Origin: Polyangia bacterium
GTDB taxonomy: Bacteria > Myxococcota_A > Polyangia > Palsa-1104 > JAEUJZ01
Length of the DNA stretch: 64,000 nucleotides
Direction: 5' to 3'
Assembly (NCBI GenBank): GCA_046351595.1
Contig: JAXLYE010000004.1
Location: 904,255-968,254 of the forward strand
The notes under the pieces were generated by a model. The model made no database searches. It saw only the letters and a program-made list of their open reading frames with translations, and was not told where the DNA came from. A program made the translations under genes and the position numbers. Below, in pieces: positions 1 to 64,000 of this stretch; positions within the stretch are counted from its first letter, which is position 1; each line of letters starts with the position of its first letter.

Positions 1-477
1 AGCTCCGAGGGCGTCGCGCGGCAGCTCGACCTCGCCGAGCGCGAGCTGCGAGCGGCGCCGCCCGAGTCGCTCGGCGCCGAGGACCGGGCCTGCTTCGCGG
101 CGCGGCTGGTCGATCAGCGCGCCTTCCAGCACAACCGCGCCGGCGAGCACGCCGCGGCGCTCGCGCTCTACCGCTCGCTGCCCGAGAGCGACGCCCACCC
201 CTTCGCCAGCTACCGCCGCGACGCCGGGCTGGCCTACGGCTGCCTGCGCACCGGCCTGCGCGACGAGGCGCTGCGCTACGCCCGCCGCGCCTGCGACCAC
301 GCCGGGGACGGCGGCTATACGCGGCTGCGGGTCATGGCGCTGATCCTGTCGGCGCGGGTCGAGGGGCTACCCGCCGCGACCGCGACGCTGCAGCGCGCCG
401 AGGCGATCGCCGGCCGCCTGGGCGACCTCGAGCTCATCGCCCGCGTGGCGCGGGTCCGCCTCGGCCGTAGCGAGTGA
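1..477 (+). CDS. hypothetical protein, C-terminal fragment (helical, TPR-like repeats); 5' end lies outside the window
   Basis: Frame 1 is open from position 1 to the TGA at 475-477. GC3 bias is strong (agc tcc gag ggc gtc gcg ...). The translation ends ...GDLELIARVARVRLGRSE. No recognisable catalytic motif. Confidence 0.45.
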   Translation, partial: SSEGVARQLDLAERELRAAPPESLGAEDRACFAARLVDQRAFQHNRAGEHAAALALYRSLPESDAHPFASYRRDAGLAYGCLRTGLRDEALRYARRACDHAGDGGYTRLRVMALILSARVEGLPAATATLQRAEAIAGRLGDLELIARVARVRLGRSE

Positions 478-581
478 GCCCGGTGGCATCAATCATCAAG
501 CATCGGGCGCCCCGTCGCCGCGGCCGGGCGCCGGGCAGTCCGGCGCTTGAGGCTCAGCCCGTCCTGCGGGATAGTGCGCGC

Positions 582-1010
582 ATGGACGCCCTGCCTGCCC
601 GCCTGATCGCCCACGTCTTCACCAAGGAGCCGCAGCCAGCCGAGAGCCTGGTCACCCTGCGCGAGCGGCTGTCCCAGGTCTGCGCGGAGCACGGCGCCAT
701 GCTGCTCGACTTCGTCCTCGATCACGAGCAGCCGGCGCGCCGGCTCCTCGACTACCCGTCGCTGGTGCGCATCGCGCGCGGCGAGGCCGACGGCCTGGTG
801 CTGACGCGGCTGCCGCTGTCGTTCGACGCCCGCCGCTCGCGCGATCGGCTGTGCGCGGCGCTCGTCGGCCCGCTGATGATCCTGACTGCCGCCGAGCTGC
901 GCACCCGCGGCCTGCTGCCGGTGCGCCTCGGCCGCCGCCCGCGCGCCGCCGCCAGCGCCCCGGCCGTGTCGAGCCGCGAGCCCGAGGGCGCCGAGCCGAC
1001 GCCGCACTGA
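582..1010 (+). CDS. hypothetical protein with a resolvase-catalytic-domain-like layout that lacks the nucleophilic Ser (alternative GTG start at 474)
   Basis: This is ORF 474..1010. GC3 bias begins at ATG 582 (MDALPARLIAHVFTKEPQ...). The layout is IAHVFTKEPQ ... LLDYPSLVRIARGEADGLVLTRLPLSF. It resembles the serine-recombinase N-terminal fold, but the conserved Ser is replaced by Phe. No HTH domain follows. Confidence 0.4.
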   Translation: MDALPARLIAHVFTKEPQPAESLVTLRERLSQVCAEHGAMLLDFVLDHEQPARRLLDYPSLVRIARGEADGLVLTRLPLSFDARRSRDRLCAALVGPLMILTAAELRTRGLLPVRLGRRPRAAASAPAVSSREPEGAEPTPH

Positions 1011-1016
1011 GCGGGA

Positions 1017-2155
1017 TCAGCCGTCGATCGCGCCCAGCTCGTCGTCTTCCGTCTTTGCCGCCTGGTGCTTCGCGCCCGGGGTCGTCGCGACCTGGGTCGT
1101 GCGCATGCCCATCTCGCGCAGGCACCACCTCAGCCCCTCCTGCAGGTTGCGCAGGGTGAGGATGCGCGACAGGTCGATGCCGAGGGACACCATGGCCTGC
1201 GCGACCAGCGGGTGGATGCCGGTGATGATGGCGCGGGCGCCGATCAGCTCGACGGCGCGCACCATGCGCACGAGGTAGCTGGCGCTGTTGGTGTCGACGG
1301 ACTCGATCGCGGTCAGATCGAGCAGCGCGTAGCGGGCGCGCGTGTTCACGACTTCCTGCAGCAGCCGCTCCTGCATCGCCGCGGTGCGCGTGCTGTCCAG
1401 GGTGCCCATCATCGGCACGGTCAGGATCCCGTCCCAGACCTGGATGATCGGCATGGCCATGGTGCGCATCGCCTCTTCCTGGCGCCGCACCACCTCGAGC
1501 GAGCCGCGCAGCTCCTCCTCGGTGCGCTCGCGCTCGCGGATCTGCTCGCGCAGCTTGCTCAGCGCCACCGCCAGGTCCGCGCTGGTCGCCTGCCCCGCGG
1601 ACAGCAGCCTCTCGAGCCGCTGCTCGATCGTGGTGTCGGTCGGCTGGACCAGGAACTCATCGAAGTCGCCGCCCAGCGCCGAGAACGCGGTCTGCTCGGC
1701 CCAGCACGGGGTTCCGAACAGGCGCGTGCAGATGCCGGCGAACTTGCCGGCCATCATGCCGCTGCCCCAGCTGACGCCGAGCGCGCGCTGGTAGATGCCC
1801 TCCCAGCTGTTCACCGTGCGCAGCCGCGCTTCCTTCTTCTCGCGGTCGAGCGAGATCACCTCCCAGCGGCCCCAGCCCGCGCTGCTGGCGACGCCGGACA
1901 TGACCTTCATCCCCTCTTCGAACGTCGGCTGGCTGCTGATGACGCCCCAGTCGCCGTCGACGCTGTCGATGCCGCCCTGCTGCAGGCAGAGGTTGAAGCG
2001 CTCGGTCCCGACCATGCGCTGCAGCCCGGACATCAGCCCGGCCACGGTCGTCGGGATCCACATGCTGAGAGCGGGAGTCCCGGCCCACAGGTTCAGGCCG
2101 CGCTCCAGATCCCACTCGATCTCAAAACCGCAGATCGAAATCTTCGGACGATCCA
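1017..2155 (-). CDS. STAS-domain protein (anti-sigma-factor-antagonist-like C-terminus) with an N-terminal sensory domain of about 200 aa
   Basis: ORF 1017..2189. The start is refined to ATG 2155 (MDRPKISICGF), preceded by GGAGGGAG 6 nt upstream. The C-terminus (ALLDLTAIESVDTNSASYLVRMVRAVELIGARAIITGIHPLVAQAMVSLGID) is a STAS/SpoIIAA-like fold. Confidence 0.65.
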
Positions 2156-2290
2156 TCACAAGCTCCCTCCCAGAATCCGGCCAGAGCACGGGAGGTCCCA
2201 GCGCCCGCGGGGCCGGGGGAGCCCTCAGGCGCGATGTTACCTATCGTGATGGTACGGAAAACCTCGGGGGGAAACCAGCGGGAAGGATGC

Positions 2291-4006
2291 TCAGAAGCTC
2301 ACACGCGCGCGGGCAAAGATCTCGCTGGCACCGGCGGCGGGGTCACCAAACTTGGTCGAGCGGTCGCCCAGCATGATGAAGCCTCCGACGGACAGCTCCG
2401 TCGCGTCCCAGACCGTCCACGCAATCTGTGGGAACAAGACTCCGGTCGGTGCGTAGTCATCCCACAGGCGCGTAGTGAGGTCGACTGAGGGCAGCTTCAC
2501 CACACCAAAGAGGCGCAGCAGCAGCCGGTCGCCGAGGAACTTCAGATCGAGGCCGGCGACCACATAGTCACCGACCCGTGCCTCGACGCGCGGCTTCTCG
2601 TTGATGTCGATGGCGTTGGTGCGCGGGCGTGCGGCGCGTCCGGCCCCGAACTCGTCGATGAAGCCGTGGACGTACTGGATGTTCATGTACACCCGGCCCT
2701 TGATGTTGTAGTCGATGCCCACCGTCGCCTTGGCGAACGGCGTCTTCTCGACGACGAGCGGCCGGTCGGCGGCGGCGGTGCCGGGCGGCTTGGTGTCGCG
2801 GAAGTAGCTCCCGGTCGCCGGGTTCTGCGAGTACTGGAACGGCTTCACCCCGCCCGGCGTGATGCCGTCGTAGAAGGCGAGCCCCACCTCGCCCGGGAAG
2901 ATCACCGCCGCCTCGGCCCAGTACCCCAGGCCGCCGAGCGTCTCGATGGAGCCCGCCATCTCGAGCCCGAGCACGTCCATCTTGGGGTACACGAGCAGCG
3001 TCTGGGTCAGGTTGTTGTCCAGCGTCCCCGTCGAGATCGACCACGCCGGGACCGGGATCCCGAACCGCCCGTGGTAGTACGAGAGGCCAATGTCCTGATC
3101 CTTCACCTTGGTCGTGGCGCGGAACCCGAACTGCATGTTCGACGCCGTGATCTCGGGCGCCAGCACGTCGGCGGTGATCGTCAGCGTGCGCCCCGAGGGC
3201 AGGTAGGTGCCGGTCACCGGATCGTACAGCGGCACGTAGATCGCGCGCTCGTCGTCGAGGGCCGAGCGGATCCCCTGGTTGGCGACCGGCGCCGGCCGCA
3301 GCGGATCGAGCAGCGCCACCGGCGCGGTGCGCGGCAGCTGCGCCGGCCGGAACACCGGCACCAGCACCGCCGTGAACGTCAGATCGCCGATCGGGTTCCA
3401 GTCGGCGCGGATCATGTTGTTGGCCAGCGCGCGCCCGAACTGCAGCGGATCCGACAGGTCCAGCGTGTTGAGGTTCGAGATCGGGTTGAACTTGTCCGCC
3501 GCGCCCCAGGGCACCGTCTGCCGACCGATGCGCAGATCGAAGCGCGGGATCACGTCGCCGAACAGGTTGTTGATGTCGATGAACGCAGCGTGGACCTCCA
3601 GGTAGTAGGGGTCGACGCGGTTGCGCAGCGTGGTCGAGTCGATGTCGCTGAGATCCGAGAACCCGAACAAGAGCAGCTCGGTGTCTGCGACGCCGCGGAT
3701 CTTGTCGCCGATGCGCAGGTTCAGCGCCGCGCGGATGCGGTTCTCGTTGCGCGAGAACCCGTTCTTCAGGATCGACCACTGCGAGGGGACCGGGTTCGGC
3801 GGCGCGCGCTCCTCGCCCAGGACGCGGAAGCGCATGTCGCTGGAGATCCAGCCCGAGAACTTGAGGTCGACGTCGGCCCGCGCCGCGGCGGGCGCGAGGA
3901 GCGTACAGGCGGCGGCGAGCGCCCAGGCCCAGGTCGACGGAGTCACGGACCCCGAGCCAGCGGGATCACGAGCGGGGCGCTCACGAGCAGCGCGCTCGTG
4001 GCCCAT
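2291..4006 (-). CDS. large outer-membrane beta-barrel protein (DUF1302-like) and likely outer-membrane partner of the upstream MMPL exporter; alternative start at 4060
   Basis: ORF 2291..4060 (589 aa). A signal peptide (WAWALAAACTLLAPAAARA) follows the internal Met at 4006. The protein ends in aromatic Phe (..ARARVSF), typical of beta-barrels. It lies directly downstream of the MMPL and LolA-like genes on the same strand. Confidence 0.55.
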   Translation of the reverse strand: MGHERAARERPARDPAGSGSVTPSTWAWALAAACTLLAPAAARADVDLKFSGWISSDMRFRVLGEERAPPNPVPSQWSILKNGFSRNENRIRAALNLRIGDKIRGVADTELLLFGFSDLSDIDSTTLRNRVDPYYLEVHAAFIDINNLFGDVIPRFDLRIGRQTVPWGAADKFNPISNLNTLDLSDPLQFGRALANNMIRADWNPIGDLTFTAVLVPVFRPAQLPRTAPVALLDPLRPAPVANQGIRSALDDERAIYVPLYDPVTGTYLPSGRTLTITADVLAPEITASNMQFGFRATTKVKDQDIGLSYYHGRFGIPVPAWSISTGTLDNNLTQTLLVYPKMDVLGLEMAGSIETLGGLGYWAEAAVIFPGEVGLAFYDGITPGGVKPFQYSQNPATGSYFRDTKPPGTAAADRPLVVEKTPFAKATVGIDYNIKGRVYMNIQYVHGFIDEFGAGRAARPRTNAIDINEKPRVEARVGDYVVAGLDLKFLGDRLLLRLFGVVKLPSVDLTTRLWDDYAPTGVLFPQIAWTVWDATELSVGGFIMLGDRSTKFGDPAAGASEIFARARVSF

Positions 4007-4183
4007 GCGCTCGTCTCCAAGACGCTCGGACGGGGAAGGGGAGGGGGTCTGCATGCGCATGCGGCCTCTCTATTCCGGCGGCTATCTGTCGGTTTGGGAG
4101 TACGGGAGGGATCCCGGAGCGGCGGCGAAGGGCTCCGGAAGCGCGCCGCGGTGCGCGGATCCGGAGCCCCGCCCAGGCGCGAG

Positions 4184-4978
4184 CTAGTTCCGCGTCAGCG
4201 CGCGCTGCGAGAAGTTGTCGTCGGTGTAGCCGTTGTTGAAGGTCGCCTTGACCAGGACCAGCTCGGTCTCGTGGTTGTTGCGGCGGTGGTCTGTGTAGAC
4301 CATCTTGCCCGGCGTCAGGAAGCCGCTCGGATCCTTCTGGAAGTCGCTGCGCACCGCGGTCCGGACCTTCTTGCCGCTGTCGTCCAGGTACTCGACCTTG
4401 TGCACCAGCGCGGTCTTGCCATCGACGTACAGCTTCTGCTTCTGCAGGCCCGCGGCCTTGGGCGTAAGCTCCAGCACGGTCAGCTCGCCGTCGGTGCCGG
4501 CGGACTTGGCGGTGAACAGGGCCGACAGGTCGGCGGCGTTCATGTCCGAGGACAGAAGGTCCGAGCCCATGAAGTTCTGGTTCATCTGGCTGGTGCCCAG
4601 GCGGCGGACGCGGTTCCCGAACGCCGGCAAGAGCGCGTACATGACATCCGCGGACTCGGACAGAAAGCCCATGCCCTTGATGTCGCCGGGCGCCAGGAAG
4701 CGCACCAGGCGCTTCTGCCCCTTCTGCATCGTCGTGAACTCGACCTCGCGCACCTGGCCGGGGTCCTTGATCCGCATCTTGAAGTGGAAGAAGGCGTCCT
4801 TGAACGCCGCGGCGGCGGCGTCGATGCGCTTGAGCAGCTGCTCGGCGCTCTCGCCTGCCGCCGGGGCCGCCGGGGCCGCCGGGGTCGTAGGATTCGCGGG
4901 CGCGGGCTGCGCCAGCGCGAGCCCCGCAGAGCCGATCAGCCCGGCGCACACCAGCGCCGAGAGGGTCCTCTTCAACAT
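4184..4978 (-). CDS. periplasmic LolA-fold protein (outer-membrane lipoprotein-sorting-like, DUF1329-like)
   Basis: 264 aa with a signal peptide (MLKRTLSALVCAGLIGSAGLALAQP). Its start lies 3 nt after the MMPL stop. The gene order matches the common MMPL / LolA-like / large-OMP neighbourhood. Confidence 0.5.
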   Translation of the reverse strand: MLKRTLSALVCAGLIGSAGLALAQPAPANPTTPAAPAAPAAGESAEQLLKRIDAAAAAFKDAFFHFKMRIKDPGQVREVEFTTMQKGQKRLVRFLAPGDIKGMGFLSESADVMYALLPAFGNRVRRLGTSQMNQNFMGSDLLSSDMNAADLSALFTAKSAGTDGELTVLELTPKAAGLQKQKLYVDGKTALVHKVEYLDDSGKKVRTAVRSDFQKDPSGFLTPGKMVYTDHRRNNHETELVLVKATFNNGYTDDNFSQRALTRN

Positions 4979-4981
4979 CGG

Positions 4982-7699
4982 TTACTCCTTGTCTTGTTTG
5001 CGCTTGTCCTGGGTACGCATCAGCGCGGGGACCAGAAGGAACGTGAACGCCGCGGACAGCACCATGCCGGCGCACGACAGCCCGCCGAACAGGCGGATCG
5101 GCGGCGCCCCGCCCAGCATCATCACGCCCATGCCCAGCCCGAGCAGCACCGCGGTGGTAAAGATCACCGGCCCCACCGTAGGCACGACCTCGCGCGCCGG
5201 GCGCTGGCGCAGGTACCAGATGTAGTGCATCGCGAAGTCGGCGCCCGAGCTGGTCACGATGCTTCCGACGAGCGAGGTGCCCAGATCAATCGGTCGGCCG
5301 AGCAGCCCGAGCCCGCCGAACACCACCAACAGCGCCATCACCGCCGGCGCCATCGACAGGATCGCCAGCCCGAGCGAGCGCTGCGCGATCAGCAGCGCCA
5401 CGAGCACCGAGATCAGCGCGATGCCCAGGCTCGCCCACTGGTTGCGGTCGACGGCGCGCGAGAACGCCTGGTCGAGCATGGGCTCGCCGGTCAGGCTGGC
5501 GCGCAGCGGCGCTTGGGCCGGGCCCTCGTCGGTGGGGACCAAGAGCGCGGTGGCGCACAGCTCGATCTCGGCGCGCACCTCGTCGCTCGGGCGGCCGTGC
5601 AGCTGCGCCGCCTGCGTGCCCGGGTCCAGGCCGAGCGCCTGCATCAGCAGCTCGACCGCCTTCTTCTGCGCCGCGGACAGGCGCGCGGCTTCGGCGTCGG
5701 CCGCTGCCGCCGGATCCGCCTCGGCATCGGCGCCGGTCCCGGACCCTGCGGGCGTCGCCGCGGGCGCCGGCAGCGGACCGGCCAGGCCCGGGCCCTCGCG
5801 CTCGATGCGCTGCGCCGCTAAAAGGACCGCGGCGGCGCGCGCCGGGCGCTCGCTCGCGGGCAGCAGCCAGCCCAGCTCCTCGGCCAGCTCGGCCGCCGTC
5901 GGGCGGCGCAGCGCGAACGGCCAGCGCGCCTTTAGGTAGTCGCGCAGCCCTGCCAGCACCGGCGCCGCCTCGCCCAAAAGGCGCACGTGCACGAGCGCCG
6001 CGCTCTGATCGCTGGTCACCAGCGTGCGCAGCGATGCCTCGCCGCCGATCAGCGAGTACAGGGTGCCGACCTGCGCCGCCTTGCTCGGCAGCCCGCGCAT
6101 GCCGGCCATGGACTCGTTGACCAGGGCCAGCGGCTGCACGATCGACTGCACCTGCGTCACCCCCGGCAGCGCGCGCGCGAACGCCGTCAGCCGGCGCAGC
6201 TCCTGCAGCGTGCGCGGATCCTTCAGGTCGCCCTCGACCACCACCTGCGCGAACTGGGCGCCGCCGAAGCGCGTGTCCAGAAACTCCTGCGCCAGCGCCG
6301 GCTCCGAGCCCGGGCGGAAGAAGGCGCGCGGCTCCATGCGCACCTGCACCCGCGTCATGCCGCCCGCGCACAGCAGCGCCAAAAGCCCGCTCGCGCCGAC
6401 GACCAGCCACCGCCGCCGCTGCGCGAAGTCGAACACCGCCTGCAACAGGCCCCCGAGCGCGGTGAAGCGCACGTGCCCCTTGCCGCCCGAGCCCGGCCAC
6501 GCCGCCGCCACCGACGGCAGCACCGTCACCGAGAGCAGCCAGCACAGGACCACGCCGAGGCTGCAGGCGACGCCGAAGGCGCGCATCGCCGAGATGTTCA
6601 TCACCAGGAACGACAGGAAGCCCAGGCAGCAGTTCACCGCGGCCACGGTCACCGGCGGGCCGGCGATGCGCAGCGCCGCCACCGCCGCGTCCAGCGGCGA
6701 CAGGCGCGGCTGCTCGGCGCGGATCAGGTAGTAGCGCCCGAGGATGTGGATCGCGTACTGGCTGCCCGAGGCGAAAAAGACCAGCGGCAGCGTGCCCGTG
6801 ACGACCGTGAACGGCTCGCCCAAAAGGCCCATGCCGCCGAGCACCAGCGCCGCCGACAGGCCGACCGTCACCACCGTCAGCGCCACCGGCACCGCGTCGC
6901 GGAAGGCCAAAAGCACGACCCCGAAGAACAGGATCAGCGACAGCGGCGTCAGGCGCCGCACGTCCTGCTGGGTGTCGTCGTAGATCGCCGGGCCCGCGAA
7001 CGGCGCGCCGCCGAAGTACAGCTCGGCCACCGGCGCGAGCTCCTTCTGCGAGAGCGCGCGCGCCTTGTCGGTCAGCGCCTGCGTCTTCTGCCCCTCGACC
7101 AGGAAGACCATCACCAGCGCCGCGGTGCCGTCGGCCGAGACGATGTTGCCGCGGATCGTCGGCTGCGACAGCGCGCGCTGCTCGATCGCCTTGAGCGCCG
7201 CCGCATCCTCGGGGATCTCGGGCGGCACCAGCGGCTTGATCTCGACGCCGAAGTCGCTGGGCACCATGTCCGTCATCTTGGTCAGCGACAGCACGCGGTC
7301 CACGCCCTCGCTGTTCTCGAGCGCGCGCGACAGCCGATCGATGCGCCGCAGAAGGTCGCTGCGGAAGACCGAGCCGCCGTCGCGCGGGCGCACGCCGATG
7401 AGCGCGACGCGCAGCGCGCCGAAGCGCTTGGCCACGTCCTTGAAGACCGCGACGTCGGTGTCGCCCTGCGGCAGGAACACCAGGATGTCGTCCTCGTTGC
7501 GCAGGCGGCTCATGCCCACGGCCGCGAGCGCGGCCAGGAGCCCCACCAGCACGAGCAGGCTGCGCGGTCGTGCGAGCAGGCTGCGCAGCCGCTGCGGCCC
7601 GCGCCCCGCGGCCCCGTGCGCGCCCGGCCCGGCCGGGCCCGGTCCCGAGGGCGAGCGTCCCGAGGGCGAGCGTCCCGAAGGTGAGTGTGCGTCGGACAC
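4982..7699 (-). CDS. MMPL/RND-superfamily inner-membrane exporter (two 6-TM bundles plus periplasmic domains)
   Basis: ORF 4982..7927 (981 aa). The hydrophobicity pattern is typical of MMPL/HpnN-like transporters, with two TM clusters separated by large soluble domains. The likely start is GTG 7699 (VSDAHSPSGRSPSG..., ahead of the first TM segment SLLVLVGLLAALAAVG). The annotated ATG 7927 would add an Arg/Pro-rich extension. Confidence 0.75.
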   Translation of the reverse strand: MSDAHSPSGRSPSGRSPSGPGPAGPGAHGAAGRGPQRLRSLLARPRSLLVLVGLLAALAAVGMSRLRNEDDILVFLPQGDTDVAVFKDVAKRFGALRVALIGVRPRDGGSVFRSDLLRRIDRLSRALENSEGVDRVLSLTKMTDMVPSDFGVEIKPLVPPEIPEDAAALKAIEQRALSQPTIRGNIVSADGTAALVMVFLVEGQKTQALTDKARALSQKELAPVAELYFGGAPFAGPAIYDDTQQDVRRLTPLSLILFFGVVLLAFRDAVPVALTVVTVGLSAALVLGGMGLLGEPFTVVTGTLPLVFFASGSQYAIHILGRYYLIRAEQPRLSPLDAAVAALRIAGPPVTVAAVNCCLGFLSFLVMNISAMRAFGVACSLGVVLCWLLSVTVLPSVAAAWPGSGGKGHVRFTALGGLLQAVFDFAQRRRWLVVGASGLLALLCAGGMTRVQVRMEPRAFFRPGSEPALAQEFLDTRFGGAQFAQVVVEGDLKDPRTLQELRRLTAFARALPGVTQVQSIVQPLALVNESMAGMRGLPSKAAQVGTLYSLIGGEASLRTLVTSDQSAALVHVRLLGEAAPVLAGLRDYLKARWPFALRRPTAAELAEELGWLLPASERPARAAAVLLAAQRIEREGPGLAGPLPAPAATPAGSGTGADAEADPAAAADAEAARLSAAQKKAVELLMQALGLDPGTQAAQLHGRPSDEVRAEIELCATALLVPTDEGPAQAPLRASLTGEPMLDQAFSRAVDRNQWASLGIALISVLVALLIAQRSLGLAILSMAPAVMALLVVFGGLGLLGRPIDLGTSLVGSIVTSSGADFAMHYIWYLRQRPAREVVPTVGPVIFTTAVLLGLGMGVMMLGGAPPIRLFGGLSCAGMVLSAAFTFLLVPALMRTQDKRKQDKE
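7644..7688. repeat. 15-bp tandem repeat x3 (cccgagggcgagcgt) encoding SPSGR x3 at the MMPL N-terminus
   Basis: Read directly: cccgagggcgagcgt / cccgagggcgagcgt / cccgaaggtgagtgt. Confidence 0.85.
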
Positions 7700-7719
7700 G
7701 ATAGCGCCGGACGCTATCG
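7699..7719. promoter_or_regulatory. perfect 8-bp inverted repeat with a 5-bp spacer (CGATAGCG-ccgga-CGCTATCG) overlapping the putative MMPL start codon; candidate operator
   Basis: Read directly from the sequence. The palindrome abuts or overlaps the GTG at 7697-7699. Confidence 0.5.
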
Positions 7720-7982
7720 GGTTTCGTCTGGCCCGACAAGGGGCGTGCAATACCGCACCCGGGCCCGCGCGGGGCCGCCTCCGACCGCGCGCCGGAGACC
7801 GCAAAAGACCGAATTCTCCGTCGGAGCTGCGCGGCCTCCGGGGACACCCGAGGGCCGCCGCCGCGCTGTTCGTTTTCGCACCCGGAGGGGCCCGCGCGCG
7901 CCGCGGCCGGTGGGACTTTTCCCCCATTCCGCGCCCCGCCGCGCTGCGCTACGGTCCGCGCGTTCTCGACGAGGAGGTAGCC

Positions 7983-9476
7983 ATGCAGGTTGTTGCAAGT
8001 GGGCGGCTCGGGCCCGGTGGACACGCGCTTCGCGGCAGGGACAAGGACCGGGATCGGTCGCGCGGGCGGCTGCACACGGCGCTCGCGGTCGCGGCGATTT
8101 TCGCGGCGGCGGCGGCGGGCGCGCTCGGCTGCTCGGCGCCCGGGCGCGGCGGCGACAGCGACGTCAACCCAGGGCCAGGCCCGGGTCCGGGCAAGAGCGA
8201 CATGGCCCAGAACCTGCCGCCGTGCGTCGGCCTGGGCTGCAAGATCGCCCAGTGCCCGCCGACCGGCAGCGACACCATCCTCGCCGGCCGCGTCACCGCG
8301 CCCAACGGCGTCGACCCGATCCGCGAGGCCATCGTCTACGTCCCGTCGATGGGCGTGCCCGACGAGTTCCCGGCCGAGGTCGCGTGCGAGGTCTGCAACA
8401 ACCCGGTCGGCGGCCGCCCGGTCGCCCAGACCCTCACCGACATCGACGGCAACTTCGAGCTGCGCCGCGTCCCGGTCACCGACGCCACGCCGATCGTCAT
8501 CCAGAAGGGCCGCTGGCGCAAGGTCATCACCGTGCCGGTGCAGAAGTGCGAGCGCCAGGCCCTCAGCGAAGACGAGACGCGGCTGCCGCGGGTCAAGGCC
8601 GAGGGCAACATCCCGCGCATGGCCATGGCCGTCGGGCAGTGGGACGCCATCGAGTGCGTGATGCGCCACATCGGCATCAAGGACGAGGAGTTCACCGCCC
8701 CCAACGGCGGCGGCGCCGTGCACCTTTATAACAACCGCAGCGACGGCATCGGCGCGCCCGGCGGCGCCGGCATCAGCGGCCTCTTGTCCGATCTCAAGAA
8801 GATGCTGCAGTACAACCTCATCTTCCTGAACTGCAGCGACGACACCTACTCGTCCGATCTGCTGCGCGACCCGACCGTGGTGAAGAACCTGCACGACTAT
8901 GTCGCGCGCGGCGGCCGCCTGTATGTGACCGACTGGTCATACGACTTCATCGGCCAGGTCCCCGAGTTCGCGCCGTACATCTGCTTCAACGACGACAAGC
9001 CGTGCACCTACCAAAAGCCGCACGGGCGCTACAGCGCCACCGACGCCTTCCGCACCGCCAACTTCAGCAGCCCGCTCAGCGCCGAGATCGACCAGAGCAC
9101 CGAGGCCGGCCGCAACCTGGCGACGTGGATGTCCAAGCTCAAGAAGCCCTCGCCCGGCGGCCGCGTCGCCATCTACGACGACGTCGGCTCGTGGGTGATG
9201 ATGCGCCAGACCGCCGACGATCAGATGCAGTACGCCTCGACGACCTGGCTGTCCGGCACGGTCAGCGGCATGAAGCGGCCGCTCACCGTCAGCTTCGACT
9301 ACCCGGCGGCGCCGCTGTCGTGCGGCAAGGTCCTGTACTCGTCGTATCACACGCGCGAGCACGAGGCCGCCCAGGCCTTCCCGCGCTACTGCGCCAAGGG
9401 CGACATGCTGGCGCAGGAGCAGGTCCTTGAGTACCTGATCTTCGAGATCAGCTCGTGCGTCGGGCCGATTGGCTGA
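7983..9476 (+). CDS. Cys-rich secreted lipoprotein with an N-terminal carboxypeptidase-regulatory-like (CarboxypepD_reg) beta-sandwich; function unknown
   Basis: ATG 7983 is preceded by GAGGAGG. The signal peptide ends in a LGC lipobox (LAVAAIFAAAAAGALGCSAP). The region ILAGRVTAPNGVDPIREAIVYVPS...DIDGNFELRRV is CarboxypepD_reg-like. There are at least 14 Cys residues. ORF 7065..9476 trimmed to the RBS-supported start. Confidence 0.6.
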   Translation: MQVVASGRLGPGGHALRGRDKDRDRSRGRLHTALAVAAIFAAAAAGALGCSAPGRGGDSDVNPGPGPGPGKSDMAQNLPPCVGLGCKIAQCPPTGSDTILAGRVTAPNGVDPIREAIVYVPSMGVPDEFPAEVACEVCNNPVGGRPVAQTLTDIDGNFELRRVPVTDATPIVIQKGRWRKVITVPVQKCERQALSEDETRLPRVKAEGNIPRMAMAVGQWDAIECVMRHIGIKDEEFTAPNGGGAVHLYNNRSDGIGAPGGAGISGLLSDLKKMLQYNLIFLNCSDDTYSSDLLRDPTVVKNLHDYVARGGRLYVTDWSYDFIGQVPEFAPYICFNDDKPCTYQKPHGRYSATDAFRTANFSSPLSAEIDQSTEAGRNLATWMSKLKKPSPGGRVAIYDDVGSWVMMRQTADDQMQYASTTWLSGTVSGMKRPLTVSFDYPAAPLSCGKVLYSSYHTREHEAAQAFPRYCAKGDMLAQEQVLEYLIFEISSCVGPIG

Positions 9477-9614
9477 CAGGCCGGTCCGATTCGCCGCGAG
9501 CAGATCCGTTGATGTTGATGCTGAGCTGTTGCGCGCAGGCGCCCAAGTCGTGCAGACTGCGCGCCACTTTCGTGCCGCGGGTTTGGTTCCGCCGGCATCC
9601 GTAAGACAAAAGCC

Positions 9615-10682
9615 ATGCTCAGCGCTCTCTCTTCTCCCGTCGACAACGCGATCATCGCTCGCCTGCGTGCGGCCGAGCAGCACGGGCCCGGGCCTGGCCG
9701 CCTGGCCGCGCTGCTCGGGCTGGTCGCCGACGCCATGGCCCTGTGCGAGGCGCGGCTGCCCGACATCCTGGGCAGCGGCGGCCCGGCCGACGTGCGGGCC
9801 GCGGCGCTGCACCTGCTCTCGGCCGGCGGCAAGCGCGTGCGGCCGCTGCTGTTGGCGCTGTCGGCGCGCGCCTGCCGGCCCGAGTCGCCGCCGCGCCTGC
9901 CGCCGCTGGCGGCGCTGATGGCCGCGGCCGAGCTCACGCACACCGCGACGCTGCTCCACGACGACGTCATCGACGTCTCCGCGGTGCGGCGCGGCCTGCC
10001 GACGGCGCGCATGCGCTGGGGCAACGCCGTCTCGGTCCTGGCCGGGGACTACGTGCTGACGCGCGCGCTCGAGGAGGTCGAGCAGGCCGCGGTGCCGGGC
10101 GCGATGCCGGCGCTCTTGTCGACCATCCGCGCGATGATCGCGGGCGAGGCGCTGCAGCTGTCGCTGCGCGGCCGGGCCGACGTGCAGATCCGCGACTACG
10201 AGCAGGTCGTCGACGGCAAGACCGCGGCGCTGTTCGCCTTCTGCGGCCGCGCCGGGGCGCTGGCGGTCGGCACCGCCGAGCACGGCGCCGTGCTCGCGGA
10301 CTACGCCGGTCACCTCGGCCGCGCCTTCCAGATCGTCGACGACGTGCTCGACATCGACGGCGACCCCGAGGCGATCGGCAAGTCGGTGCTCAGCGACGTG
10401 CACGAGGGCAAGCTGACGCTGCCGGTGCTCATGGCGCTGGAGGCCCGCCCGTCGCTGCGCGAGCCCCTGCGCGGCGCCGCGCTGCGCGACGACGGCATGC
10501 CCGAGCCGCTGCTCAACCGCCTGCGCGACGCGCTCGCCGACTCGGACGCGCCCCGCCGCGCCCGCGCCGTCGCCGCCGCCGAGGCCGAGGAGGGCTGCGC
10601 CCTCTTGCACCGCCTGCCGAGCAGCCCCTACCGCGACGCCCTGTGGCTGGTCGCGGACGAGCTGGTCCAGCGCAACCGCTAG
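9615..10682 (+). CDS. trans-polyprenyl diphosphate synthase (GGPP/octaprenyl-type)
   Basis: Both aspartate-rich motifs are present: LLHDDVID and FQIVDDVLD. Also GKRVRPLL. Confidence 0.85.
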   Translation: MLSALSSPVDNAIIARLRAAEQHGPGPGRLAALLGLVADAMALCEARLPDILGSGGPADVRAAALHLLSAGGKRVRPLLLALSARACRPESPPRLPPLAALMAAAELTHTATLLHDDVIDVSAVRRGLPTARMRWGNAVSVLAGDYVLTRALEEVEQAAVPGAMPALLSTIRAMIAGEALQLSLRGRADVQIRDYEQVVDGKTAALFAFCGRAGALAVGTAEHGAVLADYAGHLGRAFQIVDDVLDIDGDPEAIGKSVLSDVHEGKLTLPVLMALEARPSLREPLRGAALRDDGMPEPLLNRLRDALADSDAPRRARAVAAAEAEEGCALLHRLPSSPYRDALWLVADELVQRNR

Positions 10683-10733
10683 CCGCGCGACCCGGCAGAC
10701 CTCAGGGTCCGCGGCGCTGACCCCGGGAGCCAT

Positions 10734-10817
10734 GGCGCTGGCCCTGGGGTCGATGGCGCTGGCCCTGGGGTCGGTGGCGCTGGCCCTGGGGTCGGTGGCG
10801 CTGGCCCCGGGCCCGCT
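10734..10817. repeat. 21-bp tandem repeat of about 4 copies (ggcgctggccctggggtcg[a/g]t) in the leader of the Ser/Thr kinase gene
   Basis: Read directly: three near-perfect copies and one degenerate copy, 90 bp upstream of ATG 10908. Confidence 0.85.
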
Positions 10818-10907
10818 GCGCGCGCCTCCCGGCCCGGTCCGCTTCCGCCGCGGCGGGCCTGGCGGCTTCCTTTCCTGCGACGGTGCGGCTATCCTGCTGC
10901 CAGCACG

Positions 10908-12659
<1,752 letters not shown>

Positions 12660-12717
12660 TCTCAACGCCCCACGCCGCGGCCCTGCCGCGACTGCCGGGA
12701 TTTGCTATACAGGCGGC

Positions 12718-13818
12718 ATGAGCCCCGCCTTGTCTCCGCCCGCTCGCCGCGCCGCCGCCCGCCCGCTCGGGCGCCTCGTCCTGGTTCTTGTGCCGCTCGG
12801 CCTCGCGCTGCTGGCGCCGCGCTCCGGGCGCTGCGAGGGCAACCCGGCCGGCCTTGCGCGGCTGCGCGCGGTGCTCGCGGCGGGGCAGGCGGGCGCGCTG
12901 CGGCTGGCCTGGACGCAGGGCGCGGACGGCGCGGTGAAGCGGCTTCTGATCGAGGGCGGCCAGGCGCGGCTCGAGCGCTGCGCGCCCGACTGCGCCCAGG
13001 TGGGCGCCCCGCACCCGCTGACCGCCGGCGAGCAGGCCGTGATCCTGTCGGGGCTGCGGTCGCTCGAGCTCGACTCGCTGCGCAGCTCGGACGAGGCGGC
13101 GCTCGCGGATCGTACGCTCGAGCTCGCGGTCGCGGGCACCGAGGTCGGGCGCTGGCAGCGCGCGCGCTCGGACTGGCCGGCGCCGCCGAGCCCGAGCGGC
13201 GAGGGGCTGCAGCCGGCGCTCGACGAGCTGCTCGGCCGCATCGAGCGCGCCGCGAGCGCGCGCCGCCCCGTCGCCATCCCCCAGACCGCGGCGGAGCTGT
13301 CGGGCCTGCGCCTGAAGCTGCAGCTCAGCCCCAGCCGCCAGCCGGGCGGCCTGGTCATCGTCGAGGCCGGGCGCGTCCATGTCATCCCCGAGGAGGGCAG
13401 CCTGGCGCGCGTGCCGCGCCCGCGTGAGCACGAGCGGCCGCTGGCCCCCGAAGAAGAGGCGCGCATCCTGGCCGGGCTCAAGGCCATCGACTGGGAGCGC
13501 ATCGATACGCAGGTGCCGCGGCGCGCGCAGCCGGCCATCGGCGACGACGACGGCCGCCTGGCGACGCTGCACCTGTTGCCGGCGGAGCGCGAGGCCGCGC
13601 CGGCCGCCGGGCGCAAGCTCGGCAGCGGCGGCAGCACCCCGGCCCAACAGGCGGCGGAGCAGCCGCGCGGCCTCAAGCGCTACGTCGCGGATCTGCAGCG
13701 CTCGGCGGCGGCGCCGCTCATCAGCCAGCTCGTCTCGATGCTGACGGCCCAGGCGTCTACGGCGGGCGCGGCGGGCGGTGCGGGCGCTGTCGCTCGGCCG
13801 CAGCGCGGCGCAAAGTAG
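12718..13818 (+). CDS. secreted hypothetical protein (signal peptide), co-oriented directly after the kinase
   Basis: ORF 12379..13818 trimmed to ATG 12718 (MSPALSPPARRAAARPLGRLVLVLVPLGLALLAP). No recognisable domain. Confidence 0.5.
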   Translation: MSPALSPPARRAAARPLGRLVLVLVPLGLALLAPRSGRCEGNPAGLARLRAVLAAGQAGALRLAWTQGADGAVKRLLIEGGQARLERCAPDCAQVGAPHPLTAGEQAVILSGLRSLELDSLRSSDEAALADRTLELAVAGTEVGRWQRARSDWPAPPSPSGEGLQPALDELLGRIERAASARRPVAIPQTAAELSGLRLKLQLSPSRQPGGLVIVEAGRVHVIPEEGSLARVPRPREHERPLAPEEEARILAGLKAIDWERIDTQVPRRAQPAIGDDDGRLATLHLLPAEREAAPAAGRKLGSGGSTPAQQAAEQPRGLKRYVADLQRSAAAPLISQLVSMLTAQASTAGAAGGAGAVARPQRGAK

Positions 13819-13824
13819 GGGGAC

Positions 13825-15027
13825 ATGGCGTCGCCGACCGATCCCTTCTTCCCGTCGCCCGGTGCCGAGCTCGAGGCGGACGCCGAAGACTCCGAGGTCC
13901 CTGGGTCCGCGCCGCGCCGCGATGCGACCGGAGCGTCTCGAGTCTCTGGCGCCGCCAGCCCGGGCGGCCGGCCGGGTCGCTCTGCACGCGCACCGTCGCA
14001 GGCTCTGGTACCCGCCGGTGAGCAGGCGCTGTCCGAGCGGCCCGAGGACCGGCTGAGCCGCGTCGTCAGCACGGCGCTGGCCGAGACGCCGCGCACGCTG
14101 CCCAAGCTCGAGATGGCGCGCTCGCTCGAGGAGGCGGGGCCGCGCGCCCTGGTCTACGTCGACGAGAAGGGGCGCGTGCAGCCGCCGACGCGCTACCGCG
14201 TGGCGCTGGCCAGCCGCTACGCCGCGCTGTCCGCGGTGGTGCTGGGCGGCAGCATGCTGTACGGGCAGATGTTCGGGCCGCTGTGGGGCATCGGCCTCCT
14301 GCTCAGCCTCTCGGCGCTGATCGCGGGCCTGCTTTCGCGTGAGATGTTCGCGACGCGCCTTCTCAACCAGGCCGTGGCGCTCTGCGCGCACGATCGCTGC
14401 GACGAGGCCGAGGTGCTGCTGCGGCGGCTCCTGTCGCGCCGCAAGCTGCCGCAGCGCCACCGCGCCCTCGGGCTGCACAACCTGGCGGTGGTGGCGTCGC
14501 GGCGCGGCGAGCACCTGGAGGCGCTGGCCTATCAGCGCGCCGCCATGCGCATCTACCAGCAGGCCTGGCCCCAAAGCCCGCACTACGTCGCCTGCCAGTA
14601 CGGCGAGGTGATGACGCTGTGCAACCTCGGCCGGCTCGACGAGGCGGCCGAGCACCTGCGGGCGCTGCCCGAGCGGCCCGACGGCGACTACCTCTTGCTC
14701 AAGTCGTGGACCGCGGATCTGTACCTGCGCTTCTGCCGCGGCGACGGGCCGCCGGACGCCGAGGCGCTGTGGGAGCGGGCCGAGCGGGCGCTGAAGATCA
14801 CCTCGGCGGTGGCGCTGCTCGGGCTGTGCAGCTGGGCGTATACGCAGGGCACGGGGGCGAGCCGCGATCTCGACATGGCGTGGCACCTTCTGCGCGAGGC
14901 GCACGGGCGCCTGGTCGAGAGCCTCGAGGAGTCGCCGGACAACCCGTCGCTGGCGCGCCTCTTGCCGCCGCTGTGGAAGTGGATGGTCGAGCACCGCGCC
15001 GAGGCGGCCAAGGCCAGCGAGCCGTAG
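13825..15027 (+). CDS. membrane protein with a C-terminal TPR-like helical region; hypothetical
   Basis: 400 aa. Two predicted TM helices (AALSAVVLGGSMLYGQMF / LWGIGLLLSLSALIAGLL). Starts 7 nt after the previous stop. The C-terminus is helical and repeat-like. Confidence 0.55.
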   Translation: MASPTDPFFPSPGAELEADAEDSEVPGSAPRRDATGASRVSGAASPGGRPGRSARAPSQALVPAGEQALSERPEDRLSRVVSTALAETPRTLPKLEMARSLEEAGPRALVYVDEKGRVQPPTRYRVALASRYAALSAVVLGGSMLYGQMFGPLWGIGLLLSLSALIAGLLSREMFATRLLNQAVALCAHDRCDEAEVLLRRLLSRRKLPQRHRALGLHNLAVVASRRGEHLEALAYQRAAMRIYQQAWPQSPHYVACQYGEVMTLCNLGRLDEAAEHLRALPERPDGDYLLLKSWTADLYLRFCRGDGPPDAEALWERAERALKITSAVALLGLCSWAYTQGTGASRDLDMAWHLLREAHGRLVESLEESPDNPSLARLLPPLWKWMVEHRAEAAKASEP

Positions 15028-15099
15028 CCGCGCGGGCCTGCGGCGCTGCGCGGGCCTGCGGTGGTGCGAGGGACTGCGGCGCTGGGCGGGCCGGCGGCG

Positions 15100-18000
15100 C
15101 TACAGCGAGATCGGCATGCCCCAGTTGAAGTGGATGCGGCCGGGGAAGTGCGAGTACCAGGGCTCGCGCTTCCAGCGGTCGGACTGCAGCAGCGGATCCT
15201 GCCCGGGCAGCGTCAGCGGGTAGGCATAGTCCAGCGACAGCGCGCCGAACTGCGTCAGCAGCCGCAGCACCGAGACGCCGACGCTGAAGCGGACGTCGTT
15301 CCAGCTCAGGCGCTCGAACTTGTCGAAGACCGAGCCGGTGTCGAGGAACAGCGCGCCGACCCACGGCCAGCCGGCGATCTTGGGCGTGATCGCAAACTCC
15401 CACTCGAGCTGCGACAAGAAGCGGATGTTGCCGCCCTGCGGGTTGACGCGGTAGGCGATGTCGCTGCCGGGCAGGGGGCTGAGCGGCGCGCGGATCTCCT
15501 CGGCCTTGAGCGCGCCGGTGTCGTAGCCGCGGGTCGAGGTGTCGCCGCCGGCGAAGAACTTCTCGACGCTGGGCAGCGCCGGCGTGAACAGCGGGTAGCC
15601 GTAGCTCAGGCGCATGTTGAGCCGGAAGTTGAAGCGGCGCATGCCGTAGTACCAGCCGTCCTCGGCGCGCAGCTCGGGGCCGAAGGGCTTGAGCCAGATC
15701 GCCTGGCCCTCGAAGCCGAGGAAGCTGCCGCGCAGCGAGAACGAGGAGGCGTCAAAGGTGCAGCACATCGCCACCGTGCCCTGCGCCGACAGGCGGAAGC
15801 CGGCGACCGGCATCAGCGGGTTGGGCGGCACCGGCCGGTTGCGCAGGCGCAGCTCGGGCGCCTCGAAGCCGACGCGGCGATCCCAGATCACGCCGAACGC
15901 CAGCTTCAGCGACTGCGTGCTGTCGCCGGCGCCGGTGACCTCGGTCGTGCCCTCGGGGCGGTACAGCGGGACGACGATCTGGCTGATGTTGAACTCGAGC
16001 CGGCCGTACAGGCGCAGCGACGGCGGCAGGCGGCGGCCCTGCTCGTCGGTGCGGGCGACGAAGCGGGTGAGCTCGGCGCGGGCGCCGTACGAGGTGACCT
16101 GGCCGATGGTGTACGTGTTCTCGTTGCGCCAGAAGCCGCTCAGGTCCAGGCGCAGAAACGGGCTGCCCAGGCGCGGCGTGGCGACGCGGGCGAGCAGGTA
16201 CTGCAGGCGCACGCCGAGCTCACCGCGCAGCTCGACCTCGGCGCCGGTGCCGAGCATGTTGCGCCAGGTGTAGCTGGCGGTGGTGAGCACCGGGTTGTCG
16301 GTCGAGACGCCGGCGTACAGCGCGAGCTCGCCGGAGTTGTCGTAGCGCTCGATGACCTCGACCAGCACCGGCACGGGGTTTCGCGACAGCGGCCAGCCCT
16401 TCTCCAGCGCCTCCAGGCGATACTCGTCGGTCTCGCCCGGCTTGGGGATGACGCGCACCGACGAGAAGATCTGGCGGCCGATGAGGTTCTGCTGGCCCTC
16501 GAGCAGCTTCTGGCTGTCGTAGGGGTCGCCGGTGCGGAAGGGCAGGTCGCGGCGGATCACGCTCTCGAGCGTGACGGCGTTGCCGCGGATGAGGATCGGG
16601 CCGAAGCGCACGAGCTCACCGGGCGTCAGCTCCCAGCGCAGCGTGACGCGGGTGTGCTCGGGGTTCCAGGTCGAGTGCGTGGGGTCGATGCCGGCGTAGG
16701 GGTGGCCGCTGGCCGAGACCAGCTCCTTGAGGCGCTGCCGCTCTTCGAGCAGGGCCTCGGCGGTGTAGGGGCTGCCGGGCTTGAGCAGCAGCACCTTGCG
16801 CACCTGCGCCTCGGTCAGCGTCGAGCCGGGGCCGACCTGCACCTCGACGCCCGCGACCGTCTCGCGGCGGCCCTCATCGACCGCGAAGCGCACGAACAGG
16901 TCGCCGGCCTCGGCGCCGTCGTCGATGACGGTCTGCGCGCCGAGCAGCGCCAGGTTGTCCAGCGCCTGCTGCGAGCGCGCCACCGAGACCTGCACGCGCG
17001 CCTCGGGAAAGCCCTGGCTGCGGTAGAAGTCGGTCAGGTGCTGCACGTCCTGCGCGAGCTGCACTGCCGAGGCGAAGCCGCCCTCGCCGAGGCCGATGGC
17101 GCCCAGGCGCGGGTAGACGCGGGTGCGGGTCTGCTCGGCGAGCTTGCCCGGCGGGAACGACAGCGGCTTGCTCGAGGCGCCGGGCAGGAAGTCCACGGCC
17201 CGCACCTTGAGCTGCGGCCCCTCGTGGATGACAAACTCCACCTCGAGCGGATCGCCGCCCTGCTTCTTCCAGCGCCAGCGCACGCGCGCCTCGAGGAAGC
17301 CGCGCTGCTGGTAGACGCGGTAGATGTTGCGCGCGCTCTCGTCGAGCTCGGCGGCGCTGTAGTAGTTGTTCTTGAAGATGGTGACGGCGCCGCGCAGGTC
17401 GCCCTCCGAGACGGCGCGCCGGCCCGCGAACGACAGGACGATGCGCTTCTTCTCCTCCATCTCGAAGCTGATGTTGACGTGGCGGCGCTTGGGGTCGGGC
17501 GTGATGTCGCGGCGCAGCACGCGCGCGCCGGCGTAGCCCTTGCCCTGGTAGTAGTCGAGCAGGCGCTTGAAGTCCTCGTTGATGCGCTCGGTCGAGGTGC
17601 GGCCGACCCACAGGCAGCAGTGATCGAAGAAGTCGACGAGCTCGCGGTGGCTGAGCAGCGACACGCCCTGCGCCCGCACCTCGCCGACGTTGTAGCGCAG
17701 TCGCCAGAAGCCGACGTTGAGGCTGATGCTGACGCGGACGTCGACCTGCTCGGGGCTGTCGGGCTCCCACGCCAGCTGGAACGCGGCGGTGGCGTCGTAA
17801 TAGCCGCTGCGGTTCAGGAACGACACCAGCTCGCGCTCCTGGCGGCGGATGTCCTCGAACAGCGCGTCGCCCTCGGGCAGGCGGTAGCCGGTGCGCCAGG
17901 TCAGGTAGCTGAGGATCTCCCACTCGAAGATGGGCCAGTTGCCGGTGACGTAGAGCCTGCGCACCACGCGCATCGGCCGCACGCTGATGACCAGGGTGCC

Positions 18001-18405
18001 GCCCTCGAGCGAGATGTCGGCCTGGTAGGCGAGCGCGTCGAGGTCGTGCCGCACCCGGCTCTGCAGCTGATCGTCCCAGACCGTCGGCGAGCGGATGTCG
18101 AGGAAGCGCAGCACACGCTCGGTCGAGTCGCCGCGGGCGAGCTTGCCGCCGAGGCGGACGGCGCTGATCACAGGCGGCGCCGGGGCCGCGGACGGGGCGA
18201 CGCTGCGCTCGGCCGCGCTCTCGTGCGGGCTGGTCGGCTGGCTCTCGGGCTGCGGGCTCGTGGCCGCGGGCGCGGGCGCAGGTCCCGGCGCCGGCGTCAG
18301 CGCGGGCGGCGGCGGGCTCGTCGACGCAGGAGGAGGCGGCGGCACCGACTGCGCCGCCACCGGCCCGGTGCTCAGCGACGCGAGCACGGCGAGCAGCCCG
18401 AGCAT
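15100..18405 (-). CDS. bamA: Omp85/BamA-family outer-membrane protein with multiple POTRA-like repeats and a Pro-rich N-terminal linker
   Basis: ORF 15100..18585. The signal peptide MLGLLAVLASLSTGPVAAQS is at Met 18405. The C-terminal barrel carries the Omp85 motif FAGGDTSTRGYDTGAL and ends in aromatic residues. A PPPPPASTSPPPPALTPAPGPAPAPA linker is present. Confidence 0.75.
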   Translation of the reverse strand: MLGLLAVLASLSTGPVAAQSVPPPPPASTSPPPPALTPAPGPAPAPAATSPQPESQPTSPHESAAERSVAPSAAPAPPVISAVRLGGKLARGDSTERVLRFLDIRSPTVWDDQLQSRVRHDLDALAYQADISLEGGTLVISVRPMRVVRRLYVTGNWPIFEWEILSYLTWRTGYRLPEGDALFEDIRRQERELVSFLNRSGYYDATAAFQLAWEPDSPEQVDVRVSISLNVGFWRLRYNVGEVRAQGVSLLSHRELVDFFDHCCLWVGRTSTERINEDFKRLLDYYQGKGYAGARVLRRDITPDPKRRHVNISFEMEEKKRIVLSFAGRRAVSEGDLRGAVTIFKNNYYSAAELDESARNIYRVYQQRGFLEARVRWRWKKQGGDPLEVEFVIHEGPQLKVRAVDFLPGASSKPLSFPPGKLAEQTRTRVYPRLGAIGLGEGGFASAVQLAQDVQHLTDFYRSQGFPEARVQVSVARSQQALDNLALLGAQTVIDDGAEAGDLFVRFAVDEGRRETVAGVEVQVGPGSTLTEAQVRKVLLLKPGSPYTAEALLEERQRLKELVSASGHPYAGIDPTHSTWNPEHTRVTLRWELTPGELVRFGPILIRGNAVTLESVIRRDLPFRTGDPYDSQKLLEGQQNLIGRQIFSSVRVIPKPGETDEYRLEALEKGWPLSRNPVPVLVEVIERYDNSGELALYAGVSTDNPVLTTASYTWRNMLGTGAEVELRGELGVRLQYLLARVATPRLGSPFLRLDLSGFWRNENTYTIGQVTSYGARAELTRFVARTDEQGRRLPPSLRLYGRLEFNISQIVVPLYRPEGTTEVTGAGDSTQSLKLAFGVIWDRRVGFEAPELRLRNRPVPPNPLMPVAGFRLSAQGTVAMCCTFDASSFSLRGSFLGFEGQAIWLKPFGPELRAEDGWYYGMRRFNFRLNMRLSYGYPLFTPALPSVEKFFAGGDTSTRGYDTGALKAEEIRAPLSPLPGSDIAYRVNPQGGNIRFLSQLEWEFAITPKIAGWPWVGALFLDTGSVFDKFERLSWNDVRFSVGVSVLRLLTQFGALSLDYAYPLTLPGQDPLLQSDRWKREPWYSHFPGRIHFNWGMPISL

Positions 18406-18464
18406 GCGCAGCACGTTAAAGCGAACCAGACCGTAGCCGCGAGATCGCGGTCTGTGACGCAGTT

Positions 18465-18521
18465 CCCGAGGAGACGGGGGTCGGGCTGCGGCCGCAACAA
18501 GCCCCGACCCGGGCTCCTCGG
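18465..18521. promoter_or_regulatory. 57-nt imperfect nested hairpin (CCGAGGAG-ACGG-GGGTCGGG ... GCCCCGACCC-GGG-CTCCTCGG) in the divergent bamA / coiled-coil-gene intergenic region
   Basis: Inverted repeats read directly. There is no T-tract, so it is not a classic terminator. Confidence 0.4.
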
Positions 18522-18621
18522 AGACCGGGCTCTCCCGACGAGAGAGTGCGCTTGCTGGGCGTATCTGGACTATGATAGAAAGCACTGGTCAATTGCCCGC
18601 TCAGTATAGGAGATCTTCGGA

Positions 18622-19347
18622 ATGTCCGAGCGACGCGAAAACTCGCTGCTCTTTTCGCTCAACCAGTTGAAAGAACTGGAAGAGGACCGGCTCCGCGAGG
18701 AGGCGGACGCTCGCCGCGCTGCAGAAGAGGCGGCTCGCCGAGCGATTGAAGAGGAAGAGCGGCGCAAGCGCGAGGAAGAGGAAGCCAAGATCCGCGCCAA
18801 GGAAGAGGCGGAGCGGCGCGCGCGCGAGGAAGCCGAGCGGCTCGTCCGCGAGGAGAAGCTGCGCATCGAAGAGTCCGAGCGCCGCGCCAAGGTCGAGGCC
18901 GAGGCCCGCATCGAAGAAGCGCGCCTGATCAAAGAGACGCAGGAGCGCATCAAGAAGCAGCTGCCGTACAAGCTGCTGGCCGCGGTCGGCGCCGTCATCC
19001 TGGCGATTGCGGGCGTGGTCATCGGCGTCGTCATCAACCGCCGCCTCGACGAGCAGAAGGCCGAGCAGTCGCGCCTCGACGCCATCCGCAAGGCCGAGGC
19101 CGAGGAGAAGCGCAAGAAGGACGCCGAGATCGAGGAGCAGGAGCGCGACACCGCGCGCAAGATCCGCGAGCTGCAGGCCCGCCTGAGCGCCACCACGGGC
19201 GAGGTCGAGAAGAAGAAGCTCGAGGAAGAGAACCGCAAGAAGGCCAACTCCGGCGGCGGCAGCAAGGGCGGCGGCAAGAAGGGCGGCGGCGACAAGGGCG
19301 ACAAGAAGGACGAGAAGAAGGGCGGCGGCGACGACGACATCCTCTAG
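18622..19347 (+). CDS. Lys/Glu/Arg-rich coiled-coil protein with one central TM helix and a Gly/Lys-rich tail; hypothetical
   Basis: ATG 18622 is preceded by AGGAGA. The sequence EEAERRAREEAERLVREEKLRIEE is heptad-like. The TM segment is LLAAVGAVILAIAGVVIGVVI. The tail is GGGSKGGGKKGGGDKGDKKDEKKGGGDDD. Confidence 0.6.
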   Translation: MSERRENSLLFSLNQLKELEEDRLREEADARRAAEEAARRAIEEEERRKREEEEAKIRAKEEAERRAREEAERLVREEKLRIEESERRAKVEAEARIEEARLIKETQERIKKQLPYKLLAAVGAVILAIAGVVIGVVINRRLDEQKAEQSRLDAIRKAEAEEKRKKDAEIEEQERDTARKIRELQARLSATTGEVEKKKLEEENRKKANSGGGSKGGGKKGGGDKGDKKDEKKGGGDDDIL

Positions 19348-19554
19348 CGTCGCGCGCCACGCATCGGGGGCGCCCCCGGTCCCGGGCTCATGGCCTGCGC
19401 GCACCGGCGGCGCCTTCTTTCTTGGCGCGTGCCAGTCCGCTCTGCCGATCGGCTTTGCAGATCAGCTTGGCCGATCGGCTTTGTCGATTGTCCCGGGCCT
19501 CGTCGCACACCGGCGGTCCGCAGCACAAAAGCGTGTCCCTGCATCACTCCGTGC

Positions 19555-19582
19555 TTGACTCCAGGCGGCCAAAAAATAAACT
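19555..19582 (+). promoter_or_regulatory. sigma70-like promoter candidate TTGACT-N16-TAAACT upstream of tRNA-Cys
   Basis: The hexamers are read directly. tRNA-Cys begins 57 nt downstream. Confidence 0.4.
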
Positions 19583-19639
19583 GCGGTTCTCGTGGCTGGC
19601 GCGGTCAGCCCGGTGCTTGGCCGGTATTCGAAGTCGTTC

Positions 19640-19714
19640 GGCGGCATAGCCAAGTGGTAAGGCAAAGGTCTGCAAAACCTTCATTCCCCGGTTCAAATCC
19701 GGGTGCCGCCTCCA
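19640..19714 (+). tRNA. tRNA-Cys (anticodon GCA), CCA encoded
   Basis: Manual cloverleaf: acceptor GGCGGCA/TGCCGCC, anticodon stem AAGGT/ACCTT with loop CTGCAAA, T-loop TTCAAAT. Confidence 0.88.
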
Positions 19715-19847
19715 GCAGGACCTCGACACGCTGCAGTCGGGGCTAGGTCAGAGAAGAAGGTCGGCCGGTCGGAAGTTTTTCAAGCAGCAGAAAAAAGTTG
19801 TTGACAGCGACCGGCAAATTGAAGCACTACATAGCCACTTTTCGAAC

Positions 19848-19920
19848 GGGCCCATAGCTCAACTGGCAGAGCAGCGGACTCTTAATCCGTTTGTTGTAGG
19901 TTCGATTCCTACTGGGCTCA
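19848..19920 (+). tRNA. tRNA-Lys (anticodon CTT)
   Basis: Acceptor GGGCCCA/TGGGCTC, anticodon stem GCGGA/TCCGT with loop CTCTTAA, T-arm GTAGG-TTCGATT-CCTAC. Confidence 0.85.
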
Positions 19921-19925
19921 CCGAC

Positions 19926-19960
19926 AAAAAGCCGTAGTCCTTGACTACGGCTTTTTTATT
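19926..19960 (+). terminator. rho-independent terminator (GCCGTAGTC-ctt-GACTACGGC followed by TTTTTTATT) after tRNA-Lys
   Basis: Perfect 9-bp stem plus a U-tract, read directly. An A-tract upstream makes it potentially bidirectional. Confidence 0.8.
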
Positions 19961-19978
19961 GCCGATTTCTATCCCCAC

Positions 19979-20060
19979 GCGAGAGTGGCGGAATTGGCAG
20001 ACGCACCAGACTTAGGATCTGGCGCCTAACGGCGTAAGGGTTCAAATCCCTTCTCTCGCA
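19979..20060 (+). tRNA. tRNA-Leu (anticodon TAG), long variable arm
   Basis: Acceptor GCGAGAG/CTCTCGC, anticodon stem CCAGA/TCTGG with loop CTTAGGA, variable arm CGCCTAACGGCG, T-loop TTCAAAT. Confidence 0.88.
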
Positions 20061-20122
20061 CCGTTAAGGGGGGGACCTTCCCGTCCCCCCTCCCTCGGCC
20101 GAGCCGAGTGAGCCTCCCCCCA

Positions 20123-20150
20123 CCGCGCGTGGCTCGCGCGGGTTTTGGGG
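20123..20150 (+). terminator. candidate terminator hairpin CCGCGCG-tggct-CGCGCGG followed by GTTTTGGGG; a G-rich hairpin at 20068-20090 precedes it
   Basis: Read directly. The T-tract is weak. Confidence 0.35.
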
Positions 20151-20207
20151 AACCTGCCCGTCTTCCCTCATCGAACCAAGCTCGGTGAGCGTCCTGGCTC
20201 GGCGGGG

Positions 20208-21947
20208 TCAGCGCGCCCAGCGGAGGGCGCCTGCTTCGTCGAGGGCCAGGAGGTACTCGCCGAGGATCCGGCCCTGCGCGCTCAGCCGCTCGGGGGTCGC
20301 GAGCGCGGCCAGGAGCCCGAGGGCGCGCTGGCGGTACAGCCTGCGGCTCGGCTCAGGAACCCCGGCGGCGCGGGACAGCGCGGCCAGCGCGCGCGCCACA
20401 AGGACGTTGGCCGCAAACGGCTGCTCGCGGCGCGCGAACACCCCGGCGGCGCCCGGGTCGTTGGTGCTGACCCACAGCAGCCCGCTCGACGGAGCGTACA
20501 GCGTCCGCCACAGCGTCGCGGTGATGCGCTCGGCCGCCTCGCGGTACCGAATCGCCCCAGCCATCGCCCCGGCCTGCTGGCCGAGCCGCGCCAGCGCCAG
20601 CGCCAGCGCCGCCCCGTCCGCGAGGAAGCGCAGGCTCGAGGTCGCGATCGCCTCGCGCTTGACCGTGCCGTCGGGCTCGACGTGGCTGCGCAAGATCGCG
20701 TCCGCGGCCTGCTCCGCCGCCTTCTGGTACAGCGCGGCCTGCGGCTCTCCGTGCAGCGCCGCGGCGAGCGCGCTCAGCGCCGCGATGGCCAGCCCGTTCT
20801 CGAAGGCGTAAACGTGGTCGTCGATGCGCGGGATGCCGAGGGCGCGGCGCCCGGCGTCGTCCTTGGCGTAGTAGACGTGGCCGTCGACGAACCCGCGCTC
20901 CTTGTCGTGGCCGCCGAGGTCCGCGTCCTGGCTGACCAGGAACAGCCCGTCGCGGTTGCGCAGAAACGACAGCACGTAGCCGGCCACGCGCTCGCCGTCG
21001 GCGCGGGCGCTCGCGCGATCGGCGGGCGCGGGCAGCTCGGTGAGCGCGCGCGCGGCGGCCTCGATCGCGGCGGTCTGCAGCGGCAGCCGCTTCTCGAAGT
21101 GCGGCTCGGTCCACACGCCATTCACGGAGTACTGGTAGACGCCGCCCCAGACCGGATCGATCAGCGCGCGCTGCTTCTCGAGCGTGAAGCGGGCGCGCTC
21201 GCGGGCGGCGTCGTCGCCGTGGCGGGCGCGCACCAGCTCGAACTCGACGTTGGCGCCGAGCGGCATCTTCTGCCGCTTGCCCCAGCCGCCCTCGTCGCGA
21301 TCGTAGTAATCGTCGAGCAGCTGCGTCGCCTGCGCCCCGATCCAGCCGAGCATGCCGACGGGCACGGGCGGCGTGATCAGCCCGCGCCGCGCCGGCGCCG
21401 CCTGCGCACCGGACCCCGGGGCCGCGCCGCGCTGCAGCGCCTGCTCGACCCGCTGCCGCAGCACCTCGGGCGCCAGGTAGCCGCGGAACTTGCCGAGCTC
21501 CTCACCGCCCGCGCTGAGCAGCACCGTCGCCGGCCAGCCGTAGTCCTCGTAGCGCGAGGCGAGGTCCGGGCGCGAGTCGATGTCGACGCGCACCGCCACC
21601 ACCTTGTCGCGCAGCAGCCGCCCGAGCTCGGGATCCGTGTACGTCGTGTCGTCCATGACGTGGCACCAGTGGCACCACGTCGCGACGCAGTCGAGCAGCA
21701 CCAGCTTGCCCTCGCGCTGCGCGCGGGCGAAGGCGGCGGGCCCGTACTCGTCCCAGGTGAAGCCGAGCTTCTTTCCCGCCTGGCGCGCGGCGGCGATGTC
21801 CTCCTCGGGCGGAGTCGACGGTGCGCTCGCGGCGGGCGGCGGCGTCGGCACCGTGGGCGCGCCGGCACAGCCGGCCAGAGTCACGAGCAGCCCGAGCGAG
21901 AGCCCGGGCCGGGAGGGCGCACCGCGGCGCGTCGGCAGACAGAGCAT
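20208..21947 (-). CDS. thioredoxin-domain (DUF255/YyaL-like) lipoprotein with a C-terminal alpha/alpha-toroid (N-acylglucosamine-2-epimerase-like) region
   Basis: ORF 20208..21980, start trimmed to ATG 21947 (MLCLPTRRGAPSRPGLSLGLLVTLAGC lipobox). The DUF255 motif LLDCVATWCHWCHVMDD is present. Confidence 0.7.
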   Translation of the reverse strand: MLCLPTRRGAPSRPGLSLGLLVTLAGCAGAPTVPTPPPAASAPSTPPEEDIAAARQAGKKLGFTWDEYGPAAFARAQREGKLVLLDCVATWCHWCHVMDDTTYTDPELGRLLRDKVVAVRVDIDSRPDLASRYEDYGWPATVLLSAGGEELGKFRGYLAPEVLRQRVEQALQRGAAPGSGAQAAPARRGLITPPVPVGMLGWIGAQATQLLDDYYDRDEGGWGKRQKMPLGANVEFELVRARHGDDAARERARFTLEKQRALIDPVWGGVYQYSVNGVWTEPHFEKRLPLQTAAIEAAARALTELPAPADRASARADGERVAGYVLSFLRNRDGLFLVSQDADLGGHDKERGFVDGHVYYAKDDAGRRALGIPRIDDHVYAFENGLAIAALSALAAALHGEPQAALYQKAAEQAADAILRSHVEPDGTVKREAIATSSLRFLADGAALALALARLGQQAGAMAGAIRYREAAERITATLWRTLYAPSSGLLWVSTNDPGAAGVFARREQPFAANVLVARALAALSRAAGVPEPSRRLYRQRALGLLAALATPERLSAQGRILGEYLLALDEAGALRWAR

Positions 21948-21995
21948 GACGCATCGTACCACGCCAGCGCCGCCCGCCACCGACGGGGTAGCCGC

Positions 21996-22526
21996 TCACA
22001 GCGGGGTCAGGGTCGTGAGCGCGCGCTGCAGCGCCTCGGGCGGCGCGGTGCGCGTGAAGCCCCGGCGATCGACCACGACGTGCACGGTCTGCGCGACGGC
22101 CACCACCTCGCCGGGGCGCTGGCCGTTCGTTGACTCGGCGTCACGCGGCCGCTCCAGGCGGTAGCCGATCGTGTACACGCTGCCGCGTCGCCGCGCCGCG
22201 ACCAGGTGGACGACGACGCGCTCGCCGAAGCGCAGCGGGCGGATGAAGTCGACCTCGGCGTGCACCAGCGGCGCGATCCACTCGCCCGCGGCCAGCGTCT
22301 GGTGCAGCGGGCAGCCGGAGGCGCTCAGGAACCCGACGTACCCGTCGTGGCAGTAGTCGAGCACGCGCGCGAAGAAGATGATGCCGGCGGCGTCGACGTC
22401 CTGGAAGCGGATCGGCAGCTCGAGCGAGAAGCCGCTCGCCGCGGCGAGCAGGGCGTCGCGTGACAGCGGCTGATCGCGCGGGCTGGGCGGGCCGGGCGGG
22501 GGCGGTTCGGGCGGGGGCGCAGACAT
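21996..22526 (-). CDS. hotdog-fold acyl-CoA thioesterase (4HBT/YbgC-like); possibly DHNA-CoA thioesterase given its MenA neighbour
   Basis: 176 aa. The 4HBT-like core is FQDVDAAGIIFFARVLDYCHDGYVGF...VHAEVDF. Confidence 0.65.
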   Translation of the reverse strand: MSAPPPEPPPPGPPSPRDQPLSRDALLAAASGFSLELPIRFQDVDAAGIIFFARVLDYCHDGYVGFLSASGCPLHQTLAAGEWIAPLVHAEVDFIRPLRFGERVVVHLVAARRRGSVYTIGYRLERPRDAESTNGQRPGEVVAVAQTVHVVVDRRGFTRTAPPEALQRALTTLTPL

Positions 22527-22578
22527 GGGCCCCGCTTGTCCTCTTTCCCGGCGCGGCTTGTCAAGGACGAGGCGGCGG

Positions 22579-23481
22579 CTAGGGCGCGCGTGACAGCGCG
22601 ATGCCCGCGGCCCACAACAGCCCGAACAGGAGCAGCAGCTGCGCCGTGCCCTTGAGCAGCGGGTTCATCGCCGCTCCGACGGTGCGGCGCAGCGCCACGT
22701 TGAGCCGCAGGGCCAGCGGCAGCGTCGCGAGCGGCAAGAGCGCCCACACCGACAGCCGCGGCACGAGCGCGAGCGGCACGGCGTAGGCCAGCGCCGTCAC
22801 CGCGTGGTACTCGAGCAGGCCGCCGCCGCGGCCCAGGCGCACGGCCAGGGTGCGCTTGCCGGCGCGGCGATCGGTCTCGACGTCGCGCACGTTGTTGACG
22901 ACCAGCACCGCGGTGGCCAGCGCGCCGAGCGGCAGCGACGCTGCGACCGCGAGCCACGGCACGCGCAGGAGCTGCACGAACACGGTGCCGCAGACCGCCA
23001 CAAGCCCCAGGAACACGAACACGAACACGTCGCCGAGCCCGTGGTAGCCGAGCGGGTAGGGCCCGCCGGTGTACGCCAGCCCCGAGGCCATGCACACAAG
23101 GCCCAGCGCGATGATCCACGGGCTCGCGGCCACCGCCAGGTAGACGCCGCACGCGGTCGCGCCGAGGAACGCCAGCGCCACCGCGCGCTTCACCTTGTGC
23201 GGCGCGAGCAGCCCGGCCTGCGTGACGCGCACCGGGCCCAGGCGCTCGCTGGTGTCCGCGCCCTTCTCGTAGTCGAAGACGTCGTTGGCCAGGTTGGTGC
23301 CGATGAGGATGAGGAGGGCGCCGACGAGCGCCGCGAGCGCGGGGCCGGTCCGCAGGCCGCGCTCGAAGTAGGCGACGGCGGTGCCGACCAGGACCGGCGC
23401 GACGGCGATGCCCAGCGTCGGCAGCCGGAAGCCGAGCAGCCACGCGCCGAGCGAGCCTTTTTGCGGGAGCGGGGGAGCCAT
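22579..23481 (-). CDS. menA: UbiA-superfamily prenyltransferase, MenA-type (1,4-dihydroxy-2-naphthoate polyprenyltransferase-like)
   Basis: ORF 22579..23781 trimmed to ATG 23481 (MAPPLPQKG). MenA signature motifs NDVFDYEKGAD and NNVRDVETDRRAGKRTL are present. About 8 TM helices. Confidence 0.75.
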   Translation of the reverse strand: MAPPLPQKGSLGAWLLGFRLPTLGIAVAPVLVGTAVAYFERGLRTGPALAALVGALLILIGTNLANDVFDYEKGADTSERLGPVRVTQAGLLAPHKVKRAVALAFLGATACGVYLAVAASPWIIALGLVCMASGLAYTGGPYPLGYHGLGDVFVFVFLGLVAVCGTVFVQLLRVPWLAVAASLPLGALATAVLVVNNVRDVETDRRAGKRTLAVRLGRGGGLLEYHAVTALAYAVPLALVPRLSVWALLPLATLPLALRLNVALRRTVGAAMNPLLKGTAQLLLLFGLLWAAGIALSRAP

Positions 23482-23546
23482 GCGCCGATTCTGCGCGAGC
23501 GCGCGGCGCGGAGCAGCACTTCCGTGCGGAAAGTTCGCGACACGCG

Positions 23547-24521
23547 CTAGAGCAGCACGTCGCGGCGCAGGCCGAGCATCGGCAGGGCCTGCGGCAGGAG
23601 CTCGAACTCCGCGGGCGCGAAGCCCGGCGCCTCGCCATCGAGCTCGACCCACGCCCTGCGGCCCGAGCGCGGCTCGTCGAGCACCTCGACCTGGATGCGG
23701 CGGCCGCGGCGCCACGAGACGTAGGGCAGCTCGAGGATGCGGCTGCCGTAGAGGTGCCGGGTGTCGCGCATCGACGCCCACAGCGACGACGGCTGGATCG
23801 CCACCACGTCGAACTGGCCGTCGCCCAGGCGGGCGCGCGGCGCGAAGTGCATGCCGCCGCCGGCGTACTGGCCGTTGCAGATCGCCAGCGTCGTGATCTC
23901 GGCCTCGAGCATGACCTCACCGTCGACGCGGATGCGCAGGCGCGGCGGCACGTACTGCCACAGCGCGCGCGCGGTCGCGGTGAAGTAGGCGACCTTGCCG
24001 CCGAGCGGCTTGCTGCTGGCGTTGACGATGCGGCAGACCAGGCCGCTGATGCCGACCGAGCCGATGTTGAGGAAGCACCGGGTCTCGTCGGCGCCGTCGT
24101 CGCGGCGGTAGTGCACGCGGCCGATGTCGATGCGCGACGGCTCGGGGCGGCCCGCGCTCTCGGCGATGGCGGCGGCGCCGCGCGCAAGGTCGTGGACGCC
24201 GACGGTCAGCCGGCAGAAGTCGCCGCCCGAGCCGGCCGACAGCACGCCCATGCGCACGTCGGTGCGGTCGCCGGACTTGAGCAGACCGTTGACCACCTCG
24301 TTGTGCGTGCCGTCGCCGCCGAGCGAGAGCACGGTGGTGGCGCCGCCGGCCGCGGCCTGCGCCGCCAGGGTCGAGGCTTCGCCGCTCTGCTTGGTGAACA
24401 GCACCTCGCAGCGGCCGAGCGCGGCGTGGAGCGCGGCGATGATCGCGTCACGCTCGCGGCCGACCCGCCCGGCGCCCGCGGCCGGGTTGGCGATGACGAC
24501 GGTGCGCTTGGGATCGAGCAC
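23547..24521 (-). CDS. lipid kinase of the diacylglycerol-kinase catalytic-domain family (YegS/BmrU-like)
   Basis: GGDGT motif present (VLSLGGDGTHNEVVNGL). 324 aa. Confidence 0.75.
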   Translation of the reverse strand: MLDPKRTVVIANPAAGAGRVGRERDAIIAALHAALGRCEVLFTKQSGEASTLAAQAAAGGATTVLSLGGDGTHNEVVNGLLKSGDRTDVRMGVLSAGSGGDFCRLTVGVHDLARGAAAIAESAGRPEPSRIDIGRVHYRRDDGADETRCFLNIGSVGISGLVCRIVNASSKPLGGKVAYFTATARALWQYVPPRLRIRVDGEVMLEAEITTLAICNGQYAGGGMHFAPRARLGDGQFDVVAIQPSSLWASMRDTRHLYGSRILELPYVSWRRGRRIQVEVLDEPRSGRRAWVELDGEAPGFAPAEFELLPQALPMLGLRRDVLL

Positions 24522-24582
24522 GAGATACCTCTTCTACTTCTACCGCTTTCGGCCTGGCTCTTATAGCCCCCGAATCGAGCGC

Positions 24583-26238
<1,656 letters not shown>

Positions 26239-26328
26239 TCGAGCTCCTCCTCTTTTGTCGCTGGCGTGGTCTCGCGGGCCTTCTGCCCGCGGGTCGGTTC
26301 ACCGGGCGTCATCGCCTGGCGCGGTCGC

Positions 26329-26916
26329 TCATCGGGCGCGCAGCTTCTGCGCGAACGCGGCCAGCGCCTGCATGAACGTGGCCAGGTGCTTGCGCGTCTC
26401 CTCGTCGGTCAGGCGGCCCTCGGCGTCGAACTTCTCGGCGGCGCGGCTGACCAGCACCTCGGGGCGGTTCAGCACGTGCAGGTTCAGGAACACCGCGATC
26501 TGGCGCAGGTGGTACTGCATGCGCGCGCCGCCCAGGTTGCCCGGCGAGGCGCTGACGATGCCGAGCGCCTTGTTGGCGAACGGCATCGACCTGTCGCGCG
26601 AGGCCCAGTCGATGGCGTTCTTCAGCACGCCCGGCACCGAGTAGTTGTACTCCGGGCTGGCGACGAGCAGCCCGTCTGCCGCCGCCACCGCCGCGCACAG
26701 CCGCCGCGCCGGCTGCGGCAGGCCCTGCTCATCGAGCACGTCCTGATCGAACAGCGGGAAGTCGCCGATCTCGATCCGCTCGATCGAGACGTGCGCTGGC
26801 GCGAGCTCGGCGGCGGCGTCGAGCAGCGCGCGGTTGTACGATTTCTTGCGCAGGCTGCCGCACAGGGCGACGAGCCGCACCGCGGACTGCGCACCGGGGT
26901 CGTGGGTCTGGGTCAT
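26329..26916 (-). CDS. NAD(P)H-dependent FMN reductase (SsuE/YieF/ChrR-type flavin or quinone reductase)
   Basis: RLVALCGSLRKKSYNRALL ... ASPEYNYSVPGVLKNAIDWAS. Confidence 0.8.
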   Translation of the reverse strand: MTQTHDPGAQSAVRLVALCGSLRKKSYNRALLDAAAELAPAHVSIERIEIGDFPLFDQDVLDEQGLPQPARRLCAAVAAADGLLVASPEYNYSVPGVLKNAIDWASRDRSMPFANKALGIVSASPGNLGGARMQYHLRQIAVFLNLHVLNRPEVLVSRAAEKFDAEGRLTDEETRKHLATFMQALAAFAQKLRAR

Positions 26917-26954
26917 CGTGATCCTCTCATCGCCGACGGTGCGGTGCGCTGCGC

Positions 26955-28637
26955 CTAGGTCCGCGCGATGCCGGTGCGGCGCTCCTGCTCACCGCGCACG
27001 CGCGCCCGCCACGCCTTGGCCAGCGAGTACTCGGGGTCGAGCGCCAGCGAGCGATCCAGGCACAGCATCGCCGACTCCAGGTTCTCGGCCTGGTAGTGGC
27101 ACATCGCCATGTTGCACAGCGTCACCGCGTGCTCGCCGAACAGCCGCAGCGAGATCTCGTTGTAGCGCAGCGCCTCGACGGGACGGCCGAGCGCCAGGTA
27201 TACGCGCGCGAGCTCGAAGGGCAGGTCGCGGCCGAACGGATAGAAGTGCTCCCACAGCCGCTCCAGCATCAGCCCGAGCTCGTAGCGCACGGACTCCGGC
27301 GCCGCGGCGGCGTTGTCGACCAGCTGCTGGCTGTAGTCGAAAAAGACGCTGGGATCGTGGCGCGACAGCTTGATGACGCCGTGGATCTGCTCGACGGTGA
27401 GCTGCGGCGACGCGCTGCGCAGCGCGGTGACGTGGGTGTAAAAGTCGTAGGGGCCGAAGTCCTCGGCGTGCTCCTGGAACGAGACCAGCGTGTCGGCGAA
27501 GTCCTCGGCGCTGCCGCCGCACAGAAGGGCCGCGGTCTTCAGGCTCACCTGCCGCGACGTGGTCAGCGCCGCGTAGCCGCCGCGCCCGCGCACGTACTCG
27601 GCCAGCGCGTGGAAGTTGACCATCGTCGAGAGCACCGAGTCGTGGTGCTGCACGTACGAGTCGCTGAGGTAGCTGAGCTCGTCCTCGGAGGCGTAGCCCT
27701 TGTCCGACGACAGAACCAGCATCCGCCCGGCCGACAGCGCGAGCAGCCGGCGCATGCAGCGCAGCGCCGCGATCGGGAACACCACGTGTGTGTCGGCCAG
27801 CCGCTCGGCATAAAGCGCCAGGATGCGGTCGAGCGCCGGGTCGTCCTCGTAGTAGGGCAGGGTGATCGGGCGATGCTCGAAGCGCGTCTCCATGTCGCCG
27901 AGCACGTCCGCGTCCTCAAGGCGCGCCTCGGGCCGCGGCGAGTACAGCGTCGCCATCGCCTCGTACAGCTTGCCGCCCTGCACCTTGAAGCCGTCGAGCA
28001 GCACGGTGTCGAAGATGTAGTTGGCGATGACGATGAGCGGGTTGCACAGAGACTCGGGCGACAGGAGCTCGCCGCTGTTCACGAGCTGCAGCCGATCCGA
28101 GCGCTCGACGTCGAAGCGCGCGAAGTCGAGCACGCCCGCCTCGACGAACGGCTTGAGCTGCGGCTGCTCTTGGAAGGCGCGCAGGTTGCTCTCCGCGAAG
28201 TCCGTCATCACGTAGCGGATCTTGAGCCGGCGCAGCGACGAGGCGCCGATGAGCGGCAGCAGCTGCTTGAGCAGGAAGAACGAGAGCTGCCCGTGCCCGG
28301 CCGCCAGCTCGATGATGTAGATCGGCTTGCTCGGATCGAGCGGCGCCGCCTCGGGAGAGTCCGCGCCGGCCGGGCCGCGCTGCGCCTTCATCAGAAGATC
28401 GCGCAGGTACGACACGATGAGCTGCGCGTAGGCGTGGGCGATGAACGGGTTGCTGGTGATGTAGAAGGGCACCGGCCCGTCCTGCCACGCGGCGGGCCCC
28501 TTCTCGTCGTAGAACCGGCGCGTGAGCGGCCAGAGCTGCGACTCGGAGAGGCGCTTGCCGCGCTCGAGCACGATGCCGTCGGTCGCGGGTTTCTGTGATC
28601 CGGAAGGGTCCTGGTCGTGGGTCTCTCGGTCGCTCAT
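26955..28637 (-). CDS. putative SAM-dependent methyltransferase-like protein with C-terminal TPR repeats
   Basis: ORF 26955..28910 trimmed to ATG 28637 (MSDRETHDQ). The Rossmann-like motif IYIIELAAGHGQLSF is present. TPR-like repeats occur at the C-terminus (ALRYNEISLRLFGEHAVTLCNMAMCHYQAENLESAMLCLDRSLALDP). Confidence 0.5.
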   Translation of the reverse strand: MSDRETHDQDPSGSQKPATDGIVLERGKRLSESQLWPLTRRFYDEKGPAAWQDGPVPFYITSNPFIAHAYAQLIVSYLRDLLMKAQRGPAGADSPEAAPLDPSKPIYIIELAAGHGQLSFFLLKQLLPLIGASSLRRLKIRYVMTDFAESNLRAFQEQPQLKPFVEAGVLDFARFDVERSDRLQLVNSGELLSPESLCNPLIVIANYIFDTVLLDGFKVQGGKLYEAMATLYSPRPEARLEDADVLGDMETRFEHRPITLPYYEDDPALDRILALYAERLADTHVVFPIAALRCMRRLLALSAGRMLVLSSDKGYASEDELSYLSDSYVQHHDSVLSTMVNFHALAEYVRGRGGYAALTTSRQVSLKTAALLCGGSAEDFADTLVSFQEHAEDFGPYDFYTHVTALRSASPQLTVEQIHGVIKLSRHDPSVFFDYSQQLVDNAAAAPESVRYELGLMLERLWEHFYPFGRDLPFELARVYLALGRPVEALRYNEISLRLFGEHAVTLCNMAMCHYQAENLESAMLCLDRSLALDPEYSLAKAWRARVRGEQERRTGIART

Positions 28638-28855
28638 TGCTCGCTCGGTTCGGGTGCTCGTATCGGGCTCGGGGTCGGGGTCGGTCGGGGCTCGGGGCGT
28701 TCGCGGGCGTCTTGGTTCACATCGGCGGTCCGCGGCTCGGCAGGTCGCAGGGCGGACCACAGGGTGCGAGCCGGCGCCCCGGCGCCTGCAAGAGCGGACC
28801 CAGTCTACCGAGCGAGCGAGCGAGCGCGTCAGGAAAGTTGTGAGCTGGCGCAGGT

Positions 28856-28910
28856 TGTCCGATCTGTCCGATCTGAAAACTCGGACTGTCTCAGACACTG
28901 TCTCAGACAA
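28856..28910. repeat. tandem short repeats: TGTCCGATC x2 (28856-28873) and ACTGTCTCAGACA x2 (28885-28910). The second unit is itself an inverted repeat, TGTCT-c-AGACA.
   Basis: Read directly, in the leader region upstream of the minus-strand methyltransferase gene. Confidence 0.8.
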
Positions 28911-29229
28911 TTTGCCCTGCGGCCGGGTCGCGGCCGGGTTGCGGTGGCTCCAGTTTCTGCCCGTTCAGGGAGTCTCCGACGGGAGCGCAAAAAGAGGCCG
29001 CGGCCGGCCGGCTGGCATGGCGGTTGCGATAATAGGCGAGCAAGAGGCCGCAAGGCCTGGACGGACCCACGGCTCGCGCTTCCGGCCTGCGCGGGCTGCT
29101 GCGGCCCTGCATATGGGGGTATGCGGGGCTGCGGTGCGCGCGCGGCGGAGTCGGCCAAGGGGGGCACGACACCCCCGCGCGCCACCCGGGGCCTGCACGT
29201 ATCAAGACCTACTGCGGTGGGCGCTGGCT

Positions 29230-29545
29230 ATGTCGGGCGTGCTCACAGCCAGGAGGCTGCTGCGCGCGCCCGCCTACGCCATCGCCCATCCTCGCTACGG
29301 TCTTGATACGTGCGGCAGGAGTGCGGCTTTGGGGGACGGGCGTGCTCGCCGCCATAGGGCGGCTTCGCGCTCGCCTGCGGCCTCGCTCTTCCTCGCTGCG
29401 CTTCGTTAGACGTGCGGCTGGAGGGCGGGAGCTTTGTGATGTCGGGCGTGCTCCTGGCCATAGGGCGGCTTTGCGCGCTCGCCTGCGGCCTCGCCTCTCC
29501 TGGCTGCGGTTCTGATACCTGCAGGCGTGCTGCTGGTGTTCTTGC
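29230..29545. repeat. about three degenerate direct copies of a ~105-bp element, each beginning ATGTCGGGCGTGCTC and containing GCCATAGGGCGGCTT(C/T)GCGC(G)CTCGCCTGCGGCCTCGC
   Basis: Blocks at 29230, 29333-29400 and 29439-29509 are about 85% identical over 68 bp. The region has no sustained GC3 bias, so it is non-coding. Confidence 0.7.
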
Positions 29546-29747
29546 TGCGGGCGTACGGTTTGGGTGCGGAAGCGCACGGGGAGCGGTGCGGCGGCGCGGC
29601 GGCGCGGGGCGGCTCCATCACCTGCGGCGGGGGCGGTCGTCGACGGGTGTTGCGGTCGCGCACGGGGCTTTCCCGGGGGAGCGGGTTGTGGCACACAGGT
29701 TGCCAATCCCAGCCACGCCGATCGCACAAGATCGGGGAGATCTCCAC

Positions 29748-30857
29748 ATGTCAGCTTCCGTCGAGACCCCGTCACAGCCTTCGCCGCACGCCGAGGGCGA
29801 GCGCGCGCAGCAGCGGCTCATCTCGCAGCGCAAGACCGATCACATCAACCTCTGCGCCTCGGGTGAGGTCGAGTTCCGCGAGAAGGGCACGCTGCTCGAT
29901 CAGGTGCAGCTCGTGCACGACGCGCTGCCCGACCGCCACATGGACGAGGTCGATCTGACGACGGTGATGTTCGGCAAGTGCCTCAAGGCGCCCGTCATCA
30001 TCAGCGCCATGACCGGCGGCACCGACGAGGCGCAGGAGATCAATAAGGATCTGGCGCGCGCCGCCGAGGCGCTCGGGCTGGGCTTCGGCCTGGGCTCGCA
30101 GCGCGCCATGCTGGTGCGCCCCGAGACCTTCCGCACCTTCGAGATCCGCGACGTCGCGCCGTCGGCGCTGGTGCTGGGCAACATCGGCCTGGTGCAGGCG
30201 CGCGAGATGTCGACCGCGGACGTGCGCGCGCTGTGTGATCGCGTCGGCGCGGACGCGCTGTGCGTGCACCTGAACCCGGCGATGGAGCTGATCCAGCCGG
30301 GCGGCGACCGCGACTTCCGCGGCGGCCTGGACACGCTGCGCCGCCTGCACAACGAGCTCGGCGTGCCCGTCATCGTCAAAGAAACCGGCTGCGGCCTGTC
30401 TCGCAGCGTCGGCACGCGCATCCGCGCGCTCGGCATCCAGGCGGTCGACGTCAGCGGCGCCGGCGGCACCTCGTGGGTCGCGGTCGAGACGCGGCGCGCG
30501 ACCGGTGACGCGCAGCGGCTCGGCGAGGCGCTGTGGGACTGGGGCATCCCGACCGGCGCGTCGGTGGGCCTGCTCGCGGACCTCGGCCTCACGATCATCG
30601 CCACCGGCGGCGTGCGCAGCGGCATGGACGTCGCGCACGCGCTCGCGCTCGGGGCCACCGCGGGCGGCCTGGCGGCGCCGGTGCTGCGCGCCTGGAAGGC
30701 CGGCGGCTACGACGGCGTCATCGCCTTCCTTCAGCACGTCATCGACGGCGTCCGCGCCGCGACCTTTTTGACCGGCTGCCGCACCCCGGCCGAGCTGCGG
30801 CACGCCCCGCGCGTCCTCGGCTCGACGCTGCGCGCCTGGATCACCGAGGGCCGCTAG
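29748..30857 (+). CDS. fni: type-2 (FMN-dependent) isopentenyl-diphosphate delta-isomerase
   Basis: ATG 29748 is preceded by GGGGAGA. The conserved start RKTDHINLC is present, with an FMN-dependent TIM-barrel (GGTDEAQEINKDLARAAEALGLGFGLGSQRA; VKETGCGLS; GAGGTSW). Confidence 0.85.
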   Translation: MSASVETPSQPSPHAEGERAQQRLISQRKTDHINLCASGEVEFREKGTLLDQVQLVHDALPDRHMDEVDLTTVMFGKCLKAPVIISAMTGGTDEAQEINKDLARAAEALGLGFGLGSQRAMLVRPETFRTFEIRDVAPSALVLGNIGLVQAREMSTADVRALCDRVGADALCVHLNPAMELIQPGGDRDFRGGLDTLRRLHNELGVPVIVKETGCGLSRSVGTRIRALGIQAVDVSGAGGTSWVAVETRRATGDAQRLGEALWDWGIPTGASVGLLADLGLTIIATGGVRSGMDVAHALALGATAGGLAAPVLRAWKAGGYDGVIAFLQHVIDGVRAATFLTGCRTPAELRHAPRVLGSTLRAWITEGR

Positions 30858-30860
30858 GCG

Positions 30861-32018
30861 ATGCCGACCTCCGCCGATCCCGCGGCGACCTCGCCGCCCG
30901 TTCCAGGTGCCGCGCCGGGTCCCGCCGCGACGGCCTGCGGCAAGGTGATCCTGCTCGGCGAGCACGCGGTCGTCTATGGCGTGCCGGCGCTGTGCGGGGC
31001 GCTGCGCGGCGGCGCCGAGGTCCACCTCGTGCCCGGCCGCGGCGCGCTGCGGGTGCCGGCCTGGGGCGCGGTCACGCCGACGGCGGCGGAGCTGCTTGTG
31101 GAGCCCGGGGCGCCCGAGCGCAGCAGCAGCTCGCCCATCCATCTCTCTGCGGCCGGTGCGGCGGGCGACCAGCCGCTGGCGCAGGCCTTCCGCGCCATCC
31201 TCCAGTCGGTACTTGCCGCGGCGCCGGCCGACCGGGCCGAGCCGGCGCGCGCGCTCGCGGTCGACTTCGAGGTCCGCTTCTCGATCCCGACCGGCGCCGG
31301 CCTGGGCAGCTCGGCGGCGCTGGCGGTGGCGCTGGTGCGCGCGCTCGACGTGGCGCTCGGGCTCGGGCTGTCCGCCGAGGCCGTCGACGCCGCGGCGTTC
31401 GCCGCCGAGAAGGTCTTCCACGGCTCGCCCTCGGGCCTGGACCATACGGTGGCGCAGCGCGGCGGCTTCGGCCTGTTCCGGCGCGGCCAGGGGCTGGTCC
31501 CGCTCACGGGCACCCCGGCGCTACGCCTGCTCATCGGGCACACCGGGCGGGCGCGCGACACCAAGGGCCGCGTGCAGCGCGTCGCCGAGCTGTATCAGGC
31601 CGACCGCGAGGGCACCGCGGCCCGCTTCGCCCGCATCGCCGGCCTCATCGACGAGGCGGTGGCGGCGCTGCGCCGCGGTGACCTCGCCGCCCTCGGGCAG
31701 ACCATGAACCAGAACCAGGCCGAGCTCCGCCACCTCGATGTCTCGTGCCCGGAGATCGACACGCTGTGCGAGCTGGCGCTTGAGGCCGGCGCGCTCGGCG
31801 CCAAGCTGACCGGAGGAGGAGGTGGCGGCTGCGTGCTGGCCCTGTGCGCCGAGCGCGAGGCCGACGTCGCCGCCGCGTGGCAGCGCCGGGGCTTCACCAG
31901 CTTCCCGGTCACCATCGGCCAGAGCCCCAGCCCCGCGTCCGGGCCCGCACTCGATCCACGACCCGAGGGCGCCGCCGCCGAGCCGTCGCCAGCACCTGTC
32001 ACGAAAGGCCGCCCATGA
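30861..32018 (+). CDS. mvk: mevalonate kinase (GHMP kinase family)
   Basis: GKVILLGEHAVVYG, PTGAGLGSSAA and KLTGGGGGGC motifs are present. Confidence 0.85.
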   Translation: MPTSADPAATSPPVPGAAPGPAATACGKVILLGEHAVVYGVPALCGALRGGAEVHLVPGRGALRVPAWGAVTPTAAELLVEPGAPERSSSSPIHLSAAGAAGDQPLAQAFRAILQSVLAAAPADRAEPARALAVDFEVRFSIPTGAGLGSSAALAVALVRALDVALGLGLSAEAVDAAAFAAEKVFHGSPSGLDHTVAQRGGFGLFRRGQGLVPLTGTPALRLLIGHTGRARDTKGRVQRVAELYQADREGTAARFARIAGLIDEAVAALRRGDLAALGQTMNQNQAELRHLDVSCPEIDTLCELALEAGALGAKLTGGGGGGCVLALCAEREADVAAAWQRRGFTSFPVTIGQSPSPASGPALDPRPEGAAAEPSPAPVTKGRP

Positions 32019-33049
32019 CCACGCTGCACGCAGTCGCCGAGGCCAACACCAACATCGCCTTGGTGAAGTACTGGGGGAAGTGCGACCCCGAGCTCAACCT
32101 GCCGGCCGTGCCCAGCCTGTCGCTGACGCTCGACGGGCTGACCACGCGCACCGAGGTGCGGCTGGAGCCGTCGCTGGCGGCCGACGTGCTGCTGCTCAAC
32201 GGCGCCGCGACCGAGGGCGAGCCGCTGCGCCGCGTCGTCGCGCACCTGGACCGCGTGGCGCGCGCGCAGGGACTGGCGGCGCGGCCGCGGGCGCTCGTGC
32301 GCACGTCGAACAACTTCCCGACGGCCGCGGGCCTGGCCTCGTCGGCCTCGGCGTTCGCGGCGCTGACCGTGGCCGCGGCCGGTGCGCTCGTGCGCGAGAG
32401 CGGCGAGCTCCTGCTCGACGACAAGGAGCGGGGCCGGCTGGCCATCCTGGCGCGGCAGGGCTCGGGCTCGGCGGCGCGCTCGCTGTTCGGCGGGCTGGCG
32501 GTGCTCGGCGTCGGCACGCCCGGCCAGTGCGACTCGGCGCAGGCGACGGAGCTGTTGCCGCCCGAGGGCTGGCCGGAGCTGCGCCTGGTCATCGGCGTCG
32601 TCTCAGAGCGCGCCAAGGACACCTCGTCCACCGACGGCATGACCCAGACCGCGCGGACCTCGCCGTACTTCCCGTCGTGGGTCGCGGGCGCGCCCGCGGA
32701 TCTCCTGGACGCGATCCGCGCGGTGCGCGCGCACGACCTGGAGCGCCTCGGCACCGTCGCCGAGCGCTCGGCGTTGCGCATGCACGCCTCGGCGCTGGCC
32801 GCCGACCCCGGCGTCGTCTACCTGCGCGGCGCCACCATCGAGGGCCTGCACGCCATCCGGGCGCTGCGCGGCCGCGGCGTCTCCGCTTATTTCACCTGCG
32901 ACGCCGGGCCGCACCCCAAGGCGCTGACCACGGCGGCCGATGCCGACGCGGTGGCCGCGGCGCTGTCGGCGGTGCCCGGGGTGCTGCGCACGCTGGTCGC
33001 GCGGCCGGGGCAGGGCGCCCGACTGCTGCCGCCGGAGCCCGGGGCATGA
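32015..33049 (+). CDS. mvd: diphosphomevalonate decarboxylase
   Basis: ATGA overlap with the mvk stop. NIALVKYWGK and PTAAGLASSAS motifs are present. ORF 31844..33049 trimmed to ATG 32015. Confidence 0.85.
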   Translation: MTTLHAVAEANTNIALVKYWGKCDPELNLPAVPSLSLTLDGLTTRTEVRLEPSLAADVLLLNGAATEGEPLRRVVAHLDRVARAQGLAARPRALVRTSNNFPTAAGLASSASAFAALTVAAAGALVRESGELLLDDKERGRLAILARQGSGSAARSLFGGLAVLGVGTPGQCDSAQATELLPPEGWPELRLVIGVVSERAKDTSSTDGMTQTARTSPYFPSWVAGAPADLLDAIRAVRAHDLERLGTVAERSALRMHASALAADPGVVYLRGATIEGLHAIRALRGRGVSAYFTCDAGPHPKALTTAADADAVAAALSAVPGVLRTLVARPGQGARLLPPEPGA

Positions 33050-34044
33050 CCGCGCGCTCGACTCAGGCGACGGGGGCGGTGCGGGCGCCGGGCAAGGCGC
33101 TGCTCATCGGCGAGTACGCGGTGCTCGACGGCGCACCGGCGGTGGTCGCGGCCGTCGACTGCTTCGCCGAGGCACGTCTGGGCCGCGGCGAGCCGACCTC
33201 GCCGTTCATCGCCGCCGCGGTCGAAGAGAGCCTGCGCGCCCTCAGCGAGCGCGGGGTCGCCGCTGTGCAGCTGCCGGTCGGCCTGGTCCCGAGCGTCGAC
33301 ACCGGCGCCTTCTCCGCGGGCGGGCGCAAGCTCGGCGTCGGCTCCAGCGCCGCGGCGACGGTGGCGGCGGTCGGTGCGCTCTTCGACGCGGCCGGGCTCG
33401 ATGTCACCGCGGCCGCGGTGCGCGCCGAGGTGCAGGCCGTGGCGACGCGCGCGCACGATCAGGCGCAGGGCGTGCGCGGCAGCGGCGCCGACGTGCTGGC
33501 CGCGACCTGGGGCGGCGTCAGCACCCTCAACTCCCCGCCGGAGCGCGCGCTGCGCGGGGCCGGCTCGCCGCCCGTGCTCATCCGCTTCATCCCGACGACG
33601 CAGAGCGCCTCGACCGCGCAGCTCGTCGAGCGCTACCGCAGCCTGCACGCCGAGGCGGCACCGGCGCGGGCGCGGCTGACTGAGGCGGCGCAGCGCTTCC
33701 TCGACGCCTGGCACGGCCGCGATGCGGGCGCGCTGCTCGAGGCGGTGGCCGCGGCCTACGCCGGCTACGAGGCGCTCGGCCAGATCCTCGGGCGCGCGCT
33801 GATCACCGACGAGCATGCCCTTATCGCACAGGCGGCGCGGGCGGCGGGCGGTGTGGCCAAGCCCTCGGGCGCGGGCGGCGGCGATCTCGCGGTCGCCTTC
33901 TTCCCCGACGAGGCCGCGGTCGCGCGCTGCGCCGAGCTCTTGCCTTCGACCCTGCGCCTGTCCGCGCTGCGCACGAGCGACCGCGGGCTGCATCCTTTCA
34001 CCGAAGCTTCACCGAGCCTCAACTTATCCCCGTCCGGAAGGTAG
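33046..34044 (+). CDS. phosphomevalonate kinase (GHMP kinase family)
   Basis: ATGA overlap with the mvd stop. GKALLIGEYAVLDG, KLGVGSSAA and KPSGAGGGD motifs are present. Confidence 0.75.
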   Translation: MTARSTQATGAVRAPGKALLIGEYAVLDGAPAVVAAVDCFAEARLGRGEPTSPFIAAAVEESLRALSERGVAAVQLPVGLVPSVDTGAFSAGGRKLGVGSSAAATVAAVGALFDAAGLDVTAAAVRAEVQAVATRAHDQAQGVRGSGADVLAATWGGVSTLNSPPERALRGAGSPPVLIRFIPTTQSASTAQLVERYRSLHAEAAPARARLTEAAQRFLDAWHGRDAGALLEAVAAAYAGYEALGQILGRALITDEHALIAQAARAAGGVAKPSGAGGGDLAVAFFPDEAAVARCAELLPSTLRLSALRTSDRGLHPFTEASPSLNLSPSGR

Positions 34045-34048
34045 CAAG

Positions 34049-35395
<1,347 letters not shown>

Positions 35396-35465
35396 GCCGA
35401 GGGGGACTCGAAGCGGCCCGCCGTCGGGTCGCTCTGCTCCGGCGCGCCGCGGGCCCAGGGATCGC

Positions 35466-35850
35466 GCCTTGCAGACCGGTAAGTCCGCGCGCGAGCCCGG
35501 GATCGCCCTCTTCCAGAGCTGTACGTGGAGCGACGGGCTCGGAAGCGGCGCCTCCCGTCTCCGAGAGGCGCGCGGCGCGGTCGGGCGCGCGGACCTTCAG
35601 GGCCGTAAGTCGCCGAGCGAGCGCTGGCGGGAGCACTTCCCCTGCCGGAAGTCGCGAGACCGGCGCGGGAAGGGCCGCTTCCAGGGCCGTAAGTCGCCGA
35701 GCGAGCGCAGGAAGGGCCGCTTTCCCTGCTGGAAGTCGCGGGACCTCGGCCGGAAGGGCCGCTTCCAGGGCCGAAAACGGCCGATGCCGCACCGGCGAGC
35801 GGACTTACGGGCCTGTAAGCCGCGGCCCCGGGTCCGGAGCGCGGATCGGG
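35466..35850. repeat. 84-bp tandem repeat array (about 3 full copies plus a degenerate flanking copy) with internal GGCCGTAAGTC / GACTTACGGGCC inverted sub-motifs
   Basis: Copies start at 35598, 35682 and 35766 with an exact 84-bp period. Substitutions are clustered rather than third-position. No plausible ORF. Confidence 0.8.
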
Positions 35851-36004
35851 GCTGAGGGAGCGTGCGCAGGCGCTCCAGCGCGCCCTGCCTCAGGTGCGAA
35901 AGAGCACAATCGGTCCCAAGATCGCACCATCTGACCGAATTTTCCGACGGAAACCAGTGTGATCCTAGTAGTGCGATCCCGCACGGCCAGACTATCCTGC
36001 CGGC

Positions 36005-37045
36005 ATGCACGAGCTCATCCACAAGGACGGCGAAGTCCGGCGCGAGCCGGGTCTACTTGAGCCTGGCGTCACCGAGCTGCCGCCGCCGCGCGGCTGGTTC
36101 TCGATCGGCAGCGTCGAGGACACCCCGGTCGGCACGGTGCAGAACCACCGCATCGCCGGCCACGACCTGGTCGCCTTCCGCGGCGCCGACGGCGTGCTGG
36201 CGGTCGCCGACGCCTTCTGCCCGCACCTCGGCGCGCACCTGGGGCACGGCGGCCGCGTCGACGGCAACGACCTACGCTGCCCGTTCCACGGCTTCTGCTT
36301 CGACAAGAGCGGCGCCTGCACGCGCACCGGCTACAACACCCGGCCCCCGCCCAAGGCGCGGCTGCGCACCTGGCCGACCATCGAGCGCCACGGCGTCTCG
36401 CTCGTCTACTACGACCCCGAGGGCGCGCCGCCGAGCTTCGAGATCCCGGACGTCTCGATGGAGGGCTGGTCGCCGCTTCTGTTCCACCACTGGCGGCTGC
36501 GCGGCCACCCGCAGGAGACGTCCGAGAACAGCGTCGACATCGGCCACTTCCCGCACATCCACAACTACAGCGAGGTGCGCGCGCTGGAGCCGGTCGTCGT
36601 CGAGGGCGCGCACCTCAGGGCGCGCTACTCGTTCCGCAAGCCGCTGCCCGGCGTCCTGGGCCGCCGCTTGGCGCTGCACAACGTCATCGAGGTGGATGTC
36701 TACGGGCTGGGCTACTCGCGGGTGGAGGTGCACGAGCAGCAGAGCGGGCTGCGCATCCGCTCGCTGGTCCTGTGCACGCCCCGCGGCGACGGGCAGATCG
36801 ATCTGCGGGCAGCGCTTTCGGTGTACGACCCGCGGCTCGACAAGGACAGCCCGGCCTGGCTGCGGGCGGCGGCGCCGCTGGTCCTGTCGAAGGCGGCCCG
36901 CCGGGCGATGCTCATGGAGTACTGCCACGACTTGGAGCAGGACTTCGTCATCTGGAAGAACAAGCGCCACCTCGCCATCCCGGCGCTGGCGCTCGGGGAC
37001 GGGCCGGTCGGCCTCTTCCGGCGGTGGGCGCGACAGTTCTACTGA
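36005..37045 (+). CDS. Rieske [2Fe-2S] non-heme-iron oxygenase alpha subunit (KshA/PAO-type)
   Basis: Rieske motif CPHLGAHL...CPFHGF (CXH-X17-CXXH). Mononuclear-iron motif ENSVDIGHFPHIH (E-x3-D-x2-H-x4-H). Confidence 0.8.
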   Translation: MHELIHKDGEVRREPGLLEPGVTELPPPRGWFSIGSVEDTPVGTVQNHRIAGHDLVAFRGADGVLAVADAFCPHLGAHLGHGGRVDGNDLRCPFHGFCFDKSGACTRTGYNTRPPPKARLRTWPTIERHGVSLVYYDPEGAPPSFEIPDVSMEGWSPLLFHHWRLRGHPQETSENSVDIGHFPHIHNYSEVRALEPVVVEGAHLRARYSFRKPLPGVLGRRLALHNVIEVDVYGLGYSRVEVHEQQSGLRIRSLVLCTPRGDGQIDLRAALSVYDPRLDKDSPAWLRAAAPLVLSKAARRAMLMEYCHDLEQDFVIWKNKRHLAIPALALGDGPVGLFRRWARQFY

Positions 37046-37098
37046 CCTGCGGCGGGGCTGCGGCGGGAGGAGCCCGCGCGGCTCCCTCTCGAAGGGCC

Positions 37099-39495
<2,397 letters not shown>

Positions 39496-39587
39496 GCGAG
39501 CACGCCCAAGGGGCCAGCCGTCGACTCAAGACAGAGATGGGACGGCACATTATTTCACATCCTTGCCGAGTCTTTGCCCTTTTCTTT

Positions 39588-40613
39588 ATGCTGGTCCTAA
39601 TGCGCGCACCTAGCTTGCGGACACCTAGGGGAAGGGGAGGGGAGCACGCCCGGCTCGTAGCCGCGCTGGTGATGTTCTTCGTGTGGTTCTCGGGGGTTAT
39701 TCCTGGAATCGGGGGAATCGGGGGAATCGGAGGAATCGGAGGACTCTGGGGGCTCGGATGGGGCCGGGGCTCGGTCGCCTTCGCCCTGGACCGCAACTGC
39801 AACGGCATCGACAGCTCGCTCGAGGGCGTGTGCGTGGACTACGCCGGCAGCGGCAACCGCTGCGACGGCGTGGTGCGGCGGAGCTGCGACGACTTCATGG
39901 CCTCGGGGCTGGGACAGCCGGCCACGTGCTCATCGAACCAGCTGCGCGCGCCCGACCGCGACAGCGACGGCATCGGCGACGCCTGCGACAACTGCCCGGG
40001 CATCGCCAACATCGATCAGCTGGACAGCGACCAGGACAACGTCGGGGACGCCTGCGACAACTGCCCCAGCGCCAGCAACAACGACCAGCGCGACCGGGAC
40101 GGCGACCGCATGGGTGACGCCTGCGATCGCTGCCCGCTCGTGCCCTCGACGGACCAGCGCGACGCCGACGGCGACGGCGTGCCCGACCCGTGCGACAACT
40201 GCGTGCGCGTCGCCAATTCCGAGCAGTCCGACCAGGACGGCGACGGCACCGGCGACGCCTGCGACAACTGCCCGGCCATCGGCAACGGCCCGCAGACCGA
40301 CACCGATCGTGACGGCGTCGGCGACGCCTGCGACAACTGCCCGAGCGTCGCCAACCCCGGACAGGAGCCCTCGACGCTGCTCGGGCGCGACGGGCGGCCG
40401 CTCGGCAGCGCCTGCGAGTTCGCGGTGGGCGGCTGCAGCATGAGCATGGGCATGGGCAAGGGCGCGCTCGGGCCGGCCAGCTCCGCGGCCGCGGGCGGTG
40501 AGTCGACGCGCTCGGGCTGGGGCGTGCTGCTCGGCATGCTGCTGGTCACCATCGGCTGGGCCTTCAGCAGCGCGCGCCTGGTCCGCCGCTCGCGGGGCAC
40601 CGGCAAGGCGTAG
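39588..40613 (+). CDS. secreted TSP3-repeat protein with a C-terminal TM anchor
   Basis: ORF 39468..40613, with the start taken at ATG 39588 or 39600 (positively charged n-region, then [21 protein letters not shown]). About 7 TSP3 repeats ([16 protein letters not shown]...). The C-terminal anchor is [17 protein letters not shown]. Confidence 0.65.
39705..39743. repeat. 9-bp tandem repeat x4.3 (ggaatcggg) encoding [13 protein letters not shown] in the signal region of the TSP3 protein
   Basis: Read directly. Confidence 0.85.
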
Positions 40614-40683
40614 GCGCCGCCGCGGTTCGCCCGGCGTGCGGTGAGCGCGTTGAGCGCGGCGAGCGAGTTGAGCGCAGGCGTCG

Positions 40684-41898
40684 TCAAGCGGTAGGTGCCG
40701 GCCGTGCGCCGAGGATCAGCACCACCACGGTCAGCATCAGCACCGTCGCCAGGACATAGGGACGCGCCGCGCCTTGATCGAACAGGGTGCCGGCCAGCGG
40801 CGGGCCCAGCGCCCGCGCCAGCGACCCCAGCGACTGCCCGATGCCGAGCACGCCGCCCTGCTCGTGGGCCGAGCTGTCGCGCGACAAGAGCGTCGCCAGC
40901 GACGGCACGAGCAGCCCCTGACCGACCGCCAGCGCGAGCAGCACCGCGACCGTCGCGCGCAGGCTCGGCATCCACGGCAGCACGAAGAGCGCGCCGGCGA
41001 GCAGCAGTGCGCCGAGCATGGCCAGCCGCCGCTCGCCCAGCCGCCGCGCCAGCCGGCCGACGAGCAGGCCCTGCACCAGCGCCATCGTGACGCCGATCAG
41101 CCCGAAGATGCGCCCGAGCCGCTGCGCGCCGAGATCGAAGCGCTGCTTGCCGAGCAGCGCGAACGTCGACTCCATCGACACAAAGGCCAGCGTCGCCAGG
41201 GCGCCTGCGATCAGCACGCGGCCGGCGACCGGGCGCCCGAGCGCTCCGAGCAGGCGGTCGGGCGCGAGCGAGACGCGGCGCTCGCTGGGCTGGTGCATGC
41301 CTCTGGGCAGCGACTCGCGCAGCGCGACGAGCGCGAAGGTGAAGTTTAGCACCGCCAGGCCCGCCGAGGCCAGCGCCGAGGTGCGGAAGCCGAAGCGCGA
41401 CAGCTCGGCGCCGAGCCACGGCCCGAAGACGAAGCCCATGCCGATCGAGGCGCCGACCAGGCCCATGTAGCGCGCCCGCTCCTCGGGGCGGGTGACGTCG
41501 GCGACGTAGGCCTGCGCGGTGCTGATGCTGCCGCTGAACAGGCCGGCGAGCGCGCGCGCCAGGGTGAGCTGCACCAGGCTCTCGGCCCTGGCCGTCGCGC
41601 CGAACGCCAGCGCCGTGCCCGCGAGGCAGATCAGCAGCACCGGGCGTCGGCCCAGCCGATCCGACATCCGCCCGATCACGAAGGCGCCGAAGAACTGCGC
41701 CGCCGAGAACGCGCCGAACAGGAGGCCCAGCTCGCGGCCGTTGGCGCCGAACTTGAGCGCGTAGAACGGCAGCAGCGGCAGGATGATGCCGAAGCCGAGC
41801 AGATCCAGGAACACCGTCAAGTAGACGACCAGCAGCGCGGCTCGCGGCGGCGCTGCGCTGGGAACGGACTCACCCGACACGACCACACTCCCTCTCAA
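40684..41898 (-). CDS. MFS transporter (12-TM, TetA/drug:H+ antiporter-like)
   Basis: MFS signature GRMSDRLGRRPVLL between TM2 and TM3. 404 aa. Confidence 0.8.
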   Translation of the reverse strand: MRGSVVVSGESVPSAAPPRAALLVVYLTVFLDLLGFGIILPLLPFYALKFGANGRELGLLFGAFSAAQFFGAFVIGRMSDRLGRRPVLLICLAGTALAFGATARAESLVQLTLARALAGLFSGSISTAQAYVADVTRPEERARYMGLVGASIGMGFVFGPWLGAELSRFGFRTSALASAGLAVLNFTFALVALRESLPRGMHQPSERRVSLAPDRLLGALGRPVAGRVLIAGALATLAFVSMESTFALLGKQRFDLGAQRLGRIFGLIGVTMALVQGLLVGRLARRLGERRLAMLGALLLAGALFVLPWMPSLRATVAVLLALAVGQGLLVPSLATLLSRDSSAHEQGGVLGIGQSLGSLARALGPPLAGTLFDQGAARPYVLATVLMLTVVVLILGARPAPTA

Positions 41899-42033
41899 TC
41901 TGGGTTCGCATGCCTCTGCCCGCGCGGGCGCGCAGCCTGCTGCGGTCGGTCCGTGCGACTGCGCGAGTGCGCGACCTGGGATTGTAGCGGCAGCGGGCTG
42001 CCGCCGTCGGACCTCGTGGGATCTGGCGGCGCC

Positions 42034-42828
42034 TCACGTCGGGACCGCGGGCAGCCCGGGCGCGGACGGCGGCGGCACCGATCCGCCGGGCCGGGCGTAG
42101 GCGCGCATCGCGCGCACCAGGTCGCGCGTCCGCAGCGCCGCCTCCTCGATCGCGACCAGCGCCTGGCGCAGGATCGCCACCCGCGCGCGCGCCCGGTCCG
42201 TATCGGGCGGCGTGGGCGGCGCGGTCCGGCCGGGCTGCGGCTGCACGATCTCGCGCAGCGCCGCGACCTCCCCGGCGAGCGGCGCCACCAGCCGGCTCAG
42301 CGCCTCGACCGGCGTGACGATGTCGGCGGTGACCTGGGCCGCGACGCGGCCGACCGCGGCGAGCTTCTCGGCGCGCAAAAGCTCGTCGCGCGCCGCCTGC
42401 AGCCGCGACAGGGTCTCGGCCAGCTCGGTGTTGCGGCGCGACAGCTCGGCGCTGCGCCGCGCCACCTCGGACTCCAGCTGCAGGTTCAGCTCCGTGGTCG
42501 AGCGCAGCTTGCTGACGAGCGCGCGCCGCGTCTGCTCCAGATCGAGCGCCAGCGGCACCAGCTCGCCGACGAGCGAGCCGTCGAGCCACACCGGCCGCTG
42601 CAGCTCGCCGCGGGCCAGGCGCACGACCTGCTCCTCCAGCCGCTGCAGCGGCGAGACCACGGCCCGCCGCACCAGCCACACGATCGCGCCCGCGCACACG
42701 AGCACCATCGCAGCGAGCAGCGCGAGCTCGGGCCAGCGCCAGGAGGCGAGCGGGTGGCTTGCCGTCATCGGGATGAGAGCAGTCGACCACAGCCGACGGG
42801 CGCGAGCAATCGCCATCCGGCCCGGCAA
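42034..42828 (-). CDS. membrane protein with HAMP and HisKA-like coiled-coil regions; lacks the phospho-acceptor His and any ATPase domain (pseudo-histidine kinase)
   Basis: The TM segment is followed by a HAMP-like helix. The H-box-like region LRAEKLAAVGRVAAQVTADIVTPVEAL aligns to AEKLAALGxLAAGVAHEIRNPL with His replaced by Ala. The protein ends about 75 aa later. Confidence 0.55.
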   Translation of the reverse strand: MPGRMAIARARRLWSTALIPMTASHPLASWRWPELALLAAMVLVCAGAIVWLVRRAVVSPLQRLEEQVVRLARGELQRPVWLDGSLVGELVPLALDLEQTRRALVSKLRSTTELNLQLESEVARRSAELSRRNTELAETLSRLQAARDELLRAEKLAAVGRVAAQVTADIVTPVEALSRLVAPLAGEVAALREIVQPQPGRTAPPTPPDTDRARARVAILRQALVAIEEAALRTRDLVRAMRAYARPGGSVPPPSAPGLPAVPT

Positions 42829-43061
42829 GCGCCGCTGCGTGCGCGGGGCCGGCGCGGGCTATCTCCGGTCTGCGCCCGAGGCGGGGACTCCTCGTCGGGC
42901 TCTTGCTCGGCCGCAGCCCTCGGGTCCGGCCCGATGCGCGGGCTTCACTGCTTCCCGTCGAGAAAACGGCCCGGGATGAATGCCGCAGCCGCTGTCTTCG
43001 TCGACCTGAGCGCTGAGCCCGCCCGTGTCTTCCCCGGATGATTCGGCTAAGATGGTGACCC

Positions 43062-43787
43062 ATGAGAGTCAAGCTGCTGTTCGCCCTCGTCGCTGCAACC
43101 GTTCCGTTCTCGGCCTCGGCGGCAGAGAACTGCACCGCCCGTTACACCACCGCGTTCGCGGCCCTCGAGAGCTCGGTGTCGTCCGCGGCCTCGCAGGCGG
43201 GCGCCGACGCGCAGGTCGAGAACCTCTTCGGTCCGCGCCCCGGCGCCTGCGAGGACGGTGCCTATGAGGTCTTCCTCAACGGCTTCGAGCGCTTCGCGCG
43301 CAAGGCGGTCCGCGACGCGCAGCCGCGCCGGCAGGGCAAGAACGTCCTGCCGCCCGCGGCCGGCGCCGAGAACTCGCTGCGCCTGGCCATCGCGGCCATC
43401 CGCAAGAGCCCGGTCCGCGTCTCGCCCAAGGACGGCAAGACCGCGCGCACCAGCTTCCTGCAGGTGCGCAGCAACATCAACGCCGTCGCCGACGACGCCG
43501 GCCTGACGCCGATGATGCAGCAGCTGCTCGACACCATCGCCAGCGTCGGGGTGCCGCCGGCCGCCGCCGAGGAGGCGCCGCATCCGGTCGCCAGCGGCAG
43601 CCCGGGCGCCGGCACCGGCACCGTCCAGGCGATCCGCATCCCGCTGCAGCCGATGCCGACGTGGGCGATCATCAAGCTCTACGAGATGCGCGACAACCTC
43701 AAGTCGCAGGACACGGCCGCGGTCCAGATCAAGCTGCAGGACATCATCAACTGGATCGAGAGCACGACCCAGAACCAGCAGCAGTAG
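43062..43787 (+). CDS. secreted hypothetical protein
   Basis: Signal peptide MRVKLLFALVAATVPFSASAAE. 241 aa. No recognisable domain. Confidence 0.55.
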   Translation: MRVKLLFALVAATVPFSASAAENCTARYTTAFAALESSVSSAASQAGADAQVENLFGPRPGACEDGAYEVFLNGFERFARKAVRDAQPRRQGKNVLPPAAGAENSLRLAIAAIRKSPVRVSPKDGKTARTSFLQVRSNINAVADDAGLTPMMQQLLDTIASVGVPPAAAEEAPHPVASGSPGAGTGTVQAIRIPLQPMPTWAIIKLYEMRDNLKSQDTAAVQIKLQDIINWIESTTQNQQQ

Positions 43788-43894
43788 CGAAGCCGCCGTC
43801 GTCGCCCCAGCTCCCGGGGGCGCTGTAGTAACCGCCGCTATAGTAACGGCTACCCTAGTGGCGGGTCCCGTCGGCCCGGCCGCCGCTCCGCCTC

Positions 43895-44853
43895 TCAGGG
43901 CTTGCGCAGCGGCTTCTCGGGCAGCTCCGACTTCAGGACCGTGAAGGCGATGTCGACCGGCCAGACCTCGGAGCCGATGCCGGGCGGCAGGTTCACGACC
44001 TGCACGCGCTTGCGGTAGGTGGTGCCCGCGGGCTTGCGCTCCTCGGCCGCGGTGTCGAGCACGAGCTGCGGCGCCTCCTGGATGCGGTCGAGGCCCTGGC
44101 CGCGCAGCACCACCGTCGCCATGGGCGGCTCCAGCCGGACGTTCTGCGGCTGGCCGCTGGTGCGGATGGGCACGTTGACGAAGCGCTTCTCGAACAGCTC
44201 CACCACCACTTCGGCGGTGACCTTGGGCGCCTGCTCGTCGGCGAACCACGAGTGCTTGGGCGGCGGCGCCAGATCGAGCGGCACGCTGACGGTGTCGCGG
44301 AAGTTGGCGACGTTGAGCGGCTTGGTCAGCACGTTCGACTGGTTCACCAGCACGTTCTGCGCACCGCGCAGGCGCACCGTGCGCGGCGACGCCGACGAGC
44401 TGCGGATGCGGTAGCCCTCGGGCGGCTGGCCCTCGATGGTCACCTGCACCGGCAGCGTCACCGTCACCTCGGGCTCGTAGTGCAGGTACAGCCCCGAGGG
44501 CGTGAAGCTCTCGATGCGCAGGCCGGCGGGCACGTGCACCATCTCGGGGGTGAAGCGCAGCTCGCCGTCGCTGTAGTTGGACAGGTCGATCTGGATCGGC
44601 TCGAGCGGCGTGTCCCCGACGCGGCTGATGCGCCCCCAGGGCCCGCGCACCACCAGCTTGACCTGGTCCACCTTCTGCTCGGACACCATGAGGCGGCCGC
44701 GCGGCTCGCTGTAGTTTACGCGGACGTAGAGGGTGGAGCTTGCCTCGAGCTCGGTGCGCACGACGAAGGCGAGGATCACCGCGGCCAGCAGCGAGACCAT
44801 CTTCAGCAGCAGGTCCTCGACGAAGATCTTGTACAGGAGCTCGCGCATCGCGG

Positions 44854-44857
<4 letters not shown>
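43895..44857 (-). CDS. cdaR: YbbR-domain protein, CdaR-like regulator of the diadenylate cyclase
   Basis: N-terminal TM segment, then repeated YbbR-like beta modules. Its start overlaps the cdaA stop (ATGA). Confidence 0.7.
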
Positions 44858-46172
<1,315 letters not shown>

Positions 46173-46176
<4 letters not shown>

Positions 46177-47045
46177 GGCGCCTCTCCCGCGCGCGGCGCC
46201 GGCACGGCCTGCACGGCCTGGACCAGATCGAGGGCGGCCCGCGTCGCTGCGACGTCATGGACCCGCACCACGTCGGCGCCCTGGAAGGCGGCGAGCGCCG
46301 CGGCGACCACCGACGGGATCATCCGCTCCTCGAGCGCGAGCCCGGTGGCGGCGCCGAGCAGCGACTTGCGCGACGCGCCGATGAGCACGCGCCCGCCGAG
46401 CAGCGCCTTGAGCCGCGGCACCGCGCCGAGCAGCGCCAGGCTCTGCGCAGCCGCCTTGGCGAACCCGAGACCCGGGTCAAAGATCAGCCGCGCGCGCAGC
46501 GCGGGATCGTCTGCGGTAAGGGTTTGCACGGTCGAGGCCAGCTCGTTAACAACAGTCTGGCACAGATCGGGGCCATATTCGGAGAGCTGCCGCATCGTCG
46601 CAGGAAGCCCGCGAGAGTGCATGACCACGGTGGCATCGAAGGCGCCGAGCAGGGCCCGGCACTGCGACGGCGACAGCGCGGGCATGTCAGGCACGGGCGG
46701 CGCGAACAGGTGCTGCGGGAAGGTCAGGTTGAGCACCGCGCAGCCGGCGTCCGCGGCGCGGCGCGCGGTGGCGGCGTGGCGGGTGTCGAGCGACAGCGCG
46801 GCGGCCGGCGGATCGCTGCGCAGCGCCGCCAGCACCGGCTCAAGGCGCGCCCACTCCGCCTCGGCGCCGAGCAGCTCCGCGCCCGGTCGCGTCGACTCGG
46901 CACCGAGGTCGAGGATCGCCGCTCCCTGCGCGACCAGCTCGTGCGCCCGCGCCGCCGCCCGTGCCGGGTCGGTGTACTGCCCGCCGTCGGAGAACGAGTC
47001 CGGCGTGACGTTCAGGATGGCCATCAGCGCGCAGCGCCCGGGCAT
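46173..47045 (-). CDS. folP: dihydropteroate synthase
   Basis: MAILNVTPDSFSDGG and DLGAESTRPG motifs are present. ORF 46173..47144 trimmed to the Met just upstream of the conserved N-terminus. The stop overlaps the cdaA start. Confidence 0.82.
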
Positions 47046-47401
47046 AAGGTGCAGCTCGCCGCCGTCGAGGCGGCGCAGGCGCAGCGGGCGCGCGCTCGGG
47101 CTGCGGTCGGGGCCGGACCTGTGGGTCACGTCGCGGTCGTGCATGGTTTCGGTTCGCGGCCCCGGCGGAGGCAGCGGCGGGCAGGGTCCGGCTCGGGCCT
47201 GGCGGCGATGGCGCTACGATAATGGAAGATTCCGGCGGAGACAGCCCCCAGCGCGCGAGCCGGAGTCTGCTCATCCGCCGCAGCCTGGGCGGCGAGTGAA
47301 GCTCGGCTTTGTTGTAGGAGGTCGCGGAACAGCGGCAGGCGGTCAGGCGGGCAGGCGGGGCGAGGTCGAGGACCTCGCGTGGACGTCGTTGTCGGCGGCG
47401 G

Positions 47402-49324
<1,923 letters not shown>

Positions 49325-49616
49325 GACGGACCTCGTACGCAGTGGCCGGCATTGTACCGGTGGTTTTCATCATCACCAGGGGCGCCTGGCCGGACCTCGT
49401 CGGGCGCTGGGGGGCGGCCGGGCTGTCACGGGTGTCGCCGACGTATCATCGAACCGCGACGTGATTCTCGTCGCAGACACAGCAAGCCTTGCCATTATCC
49501 CACACAGCCTCGAAGCGTCAACCGTTGCGGCCGGCCGGTGCGCACCTTGGGGATGGGCTCGTCCCGTCGGAGAGCGCGCCCGCGCCGGTCGAGCGCTGTG
49601 TTTGCAGCGGGCCCGC

Positions 49617-51101
49617 TCACGGCTGCAGCAGCTCGACCACGAGCAGCCTCCCTTCGTCCACTCCGACGGGCGCCTGCGCCGGCGGGGGGCGTGAGGTGCG
49701 CAGCAGGCCCTGCGTCCCGAGGAGCCACAGGACGCGGTCGCGGCTGGCCAGCACCCGGACGTGCGGCCGCTCGCCGCGCGGCACCTTGCGATCGATCAGG
49801 ACGTCGCTGATCTTGCGGTGACCCGCGTGCGCCGGACCCAGCCCGATGCGCTCGCCGCGGCGGGCCGGCCGCACGCACAGCGGCAGCTCCGACGGATCGA
49901 CGGCCAGCCACGGCGCGGCGCTCGACAGCTCGTCGCGGCGGCGCCAGCCGAGGCGGACGCGCAGGCCGCCTGCTGGCAGCACGAGCTCACCCGGCTCAGA
50001 CAGAAAGAGCTCCTCGCTGCCGGGGTCACGCGGCCGCTCGGTCCGTCGCGCCAGCAGCAGGCGATCGTAGCGGCGCTCGGCCCGTCGCTGCGGCAGCTCA
50101 AGCGACTGGCTGCCGTGGGTGGTCCGGCACAGGCGCCACAGCGCGTCGAGGTGGGCCTGACCCAGGCCGCCGCCCGCCGCCCGCTGCACGACACGCGCGA
50201 ACAGCGCCCGCGGCAGCGCCTGCAGCTCGCGGACAGGCAGCGTCACCAGCGGCTCGCCGTCGACCTGCTTGTGTAAGGTGAGGCGGCGGAGCGCGGCGTC
50301 GGCCAGCTCGTCCAGGCACTCGGCGTCGGCGCGCAGCTGCTCCGAGAGCTCGCTGAGGTGGGCGTCCAGGCGCGGCTGCTCGCGCCGCAACAGCGGCAGC
50401 AGCTGGTGCCGCAGGCGGGAGCGCTGGTAGCGCGGGCTGGCGTTTGTCGGATCCTGGAACGGCAGCGGCCGGACGTGCTCGCGCGCGAGCGCCAGCAGGT
50501 CGTCGATGGCAGCGCGCGGCACCGCGAGCAGCGGTCGCACAAGCAGGAGCGGCGGTTCGTCGCAGCCCGGGCCCGGTCGCAGCGGCCGGCACGCCGACAT
50601 GCCGACGAGCCCGCGCAGCCCCGAGCCGCCGAGCCAGCGCATCAGCACGGTCTCGCTCTGGTCGTCGCGGTTGTGCCCGACGGCGAGGGCGTCGCAGCCG
50701 GTGCGCGCCGCCGCCTGCGCCAGCGCCTCATAACGGACCTGCCGCGCCCGCGCCGCGCGCGACGGACCGGGCGGCACCTCGACGGCGATGCGCTCGCACG
50801 GGAGCCCGAGGCGCTGCGCCACCTGGCACACGGCCGCCGCCTCGTCGGCGGACTCGGGACGGAGCTGGTGGTCGACGCAGGCGACGGTGAGCTCGAGCCG
50901 CAGCGGCTCGCGCAGCGCCCACAGCGCGAGCAGCAGCGCGGTCGAGTCCGGGCCGCCCGAGCAGGCGATGAGGACGCGCGCTTTCCCTTCCTTAATAAGA
51001 AGCGCGTTTTCCGCGAGCTCCTGCCAGCGCGCGCGCACGGCCTGCAGGACGGCAGAGCGCCGCAGCAGGGCAGGGAGCTCGGGCGGCGGGGCGTTGTGCA
51101 C
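49617..51101 (-). CDS. tilS: tRNA(Ile)-lysidine synthetase
   Basis: PP-loop SGGPDS. ORF 49617..51353 trimmed to GTG 51101 (VHNAPPPELPALL). Confidence 0.78.
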   Translation of the reverse strand: MHNAPPPELPALLRRSAVLQAVRARWQELAENALLIKEGKARVLIACSGGPDSTALLLALWALREPLRLELTVACVDHQLRPESADEAAAVCQVAQRLGLPCERIAVEVPPGPSRAARARQVRYEALAQAAARTGCDALAVGHNRDDQSETVLMRWLGGSGLRGLVGMSACRPLRPGPGCDEPPLLLVRPLLAVPRAAIDDLLALAREHVRPLPFQDPTNASPRYQRSRLRHQLLPLLRREQPRLDAHLSELSEQLRADAECLDELADAALRRLTLHKQVDGEPLVTLPVRELQALPRALFARVVQRAAGGGLGQAHLDALWRLCRTTHGSQSLELPQRRAERRYDRLLLARRTERPRDPGSEELFLSEPGELVLPAGGLRVRLGWRRRDELSSAAPWLAVDPSELPLCVRPARRGERIGLGPAHAGHRKISDVLIDRKVPRGERPHVRVLASRDRVLWLLGTQGLLRTSRPPPAQAPVGVDEGRLLVVELLQP

Positions 51102-51160
51102 GGTGTCGAACCTCGGGCGGCGCCGCGGGTCGCGGCGGTCGCGATGGTACACTGGCGGCG

Positions 51161-52462
51161 ATGAGTCGACCGTCTGCTCGCGCCGCGTGTGGCGCCCGCA
51201 CTTGGGCGGGGGGCCTGCGACCGCTGGCGTTCCTCGTGCTGCTGTCGCCCGCGGTCGCCTCGGCCGCCGAGCCCAGGCCCGCGCCGACGAGCCCGCGCCG
51301 CGGTGTCGCGACAGCGCCCGCGAAGACGCCGGTCGCTCCGCCGGCCGCAGCACCGGCCGCGCCCGTCGAGCCGCTGGCCGAGGCGAGGGCGCGTGCGCAG
51401 AAGGCCGGCCGGGCGCTGGTGCTGGAGTTTGGCGCCGAGTGGTGCGGGCCGTGCCGCGAGTTCGAGCGCCGCGTGCTGCCGCTGCCGGAGGTGAAGCAGT
51501 CGCTCGCGCAGGTGGTGTTCGTGCGCTACGACGGCGACGAGCCGACCGGTCACGCGGCGGCGAAGTCGCTGGGCGTGGTCGGCTTTCCGACGTTCGTCGC
51601 GCTGGCGCAGGACGGCAGCGAGATCGGCCGGCTGCAGGGCTACCAGGACGCGGCGTCCTTCACCCACTGGATCGGCGAGGTGGCGCCCGACTCCGAGCCG
51701 ACCGAGGCGCTGGTCGCGCGTGTGGCCGCCCAGCCCGGGGACGCGCGCGCTCTGTTGCTGCTCGGTCAGCGCCGCCTGCGGCAGGGCGACGAGGCGCAGG
51801 CGGTGCAGCTGCTCGAGCGCGCGGCCGGGACCTCGTCGGCGACGGCGCCGCCGGCGCAGGGCGAGGTCGTGGCCCGCGCCGACTGGCTGCTGCGCCTCAC
51901 GCGGCTGCGGCAGGTGCTGCGCACGGCGCCGCGACAGGCGATGGCCGAGCACCTGCTGCGCTTCCCGCTCGGATCGTCGGCGGACGAGGCGTTCAAGGCG
52001 CTGGCGCGGATCGGCCCGGCGGACGCGCTCGCACGCAAGGCGCTCGGGCGCTACATCGACGCGCACAAGGATGCCGCGCACGCCGAGCTGCTCAACCTGG
52101 CCGTGTACGAGTGCCTGCGCGCCGGTGCCCTCGACGAGGCCGAGCGGGCGGCGCGCTTCCTGCTGTCGCTCGACGGCAAGAGCCCGCTCTATCACGACAC
52201 GCTGGCCGAGGTGCTGCACCTGCGCGGGGAGCGCGAGGCCGCCCTCAAGGAGTCGGCGCTGGCGCTGGCGCTCGTGCCGAGCAGCGCGGCCGACACCGAG
52301 AGCCGGCGCATGCGCGCGGCGCTGCTCGCCAACCAGGCCCGCTTCAGCCGCGGTCAGCGCGAGCTGCCGTCGGAGCTCAAGGGCGAGCCGGACGAGCTGT
52401 TTCCGTGGGAGCGCGACGAGATCAGGAGACCGCCGCCAGCGGCGTCGCCGAGTGGAAGGTGA
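51161..52462 (+). CDS. secreted thioredoxin-like protein (TlpA-like, WCGPC active site) with a C-terminal TPR-like helical domain
   Basis: Signal peptide present. The thioredoxin active site is LEFGAEWCGPCREFE. Confidence 0.75.
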   Translation: MSRPSARAACGARTWAGGLRPLAFLVLLSPAVASAAEPRPAPTSPRRGVATAPAKTPVAPPAAAPAAPVEPLAEARARAQKAGRALVLEFGAEWCGPCREFERRVLPLPEVKQSLAQVVFVRYDGDEPTGHAAAKSLGVVGFPTFVALAQDGSEIGRLQGYQDAASFTHWIGEVAPDSEPTEALVARVAAQPGDARALLLLGQRRLRQGDEAQAVQLLERAAGTSSATAPPAQGEVVARADWLLRLTRLRQVLRTAPRQAMAEHLLRFPLGSSADEAFKALARIGPADALARKALGRYIDAHKDAAHAELLNLAVYECLRAGALDEAERAARFLLSLDGKSPLYHDTLAEVLHLRGEREAALKESALALALVPSSAADTESRRMRAALLANQARFSRGQRELPSELKGEPDELFPWERDEIRRPPPAASPSGR

Positions 52463-52703
52463 GGCGGTAGACGCTGTTCTCGGTCTCGACGTAGACCGAC
52501 TCGCTGTCCGGATCCGTCAGCACGCGCCGCACCGGCGTCGTCACCATGCGGTGCCCGGTCGGGTCGCGGAAGATCACCATGCCCCTGCCGACGATGGGGT
52601 AGCTGACGAGCAGTCCGTGGTAGACGCGGCCGAGCCCCCCGGGGGCGCCGGGAGTACGGTCGCGGCCATGTTCCCGGATCTTGCGCGCCGTTACGTTGAC
52701 CAT
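52422..52703 (-). CDS. small hypothetical protein (93 aa); tentative
   Basis: ORF with an AT-richer upstream region and GAGAAGGA 13 nt before the ATG. It overlaps the convergent thioredoxin gene by 41 bp. No recognised family. Confidence 0.3.
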   Translation of the reverse strand: MVNVTARKIREHGRDRTPGAPGGLGRVYHGLLVSYPIVGRGMVIFRDPTGHRMVTTPVRRVLTDPDSESVYVETENSVYRLTFHSATPLAAVS

Positions 52704-52853
52704 TGTCGACGGGAAGTCCTTCTCTTGAAGACTATCTTAGCGGGTCCAAAGAGCGGATCTAGAGGATCGTTCTATCTGCCGGCCTTCTGCTAGGATGGGC
52801 GCTGCAGCGGTCGCCGCGGGCCCGGTCATACACCCCGCGCTCGTCGGTGCAGC

Positions 52854-53828
52854 GTGCTGCTGCGGCACCCCATGCACGCGCCAAAGAGTCCCTCTCCGCC
52901 TCCTCCTCCGACCGCGTCCGGTTCGCCGTCGACAGCGGGCTCCTCGCCGTCAGGAACGGGTGTGCCGGGCGCCGCGCTCGCCGAGAAGGAGGATGCGCCG
53001 TGGCTGCGTCGCCTGCCTCTGTGCTCGCCGACACTGCCGCCGGCCACGCACACGAACGTCTACCTCGTCGGTGAGCGCGAGCTTTTGATCATCGATCCCG
53101 GCACGCCTTATGAAGAAGAGCTGGCGCACCTGATTGAGCAGCTCGGCGCGCTGCGGGACGCGGGCCACCGGCCGGTCGGAATCTTTCTGACCCACCACCA
53201 CTACGATCACGCCTCCGGCGCGCTCGCGCTGCAGCGGGCGCTCGGGCTGCCGGTGCTGGCGCACGCGGCCACCGCGCAGCGCGTCCGAGAGCAGCTCGGT
53301 CTGAGGATCGACCGACCGATCGAGGACGGCGAGGTGCTGGAGTTCGGGCCGCGCGGGCTGCGCGCCGTGCACACACCCGGGCACGCGCCCGGTCACCTGT
53401 GCCTGCACGATCTCGCGGGCGGCGGCGTGCTCGCGGGAGACACGGTCGCCTCGGTCGGCACGATCATCGTCGATCCGAGCGACGGCGGTGACATGCGCTT
53501 GTACCTGGACTCGCTGCGCCGCCTGCTCGAGCTGGCACCGCTGCGTGACGGACCGCTGCGGCTGTGGCCCGCGCACGGCGGCCCGGTCGAGGACGGGCCC
53601 GCGCACCTTGCGTACTACATCCGCCACCGCGAGCTGCGCGAGAGCAAGGTGCTTACGGCGCTCGCGCACGGGCCGCTGCCGCTCGATCGGCTGGTGCCGC
53701 TCGCGTATGACGACGTGCCGCCGGCCGTGCACCCGCTGGCGCGCGTCTCGCTCCTTGCGCACCTGCACAAGCTGCAGCACGAAGGGCGCGCCCACCTCGA
53801 CGACAGCGGCGCCTGGGCGATGCGCTAG
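52854..53828 (+). CDS. MBL-fold metallo-hydrolase
   Basis: HxHxDH motif (LTHHHYDHASG) plus downstream His residues (HTPGHAPGH). The true start may be internal. Confidence 0.78.
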   Translation: MLLRHPMHAPKSPSPPPPPTASGSPSTAGSSPSGTGVPGAALAEKEDAPWLRRLPLCSPTLPPATHTNVYLVGERELLIIDPGTPYEEELAHLIEQLGALRDAGHRPVGIFLTHHHYDHASGALALQRALGLPVLAHAATAQRVREQLGLRIDRPIEDGEVLEFGPRGLRAVHTPGHAPGHLCLHDLAGGGVLAGDTVASVGTIIVDPSDGGDMRLYLDSLRRLLELAPLRDGPLRLWPAHGGPVEDGPAHLAYYIRHRELRESKVLTALAHGPLPLDRLVPLAYDDVPPAVHPLARVSLLAHLHKLQHEGRAHLDDSGAWAMR

Positions 53829-53835
53829 GTGCCGC

Positions 53836-54654
53836 TCAGCCGGGTCGCCGGTGGCGCAGCGCGAGCACGCCGAGCAGCGCGAGCACACCGAGCGCCGCCG
53901 CCGCCAGCACCCAGGCCGGCGGTCGCACCGGGCGTGCGCTCGAGAGCGGCGCGGCCTGCGCGGACAGGCTCGCCACGCGCACATGGACCGAGCGATCGGA
54001 GAGCGAGGAGCGCGGCGGCCCGAAGCTCTGGAACAGCATGCGCCGGTCGGGCGGGTCGCCTGGGGCTCGCGGCGCAGACGGCGCCAGCTGCGCGGGCGGG
54101 CTCTGACCTTCATAGGTCGCCTCGACCCGGACGCCGGGCGCCTCCTCCAGCCGCAGCTCGACCTCGCCGATGGGCGCGATGTCCGCGCGGTCTTCGAAGC
54201 GCAGCTCGACCGGGCGGCGCAGGTCCAGCGGGAACGAGGCGACCAGCTCCAGCGGGAACGCCCGAGGCTCGACCGCGACGTGCTCGAGGTGGAGCTCGGC
54301 CGGCTGCCAGCGCAGCGGCACCGCGGCGCCGTCCTGCGCCAGCGTGACGCCAGCCAGCACCCGCTCGCGCAGCGACGCGGCGAGCGCCGCCTGCTCGGAC
54401 GCGTCGAGCGTGCCATCGCGGCTGCGGTCGGCCTGCTGGCGCAGCGGGCCGGCCGGCACGTCTCCGATCATCAGCGTGTAGAACAGCCGCGCCTCGCCCG
54501 GCCGCAGCAGCAGGCGCGCGTAGCGGTTCACGGTGGAGAGCGCGAACTGCGGGTGCGCGCACGCCGACCGGGCTGCACACCCGAGCAGCAGCGCGAGCAC
54601 TCCGATCCGGATCGCAGCGCCCGCACGGAAGCGGCGCGGTCTTGGGCAGGACAT
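53836..54654 (-). CDS. secreted hypothetical protein with a C-terminal TM anchor
   Basis: Signal peptide IRIGVLALLLGCAARSACA. C-terminal anchor WVLAAAALGVLALLGVLAL-RHRRPG. Confidence 0.5.
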   Translation of the reverse strand: MSCPRPRRFRAGAAIRIGVLALLLGCAARSACAHPQFALSTVNRYARLLLRPGEARLFYTLMIGDVPAGPLRQQADRSRDGTLDASEQAALAASLRERVLAGVTLAQDGAAVPLRWQPAELHLEHVAVEPRAFPLELVASFPLDLRRPVELRFEDRADIAPIGEVELRLEEAPGVRVEATYEGQSPPAQLAPSAPRAPGDPPDRRMLFQSFGPPRSSLSDRSVHVRVASLSAQAAPLSSARPVRPPAWVLAAAALGVLALLGVLALRHRRPG

Positions 54655-54943
54655 GCTCGCGGCCTACCACGCGCCGCGCGCGCTCGGCAACCGCTCGTGC
54701 GTGCGGTCCCGCCGCGCCGGCCGCTCCGCTCACCACCCGGGGCCAGCCGCGGCTCGGGCGTGCGCGCCGCTCGCTCGCGCCGCGGACGGGAAGCGGACGG
54801 CCCGCGGATCGCCGGCCTGCGGGCAGCAGACCGCCCCGGCTGCATCGCGATGCCGGATCTCCGTCGCCACGCCGCGGGACGCCGGCCGCCGCCCTGGCGC
54901 GCGGTTCGCGCCCGTAGAATAGGCGGAACGAGGAGGTTTCTCG

Positions 54944-55807
54944 ATGCGTCCGACCCCACCCTTCCTTCGCTTCATCGCCGCCGCGCTGCTTGCTGGCTGC
55001 GCGGGCGAGCCCACCATCCAGCCGATCGACAGCGGCATCAACAGCAACGCGGATCTCATCAACGCCGCGCAGGAGGTCCAGCTGCGGATCGGTCACTTCA
55101 TCGCGGGCCTGGCGCCCTTTGATGTCTGCGCGAAAGGGCAGGGCGACTCCACCTACCGCGGGCCGCTCGTGCGGCAGCAGGCGATGCGCGCGGGCGGCGT
55201 CCCCTACACCAACGTCAGCGCGTACGTGACGCTGCCGATCGGCAGCTACAGCGTGCGCGCGGTGCCGGGGAACGCCATGAACTGCGACACCTCGCTGGGC
55301 GGCTTCCCCGACTTCGCGCTGTCGCCGCTGTCGGCCGGCCGGCGCTACACGGTGGTAGCGGCCGGCCAGACCGTGAAGGTGCCGAACAAAGCTTCGCTGA
55401 CCGTGATCGAAGACGACCTGTCGACCCAGGGCGGTCAGGTGCGGCTGCGCTTCATCAACGCCTCGGCCGACATCTTGAGCGCTGACTACGGCACCGGAGC
55501 GGGCGGCACCTACAAGGCGCTGTTCACCGATGCGACGTTCGGCTCGTTCGGGCGCGCCAGCGGAGGCGGCGCGTACGTGACCACAGGACCGCAGACCAAC
55601 GCCACCTTCAGCGCGCGCGAAACCACGGCGCCGACCGATCTGGTGACCGTGACCAACAAGGTCTCGGTGCCGGTCGGCAGCGTCGCCACCACCTTCCTGA
55701 TCGGGCTGCGCGGCAACATGGTGGCGCCGCTCGAGCTGGTGCTGTGCGACGACACGAAGCCGGCGCAGGACGGGCTCGCCGCCTGCATCGAGCTGTTGCC
55801 TCCGTAA
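54944..55807 (+). CDS. hypothetical lipoprotein
   Basis: GAGGAGG RBS. Lipobox LLAGC. 287 aa, beta-rich. Confidence 0.6.
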   Translation: MRPTPPFLRFIAAALLAGCAGEPTIQPIDSGINSNADLINAAQEVQLRIGHFIAGLAPFDVCAKGQGDSTYRGPLVRQQAMRAGGVPYTNVSAYVTLPIGSYSVRAVPGNAMNCDTSLGGFPDFALSPLSAGRRYTVVAAGQTVKVPNKASLTVIEDDLSTQGGQVRLRFINASADILSADYGTGAGGTYKALFTDATFGSFGRASGGGAYVTTGPQTNATFSARETTAPTDLVTVTNKVSVPVGSVATTFLIGLRGNMVAPLELVLCDDTKPAQDGLAACIELLPP

Positions 55808-56422
55808 CCTCCCCTGCGGGCGCGCCCGATCCCGCCCGCGCGGTTTCGCCCGCGCCCGCGGCGCCCGATCGCACGATCGCCTCCCCGGCTCGCAGCACCG
55901 ACCGCTGCCGCGCAACGCCACGCGCAGTCCACCAAGCCACCGCAGCTCGAGCGCTGCCGAGCGCCCTGCGAACAGCGCATCCCCGTCGCTGGTGATCGCT
56001 CGCCGCGCCACAACCGCCGAGCGATCCGGAGCGATCGCACCCCAGCCGCTGAAGCGATCAGGCCGCGCTCGCAGGTCCGCGCGCGCGCCCTTCGGCCCGA
56101 TCCGACCGCCCTTCACCTGAGCTTCCACCTGCGCTGCACGAGCTCTGGCGCGCTGCGTTGCGAACCGCGCACGTGCAGCGCGCAGCGGCCCGCGCGCTGC
56201 GTGATCCGGGCGCGCCGCGCGCACGCACGAGCGACCGCGAATCGCCGCATTCTCCGACGACAAAACGCGCATCGATGCGGTGCGCGCGGGCGCCTCGTGT
56301 TGCACGCGCGACTGCTCAATCTCGGGCCTTTTGCAGCGCGCGCGCAGGTCAGCGCGCGGCGCTTCCAGTTCATCCGCGCGCGCAAATTCGTACGAAAGAT
56401 CTGCGCGCGTTCACTTTTCGCT

Positions 56423-56451
56423 TGGTACTTCGCGCGCGTCTGTTTTTAGAT
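56423..56451 (+). promoter_or_regulatory. promoter candidate TTGGTA-N17-TTAGAT for the histone-like gene
   Basis: The hexamers are read directly, in an unusually AT-rich 80-bp stretch. ATG lies 27 nt downstream. Confidence 0.4.
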
Positions 56452-56478
56452 TTCGAGAAAGGGAAACGGAACAACACC

Positions 56479-57078
56479 ATGACGAAGACAACTGCCCCAT
56501 CCAAGAAGTCCGCCAGCTCCACCTCGACCCCCAAGAAGGCCGCTGCCAAGAAGGGCGCGACCAAGAAGAAGGCCGCTGCCAAGAAGCCGGCCGCCAAGAA
56601 GACCGCGAAGGCCGGCGCCAAGAAGACCGCTGGCAAGAAGGCCGCGCCGAAGAAGACCGCGGCCAAGAAGGCCGCGCCGAAGAAGACCACGGCCAAGAAG
56701 GCCGCGCCGAAGAAGGCCGCTGGCAAGAAGGCCGCGCCGAAGAAGGCCGCTGGCAAGAAGGCCGCGCCGAAGAAGGCCGCTGGCAAGAAGGCCGCGCCGA
56801 AGAAGGCCGCTGGCAAGAAGGCCGCCGCGCCCAAGAAGGCCGCTGGCAAGAAGACCGCCGCGCCCAAGAAGGCCGCCGGCCGCAAGGCGCCCAGCACCAA
56901 GTCGGCTCCGAAGGCCGCTCCCGCGACCGAGAAGACCGGGACCGAGACCACCGCGACCGCGCCGGCCGCGACCAAGGCCCCCTCGCGCAAGTCGTCGGCC
57001 AGCAAGGCCAGCAAGAGCAGCAACGGCTCGACGAACGGCGGCGCCGGCGACTCGACGCCCCCGACCAGCGCTTCGTAG
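56479..57078 (+). CDS. histone-H1-like Lys/Ala-rich nucleoid-associated protein (AKKAAPKK repeats)
   Basis: ATG 56479 is preceded by GAAAGGGA. 199 aa, about 30% Lys and 35% Ala. Repeated KKAAGKKAAP units. Confidence 0.8.
   Translation: MTKTTAPSKKSASSTSTPKKAAAKKGATKKKAAAKKPAAKKTAKAGAKKTAGKKAAPKKTAAKKAAPKKTTAKKAAPKKAAGKKAAPKKAAGKKAAPKKAAGKKAAPKKAAGKKAAAPKKAAGKKTAAPKKAAGRKAPSTKSAPKAAPATEKTGTETTATAPAATKAPSRKSSASKASKSSNGSTNGGAGDSTPPTSAS
56641..56853. repeat. 30-bp tandem repeat (gccgcgccgaagaaggccgctggcaagaag): 4 identical copies (56701-56820) flanked by variant copies
   Basis: Read directly. Lies within the histone-like CDS. Confidence 0.9.
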
Positions 57079-57095
57079 CCTGACCCTCCGCTAAG

Positions 57096-57142
57096 CCCCA
57101 CGTGGTGGTCCGCTCCGCGGGCCGCGCGTGGGGTTTTGTTTT
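57096..57142 (+). terminator. rho-independent terminator (CCCCACG...CGTGGGG followed by TTTTGTTTT) after the histone-like gene
   Basis: Read directly. Confidence 0.7.
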
Positions 57143-57330
57143 CTGCGCGCCGAACCTTCCTCGCGGTCGCGTCCTCGACTTCGCCTTGATCCTGGTCTTC
57201 GTCTTGGGTGTCTTCGGGGTCGCCCTGGCGGCGCGCCGCCCGACAAATTCTCGACCGTTTTCCTGGGGTTGCGCTGCTGCCTGAGGGCGCGACAGCGACC
57301 GCGATACGATCAGCTCCGCAAGGAGCCACT

Positions 57331-59460
57331 ATGAGCACGCGCCCTTCGGACCGCTCTTATCGTTCTTATCGTTCTTATCGTTCCTGTTCGCATCCGGCCT
57401 GTCTGGCCCGTGTGGGCCATCCGGCGGGTCCTTCTTGTCCCGCGCTGCCGAGTCATCCCCATACGCCGGGTGACCGGGCGGGCGACCCGGTGCGCGGCGC
57501 CGCGCAGCGGTCCCGCACGAGCTCGGGGATTGCCGGTGTCGTGTCGCTGCTGCTGGGCACGAGCGCCGGCGCCGCGCCGCTCAACCCGGCGGACTTCCAG
57601 TCGCTCGGGACCCTCAGCGTCCCGAACAGCGGCACGCTGACCATCGACACGGATCAGCTCACGCTCAGCACGCCCGGCGTCAGCGTCACCGGCGTGGCCC
57701 GCCCGCAGAGCAGCGGCCAGGCCGCCACGCCCGAGATCGCGGTGTTCACGTTCGACACCATCAGCATCGGCAAGCCGGTCGCGCTCACGGTGCGCGGCGC
57801 GCGCGCGCTGGCGCTGTTGTCCAAGGACAACCTCACGGTCGCCGGCGCGCTCACGTTCACCGGCACCAGCGCGGTCGGCAACAGCCCCGGCGCGGGTCGG
57901 CTGAGCGGCGGGGACGGCGGCCGCGGCGGCGCGGTGAAGGGCGCCGCTGGCATGCCTGGCACCGGCTTCGGCGGCAGCGGCGGCGGCGGCGGCCAGCCCG
58001 GGACCAATACGGTCGGCGGCAGCGGCGGCGGCGGCGGCAGCGCGGTCGCGGGCGGCGCCAACTCGCCGCGCCCGCCGCACGGGACACCGGGCGCCGCGCT
58101 GCCTCCGCTCACCCAGGTCCTGCAGGGCGGCGGCGGCGGCGGCGGCGCCGGTCACCGCTCGGACGCGACCCTGGGCGAGCTCCCCGGCGGCGGCGGCGGC
58201 GCGGGCGGCGGCGCGGTGGAGCTCGGCGCGCTCGGCGACCTCACCGTCACCGATCCGATCGTCGTGGACGGCAGCAGCGGCGCCGGCACCAGCGGCGGCG
58301 AAGGCGGCGGCGGCGGCGGCGGCGCGCTGTACCTGCACGCGGCCAAGACCGTATCGATCATCGGCACCGGCGCGCTGTACGCGCGAGCGGGCAACGGCCC
58401 CACCACGATCAACGGCGGCGGCGGCGGCCGCATCGTCATCACCGGCCTCAGCGAGTACCGCGCCGGCAGCGCGCCGCCCACGGTCGACGCCAACGGCACC
58501 GCGCTCATGCTGCGTCCCGGCACCGTGACCTTCGGCGTCTACACCTTCACCGTGCCCGCGGCGCAGAGCGTGTCGCTGACCGTGCCCTACGCGCCGCCCG
58601 GCTTCACCGGCGGTCGCGCCGAGGTGCAGATCCTGCGCGACGTCAACGTGCAGGGCGGCGGCACCCTGACGCTCGCCGCCTCACACGCCATCCCCGGGAC
58701 CGTCAACGTGCGCGTCGAGCGCGACGGCAGCCTGAAGCTCGGCGAGTTCGTGGACGGCGTCGCCGGCCTGTCCGGTGAGGGCAACCTCGACCTGGGCACC
58801 GGCGCGCTGATCGTCCAGGGCGCAAGCGCCAGCACCTTCGCCGGCACCACCTCGGGCGCCGGCCAGCTCATGAAGAGCGGAGACGGCGCGCTGACCCTGA
58901 GCGGCAACCTCGGGCACACCGGCGCGACCACGCTGACCAGCGGCACCCTGGAGATCAGCGGCCGCGTCAGCGCCAGCCCGATCCTGGTGCGCGGCGGCAC
59001 CCTGCAGGGCAGCGGCACAGCGGGCAAGGTCACGCTCAGCGGCGGTCAGCTCACCGCCACCGCGAGCGGCCCGCTCACCACCACGGATCTCACGGTGAAC
59101 GGCGGCGGCAGCCTGCTCGTCGCGAGCGGCAGCGGACCGGTCGTGCGCGCGAGCGGCACCGTCACGCTGGCCGGCACCCTGGTGCTCGCCGACTCGATCA
59201 CCGGCACGGTCACCGTGATCGAGAACAGCGGCGCCAGCCCCGTGAGCGGCCAGTTCGGCAGCGTCCGCGTCGCCGGCGGCGGCACCGCCCTGATCAATTA
59301 TGCCGGCGGCGACGGCAACGACGTCACCGTCGAGGTCCAGCCCGGCGCCGCCGCCACCGGCTGCACCAGCACCCGCAGCGCCCCGCTCTCGCCGCTGGTC
59401 CTTCTGCTGCTGGGCCTCCCCGCGCTGGTCTTCTCCCGGCGCCGCCGCCGCCTCTTCTAA
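57331..59460 (+). CDS. MYXO-CTERM-anchored surface protein with a Gly-rich region and autotransporter-associated beta-strand (PATR-like) repeats; alternative GTG start at 57490
   Basis: AAGGAG RBS before ATG 57331. The C-terminus GCTSTRSAPLSPLVLLLLGLPALVFSRRRRRLF is MYXO-CTERM-like (Cys, hydrophobic helix, poly-Arg). Poly-Gly segments are present. Repeats of the form GTLTLSGNLGHTGATTLTSGTLEISG occur. A signal-like segment SSGIAGVVSLLLGTSAGAAP follows the GTG at 57490. Confidence 0.75.
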   Translation: MSTRPSDRSYRSYRSYRSCSHPACLARVGHPAGPSCPALPSHPHTPGDRAGDPVRGAAQRSRTSSGIAGVVSLLLGTSAGAAPLNPADFQSLGTLSVPNSGTLTIDTDQLTLSTPGVSVTGVARPQSSGQAATPEIAVFTFDTISIGKPVALTVRGARALALLSKDNLTVAGALTFTGTSAVGNSPGAGRLSGGDGGRGGAVKGAAGMPGTGFGGSGGGGGQPGTNTVGGSGGGGGSAVAGGANSPRPPHGTPGAALPPLTQVLQGGGGGGGAGHRSDATLGELPGGGGGAGGGAVELGALGDLTVTDPIVVDGSSGAGTSGGEGGGGGGGALYLHAAKTVSIIGTGALYARAGNGPTTINGGGGGRIVITGLSEYRAGSAPPTVDANGTALMLRPGTVTFGVYTFTVPAAQSVSLTVPYAPPGFTGGRAEVQILRDVNVQGGGTLTLAASHAIPGTVNVRVERDGSLKLGEFVDGVAGLSGEGNLDLGTGALIVQGASASTFAGTTSGAGQLMKSGDGALTLSGNLGHTGATTLTSGTLEISGRVSASPILVRGGTLQGSGTAGKVTLSGGQLTATASGPLTTTDLTVNGGGSLLVASGSGPVVRASGTVTLAGTLVLADSITGTVTVIENSGASPVSGQFGSVRVAGGGTALINYAGGDGNDVTVEVQPGAAATGCTSTRSAPLSPLVLLLLGLPALVFSRRRRRLF
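57355..57381. repeat. 9-bp tandem repeat x3 (tcttatcgt) encoding SYRSYRSYR
   Basis: Read directly. Lies in the N-terminal leader of the MYXO-CTERM gene. Confidence 0.85.
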
Positions 59461-59531
59461 TCAGCTCTGCAGCGGGCGCGCTGCCGCGAGCAGGCAAGCC
59501 CGCCGCCTCCGCGCGTCCGTCGCGAAAGCTG

Positions 59532-61685
59532 CTAAGGCAGCGAGTGCAGCAGCGAGCCCGCCGAGCCCGCGACCCAGGCGTCGCTGTCGCTGAGGCCGTG
59601 CACGGCGCGCAGGTTGTTGCGCGTCCCGCTCTCGGGCATCGTCCACTTCGTACCGTCGTAGCGCAGCACCGCGCCCAGGTCGCCGACCACCCACGCCGTG
59701 TCCCGCGTCGGTGCGTAGACGCCGTACAGCGAGCTCGCCGTCATCAGCATCGCGTGCTGCGTCCACGGCGCCGTGCCCTCCCAGCGGAAGACGATGCCGC
59801 CGGCGCCCACCGCCCACACGTTGGACGCCGTGACCCCGTAGACCCCGAGCATCTCGGTCGACGTGGTGTACACGGTGCCGCTCTTGCTGCTGGTGTTGAC
59901 GATGGCCATGTAGTTGCCGCCGACCATATACAGCAGCGTATTGCCAGCGGTGATCCCCCAGACGCCGTTGACGCTGTTGGGCGCGTTGGACAGCGCCACC
60001 GTCTCGTTCCAGAAGCTGCCGTCGTAGTGGCTGAACAGCGGCAGCTGCTGCGTCGCGCTCGCCGAGGTCGCGACCACCCAGATGTTGCCCGGCCCATCGG
60101 CCCACACGCCCTTGGCGTCCTTCCACTGGCCCGGCGTCGAGGTGTCCTGCGTCCAGCGGTTGCCGTTGTAGCGGAACACCACGCCGCCATCGCCGACCGC
60201 GGTGACCTCGGTGGGGGACAGCGCCCACACCGCGTTCAGGTGGTTGGTGGTGCTGACGGTGTTCGAGGTCCAGCTGGTGCCGTCGTAGTGCAGCACGGTG
60301 CCGGCCTCGCCGACCGCCCAGATGTCCTTGGCGCTGATTGCGTGCACGCCGCGCAGCGGCCGCTCGGCGCCCATCGTCGTCGAGGTCCAGCTCGCGCCGT
60401 CGTAGCGGAGCAGCTTGCCGCCCGAGCCGCCGGCCCACAGGTCGCTGTCCGAGGTGCCGCGCACCGCGAACAGGTTCGCGACCGAGCCGACACTGTTGTC
60501 CTTCACGAAGGCCGCGCCCGAGCTGCGCAGCACGGTGCCGCCTTCGCCCGCCGCCACGAACTTGCCCGCCGACGGGCTGAAGATGCTGAGCAGGGTATTG
60601 GTGGTGCCGGTGGTCACCTGCGACCAGGTCGTGCCGTTCAGATCGAGCAGCGTGCCCGCGAAGCCGACCGCGTAGGTCTTGGTGCCCGAGCCCCAGATCC
60701 CGAGCAGGTGCTGGGTGCTGGGGCTGGTCATCTTGGTCCACGCCGAGCCGTCGAACTTAAGGATGGTGCCGCTGTCGCCGACGGCGTAGACCTCGTTCGC
60801 GGCGCGCCCCCACACGCCGTACAGCCAGTTGGTCACGCCGGTGAGGTTGGGCACCCAGCCGACCGAGCCCTTCAAGCGCCGCACCGCCGTGCCGCTCTGG
60901 CCGACCGCCCAGACGTCGTCGCCGCTCGTGCCGAACACCGCGGACAGCTCGCGCGTGGTGCCGCTCACGTCGGGCGTCCAGGCCTTGCCGTCGTAGTGAA
61001 GGATGCGGCCCTTCTCGCCGACCGCCCACACGTCCGTCGCCGAGCTGCCCCAGACGCTGTCCAGGCTGTCGGTAATCCCGAGTTCGACCTTTTTCCACTG
61101 GCTGCCGTCGTAGTGCATCACCAGACCGACGTCGCCGACCGCCCAGACGTCGCTCGGCGCGACCGCCCACAGCGACTTGATCGGGTTGCCCTGCGGCCTG
61201 GGGCTCGACCAGCACAGGATGCCCGGCGCGCAGCTCGGCGGCGGCGGCGGCGTGTCGCACTGCTTCGTCGCGAGCAGGCTGACCGTCGCGCGCAGCTCGT
61301 CGCGGTAGTTGCCGGCCAGCGTCGTCGTTGCCGTCGCCGTGCCGAGCTTGCAGGCATTCGCGTCCAGCACGCTGATCGACAGCGTCAGCGTGCCCTGCGT
61401 CGCCCGCGGCAGGCGCACGCCGAAGCGCGAGAGCTTGCTCGTCACCGTCAGCGGCTCCGACGTCGCGGGGCGCGCGTCGAGCTGCGAGGTGACGATCAGC
61501 TTGGCCGCGTCCTGCGGCACGTTGTCGACGCTGACCACGAGCGCGTAGGTGTCCGGGTCGCCGCCGCAGCCCGCGAGCGTCGCGGCCCCGAGCCCGAGCC
61601 CAATCCCGAGGCCGATCCCGAGCAGCCGCCCCAGGACCTTTTCCGACAGCAACCTCAACCCGGCAGAGCGGACGGCGGTGCGCAT
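59532..61685 (-). CDS. lipoprotein composed of at least 14 tandem ~40-aa beta-propeller blades (DVWAVG...ILHYDG..W, Ycf48/BNR-like)
   Basis: Lipobox LAGC. The pattern D(V/I)WAVG-x7-10-YDG-x-W recurs at least 14 times. Confidence 0.7.
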   Translation of the reverse strand: MRTAVRSAGLRLLSEKVLGRLLGIGLGIGLGLGAATLAGCGGDPDTYALVVSVDNVPQDAAKLIVTSQLDARPATSEPLTVTSKLSRFGVRLPRATQGTLTLSISVLDANACKLGTATATTTLAGNYRDELRATVSLLATKQCDTPPPPPSCAPGILCWSSPRPQGNPIKSLWAVAPSDVWAVGDVGLVMHYDGSQWKKVELGITDSLDSVWGSSATDVWAVGEKGRILHYDGKAWTPDVSGTTRELSAVFGTSGDDVWAVGQSGTAVRRLKGSVGWVPNLTGVTNWLYGVWGRAANEVYAVGDSGTILKFDGSAWTKMTSPSTQHLLGIWGSGTKTYAVGFAGTLLDLNGTTWSQVTTGTTNTLLSIFSPSAGKFVAAGEGGTVLRSSGAAFVKDNSVGSVANLFAVRGTSDSDLWAGGSGGKLLRYDGASWTSTTMGAERPLRGVHAISAKDIWAVGEAGTVLHYDGTSWTSNTVSTTNHLNAVWALSPTEVTAVGDGGVVFRYNGNRWTQDTSTPGQWKDAKGVWADGPGNIWVVATSASATQQLPLFSHYDGSFWNETVALSNAPNSVNGVWGITAGNTLLYMVGGNYMAIVNTSSKSGTVYTTSTEMLGVYGVTASNVWAVGAGGIVFRWEGTAPWTQHAMLMTASSLYGVYAPTRDTAWVVGDLGAVLRYDGTKWTMPESGTRNNLRAVHGLSDSDAWVAGSAGSLLHSLP

Positions 61686-61723
61686 TGGTAGAGCTCCTAA
61701 GCGGCCAGGCGCCTACGCGGTAT

Positions 61724-62416
61724 CTAGAACGTAGGCATGTAGATGGGATCGTCGGGCTGGAACGGCTCCGGCGGCGGTGACTTGCTGAGCGTGGCCCCGG
61801 CCACCGCCCCGGCCACGCCGCCCGCGACCGCGACGCCGATGATCGTCCAGAACCACCACTTCTTGTAGACCGGCTGGCTCGCCGGCTTGTCGACCGGCTG
61901 CGCGACGAGGCTCGTCTGCAGCGCCGGCTTGGGCGGCTCCGCCGGCTTGACCTCGGTGGGCGGCTCGCTCGGCTTGCCCGAGAGCGGCTGCTGCTCCGGG
62001 GTCTGCTCGAGCAGCGCGCGCGCCTGCTCGATGTAGCGGTTGATGCGCTTCTCGGTTTCGGCGTCGATGTTCGGCTCGGCCTTCTTGTAGCGCTCGTAGT
62101 ACTGGATCGCCTCGGCGGGGCGGCCCAGGCGCTGCGCGGTGCGGCCGATGTTCACCAGCAGCCACGGCATCTGCCGGCGCTGGTACGCGGACTGGAAGTT
62201 GGCGAACGCCTCGTCGTACTTGCCGGCGTCGAACTGATCGATCGCCTTCTGGTACGAGGCGCGGCACGTCGCATCGGTCAGGCAGCCGTCGGTCTTGGAC
62301 TTCTGCGCGAGCGCCGGTCGCGCCAGCGCCAGCCCGGCGACCACGAGGCAAGGGGCCAGCCCGATCCGCGCGAGCAGCGATGGCCCGCGGTCAGTCGACA
62401 ATGCGCGGTTCGGCAT
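61724..62416 (-). CDS. TPR-containing membrane-anchored protein co-transcribed with the upstream Ser/Thr kinase
   Basis: ORF 61724..62518 trimmed to ATG 62416 (MPNRALSTDRGPSLLARIGLAPCLVVAGLALARPALAQ). TPR-like region YDEAFANFQSAYQRRQMPWLLVNIGRTAQRLGRPAEAIQYYERY. C-terminal TM segment WWFWTIIGVAVAGGVAGAVAGA. It overlaps the kinase stop by 26 bp. Confidence 0.6.
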   Translation of the reverse strand: MPNRALSTDRGPSLLARIGLAPCLVVAGLALARPALAQKSKTDGCLTDATCRASYQKAIDQFDAGKYDEAFANFQSAYQRRQMPWLLVNIGRTAQRLGRPAEAIQYYERYKKAEPNIDAETEKRINRYIEQARALLEQTPEQQPLSGKPSEPPTEVKPAEPPKPALQTSLVAQPVDKPASQPVYKKWWFWTIIGVAVAGGVAGAVAGATLSKSPPPEPFQPDDPIYMPTF

Positions 62417-63959
62417 GGGTGTTGGTGGGCTTGGTCTGCGGGTTCTTCGTGGGCTGGCTGCCGGGTCCACGCGGCCAGCGCGGGCCGACCGGCGGCCGCG
62501 GCTTCTGCGGCAGCGCATCGAGCTTCTCTTCGCGGCGCTCGTCGGCGCTGCGGCTAAGCTTCAGCACGCGCTCCGAGAAGCCGGGCGCGCTCAGCTTGAC
62601 CTCGACCTCGCCCTCGCCGATGGGCACCTCGGTCTCGAGCGGCGTCTTGCCGAGCAGCTGCTGATCCGAGACGCGCACGACGCTGGCGCCGGCCGGCTCG
62701 CTCTTGATCTTCCAGTGCACGCTCGTCGGCTTGAGCGGCGGCGGCGCCTCGGGCACGACCACCGGCTTCACCACGGGCGGCGGCGGCGGCGGCGGCGAGG
62801 TGCCGAGCGTGCGCAGCGCGATCACTCCGCCCGCGACCACGACCAGCGTCAGCGCGCCCAGCCCGACGAAGAGCCCGGTCTTCTTCTTGGGCGGGTGCAC
62901 GGCCGCGGCCTGGCCGGTCGCGTGCCCCAGCGTCCCGGGCTGCGAGCCCGCGGCCGGCGTCATGGCCGGGCTCGAGCCCGGCGGCGTCGCCCCGGCCGTC
63001 GGCAAAAGCCCCGGCGGCAGGTGGATCGCCTGCAGCACCGACGTCGGGTGCTTCAGCGACAGCTCGTCGAGCCCCTGCATCACCTGCTGCATGTTCGGGC
63101 GGTCGTCCTTCTTCTTCGCCATCAGGCGGTGGACGAGCTGCGCGAGATCCTCGGGCACGTGCGGCGCGACCTGGCGCAGCGGCGGCGGCTGCTCGTAGAT
63201 GTGCATCGCCAGCACCTCGCCCGAGCCGCCCATGAACGGCGGCCGCCCCGCCAGCATCTCGTAGAGCATCACGCCCATCGAGTAGACGTCGGCCTTGTCG
63301 TCGATCTGCACGCCGCCCTTGCACTGCTCGGGCGCCATGTAGCGCGGCGTTCCCATCACCACGTCCGTCGAGGTGCGCGGCGCGCGCGAGCCGCTGTGCC
63401 CGGCCTCGTTCGTGCCGGTGTCGCTCTCGATCGCCGGCTCCGCGACCTTGGCGATGCCGAAGTCGAGCAGCTTGGCGCGCTCGCGGCCCGGGATCTCGGA
63501 CTGCGGATCCGGCACCAGCATCACGTTGTCCGGCTTGAGGTCGCGGTGGTAGACGTTCTTCTGGTGTGCGGCGGCCAGCGCCGACGCGATCTGGCGCGCC
63601 AGGCGCACGACGTCGGCGAGCGGCAAGAGCCCCTTCTGCTTCTGCCGCTGGCTCAGCGTCTCGCCGCGCAGGTACTCCATCACCAGGTACGCGGTCCCGT
63701 CGGGCATCTGCCCGTAGTCCGAGACCTGCACGATGCCGGGATGGTCAATGAGGTTCACGGCGCGCGCCTCGTTGAAGAAGCGCGCCGTGATCGCCGGATC
63801 CTGCGCGTACTTCGAGTGCAGGATCTTCACCGCGACGCGGCGGCCGATAGGCTCCTGGATCGCCTCGTAGACGGCGCCCATGCCGCCGCGGCCCAGCTCG
63901 CGGACGACCTTATATGGTCCGATGCGCTCGAAGGTCACAGGGAGGCTCTTACCCGTCAC
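62391..63959 (-). CDS. Ser/Thr protein kinase with a C-terminal TM segment and PEGA-like domain
   Basis: GRGGMGAVYEA...VAVKIL, HRDLKPDNVML, DFG and GTPRYMAPEQ motifs are present. TM segment LFVGLGALTLVVVAGGVIAL. PEGA-like region VVRVSDQQLLGKTPLE..EVKLSAPGF. Confidence 0.9.
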   Translation of the reverse strand: MTGKSLPVTFERIGPYKVVRELGRGGMGAVYEAIQEPIGRRVAVKILHSKYAQDPAITARFFNEARAVNLIDHPGIVQVSDYGQMPDGTAYLVMEYLRGETLSQRQKQKGLLPLADVVRLARQIASALAAAHQKNVYHRDLKPDNVMLVPDPQSEIPGRERAKLLDFGIAKVAEPAIESDTGTNEAGHSGSRAPRTSTDVVMGTPRYMAPEQCKGGVQIDDKADVYSMGVMLYEMLAGRPPFMGGSGEVLAMHIYEQPPPLRQVAPHVPEDLAQLVHRLMAKKKDDRPNMQQVMQGLDELSLKHPTSVLQAIHLPPGLLPTAGATPPGSSPAMTPAAGSQPGTLGHATGQAAAVHPPKKKTGLFVGLGALTLVVVAGGVIALRTLGTSPPPPPPPVVKPVVVPEAPPPLKPTSVHWKIKSEPAGASVVRVSDQQLLGKTPLETEVPIGEGEVEVKLSAPGFSERVLKLSRSADERREEKLDALPQKPRPPVGPRWPRGPGSQPTKNPQTKPTNTHAEPRIVD

Positions 63960-64000
63960 TATATCACTTCGCCGCGGGCTCTGTCGCGAGGCGAATAGCG

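Follow-up and report, generated by a model that had tools for sequence, protein, structure and literature searches.

What does a densely packed genome keep in an unusually long gap between two divergently transcribed genes? We addressed this question for a locus of a Polyangia bacterium in which a methyltransferase/TPR gene on the minus strand and fni, encoding an FMN-dependent isomerase, are the neighbours of such a gap. The window, meaning the whole stretch of DNA that was analysed, is 64 kb long (64,000 nucleotides). GC content at third codon positions is ~0.92-1.0 in both flanking genes, and this codon-position periodicity is lost between ~28605 and 29775. The resulting non-periodic stretch of 1170 nt is the longest of the window; the runner-up (840 nt, 19380-20220) contains three tRNA genes. 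The start of the methyltransferase/TPR gene at 28637 agrees with a 560-aa NCBI protein of 100% identity, and an exact look-up of the fni and mvk proteins of the window found neither on record. A preliminary description of this DNA had claimed that no credible gene lies here and that the gap is very long for this genome; the absence of coding signal and the rank of the non-periodic stretch bear out both claims, and the repeats that it listed are all found in their places. The gap at 28638-29747 is a real non-coding control region, and its features are collected in Table 1.

Table 1. Features of the methyltransferase-fni gap, with positions in the window
Feature	Position	Strand	Description
Block A, CCCAGTCTACCGA..GAGCGAGCGCGTCAGGAAAGTTGTG	28797-28842	-	Near-invariant, of constant length in 5 lineages; includes (CGAG)n run
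TGTCCGATC x2 direct repeat	28856-28875		Lineage-specific; function has no support
Box array, interleaved palindromes (ACTGTCTCAGAC x2, core GTCTNAGAC)	28880-28912		Candidate P1 activator site and/or operator shared with divergent promoter
Conserved AGTCTCCGACG	28971-28981		Invariant columns in 5-sequence alignment; between box array and P1
P1, sigma-54-type promoter TGGCATGGCGGTTGC	29013-29027	+	Predicted start near 29039; 1 mismatch to consensus
Block E, candidate structured RNA	29063-29193	+	131 nt; three-helix junction closed by short stem
Hairpin unit 1	29193-29316		Near-perfect, 124 nt, 17-bp terminal stem; directly 3' of block E
Hairpin units 2 and 3	29317-29545		Degenerate tandem copies; direct-repeat families D1-D5 (blastn self-matches); direct-repeat register 29230-29545
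Palindrome GTGCGGAAGCGCAC	29564-29577		Candidate upstream activator sequence of P2, ~125 nt upstream of it
P2, sigma-54-type promoter TGGCACACAGGTTGC	29689-29703	+	Perfect consensus match; promoter of fni-mvk-mvd-(pmk)-HMG-CoA reductase operon

We compared the gap with the orthologous gaps of five related uncultured Polyangia lineages (L082, L083, L085, L090 and L091). A DNA comparison with 80 fni loci from a genome collection found none similar to the gap and no methyltransferase homologue, and these loci were used as negative controls. Scanning metagenomes with a 19-mer of block E gave one true relative (L085) and four chance matches; scans of viral contigs, whether by the hairpin termini or by a 20-mer of block E, gave chance matches only. 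The preliminary description had also suggested an Rfam search. With cmscan run on both strands of the gap (E up to 1), on four relatives and on the whole window (gathering thresholds), only spurious microRNA matches and the three tRNAs were returned, and the RNA-like elements of the gap match no family.

On balance we favour a reading of the gap as a control region of several parts, organized around two promoters of the sigma-54 (RpoN) type, both pointing toward the mevalonate operon, the first of which (P1) would serve a structured RNA. The test for such promoters combined a -24 element TGGCAC and a -12 element TTGC with a 5-nt spacer between hexamer and tetramer (GG-N10-GC). Matches with at most one mismatch number three in the 64-kb window (128 kb of strand), and two of the three fall in the gap, on the + (fni) strand. 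Both are invariant in the orthologous gaps although the surrounding sequence is unalignable.

The promoter nearer to fni, P2, is present in 6/6 lineages, and ~45 nt around it are invariant in five; its predicted start is near 29715, with the fni ATG at 29748. Beyond these lineages, 8 of the 12 closest other fni loci carry TGGC[AG]C-N5-[TC]TGC immediately before fni, as against none of the 68 more distant ones. The palindrome GTGCGGAAGCGCAC is invariant in six lineages at -124 to -134 from P2, and 29650-29663 holds an imperfect second copy, TTGCGGTCGCGCAC. Variants that fit (G/T)TGCG-N4-CGCAC stand upstream of P2-like promoters in L001, L002, L004-L007 and L095, with positions taken from a regex for L001, L002 and L095 (-79 to -122) and judged by eye for L004-L007 (~-110 to -130). 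Adjoining fni in L002, and divergent from it, are genes for a PAS histidine kinase and for an activator of the NtrC type (Sigma54_activat, E 2e-60); a search for activator (GAFTGA) genes in the 64-kb window found none. The expectation that the promoter of the mevalonate operon lies in the gap is therefore upheld, in the form of a sigma-54-type promoter with its own upstream palindrome, both conserved in relatives. Judging from these motifs, P2 is probably used by sigma-54 and GTGCGGAAGCGCAC probably binds an activator, so that together they would form the mevalonate operon's own activator-dependent promoter. If they work as predicted, the mevalonate pathway of a Polyangia clade is under activator-dependent sigma-54 control, and a likely two-component system for control of this operon is encoded next door in at least one relative. 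Literature searches on sigma-54 and mevalonate in myxobacteria brought up nothing relevant, and we found no published report of a mevalonate-pathway operon controlled by sigma-54.

P1 is present in 5/5 lineages, and its TGGCA and TGC are invariant while the flanks vary. The conserved TGTCTCAGACA box array lies ~85-130 nt upstream, the palindromes of this window at 104-128 nt. Two copies of ACTGTCTCAGAC occupy 28885-28909, and this 13-mer is unique in the window (4 strand-hits against 0.56 expected). Every locus with the methyltransferase-fni arrangement has 1-3 copies of its core GTCTNAGAC, against only two chance occurrences in ~1.1 Mb of other loci, and the array is restricted to loci that carry P1 and block E. 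The tandem palindromic boxes had been noticed as a possible regulator site, and this fits their retention in every methyltransferase-fni relative and near absence elsewhere. We suggest that P1 is used by sigma-54 and that the TGTCTCAGACA array binds its activator, the two together driving an unannotated structured RNA. Between array and promoter, AGTCTCCGACG belongs to a palindrome, CTCTCCG-A-CGGAGAG, in relatives.

The left part of the gap appears to serve the divergent gene, whose promoter and leader would occupy the left ~200 nt. A sigma-70 promoter scan of the gap called none, and a weak sigma-70-like pair on the minus strand of block A, CTGACG-19 nt-TAGACT, was missed by this consensus scan. 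Block A is probably the promoter/operator region of the methyltransferase/TPR gene. Two minor repeats noted earlier, an (AGCG)n microsatellite and TGTCCGATC x2, are indeed present, but neither is conserved as a repeat in relatives. The former, (CGAG)x4.5 at 28809-28826, extends by chance a conserved GAGCGAGCG core whose length is constant, and thus nothing suggests phase variation. L085 carries a mutation in one copy of the TGTCCGATC repeat, and L082, L083 and L091 lack the repeat altogether. A terminator scan of the gap found one terminator-like site, on the minus strand at 29009-28996, which is not kept in relatives.

Downstream of P1, at a distance of ~31-38 nt that is fixed across lineages, lies block E, the putative core of the structured RNA. 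Its consensus fold has 47-50 pairs. Across six sequences, 97.5% of cells are paired, two pairs are compensatory and 11 vary on a single side; these six are closely related metagenomic sequences in which most stems never vary, so covariation support is thin. Cells of the pairing positions hold 28 G-U against 0 A-C. With a covariance model the + strand reaches 107-136 bits and the - strand ~30 bits, and each sequence folded singly takes the same shape (z -3.8 to -7.4). Block E is ~85-90% identical among lineages, compared with 65-75% at 4-fold sites of the flanking genes. The 5' 25-30 nt of the predicted RNA are not conserved, a point against the proposed transcript. The same model applied to 81 other related fni loci (L001-L080 and L095) found block E in none, which limits it to one small clade. 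On its sequence and predicted fold, block E is a candidate for a previously undescribed conserved RNA element, and it is presumably transcribed. The idea of a small-RNA locus in this gap was probably right, but the conserved RNA-like element is block E, which had not been flagged, and not the repeats to which the idea was attached. Candidate structured RNAs are common, and this narrow clade has been seen in metagenomes only, which makes the practical value of the find moderate.

Those repeats, three copies of a ~101-108-nt unit at 29230-29545 with 74-88% identity (blastn E 3e-31 and 3e-12), had been described as copies sharing one start. Three copies exist, but only units 1 and 3 start ATGTCGGGCGTGCTC, and unit 2 starts ACGGGCGTGCTC. 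Each unit is itself a long hairpin, a property that had been missed, and the units are contiguous, without unique spacers. Unit 1 is bounded by the perfect 15-bp inverted repeat GCACGTATCAAGACC / GGTCTTGATACGTGC (29195-29209 and 29299-29313), which reaches 17 bp with one G-U pair. It folds with a dG of -85 kcal/mol (z -9.05) and aligns with its own reverse complement (E 3e-12). Compared with its orthologues in L085 and L090, it has 48 pairs with 96.5% of cells paired, and nine pairs show compensatory double changes, a count reached in 0/500 shuffles and not exceeding two in shifted registers. Units 2 and 3 also form hairpins, but these do not stand out from shuffled controls (z -2.2 and -0.75). 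Copy number is three in this window, two in L085, one in L090 and zero in L082, L083 and L091; the equivalent spacers of L082 and L083 contain no unusual structure (z -1.5 and -0.9). Apical loops vary among units and orthologues (AGGA, TCAA, CGAA, ATAG). The locus offers a case of hairpin evolution among near-identical genomes, in which pairing is kept through nine compensatory changes and copy number ranges from 1 to 3. The suggestion that the repeats are regulator sites was not confirmed; they are lineage-specific tandem copies of a hairpin adjoining block E. We infer that this hairpin belongs to the block E transcript, where the GC-rich stem would probably be the 3'-terminal stabilizing or terminating stem of the RNA. 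It evolves fast with pairing kept, and tandem duplication in this genome has produced the three units seen as ~105-bp repeats, the two extra units now decaying.

The pairing may alternatively be maintained at the DNA level, because unit 1 has no consistent strand preference: it folds about equally on both strands, and better on the - strand in L085. Extended to the whole gap, this explanation would see in block E and the palindromes DNA that binds proteins or has an architectural part in enhancer-promoter looping, and in the hairpins neutral or selfish palindromic DNA (MITE/REP-like, or the product of slippage) with arms kept by hairpin-templated repair. The perfect 15-17-bp terminal inverted repeats of unit 1 are in keeping with it, as is copy-number variation of the kind expected for unequal exchange, and the compensatory changes include clustered GC-to-CG swaps that templated mutation easily explains. 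Block E stems, moreover, are invariant, being conserved in sequence beyond the needs of pairing, which DNA-level protein binding would also fit. However, constraints on DNA do not predict the one-sided asymmetry of 28 G-U against 0 A-C in block E, nor do they sit well with a conserved sigma-54-type promoter at a fixed distance upstream of it. As for the hairpins, searches of the 64-kb window and of ~1.2 Mb of related loci turned up no other copy of the 124-nt unit, nor can a target-site duplication be seen. We therefore consider an explanation purely at the level of DNA unlikely, though not negligible.

A different alternative accepts the RNA and assigns it a role in cis. Transcripts from P1 would read through to fni as a leader or riboswitch adding to the output of P2, with block E as a ligand- or protein-sensing domain and unit 1 as the expression platform, acting as a terminator. 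Block E is indeed a closed multi-helix junction on the strand of the mevalonate operon and upstream of that operon in every genome that has it, and aptamer and platform are usually laid out in this way, a strongly conserved core coming before a hairpin that varies in sequence while its structure is maintained. Neither block E nor the hairpins are followed by a U-tract, so no canonical intrinsic terminator intervenes before fni, which also counts against the preferred reading. A long hairpin, itself without a U-tract, comes after block E in three lineages, 430-555 nt from the fni start and with P2 in between. Against a role in cis, 555 nt separate block E from the start of fni, and P2, an independent and more widely conserved promoter with its own palindrome, lies between them. 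In L082, L083 and L091, nothing comparable to the hairpin follows block E. Conservation of block E is mainly in the stems and not in the junctions or loops, and its absence from the other 81 fni loci leaves no recurrent association with a gene class across diverse taxa. A cis-acting leader is thus doubtful. A more specific proposal, under which block E and the hairpin form a regulatory RNA of a new class, linked to the synthesis of isoprenoid precursors, is one that we regard as speculative and rather improbable; the RNA might be a riboswitch-like leader sensing an intermediate of the mevalonate pathway, or a sigma-54-dependent trans-acting sRNA coordinating the mevalonate operon with another programme.

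Two further explanations are much weaker. It had been suggested that the repeats are the decayed terminus of an integrated element, to which we add a degenerate retron-like msr/msd locus. Only one small clade has the methyltransferase-fni junction, the 81 other fni loci having a different upstream neighbour, and a myxobacterial structured RNA with a long hairpin behind it bears a superficial likeness to msr-msd. However, the nearest tRNA is 8.6 kb away and none borders the gap, the flanking genes encode a methyltransferase/TPR protein and fni, and at least four lineages share the junction in stable synteny, with strongly conserved internal blocks. With no coding signal up to fni there is no reverse-transcriptase gene directly downstream of the hairpin, which speaks against a retron; the integrated-element terminus, of which the window and ~1.2 Mb of related loci gave no other copy, is likewise without support, making this explanation very unlikely. 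Finally, a missed protein gene (the ORFs 28522-29409 on the + strand and 29209-29775 on the - strand, or an in-frame extension of fni from 29412) is scarcely credible, even though both strands carry long ORFs, ATG opens units 1 and 3 and unit 3 reads like a signal peptide, given that third-position GC periodicity is absent throughout 28640-29780, the three long ORFs have no Pfam match, the indels between units are not multiples of 3 (spacings 101, 103, 106 and 108) and frame-breaking indels occur among relatives.

Our preferred reading, of two sigma-54-type promoters with a structured RNA downstream of the first, can be set against several known systems. Like ERIC, Correia/CREE, MITE and REP elements, the hairpin units are imperfect palindromes of ~100-130 bp with terminal inverted repeats, in intergenic DNA near promoters. 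Unlike these families, the units are in tandem at a single locus, with no dispersed copies in the window or in the ~1.2 Mb of relatives' loci, and their pairing is kept by compensatory changes between orthologues and not by recent transposition. A literature search for MITEs in Sorangium found nothing relevant. The promoters themselves resemble those dependent on NtrC-type activators in their -24 GG and -12 GC at the correct spacing and in palindromes ~80-135 nt upstream, and the kinase and NtrC-type activator pair adjoins the target operon in L002. Compared with usual sigma-54 systems, the locus differs in having two promoters in tandem in one gap, the first apparently for a non-coding RNA.

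To our knowledge, Pxr is the only well-studied myxobacterial sRNA, and we know of no characterized sRNA in the Polyangia. Repeated stem-loop modules at one locus, with a sigma-54 promoter and a copy number that varies between relatives, are shared with NrsZ of Pseudomonas, a sigma-54 sRNA with 1-6 such modules (PMC4253122). NrsZ modules, however, are ~40-nt hairpins with a conserved loop motif that is the functional seed; the units here are ~105-124 nt with loops that are not conserved, and they come after a distinct core, block E, which is conserved and not repeated. Published work on Pxr describes a sigma-54 promoter with an enhancer region, tandem paralogues in some species, and three stem-loops of which the variable third is needed for accumulation (PMC5684412, PMC5568312), and Pxr has been reported only in the Cystobacterineae (PMC5568312). 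In Myxococcus xanthus and other Cystobacterineae it is an intergenic RNA of ~110-130 nt that combines a predicted sigma-54 promoter and upstream enhancer-binding region with three helices and a variable 3' stem-loop, features that the candidate RNA described here recalls. This design of promoter, enhancer and three helices is found at both loci, a resemblance that is not sufficient for membership. The helices of block E form a closed junction whereas those of Pxr are a linear series, no U-tract terminator is present here, and the genomic contexts differ, with pxrR (nla19) and a NADH dehydrogenase gene beside Pxr and the methyltransferase/TPR gene and fni beside block E. The lineages differ also, Pxr belonging to the Cystobacterineae and this genome being labelled Polyangia bacterium. 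Homology to Pxr, whose stem-loops SL1 and SL2 are the conserved ones, was rejected, as local alignments to 85 nt of the ancestral Pxr sequence score the same as shuffled controls and Rfam gives no match up to an E of 1. Should block E prove to be transcribed, it would represent a new structured RNA family that follows a Pxr-like design logic in another suborder, beside a metabolic operon.

Between the divergent methyltransferase/TPR gene and fni lies a real regulatory gap, more elaborate than is usual, and its contents explain its length: the promoter and leader of the divergent gene (~200 nt), an extra promoter with activator sites (~150 nt), a candidate structured RNA core (~155 nt), tandem hairpins (~350 nt) and the mevalonate operon's own activator site, promoter and leader (~190 nt). 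Every repeat named in the preliminary description was found in place. The observation was confirmed, and its reading of the repeats as regulator sites, a small-RNA locus or the decayed end of an integrated element was partly supported.

Features of the gap between the methyltransferase gene and fni, and of the surrounding window
Feature	Position	Description
tRNA cluster (+)	19640-20062	Cys-GCA, Lys-CTT, Leu-TAG
Methyltransferase/TPR start (-)	28637	
Conserved block	28797-28842	nearly invariant, constant length (alignments A1, A9 of orthologous gaps)
(CGAG)x4.5	28809-28826	extension of conserved GAGCGAGCG core (A1, A9)
TGTCCGATC x2	28856-28875	not kept in relatives (A1, A9)
ACTGTCTCAGAC x2	28885-28909	
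AGTCTCCGACG	28971-28981	short conserved palindrome
Terminator-like site (-)	28996-29009	GGCCGGCCGCGGCC then TCTTTTTG, just upstream of P1; not kept in L082, L083, L091
P1, TGGCATGGCGGTTGC	29013-29027	sigma-54-type -24/-12 pair; TGGCA and TGC invariant in five lineages, flanks unalignable
Block E	29063-29193	almost invariant (A1, A9)
Hairpin unit 1	29193-29316	ends form a perfect 15-bp inverted repeat (29195-29209 and 29299-29313)
~105-nt unit	29230-29545	three copies, 74-88% identity; self-blastn E 3e-31 and 3e-12
GTGCGGAAGCGCAC	29564-29577	palindrome; imperfect second copy at 29650-29663
(GCGGCGCG)x3.8	29583-29613	GC-only simple repeat between P2 palindrome and second copy; common to L085 only
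P2, TGGCACACAGGTTGC	29689-29703	followed by ribosome-binding site GGGGAG
CCGATC-loop-GATCGG	29718-29735	small hairpin abutting fni ribosome-binding site; stem invariant in five lineages, loop 6-10 nt; stem disrupted in L090
fni ATG (+)	29748	
CCCAAGAAGGCCGCTGGCAAGAAGGCCGCG	56530-56880	30-nt tandem repeat, 11.6 copies; local AT skew 0.755; Lys/Ala-rich (KKAA-type) repeat, if translated

In the genome collection, 80 fni loci (fni at most 81% identical to that of the window) showed no similarity to the gap at the DNA level and lacked any methyltransferase homologue. Protein searches with fni and the methyltransferase, together with a single metagenome pattern scan, found the informative relatives, which form four groups, all with the divergent arrangement: L085 (91-95% DNA identity), L090 (fni 96%, contig beginning at window position 29183), L082 (fni 89%, gap of 858 nt), and L083/L084 with L091-L094 (fni ~87%, gaps of 771 and 822 nt). 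At four-fold degenerate sites of the flanking genes the window is 65-75% identical to L082, L083 or L091 and 86% identical to L090. Five independent short-read assemblies (L081, L090, L092, L093 and L094) have contig ends within or beside the hairpin or block E (at window-equivalent 29156-29183 and in the block E region); these breaks probably reflect a coverage drop or graph tangles in palindromic sequence of ~80% GC. L093 begins with ~14 nt of Illumina adapter (GCTCTTCCGATCT).

Block E is a candidate new structured RNA. RNAalifold predicted three helices (10, 14 and 20 bp) with a short stem closing them, and each sequence folded singly took the same shape (z -3.8, -6.7 and -7.4). Across six distinct sequences 97.5% of pair cells hold standard pairs, against 33-49% in shifted-register controls; both sides change in two pairs, and a single side varies in eleven. 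These statistics come from only six sequences, in which most stem positions never vary, and from a counting alignment fitted to the model. The pair cells include 28 G-U and no A-C combinations, as predicted for a plus-strand RNA and unlike a DNA palindrome, and a covariance model scored 107-136 bits on the plus strand and ~30 bits on the minus strand. Searches with this model had no hit among the 81 other related fni loci or in the rest of the window, and Rfam gave no match for block E in the window or its relatives. A cis-acting leader or riboswitch would be another reading of the locus, and one that we consider unlikely.

The reading towards which we lean is that P1 would drive a structured RNA made of block E and, as a variable 3' module, the adjoining hairpin, the ~105-bp repeats being tandem duplications of that module. 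The spacer after block E varies, and a hairpin unit is carried only by the window (three copies), L085 (two, ~111 nt shorter) and L090 (one); there is none in L082, L083/L084 or L091-L094, and in L082 and L083 the corresponding spacer shows no unusual structure. Unit 1 aligns to its own reverse complement in self-blastn and forms a near-perfect hairpin of 124 nt (dG -85 kcal/mol; shuffles, -50; z -9.05). Units 2 and 3 adopt the same fold in register, with a stability not beyond that of shuffles (z -2.2 and -0.75); for the array as a whole, z is -6.6 on the plus strand and -4.35 on the minus strand. The unit 1 orthologues of the window, L085 and L090 diverge at a roughly neutral rate and still keep 96.5% of the cells of 48 pairs paired. 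Nine pairs carry compensatory double changes, GC-to-CG swaps among them, a signal matched by none of 500 shuffles and reaching at most two in shifted registers, and the apical loop varies freely (AGGA, TCAA, CGAA). The hairpin module is a neat case of compensatory evolution with copy-number change.

Plus- and minus-strand dG values for unit 1 are -85 and -81 kcal/mol in the window, -63 and -72.5 in L085, and -75 and -74 in L090. Because this strand preference is inconsistent, the pairing could be maintained at either the RNA or the DNA level, hairpin-templated repair being one example. A purely DNA-level account, in which the hairpins would be selfish or neutral palindromes, is another unlikely reading. 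In size and terminal repeats the units resemble ERIC, Correia and MITE-type palindromes, but their tandem arrangement at a single locus is not a feature of those families. No further copies of the unit were found in the window or fetched loci. A mobile-element or retron remnant is very improbable.

A missed protein gene is hardly credible, in agreement with the earlier claim that no convincing ORF lies between the two gene starts: the third-position GC periodicity of the flanking genes (third codon positions 92-100% GC, second positions 40-50%) disappears between ~28605 and ~29775, and long ORFs inside the gap had no Pfam match. This 1170-nt stretch is the longest non-periodic one in the window; the second longest (840 nt, 19380-20220) is accounted for by three tRNA genes. 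An NCBI protein of 560 aa, 100% identical and derived from a 'Polyangia bacterium' MAG, has the same start as the methyltransferase.

On the operon side, sequence and context give good support to P2 and its palindrome as the predicted activator-dependent promoter that serves the fni-mvk-mvd-(pmk)-HMG-CoA reductase operon: the motif is conserved, the palindrome is clade-wide, and regulatory genes adjoin fni in L002, a related Myxococcota MAG. The whole window has three occurrences of TGGCAC-N5-TTGC at up to one mismatch; two fall in the gap, both on the strand of fni. Among the genome-collection loci, 8 of the 12 closest and none of the 68 more distant ones have a P2-like motif immediately ahead of fni; L095 has one as well. 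The palindrome (G/T)TGCG-N4-CGCAC lies upstream of P2 in every one of the six lineages in the clade of the window (-124 to -134), upstream of P2-like promoters in L001, L002 and L095 (-79 to -122), and in L004-L007 at about -110 to -130, as read by eye from printed sequences. In L002 the immediate upstream neighbours of fni, in divergent orientation, encode a PAS histidine kinase, a response regulator of NtrC type that contains a sigma-54 interaction domain (E 2e-60), and a polyprenyl synthetase (3500-7790, minus strand; fni at 8001); the L002 mevalonate operon has a P2-like promoter and a GTGCGAATCCGCAC palindrome. No activator gene was found in the 64-kb window, and we found no report tying sigma-54 to a mevalonate operon. 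In L095 (fni 80%) the divergent neighbour is an AraC-family regulator (904-1929, minus strand), and the promoter and palindrome (GTGCGAGAGCGCAC at -122) are retained despite a gap of only 210 nt (1930-2138).

P1 shares the grammar of P2, with the array of palindromic boxes 85-130 nt upstream, and is confined to the small clade of the window. The boxes are conserved, with one to three GTCTNAGAC cores per genome (A1, A9); the core has just two further occurrences in ~1.1 Mb of unrelated loci. The conserved block farther left is plausibly the methyltransferase promoter: it reads CTGACG-19 nt-TAGACT on the minus strand, a weak sigma-70-like pair on which a consensus promoter scan made no call.

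The region would be of a kind already known, a sigma-54-driven regulatory RNA with its promoter architecture, and no new kind of system; the reach of the finding is narrowed by the small, uncultured clade. In Pseudomonas, the sigma-54 sRNA NrsZ contains repeated stem-loop modules, 1 to 6 of them depending on the strain (PMC4253122); those modules share a functional loop motif, whereas the hairpin units have no conserved loops. For Pxr of Myxococcus a sigma-54 promoter and an enhancer region are predicted; the RNA has three stem-loops, the variable third being needed for accumulation, and tandem paralogues occur in Cystobacter (PMC5684412, PMC5568312). We rejected block E as a member of Pxr because it shows no similarity to 85 nt of ancestral Pxr, its neighbouring genes differ, and it occurs outside the Cystobacterineae. 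The designs are alike, and block E would work like Pxr without belonging to it.

Follow-up and report, generated by a model that had tools for sequence, protein, structure and literature searches.

The region analyzed here is part of the window, a term designating the whole stretch of 64,000 nucleotides of Polyangia DNA under study. The mevalonate cluster ends with hmgR, the HMG-CoA reductase gene, which is followed on the same strand by a gene encoding a Rieske [2Fe-2S] oxygenase of the KshA-like type (KshA_C). The start and stop codons of hmgR were verified (stop codon TGA at 35393–35395), and its product is 100% identical to the annotated 448-residue form P0121. The Rieske protein is a 100% match to P0001. 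The two genes are separated by a spacer of 609 nucleotides that holds a tandem array, located between a hairpin following hmgR and a conserved block preceding the Rieske gene (Table 1).

Table 1. Features of the hmgR–Rieske region of the window.
Feature	Position	Strand	Basis or remark
hmgR (HMG-CoA reductase), last gene of the mevalonate cluster	34049..35395	+	Pfam PF00368, E = 1e-99
GC-rich hairpin GCGGCCCG-CCGT-CGGGTCGC	35413..35432	+	18 nt past the hmgR stop codon
Full tandem array, nine head-to-tail 42-nt units in exact register	35468..35845	+	Core spacing, autocorrelation, nhmmer, collinearity with L067
Open frame over the array, starting with TTG and ending with TGA, 128 codons, basic 14-residue repeats	35469..35855	+	Translation, GC by phase; judged spurious
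Decayed unit 3 (CTCCCGTCTCCGAGAG...)	35552..35593	+	Orthologous to the L067 unit at 1595, of type B (alignment, unit table)
First A-B dimer (copy 1 of the initial annotation, 35598–35681)	35594..35677	+	Mosaic; unit matrix, alignment
Second A-B dimer (copy 2 of the initial annotation, 35682–35765)	35678..35761	+	Best-conserved dimer, 77% identity to L067 units 1725 and 1769
Units 8 and 9, types Y and Z (third copy of the initial annotation)	35762..35845	+	54–56% identity to copies 1 and 2
Promoter-proximal conserved block 5' of the Rieske gene	35881..36004	+	90% identity to L067
Rieske [2Fe-2S]/KshA-like (KshA_C) oxygenase gene	36005..37045	+	Pfam PF00355, PF19298

The hairpin at 35413–35432 was recovered in both the minimum-free-energy and the centroid folds, and a GC-rich hairpin of differing sequence is present at the same place after hmgR in each relative. 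Comparison with shuffled sequences gave no significance for this hairpin and the terminator consensus was not matched; it may be a terminator devoid of a U-tract. A search of positions 35200–36200 revealed no sigma-70 promoter or intrinsic terminator consensus. The block bounding the array on its 3' side contains TTTCCGACGGAAA (35941–35953), GTGCGATCCCGCAC (35971–35984), and the –10-like hexamer TATCCT (35993–35998), which ends 6 nucleotides ahead of the ATG codon of the Rieske gene. The last 40 nucleotides or so of the block are invariant across six lineages. This block probably functions as a promoter giving rise to a leaderless Rieske mRNA. Since the Rieske gene has its own conserved promoter block, the array lies outside its core promoter. 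In an annotation, the Rieske oxygenase gene deserves its own conserved, probably leaderless, promoter, apart from the mevalonate operon.

The array spans 378 nucleotides. Each unit consists of a core, CTTCC-N6-G[G/T]AAG, followed by a 26-nucleotide linker. The cores start at 35468, 35510, 35552 (decayed), 35594, 35636, 35678, 35720, 35762, and 35804, all intervals being exactly 42 nucleotides, and the order of the unit types along the array is U1 U2 U3 A B A B Y Z. Every significant nhmmer profile match, in the window, in L009/L067, and in L003, was found on the hmgR strand. Two independent Logan assemblies (L001 and L002) contain the same sequence. The initial annotation had described an 84-bp tandem array with copies beginning at 35598, 35682, and 35766 and a degenerate copy at about 35466. 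The repetition is real and far beyond chance, since the autocorrelation against Markov-1 shuffles gave z = 9.4 at lag 42 and z = 10.1 at lag 84, but the true unit is 42 nucleotides long and present nine times. Tandem Repeats Finder (TRF) reported a period of 84 (35598–35773, 2.1 copies, 85% matches, score 261). The first two copies are indeed alike (84.5% identity between 35598–35681 and 35682–35765), whereas the sequence starting at 35766 shares its first 8 nucleotides exactly and is otherwise poorly related to them (Table 1). It belongs to units 8 and 9, which are orthologous to cores 33 and 76 of L003 and to cores 1812 and 1855 of L067. Repeat sequence is also present at about 35466, where it corresponds to the first two 42-nucleotide units rather than to a degenerate copy of 84 bp.

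The units of the window resemble one another at only 52–83%, and perfectly identical tracts of 27 and 22 nucleotides adjoin divergent patches within the array. The 27-mer at 35598–35624 recurs at 35682–35708. Accordingly, the 27-nucleotide head of unit 35594 is identical to that of unit 35678, while the tail of the same unit, and that of the first A-B dimer as a whole (GGCGGGAGCA), resembles the orthologous L067 unit. The clustering of substitutions had been taken to indicate that the array is non-coding. This conclusion is correct, but the argument is weak. The clusters are those of a gene-conversion mosaic. The motif GGCCGTAAGTCGC, which had been assigned to each unit, occurs in two units only (35601 and 35685). 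The inverted motif reported for the last unit, GACTTACGGGCC at 35802–35813, belongs to the core of unit 9, CTTACGGGCCTGTAAG (35804–35819), a quasi-palindrome of the ordinary type, and the orthologous unit of L009/L067 reads CTTCCAGGCGTGTAAG. The long stem proposed between 35598–35611 and 35802–35815, with 13 complementary positions out of 14, does not survive this comparison since its 3' arm is an ordinary unit core, with CTTCC instead of CTTAC in L067.

The array is present in L067 and L009, where it is collinear with that of the window and also comprises nine units. It is partly visible in L003, in which the last two units are present. Unit types A and B are common to different genomes. The period is 42 nucleotides in the window, 43 or 44 in L067, and 43 in L003, and an array with a period of 41 is present in L010 (see below). 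Because the period varies between relatives, neither the reading frame nor the helical phase is kept. The arrays of the window and L067 display an identity of 0.68–0.77 with about 12 one-nucleotide indels, compared to 0.967 for the last 600 nucleotides of hmgR and 0.89 for the Rieske gene, for which the divergence at 4-fold sites is 0.06 and 0.15, respectively. The array thus diverges faster than the 4-fold sites of the flanking genes. Between the window and L067, the identity is 0.756 for the palindrome arms, 0.667 for the loop, and 0.72 for the linker (Fisher p = 0.58), and no extra constraint on the arms was detected among orthologous units. Between the window and L003, 24 of 25 arm positions are conserved in what is a tiny sample. 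Judged from these alignments, the array is under no detectable purifying selection. L009 and L067 differ at a single position out of 629 and have the same number of units. The copy number is likewise equal in all independent samples, few as they are (window, L001, and L002 on the one hand, L009 and L067 on the other).

A sequence-unrelated array occupies the same hmgR–Rieske junction in L010. It consists of 7.9 copies (about 8 units) of 41 nucleotides, nested within periods of 82 and 165 with identities rising from 81 to 83 and 89%. No array is present in L008, even though the Rieske proteins of L008 and L010 are 91% identical. Profile cross-matches and cyclic similarity of the consensus sequences were both sought between the arrays of L010 and of the window and neither was found; the two arrays may or may not share an origin. 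Across about 128 kb of related DNA, counted without redundancy, non-coding arrays of such size were limited to the hmgR–Rieske junction, where they occur in three lineages and are built from two unrelated types of unit. The assemblies of relatives break within the arrays, and the array accounts for the interruption of short-read assemblies of related Polyangia at this junction. The hmgR lineages P0124, P0125, P0126, and P0133 were uninformative, as a convergent gene of the HEAT-repeat type extends over the hmgR stop codon and these lineages have neither the Rieske gene nor the spacer.

In the window, the array looks coding-like. The period corresponds to 14 codons, a frame is open over exactly the array, and GC content reaches 0.87–0.93 at one codon phase, the putative third position. 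This frame, the best of six, would encode a small, very basic protein made of 14-residue repeats such as FQGRKSPSERRKGR. We consider the existence of such a protein highly improbable. The codon score of the open reading frame was –0.12 bits per codon, far under the gene mean of 0.65 and lower than that of about 98% of real genes (1st percentile, –0.17). No homologue was found among 1.84 billion proteins, and gene calling on L001 and L009 returned no gene at the array. Differences between paralogous units are mostly non-synonymous. The orthologous arrays of L003 and L067 have periods of 43–44 nucleotides, frame-breaking indels of 1–2 nucleotides, and stop codons in all forward frames, and the GC phase bias is flat or gone in L067 and L010. 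In the window, this bias is the trivial consequence of repeating a unit with a length divisible by 3. These observations largely refute a coding repeat peptide. By comparison with L003 and L067, in which the frame is not kept, the array is non-coding. A non-coding repeat with a unit length that is a multiple of three can mimic a gene, displaying an open frame and a GC3-like signal, and in the present case the mimicry was exposed only by relatives.

The location of the array directly 3' of hmgR and on the same strand is compatible with a selected RNA. The units would form a row of hairpins, situated either in the 3' UTR of the mevalonate operon or in read-through transcripts, that terminates transcription or protects the 3' end of the mRNA. 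The model for such a role is provided by REP elements, which protect mRNA 3' ends in E. coli. Folds of the array are more stable than those of shuffled sequences (z = –2.1 for the + strand and –3.7 for the – strand), the stronger score being that of the antisense strand, and the L010 array behaves similarly (z = –3.5). Pairing within the core was observed in 77% of the cells for 20 units, against 73% in shuffles, and a C.U mismatch leaves pair 4 of the stem unpaired in 13 of these units. Pair 4 displays some covariation (A-U twice, G-U, and U-G), with a score of 0.147 versus 0.090 that was reached by 5 of 500 shuffles. A conserved core hairpin was rejected as a candidate, since pair counts hardly exceeded those of shuffles. 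Scanning positions 34800–36600 against Rfam gave no match (best E-values of 4.9–8.7, with 11–16 bits against gathering scores of 38–50), and, as indicated above, no terminator-like site was found. The fast divergence of the array, with indels, and its absence from L008 also argue against a selected RNA. A preprint reports REPs as 3'-UTR regulators (bioRxiv 10.64898/2026.03.23.713779). Altogether, a structured RNA, as suggested in the initial annotation, appears improbable.

The array might alternatively be a scaffold for protein binding, offering nine quasi-palindromic CTTCC-N6-GGAAG sites, about four helical turns apart and 5' of the Rieske promoter, for the recruitment or titration of a dimeric DNA-binding protein that would control the Rieske gene or insulate it from the mevalonate cluster. 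The core is the best-conserved segment among paralogous units (relative entropy of 1.56 versus 0.65–0.70), some units contain perfect 6-6-6 and 5-6-5 palindromes, and the 42-nucleotide register is exact in the window. In addition, the promoter block of the same lineages contains a TTCC/GGAA-type palindrome, TTTCCGnCGGAAA, the unrelated array of L010 is also palindrome-rich, and arrays of similar size are found nowhere else in the 128 kb. However, the core is asymmetric in the majority of the units (C/T at positions 4/13 in 13 of 20 units), the arms of orthologous units are no better conserved than the linkers, and the entire array diverges faster than 4-fold sites. With periods ranging from 41 to 44 nucleotides, successive units would present a rotating face to the binding protein. 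Moreover, L008 does without any array, and the 64-kb window contains no further exact CTTCC-N6-GGAAG site and hence no sign of a regulon. We therefore regard a scaffold of this type as unlikely.

There is, in addition, a slim chance that the hmgR–Rieske junction is selected to carry about 8–9 palindrome-rich units of 41–44 nucleotides, whatever their sequence. Such an array could serve as a landing pad for a nucleoid protein or regulator, or it could act as a transcriptional insulator, separating the mevalonate cluster from the probably leaderless Rieske gene. Selection of this kind would explain the presence of two unrelated unit types at the same junction in sister lineages, the absence of such arrays elsewhere in about 128 kb of related DNA, and the perfect 42-nucleotide register despite 20–50% divergence between units. 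If true, it would amount to an unusual structure-level constraint on bacterial intergenic DNA, which the present evidence does not favor.

We also considered whether the array is one locus of a REP/BIME, MIRU, or MITE family dispersed over the source Polyangia genome and seeded by a mobile or copy-prone element. The interruption of relatives' assemblies within the arrays is compatible with dispersal, and an analogue exists in the form of a high-copy REP-like element with a unit of exactly 42 nucleotides, found in 'delta proteobacterium' MAGs of 60% GC, where 8 kb can hold as many as three elements. However, unit HMMs run with filters off detected the unit nowhere else in the 64-kb window, nor at any other locus in 195 kb of related DNA. 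Scanning metagenome contigs with a family-specific 20-base signature identified only the orthologous locus of L067, plus one chance core in L068. A two-core pattern applied to genome contigs, a collection in which the source lineage is not represented, returned 46 loci, all of other families, the main one being the 60%-GC element. The linker of the array is unlike that of the latter family (Stouffer z = 1.6, with decoys up to 3.9). The array lacks a GTAG/CGTC tag, its orientation is uniform, the longest perfect stem per unit is 4–7 bp, and it is stably inherited and collinear in relatives. In the sequence covered by these searches, the proposal of a REP- or MITE-like element is thus not borne out, and membership of a dispersed family appears doubtful.

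An old array, collinear between lineages, diverging fast, confined to one locus in the sequence examined, and lacking the hallmarks of coding sequence, of Rfam families, and of REPs is most likely commonplace repeat DNA that evolves quickly, and not a novel functional element. We regard it as fairly probable that the array is a non-coding, locus-bound minisatellite, lodged between the post-hmgR hairpin and the Rieske promoter, which evolves by slippage and gene conversion and has no specific function. The initial annotation had envisaged a spacer and, should the repeat be unique to this locus and absent from relatives with no transcript, a neutral slippage duplication. A spacer or neutral duplication provides the best fit, but the array is old and common to at least three lineages. 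We infer that it originated by tandem duplication of a unit of about 42–43 nucleotides in a common ancestor of the lineages to which the window, L003, and L009/L067 belong. The units would later have been organized as A/B dimers and then reshaped by replication slippage or unequal exchange, combined with short-tract gene conversion. Block duplication is suggested by the nested periodicity, 42 within 84 in the window and 41 within 82 within 165, with rising identity, in L010. Arrays are gained and lost, as illustrated by L008, which has none, and its near relative L010. The 84-bp repeat would result from recent gene conversion between dimers 4-5 and 6-7 within the older array, which calls for caution, since a conspicuous repeat of this type may stem from recent conversion within part of a far older cryptic array. 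Any effect of the minisatellite would be generic. It would keep the mevalonate cluster apart from a Rieske gene that has its own promoter, and transcripts that read through may gain GC-rich hairpins from it.

Several observations do not readily fit a minisatellite. The eight intervals of the window are all exactly 42 nucleotides although the units are only 52–83% alike and relatives have periods of 43–44 nucleotides. This exact register requires several one-nucleotide changes in the same direction, which drift and partial homogenization explain only partly. The restriction of arrays of this size to one junction in about 128 kb hints at a special site. Finally, the core is the best-conserved segment among paralogues and, in the tiny sample provided by L003, nearly all arm positions are conserved.

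Comparison with known repeat classes places the array as follows. Our literature search on myxobacterial REPs or minisatellites retrieved nothing relevant. Like the REP/BIME elements of Enterobacteria and Pseudomonas, the array is made of short, GC-rich, palindromic units that are regularly spaced downstream of a coding region, between co-directional genes. REPs exceed 100 copies in a genome, and their orientation alternates within BIMEs (PMC2817692); most carry a GTAG or CGTC tag (PMC3733652). Of the array, no other copy was seen in the 64-kb window, in 195 kb of related DNA, or in the metagenome scan, and all of its units are on one strand. The 378 nucleotides contain no GTAG, no CTAC, one CGTC, and one GACG, none at a consistent position of the unit. 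In place of the stable stem-loop of a 20–40-bp palindromic unit, the array has a 5-bp core stem that is mismatched in 13 of 20 units. REP-like generic hairpin effects on 3' ends are conceivable for the array, on the basis of PMC3733652 and of the preprint bioRxiv 10.64898/2026.03.23.713779. The terminal inverted repeats and target-site duplication that bound MITEs were not found, nor were further copies in the 64-kb window and 195 kb of related DNA. In both the only flanking inverted pair (35314–35335 and 35864–35885, 77% complementary) and the only flanking direct pair (35347–35378 and 35857–35888, 75% identical), one of the arms falls within hmgR coding sequence.

The element of 60%-GC 'uncultured delta proteobacterium' MAGs has the structure AACCTAACCCCTAACCC + [CTTCCCGAGCGGGAAG GGGAACCGGATTGTTGGGAGTAACCT]n. 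It shares with the array a 42-nucleotide unit, a core of the CTTCC-N6-GGAAG type, and a head-to-tail arrangement, features that were imposed by the search pattern. It differs by its very dense dispersal, copies that are at least 90% conserved, a perfect 10-bp stem, and a leader motif. Homology between the two is unsupported since the similarity of the linker, which the pattern left unconstrained, is not significant.

MIRUs are repeats of 46–101 bp that form a family at 41 loci in Mycobacterium tuberculosis, with a copy number that varies between strains (PMC3914561). MIRU/VNTR loci and the array are both made of head-to-tail repeats of tens of bases located between co-oriented genes of a high-GC bacterium, both evolve in a slippage-type manner, and both have open frames across their units, which invite a coding interpretation. 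With its nine 42-nucleotide units, the array corresponds to the tandem intergenic units of about 40–100 bp that characterize MIRU-like elements. It differs by its occurrence at a single locus in all the sequence searched and by its constant copy number, nine units being present in both the window and L067 in a set of few samples. No sequence relationship is claimed. The array also differs from CRISPRs since its units abut, with a period of 42 nucleotides, and since the 26-nucleotide linkers are themselves repeated among units of the same type.

At the same genomic position, the array of L010 resembles that of the window in period and number of units, and it is palindrome-rich with a nested higher-order structure. 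Its unit sequence is unrelated, and its units are younger and more homogeneous (81–89%). Higher-order repeats and concerted evolution are characteristic of satellite DNA, which in eukaryotes forms arrays of kilobase to megabase size. The array of the window resembles satellite DNA in the grouping of its units into dimers, in its patchy homogenization by gene conversion or unequal exchange, and in a turnover that is faster than that of its flanks, but it does so with nine units at a single bacterial intergenic site.

The 609-nt spacer between hmgR, the last gene of the mevalonate cluster, and the downstream gene encoding a KshA-like Rieske oxygenase contains an array of nine head-to-tail units (378 nt), in which a core, CTTCC-N6-G[G/T]AAG, is followed by a 26-nt linker. 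One unit is decayed, and all core-to-core intervals are exactly 42 nt. Autocorrelation maxima were found at 42, 84, 126, and 168 nt (z relative to Markov-1 shuffles: 9.4 for lag 42, 10.1 for lag 84), and the upstream segment 35440-35597 was periodic by itself (z = 4.1, Markov-1 shuffles). The initial annotation had described three copies of an 84-bp repeat. Tandem Repeats Finder detected just 2.1 copies (85% matches) with a nested 42-nt period; copies 1 and 2 share 84.5% identity, and the block at 35766, taken for the third, is 54-56% identical to them, with the first eight bases alone in common. The motif GGCCGTAAGTCGC, thought to be present in each unit, occurs in two units only, and what was read as an inverted motif at 35802-35813 is simply the last unit's normal quasi-palindromic core. 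Base-for-base agreement with two Logan assemblies from other runs indicates that the spacer is not a misassembly.

Features of the hmgR-Rieske junction and other repeats (window coordinates unless a locus is named)
Feature	Position	Strand	Basis
hmgR	34049-35395	+	PF00368; limits from the annotated 448-aa form
Array of 42-nt units	35468-35845	+	core parsing
Unit cores	35468, 35510, 35594, 35636, 35678, 35720, 35762, 35804	+	core parsing
Decayed unit	35552	+	core parsing
84-nt period	35598-35773		Tandem Repeats Finder
6-1-6 palindrome (candidate regulator site)	35941-35953		
Invariant block	35971-36007		six lineages
Rieske/KshA-like oxygenase gene	36005-37045	+	Pfam
Asp-rich coding repeat, 99/201 nt	37564-38145	-	
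Asp-rich coding repeat, 69 nt	39953-40355	+	
Lys/Ala coding repeat, 30 nt	56530-56880	+	
41-nt array	L010 6093-6417		

The array of the window has an unexpected coding-like appearance. One frame is open over its entire length, with a translation consisting of basic 14-residue repeats, and phase-2 positions have a GC content of 0.87-0.93, versus about 0.65 in the other two phases. This bias results from the repetition of a single unit whose length is a multiple of three, and it was not seen in the arrays of the relatives L067 and L010. All six frames were scored with a codon model, for which 20 long genes of the window served as the training set. The open frame ranked best but obtained -0.12 bits per codon (real genes: mean 0.65, 1st percentile -0.17; wrong frames: mean -0.98, 95th percentile 0.11). 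Comparative data settled the question. In L003, a relative whose Rieske protein is 87% identical and whose contig begins within the array, the overlapping 130 nt contain indels of 1, 1, 2, and 1 nt and stops in all three plus-strand frames. Core spacing in L009 and L067, one organism recovered from two ENA samples, is 43, 43, 43, 43, 44, 44, 43, and 43 nt. No gene was predicted across the array by gene callers, and the 128-residue translation had no match among 1.84 billion representative proteins in an exhaustive HMMER search. Thus, the array is non-coding and a repeat peptide is rejected. The same conclusion had been reached initially from the clustering of substitutions between copies, which is explained instead by gene conversion. 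Elsewhere in the window, two neighbouring genes on opposite strands contain long tandem repeats encoding thrombospondin-type-3-like Asp-rich motifs (DxDxDGxxDxxD), and a third coding repeat (11.6 copies) specifies a PKKAAAKK-type product similar to a histone-H1-like or AlgP-like basic tail.

Loci of relatives were reached by searching from both flanking proteins. The spacers of the window and L067 are collinear in alignment, with nine units each; the order is U1 U2 U3 A B A B Y Z for the window, against X A B X' X'' A B Y Z for L067. Units cluster by type across the two genomes (GTAAG precedes TCGCCGAGCGAGCG in type A, and GGAAG precedes NCGCGAGACCGGCG in type B), indicating that both types are older than the split between the lineages. 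The unit at 35594 has a mosaic structure, with a 27-nt head exactly matching that of the unit at 35678 and a tail, GGCGGGAGCA, similar to that of the orthologous L067 unit. Another tail, GGAAGGGCCG, is common to three adjacent units. The mosaic unit and the shared tails are the footprint of short-tract gene conversion, which explains why the substitutions are clustered and why an 84-nt repeat is so conspicuous. L009, a low-coverage contig, is probably a chimeric assembly; its ends (1-400 and 2005-2090) diverge from L067 despite a single difference in the 629-nt spacer.

Comparison of the window with L067 revealed 96.7% identity over the last 600 nt of hmgR (6% divergence at 4-fold sites), 89% in the Rieske gene (15% at 4-fold sites), 90% in the promoter-proximal 124 nt, and 68-77% in the array, with about 12 one-nt indels. 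Thus, divergence in the array outpaces that of silent sites. Palindrome arms, loops, and linkers were 75.6%, 66.7%, and 72.0% identical, respectively, a difference that is not significant (Fisher p = 0.58). Judged from this alignment, constraint is not detectable in any part of the array. The mosaic divergence over 34800-37045, where the hmgR end and the Rieske gene some 600 nt beyond it differ in identity, is consistent with recombination close to the spacer.

The last ~40 nt before the Rieske ATG, GTGCGATCCCGCAC followed by CTAT.CTGC, show no variation across six lineages, in which Rieske identity falls as low as 68%; the block, GT.GTGCGATCCCGCACGG...CTAT.CTGC.G.CATG, is also found in L003, L004, L008, L009, and L010. 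A -10-like TATCCT ends 6 nt ahead of the start codon. Given this invariance and the placement of TATCCT, the Rieske gene very probably possesses a promoter of its own and yields a leaderless mRNA. A 5-4-5 palindrome, GTGCG ATCC CGCAC, lies at the expected -35/spacer place and, with the position of TATCCT, suggests a candidate operator combined with a leaderless transcript. Further upstream, ~55 nt from the ATG, the 6-1-6 palindrome TTTCCGACGGAAA has the counterpart TTTCCGTCGGAAA in L003 and L009, the centre base being changed and the symmetry kept. This candidate regulator site is absent from L008 and L010 and occurs in the same lineages as the CTTCC/GGAAG array. In each lineage, the hmgR stop is followed by a GC-rich hairpin whose stability does not exceed that of shuffled sequence.

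The junction exists only in lineages with a Rieske gene behind hmgR. Several other lineages (L014-L020, L069, and L070; hmgR 78-81% identical) have a convergent HEAT-repeat gene (627-629 aa) that overlaps the hmgR stop by 4 nt, with no Rieske gene after it, limiting the adjacency to a few lineages. L010 (with L011-L013; hmgR 83% identical) has a complete hmgR, a 683-nt spacer, and the Rieske gene. At the same position, L010 contains an array, also represented in L011-L013, of 7.9 units of 41 nt, unrelated in sequence, with nested periods of 41, 82, and 165 nt (81, 83, and 89% identity) and, in each unit, a GGGGCGCC-N6-GGCGCCCC hairpin and a TGCAC-N-GTGCA palindrome. Three Logan contigs terminate inside this array. 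The 177-nt spacer of L008 has no array, although L008 and L010 share 91% Rieske protein identity. In ~128 kb of non-redundant related DNA, non-coding arrays of such size were found at the hmgR-Rieske junction only. Either one ancestral array has changed so much that it can no longer be recognised, or arrays of this kind are tolerated at, or attracted to, the junction.

Dispersal of the array was unsupported in the window, 195 kb of related DNA, and the metagenome contigs scanned. Searches allowing mismatches did not detect the motif elsewhere in the window, and when profile HMMs for the two unit types were applied with filters off to 195 kb of high-GC sequence, the entire window among it, hmgR-Rieske junctions alone were matched. 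A 20-base family-specific signature retrieved from metagenome contigs only L067, the same locus as L009, and one chance core. A two-core pattern searched against one genome per GTDB species matched 46 loci, none belonging to the array family. The window has a GC content of 72%, and its Rieske protein is named in the source database as that of a 'Polyangia bacterium' MAG; no 72%-GC relative was present among the 46 loci, indicating that the source lineage is absent from this collection. The majority of these loci are a high-copy REP-like element of 60%-GC 'delta proteobacterium' MAGs with a unit of exactly 42 nt. Homology to the window array is not supported, as the shared features were imposed by the search pattern and the linker has no similarity to window units. 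The element (L021, L023, L024, L026, L028, L029, L036, L038, L043, L045, L046, L048, L050-L052, L055, L057, L058, L060-L062, and L064-L066; 'uncultured delta proteobacterium' MAGs MFD09286.bin.2.99, MFD10064.bin.1.24, MFD05513.bin.2.169, palsa_1089, and others) consists of a leader, AACCTAACCCCTAACCC, and 1-3 or more units, every one of which has a perfect hairpin (CCCCTTCCCG AG CGGGAAGGGG). Conservation among copies is 90% or higher, and as many as three elements occur within 8 kb.

Three functional readings were tested. For a structured RNA, fold z-scores were -2.1 and -3.7 for the plus and minus strands, respectively. The array region had no Rfam match, and pairing of the candidate 5-bp core stem barely exceeded that of shuffles (77% versus 73% of cells in 20 units), the fourth pair being a C.U mismatch in 13 of them. 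The core covariation score was equalled by 5 of 500 shuffles, a level that, according to the tool's own warning, is possible without structure. Phased binding sites are counted against by a period that differs by lineage (41, 42, or 43-44 nt), so that helical phase is not maintained, by the asymmetry of the majority core, and by the lack of further exact cores in the window. REPs are reported to occur in more than 100 copies per genome and to alternate in orientation in BIMEs (PMC2817692; PMC3733652). In contrast, the array has no GTAG/CGTC tag, its units have perfect stems of just 4-7 bp and all lie on one strand, and no further copy was found in the sequence searched; a REP-like element is not supported by these tests.

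We conclude with moderate confidence that the array is an old, locus-bound, non-coding minisatellite without sequence-specific function in dispensable DNA. Slippage or unequal exchange, together with gene conversion, would have generated and reshaped it. It separates the last gene of the mevalonate cluster from a Rieske gene that is very probably promoted independently. That the array is instead under selection appears improbable. This alternative is kept alive by three observations otherwise unaccounted for: the perfect 42-nt register in the window versus 43-44 nt in relatives, the fact that unrelated arrays recur at this one junction, and the better conservation of cores than of the remainder among paralogous units. 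The closest known kinds are MIRU-type minisatellites (units of 46-101 bp at 41 loci; PMC3914561), from which the array differs by a copy number that does not vary among the samples compared and by the absence of dispersal in the sequence searched, and REP/BIME clusters, from which it differs in the latter respect and in tags, stems, and orientation. Since it departs from both kinds in the defining features tested, the array is classed only as a bacterial intergenic tandem repeat.

What the first reader, a model, noticed from the sequence alone, without database searches (positions are those of the whole stretch)
36005..37045. KshA/PAO-type Rieske oxygenase directly downstream of the mevalonate operon
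The protein has a complete Rieske motif (CPHLGAHL...CPFHGF) and the mononuclear iron motif E-x3-D-x2-H-x4-H (ENSVDIGHFPHIH). That combination is typical of the KshA, pheophorbide-a-oxygenase and sterol-demethylase SdmA-like family. Its position right after the isoprenoid-precursor genes on the same strand suggests an isoprenoid, sterol or carotenoid ring-modifying oxygenase. Some myxobacteria make sterols, and bacterial C-4 sterol demethylation uses a Rieske enzyme of this family. No reductase partner is adjacent.
Basis: partly seen in the sequence, partly recalled or inferred. Interest (0 to 1): 0.5.

Follow-up and report, generated by a model that had tools for sequence, protein, structure and literature searches.

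The report
Orphan KshA-like Rieske oxygenase gene
This is a real, intact oxygen-inserting iron-sulfur enzyme gene of the steroid-hydroxylase (KshA) fold, but it is neither KshA nor the bacterial sterol demethylase SdmA, and its position after the mevalonate genes is local gene order, not a conserved functional link.

Summary
The ORF at 36005-37045 (+), 346 aa, is real. It has a Rieske domain plus a KshA_C catalytic domain, and all cluster and iron ligands are invariant in homologs. A confident model superposes best on KshA.

It lies after a complete idi2-mvk-mvd-pmk-hmgR operon, but 610 nt away. The spacer holds tandem repeats. A 37-nt block conserved in four genomes abuts the ATG and looks like the gene's own promoter.

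HMGR-Rieske-OmpA order recurs in one related metagenome contig with a 177-nt spacer. It is absent from two other members of the same clade and from 80 wider homolog loci.

The protein is not SdmA: it scores 42 bits against a cut-off of 600, on the Rieske domain only. It is not a KshA orthologue (about 24-28% identity, KshA used as outgroup). It has no PAO or GbcA-type domain.

It belongs to a large, uncharacterised clade found in many phyla, mostly as a lone gene. Some related subclades sit beside sterol-methyltransferase, P450 and 3beta-HSD-like genes, so a steroid- or terpenoid-like substrate stays plausible but unproven.

No cyclase, sterol gene or reductase partner was found among the annotated genes of the 64-kb window. 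Verdict: a new member of a known kind, of modest interest.

The parts
36005..37045 (+). Rieske non-heme-iron oxygenase alpha subunit, 346 aa, stop codon included
   Evidence: ORF. GC3 0.95. Pfam Rieske plus KshA_C. Identical protein P0001 from a Polyangia MAG. AF2 model with pLDDT 89.6, best PDB matches KshA at TM 0.77-0.80. dN/dS 0.39-0.47 against L091 and L092.
36095..36328 (+). Rieske [2Fe-2S] domain (residues 31-108); ligands C72, H74, C92, H95
   Evidence: Pfam PF00355, E 6e-17. The four ligands are invariant in 33 homologs.
36404..37042 (+). KshA_C catalytic domain (residues 134-346); iron ligands H181, H186, D313; bridging D178; N175
   Evidence: Pfam PF19298, E 6.6e-26, full model length 1-207. 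The residues are invariant in alignment A1. They align with the corresponding motif in KshA chains.
35968..36004 (+). Conserved block abutting the start codon: palindrome GTGCGATCCCGCAC (35971-35984), -10-like TATCCT (35993-35998), then 6 nt and ATG; no Shine-Dalgarno sequence. Candidate own promoter or operator, possibly giving a leaderless mRNA
   Evidence: The block is nearly invariant in the window, L091, L092 and L083, while the rest of the spacer is unalignable with L092. The function is inferred. The consensus sigma-70 scan found no site.
35396..35967 (.). Repeat-rich spacer between hmgR and the Rieske gene; 84-nt tandem repeat (42-nt sub-period) at 35598-35773 plus long imperfect inverted repeats
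   Evidence: TRF and repeat finder. The repeat does not occur elsewhere in the window. L092 has only a 177-nt spacer without it. No Rfam match. RNA fold z-score -1.97.
29358..35395 (+). Upstream mevalonate operon (context only, not shown to be functionally linked). ORF ranges, true starts lie further in: idi2 29358-30857, mvk 30858-32018, mvd about 32015-33049, probable pmk 33046-34044, class II hmgR about 34049-35395
   Evidence: Pfam. NCBIfam equivalogs above cut-off for idi2, mvk, mvd and hmgR. The pmk reading frame was found by GC3 analysis.
37099..39495 (-). Convergent downstream gene: OmpA-family outer-membrane protein with thrombospondin type-3 repeats (context)
   Evidence: Pfam OmpA plus TSP_3. 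The same neighbour follows the Rieske gene in L092, 88% identical.

Best explanation
The gene encodes the oxygenase (alpha) subunit of a two- or three-component Rieske non-heme-iron monooxygenase with the KshA fold. It belongs to a large, uncharacterised clade found in many phyla. That clade is distinct from KshA proper and from SdmA.

Inferred mechanism, following the family:
- An unlinked NAD(P)H-dependent reductase (KshB- or VanB-type) reduces the [2Fe-2S] cluster held by C72, H74, C92 and H95.
- In a head-to-tail trimer, the electron passes through the bridging D178 to the mononuclear iron of the neighbouring subunit (H181, H186, D313).
- O2 is activated there, and a C-H bond of a hydrophobic substrate is hydroxylated or desaturated.

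The gene most likely has its own promoter directly at the start codon. It is not an obligate member of the mevalonate operon. Its position after hmgR is lineage-specific synteny.

My best guess for the substrate class is a steroid-like or polycyclic terpenoid lipid. I put this at about 40-45%, and it is not shown.

Shown: domain architecture, intact ligands, fold, purifying selection, non-membership of SdmA, and lack of conserved context. Inferred: quaternary structure, electron path, own promoter, and substrate class.
For: - Rieske plus KshA_C domains.
- All seven metal and bridging residues are invariant across 33 homologs of 42-87% identity.
- The best solved relatives are KshA5, KshA1 and Mtb KshA, by sequence (E 7e-35; profile E 9e-55) and by fold (pLDDT 89.6, TM 0.77-0.80).
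- dN/dS is 0.39-0.47.
- A conserved 37-nt block with a palindrome and a -10-like hexamer 6 nt before the ATG occurs in four genomes.
- The spacer is 610 nt with repeats.
- No mevalonate gene lies near any of 80 homolog loci.
- 105 neighbours of 28 homologs fall into 147 Pfam families, with at most 3 in any one family.
- Contexts are variable in L083-L089.
- For the substrate guess: within the superclade (bootstrap 99), a sponge-symbiont clade (bootstrap 100), a Parachlamydiaceae locus and a Streptomyces locus place the homolog beside Sterol_MT_C methyltransferases, P450s and 3beta-HSD-like SDRs.
- Established knowledge: the characterised relatives KshA, SdmA and Neverland act on steroids.
Against: - HMGR-Rieske-OmpA synteny is retained in L092, where the spacer is only 177 nt. 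Co-transcription with, or functional coupling to, the mevalonate operon is therefore not excluded.
- The promoter reading is inference. The consensus scan found no sigma-70 site.
- The family occurs in many taxa not known to make sterols, including Chitinophagales, Ktedonobacterales and Nocardia.
- SxtT and GxtA show that this fold also accepts non-steroid substrates.
- The tree backbone inside the superclade is unresolved (bootstrap below 50), so function cannot be transferred from the SMT-linked clades.
- No partner reductase was identified.
Confidence: 0.5

Rival explanations
1. The gene is functionally coupled to the mevalonate operon as its last member or a dedicated satellite. It would oxidise an isoprenoid end product such as a triterpenoid, carotenoid or quinone side chain.
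For: - The gene is on the same strand, immediately after hmgR.
- The same order HMGR-Rieske-OmpA occurs in L092, with a 177-nt spacer.
- Other isoprenoid genes lie in the window: MenA at 22579-23916 and a long-chain polyprenyl synthase at 9525-10682.
- Relatives sit next to sterol-methyltransferase genes.
Against: - L092 is a close relative (HMGR 87% identical), so shared order may be plain inheritance.
- L083 and L086, from the same Rieske clade, lack HMGR upstream and have other downstream genes.
- None of 80 wider loci has a mevalonate gene within 10 kb.
- The mevalonate pathway supplies every isoprenoid, so adjacency says little about the substrate.
- A conserved promoter-like block sits at the ATG.
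- The Rieske protein evolves about 2.5 times faster than its neighbours.
- The other isoprenoid genes in the window are menaquinone housekeeping genes. No cyclase, squalene or phytoene synthase was found among the annotated genes of the 64 kb.
Confidence: 0.2
2. The gene is a catabolic or tailoring oxygenase for a non-isoprenoid small molecule. Examples would be an O- or N-demethylase or hydroxylase of an aromatic, alkaloid or secondary-metabolite substrate, as with SxtT/GxtA, the guaiacol demethylase, DdmC or NdmA.
For: - These enzymes are the next-best structural and sequence matches: SxtT/GxtA at TM about 0.70, 7qwt at 0.69, DdmC and NdmA at 0.60-0.65.
- The gene is a loner with highly variable context.
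- dN/dS is relatively high.
- Multiple paralogs and tandem duplicates occur in Myxococcota, which is typical of accessory metabolism.
Against: - The C-terminal domain matches KshA_C over its full length (1-207 of 207), and KshA is clearly the closest solved relative.
- Homologs of 45-52% identity are spread over many phyla, which suggests a common rather than exotic substrate.
- No biosynthetic or catabolic gene cluster surrounds the gene in the window.
Confidence: 0.2
3. The gene is the SdmA-type sterol C-4 methyl oxidase of a sterol-producing myxobacterium.
For: - SdmA is the top NCBIfam hit by name.
- Some Myxococcota make sterols and use SdmA (PMC10202945).
- A 47%-identical homolog exists in Enhygromyxa salina (P0082).
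Against: - The SdmA equivalog model scores 42 bits against a cut-off of 600, and only on residues 31-181.
- P0082 also scores only 46 bits. It is therefore a paralog of the true E. salina SdmA, which is 45% identical to the Methylococcus enzyme.
- No SdmB- or SdmC-type SDR is adjacent.
- No oxidosqualene cyclase, CYP51 or squalene genes were found among the annotated genes of the window.
Confidence: 0.05
4. The gene is a KshA orthologue, a 3-ketosteroid 9alpha-hydroxylase of a steroid degradation pathway.
For: KshA is the closest solved structure and sequence. One source names the E. salina homolog 'Terminal oxygenase KshA'.
Against: - Identity to KshA chains is only 24-28%.
- The middle of the catalytic domain aligns poorly: the match splits into two stretches.
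- The protein is about 40 residues shorter than KshA.
- No kshB, kstD, hsa or other steroid-catabolic genes lie nearby in the window or in the homolog loci.
Confidence: 0.04

Closest known systems
KshA, oxygenase of 3-ketosteroid 9alpha-hydroxylase (Rhodococcus, Mycobacterium; PDB 4qdc, 4qdf, 2zyl)
   Same: - The two-domain architecture is the same (Rieske plus KshA_C).
- The metal ligands and their spacing are the same (C-x-H...C-x2-H; E-x3-D-x2-H-x4-H; distal Asp).
- The C-terminal helix motif (Q/E)D-x2-IW-x-(N/H)K...DGP(V/I)...(R/K)W-x3-F(Y/S) is conserved in the family, and KshA carries a close variant.
- It is the best fold match, at TM 0.77-0.80.
   Different: - Identity is only 24-28%.
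- The central beta-sheet region of the catalytic domain, which forms the substrate pocket, is poorly alignable.
- The protein is about 40 residues shorter.
- There is no kshB or steroid-catabolic neighbourhood.
- KshA was the outgroup of the tree.
SdmA, bacterial sterol C-4 methyl oxidase (Methylococcus capsulatus MCA1016; homologs in E. salina and Calothrix)
   Same: Both are Rieske oxygenases of similar length (about 350 aa) and distantly related. SdmA is the best-named NCBIfam hit. Both occur in Myxococcota.
   Different: - The score is 42 bits against the 600-bit cut-off, and only the Rieske domain aligns.
- There is no adjacent SdmB.
- The E. salina member of the window's family (P0082) is a separate gene from the E. 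salina SdmA.
SxtT / GxtA, saxitoxin hydroxylases (PDB 6wn3, 6wnc)
   Same: They have the same fold and similar size (334 aa) and are the second-best solved relatives (E 2e-18; TM about 0.70). They work with a non-adjacent reductase.
   Different: Identity is 21-23%. The KshA_C C-terminal motif is only partly shared. Their substrate is a polar alkaloid, and their genes lie inside a toxin gene cluster.
Uncharacterised Rieske genes in sterol-methyltransferase clusters of sponge symbionts, Parachlamydiaceae and Streptomyces (loci L035, L044, L045, L075, L028, L071)
   Same: They belong to the same superclade (bootstrap 99), are 33-40% identical, and share the same invariant residues.
   Different: They sit in a conserved module with SMT, GPP34-P450, an FAD amine oxidase, RND or MMPL transporters, or 3beta-HSD-like SDRs. 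The window gene has none of these neighbours. Their function is also untested.

Membership tests
Rieske non-heme-iron oxygenase, KshA-like lineage (Pfam Rieske + KshA_C) | N-terminal Rieske [2Fe-2S] domain with C-x-H...C-x2-H | tested here: met
   PF00355, E 6e-17, residues 31-108. C72, H74, C92 and H95 are invariant.
Rieske non-heme-iron oxygenase, KshA-like lineage (Pfam Rieske + KshA_C) | C-terminal KshA_C catalytic domain with a 2-His-1-carboxylate iron site and a bridging Asp | tested here: met
   PF19298, 92 bits against a cut-off of 23.3, full model length. H181, H186, D313 and D178 are invariant.
Rieske non-heme-iron oxygenase, KshA-like lineage (Pfam Rieske + KshA_C) | KshA-type three-dimensional fold | tested here: met
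   AF2 model with pLDDT 89.6 and pTM 0.86. The top six Foldseek PDB hits are all KshA, at TM 0.77-0.80.
KshA proper (3-ketosteroid 9alpha-hydroxylase, EC 1.14.15.30) | Orthologue-level similarity to characterised KshA | tested here: not met
   Identity is 24-28%. The alignment splits into two stretches. No NCBIfam KshA-type model was hit.
KshA proper (3-ketosteroid 9alpha-hydroxylase, EC 1.14.15.30) | Association with kshB and steroid ring-degradation genes | tested here: not met
   None were found among the annotated genes of the 64-kb window or among the neighbours of homologs. The whole genome is not testable.
SdmA (4beta-methylsterol monooxygenase) | Full-length match to the NCBIfam equivalog NF052579 (cut-off 600 bits) | tested here: not met
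   42.1 bits, residues 31-181 only. Nine family members score 32-73 bits.
SdmA (4beta-methylsterol monooxygenase) | Adjacent or co-occurring SdmB/SdmC SDR and sterol core genes (OSC, CYP51) | tested here: not met
   No SDR, OSC or P450 was found among the annotated genes of the window. Genome-wide presence is not testable with one window.
PAO / Tic55 / CAO (LLS1) family | Pheophorbide a oxygenase (PaO) C-terminal domain | tested here: not met
   A Pfam scan at E <= 0.1 returned only Rieske and KshA_C.
GbcA / choline / carnitine monooxygenase and classical ring-hydroxylating alpha subunits | Ring_hydroxyl_A-type catalytic domain; similarity beyond the Rieske domain | tested here: not met
   No such Pfam hit. 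CntA, benzoate and anthranilate dioxygenase chains or models match only residues about 47-106, at E 1e-4 or weaker.
Neverland / DAF-36 cholesterol 7-desaturase | Orthology to the eukaryotic enzymes; desaturase activity on cholesterol | not testable with these tools
One 44%-identical homolog (P0092) carries an automatic JGI label 'cholesterol 7-desaturase'. That label is a lead, not a test.
Mevalonate operon (as a co-transcribed member) | Short intergenic distance, no separate promoter, and adjacency conserved across relatives | tested here: inconclusive
   - The spacer is 610 nt with repeats, and a conserved promoter-like block sits at the ATG.
- Adjacency is kept in L092 with a 177-nt spacer.
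- It is absent in L083 and L086 and in all 80 wider loci.

The most novel reading that the evidence does not exclude
The superclade containing the window protein would be a second, undescribed family of bacterial steroid- or triterpenoid-oxidising Rieske enzymes, independent of SdmA and KshA.

In sponge symbionts, Parachlamydiaceae and Streptomyces it would work with sterol methyltransferases, P450s and 3beta-HSD-like enzymes. In this Polyangia lineage it would oxidise a mevalonate-derived polycyclic lipid. That would make the hmgR-Rieske linkage functional.
Probability: 0.2. Interest if true: 0.6.

Novelty: new member of a known kind. Interest (0 to 1): 0.3.

Why it matters
Bacterial sterol chemistry bears on how sterane biomarkers are read and on the origin of eukaryotic sterol synthesis. 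So far only one bacterial Rieske enzyme, SdmA, has a defined biosynthetic role there.

This gene itself is an ordinary, uncharacterised member of the KshA-like lineage. Its link to isoprenoid genes is weak.

Two things are useful. First, the gene should not be annotated as KshA or SdmA. Second, the wider family has subclades embedded in sterol-methyltransferase clusters that differ from the published SdmA-containing clusters. Those subclades are better targets than this gene for finding a new sterol-modifying activity.

Tried and rejected
- **Context of the exact protein.** Only two contigs under 2 kb were on record. The NCBI 1-Mb contig is not indexed.
- **Upstream context of the closest orthologs.** Contigs L001, L002, L083-L086 and L091 all break 70-600 nt upstream of the gene. 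Only L092 was informative.
- **A 68-aa ORF upstream of the gene in L085 and L086.** By eye it looked like the C-terminus of an epimerase or 3beta-HSD SDR. It has no Pfam hit at E <= 0.01, no counterpart in the window and stop codons just upstream. Dropped.
- **Riboswitch or RNA element in the spacer.** No Rfam match at E <= 1. The fold z-score is only -1.97.
- **Consensus sigma-70 promoters and intrinsic terminators in 35300-37300.** None were found. This is uninformative for a 72% GC myxobacterial sequence.
- **Dispersed-repeat (MITE/REP) reading of the spacer repeat.** There are no other copies in the window.
- **Reductase partner, cyclase or sterol genes in the window.** About 50 ORFs were scanned with Pfam and none was found. 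Stretches 12660-13818 and 19348-20207 and several small ORFs were not scanned.
- **AFDB fold search for annotated relatives such as Neverland.** The library was unavailable.
- **Literature search for a characterised member of this clade.** Only SdmA-type Rieske enzymes are described in sterol clusters.
- **Placing authentic SdmA or Neverland in the tree.** No reference sequences could be obtained, so the NCBIfam SdmA model score was used instead.
Full report
**1. The observation**

The ORF 36005..37045 (+) encodes 346 aa. Its third-position GC is 0.95, as expected for a real gene in this 70-77% GC window. C92-P-F-H95, and E174-NSV-D178-IG-H181-FPHI-H186.

Pfam finds a Rieske domain (31-108, E 6e-17) and a full-length KshA_C domain (134-346, E 6.6e-26) and nothing else. 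In particular there is no PaO or Ring_hydroxyl_A domain. The identical protein is on record from an NCBI 'Polyangia bacterium' MAG (P0001).

In an alignment of 33 homologs (42-87% identical) the following are invariant: the four Rieske ligands, N175, the bridging D178, and the iron ligands H181, H186 and D313. An AlphaFold2 model is confident (pLDDT 89.6, pTM 0.86; only residues 1-22 are disordered). Its six best PDB matches are all KshA (TM 0.77-0.80), followed by SxtT/GxtA. This agrees with the sequence searches (KshA5 E 7e-35; profile E 9e-55).

Against two related genomes the gene shows dN/dS of 0.39-0.47. It is therefore under purifying selection.

**2. The surroundings**

Upstream on the same strand lies a mevalonate operon:
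- type-2 IPP isomerase (371 bits);
- mevalonate kinase (219 bits);
- diphosphomevalonate decarboxylase (224 bits);
- a GHMP kinase that is probably phosphomevalonate kinase (33046-34044), found only after a GC3 frame analysis and below the NCBIfam cut-offs;
- a class II HMG-CoA reductase (391 bits).

No HMG-CoA synthase is present.

The Rieske gene is not 'directly' downstream. hmgR stops at 35395 and the Rieske ATG is at 36005. The 610-nt spacer carries an 84-nt tandem repeat (35598-35773) and several long imperfect inverted repeats. It has no Rfam match.

Downstream, convergent, is an OmpA-family protein with thrombospondin type-3 repeats.

The rest of the window is housekeeping or envelope genes:
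- MenA;
- a long-chain polyprenyl diphosphate synthase;
- three tRNA genes;
- a BamA-like protein;
- FtsH, FolP, CdaA and TilS;
- Ser/Thr kinases;
- an HAE3/MMPL-LolA-like-DUF1302 set.

Among the roughly 50 ORFs scanned there is no squalene or phytoene synthase, no cyclase, no P450, no SDR of the SdmB type and no FNR/ferredoxin-type reductase. A few stretches were not scanned (12660-13818, 19348-20207 and some small ORFs).

**3. Is the adjacency meaningful?**

I looked at every relative whose context could be retrieved.

Contig L092 carries a Rieske gene 68% identical to the window's. It has HMGR (87% identical over 425 aa) ending 177 nt upstream and the same OmpA gene (88% identical) convergent downstream. 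The order HMGR-Rieske-OmpA is therefore inherited in at least two genomes. The repeats are an insertion specific to the window lineage; L091, with a Rieske 87% identical, shares part of them.

However, L083 and L086 belong to the same well-supported Rieske clade (69-70% identical; bootstrap 100). They have no HMGR within 283 and 418 nt upstream, and they have unrelated downstream genes: a sigma factor in one, hydrogenase maturation genes in the other.

Among 80 loci from GTDB species representatives carrying homologs (33-52% identical), none has any mevalonate gene within 10 kb. Three further long contigs, including Enhygromyxa salina, also show unrelated neighbours.

For 28 homolog loci outside the sponge clade, the 105 genes within two positions of the Rieske gene hit 147 different Pfam families. 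None occurs more than three times.

In window, L091, L083 and L092 a 37-nt block directly before the ATG is almost invariant, although the rest of the spacer cannot be aligned with L092. The block holds a palindrome GTGCGATCCCGCAC and a TATCCT/TATGCT hexamer six bases before the ATG, with no Shine-Dalgarno sequence. I read this as the gene's own promoter or operator, possibly giving a leaderless mRNA. This is inference; the generic promoter scan found nothing.

Between window and L092 the Rieske protein is 68% identical, while both flanking proteins are 87-88% identical (dN 0.23 against 0.09). It evolves like an accessory gene rather than like the core pathway next to it.

**4. Which family?**

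SdmA is the best-named NCBIfam hit. The score is 42 bits against a 600-bit cut-off and covers only the Rieske domain. Nine other members of the family behave the same way, at 32-73 bits. They include the E. salina protein P0082, which one source labels 'KshA', and the homologs that sit in methyltransferase clusters.

The experimentally tested E. salina SdmA is a different gene, 45% identical to the Methylococcus enzyme (PMC10202945 and its supplement). The 'sdmA' genes in the published sponge-symbiont sterol clusters are likewise 44-47% identical to MCA1016 (PMC10070321 supplement). The window protein is therefore not SdmA.

It is not a KshA orthologue either. Identity is 24-28%, the middle of the catalytic domain aligns poorly, and there is no steroid-catabolic context.

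Glycine-betaine, carnitine and classical dioxygenase alpha subunits share only the Rieske domain with it.

**5. What the wider family shows**

I built a neighbour-joining tree of 111 sequences over 312 columns, with 100 bootstraps and KshA1 as outgroup.
- The window clade (window, P0002, P0004-P0006) has bootstrap 100.
- It sits inside a superclade with bootstrap 99.
- The backbone of that superclade is unresolved.

Inside the superclade, one clade with bootstrap 100 consists almost entirely of sponge-associated Gemmatimonadota, Dehalococcoidia, Acidobacteriota, Latescibacterota and Rhodothermales MAGs. There the Rieske gene sits in a conserved module with:
- a methyltransferase carrying the Sterol_MT_C domain;
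- a GPP34-P450 fusion;
- an FAD amine-oxidase-like protein;
- an AcrB-type RND pump or an MMPL transporter with a sterol-sensing-domain signature.

A Parachlamydiaceae locus has a 3beta-HSD-like SDR, a glycosyltransferase, the Rieske gene, two SMTs, a P450 and a sulfotransferase. A Streptomyces locus has SMT-Rieske, with a P450 and a 3beta-HSD-like SDR about 7 kb further downstream.

I found no paper describing this Rieske type. These contexts make a steroid-like substrate plausible for parts of the family. Because the backbone is unresolved and the window clade lacks such neighbours, that function cannot be transferred.

**6. Verdict**

The protein is a competent Rieske monooxygenase alpha subunit of the KshA fold from an uncharacterised, widespread clade. 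It is probably transcribed on its own, and it lies next to the mevalonate operon by lineage-specific synteny.

The mechanism follows the family and is inferred: NAD(P)H, then an unlinked reductase, then the Rieske cluster, then D178, then the mononuclear iron, then O2 activation and C-H hydroxylation or desaturation.

My estimates for the substrate class:
- steroid-like or polycyclic terpenoid lipid, about 40-45%;
- a functional tie to the mevalonate operon, about 20%;
- a non-isoprenoid small molecule, about 20%;
- SdmA or KshA function, about 5% or less each.

It is a new member of a known kind and of modest interest. The SMT-linked relatives noticed along the way are the more promising lead.

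Noticed in passing
Loci L035, L043, L044, L045, L050, L052, L054, L055, L058, L061, L066, L075, L079, L082 (for example L044:8298-19535): A conserved module occurs in mostly sponge-associated MAGs of five phyla. It comprises a KshA-like Rieske gene, an FAD amine-oxidase-like gene, a GPP34-P450 fusion (675-740 aa), a methyltransferase with a Sterol_MT_C domain, and an AcrB RND pump with MFP or an MMPL transporter with a sterol-sensing signature. The Rieske is not SdmA (32-38 bits) and differs from the sdmA genes of the published sponge sterol clusters. No oxidosqualene cyclase lies within 10 kb. This may be an undescribed sterol-modifying or export cluster.
   Followed up: partly
L028:7725-16404 (Parachlamydiaceae MAG) and L071:9031-20396 (Streptomyces sp. 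NBC_01092): The Rieske homolog sits beside sterol-type methyltransferases (two in L028), a P450 and a 3beta-HSD/epimerase-like SDR. L028 also has a glycosyltransferase and a sulfotransferase. This resembles a steroid tailoring cluster that uses a non-SdmA Rieske enzyme.
   Followed up: partly
window 35396-36004: The spacer carries an 84-nt tandem repeat (35598-35773, 42-nt sub-period) and long imperfect inverted repeats. The repeats are absent from the 177-nt spacer of L092 and do not occur elsewhere in the window. Seven related metagenome contigs end 70-600 nt upstream of the Rieske gene, as if assemblies break in this repeat.
   Followed up: partly
window 35968-36004 (also L091:243-279, L092:1437-1473, L083:about 247-283): A nearly invariant block sits directly before the ATG. 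It holds the palindrome GTGCGATCCCGCAC and the hexamer TATCCT, followed by 6 nt and the ATG, with no Shine-Dalgarno sequence. It is a candidate operator plus promoter for a leaderless transcript.
   Followed up: partly
window 36005-37045 versus L092:1474-2505 and flanks: The Rieske protein is 68% identical between the two genomes, while the flanking HMGR and OmpA are 87-88% identical (dN 0.23 against 0.09; dN/dS 0.47 against 0.22-0.29). The gene evolves about 2.5 times faster than its neighbours.
   Followed up: yes
window 29358-35395: The mevalonate operon idi2-mvk-mvd-pmk-hmgR has a class II ('degradative-type' model) HMG-CoA reductase and no HMG-CoA synthase gene. The pmk-like gene (33046-34044) scores below all NCBIfam cut-offs and was missed by a simple GC-based gene filter.
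   Followed up: partly
window 2291-7948 (-): This is a three-gene set: DUF1302, a LolA-like protein (PF17131) and an HAE3/MMPL RND transporter with weak similarity to HpnN (66 bits). It is a lipid or hydrophobe export system. LolA-like, RND or MacB-type transporter genes also lie near the Rieske homologs in E. salina (L088) and L089.
   Followed up: no
window 9525-10682 (+), 22579-23916 (-), 19640-20062 (+): A long-chain polyprenyl diphosphate synthase and MenA (318 bits, above cut-off) are present. The other isoprenoid genes in the window are therefore menaquinone genes. A cluster of tRNA-Cys, tRNA-Lys and tRNA-Leu lies between them.
   Followed up: no
L053:10001-11909, L064/L065/L074:9022-10903, L057:57-1938, L047, L081: More distant Myxococcota paralogs of this family occur as tandem or nearby duplicates.
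   Followed up: no
window 37099-40613: Two adjacent genes encode proteins rich in thrombospondin type-3 (calcium-binding) repeats. One of them has a C-terminal OmpA domain.
   Followed up: no
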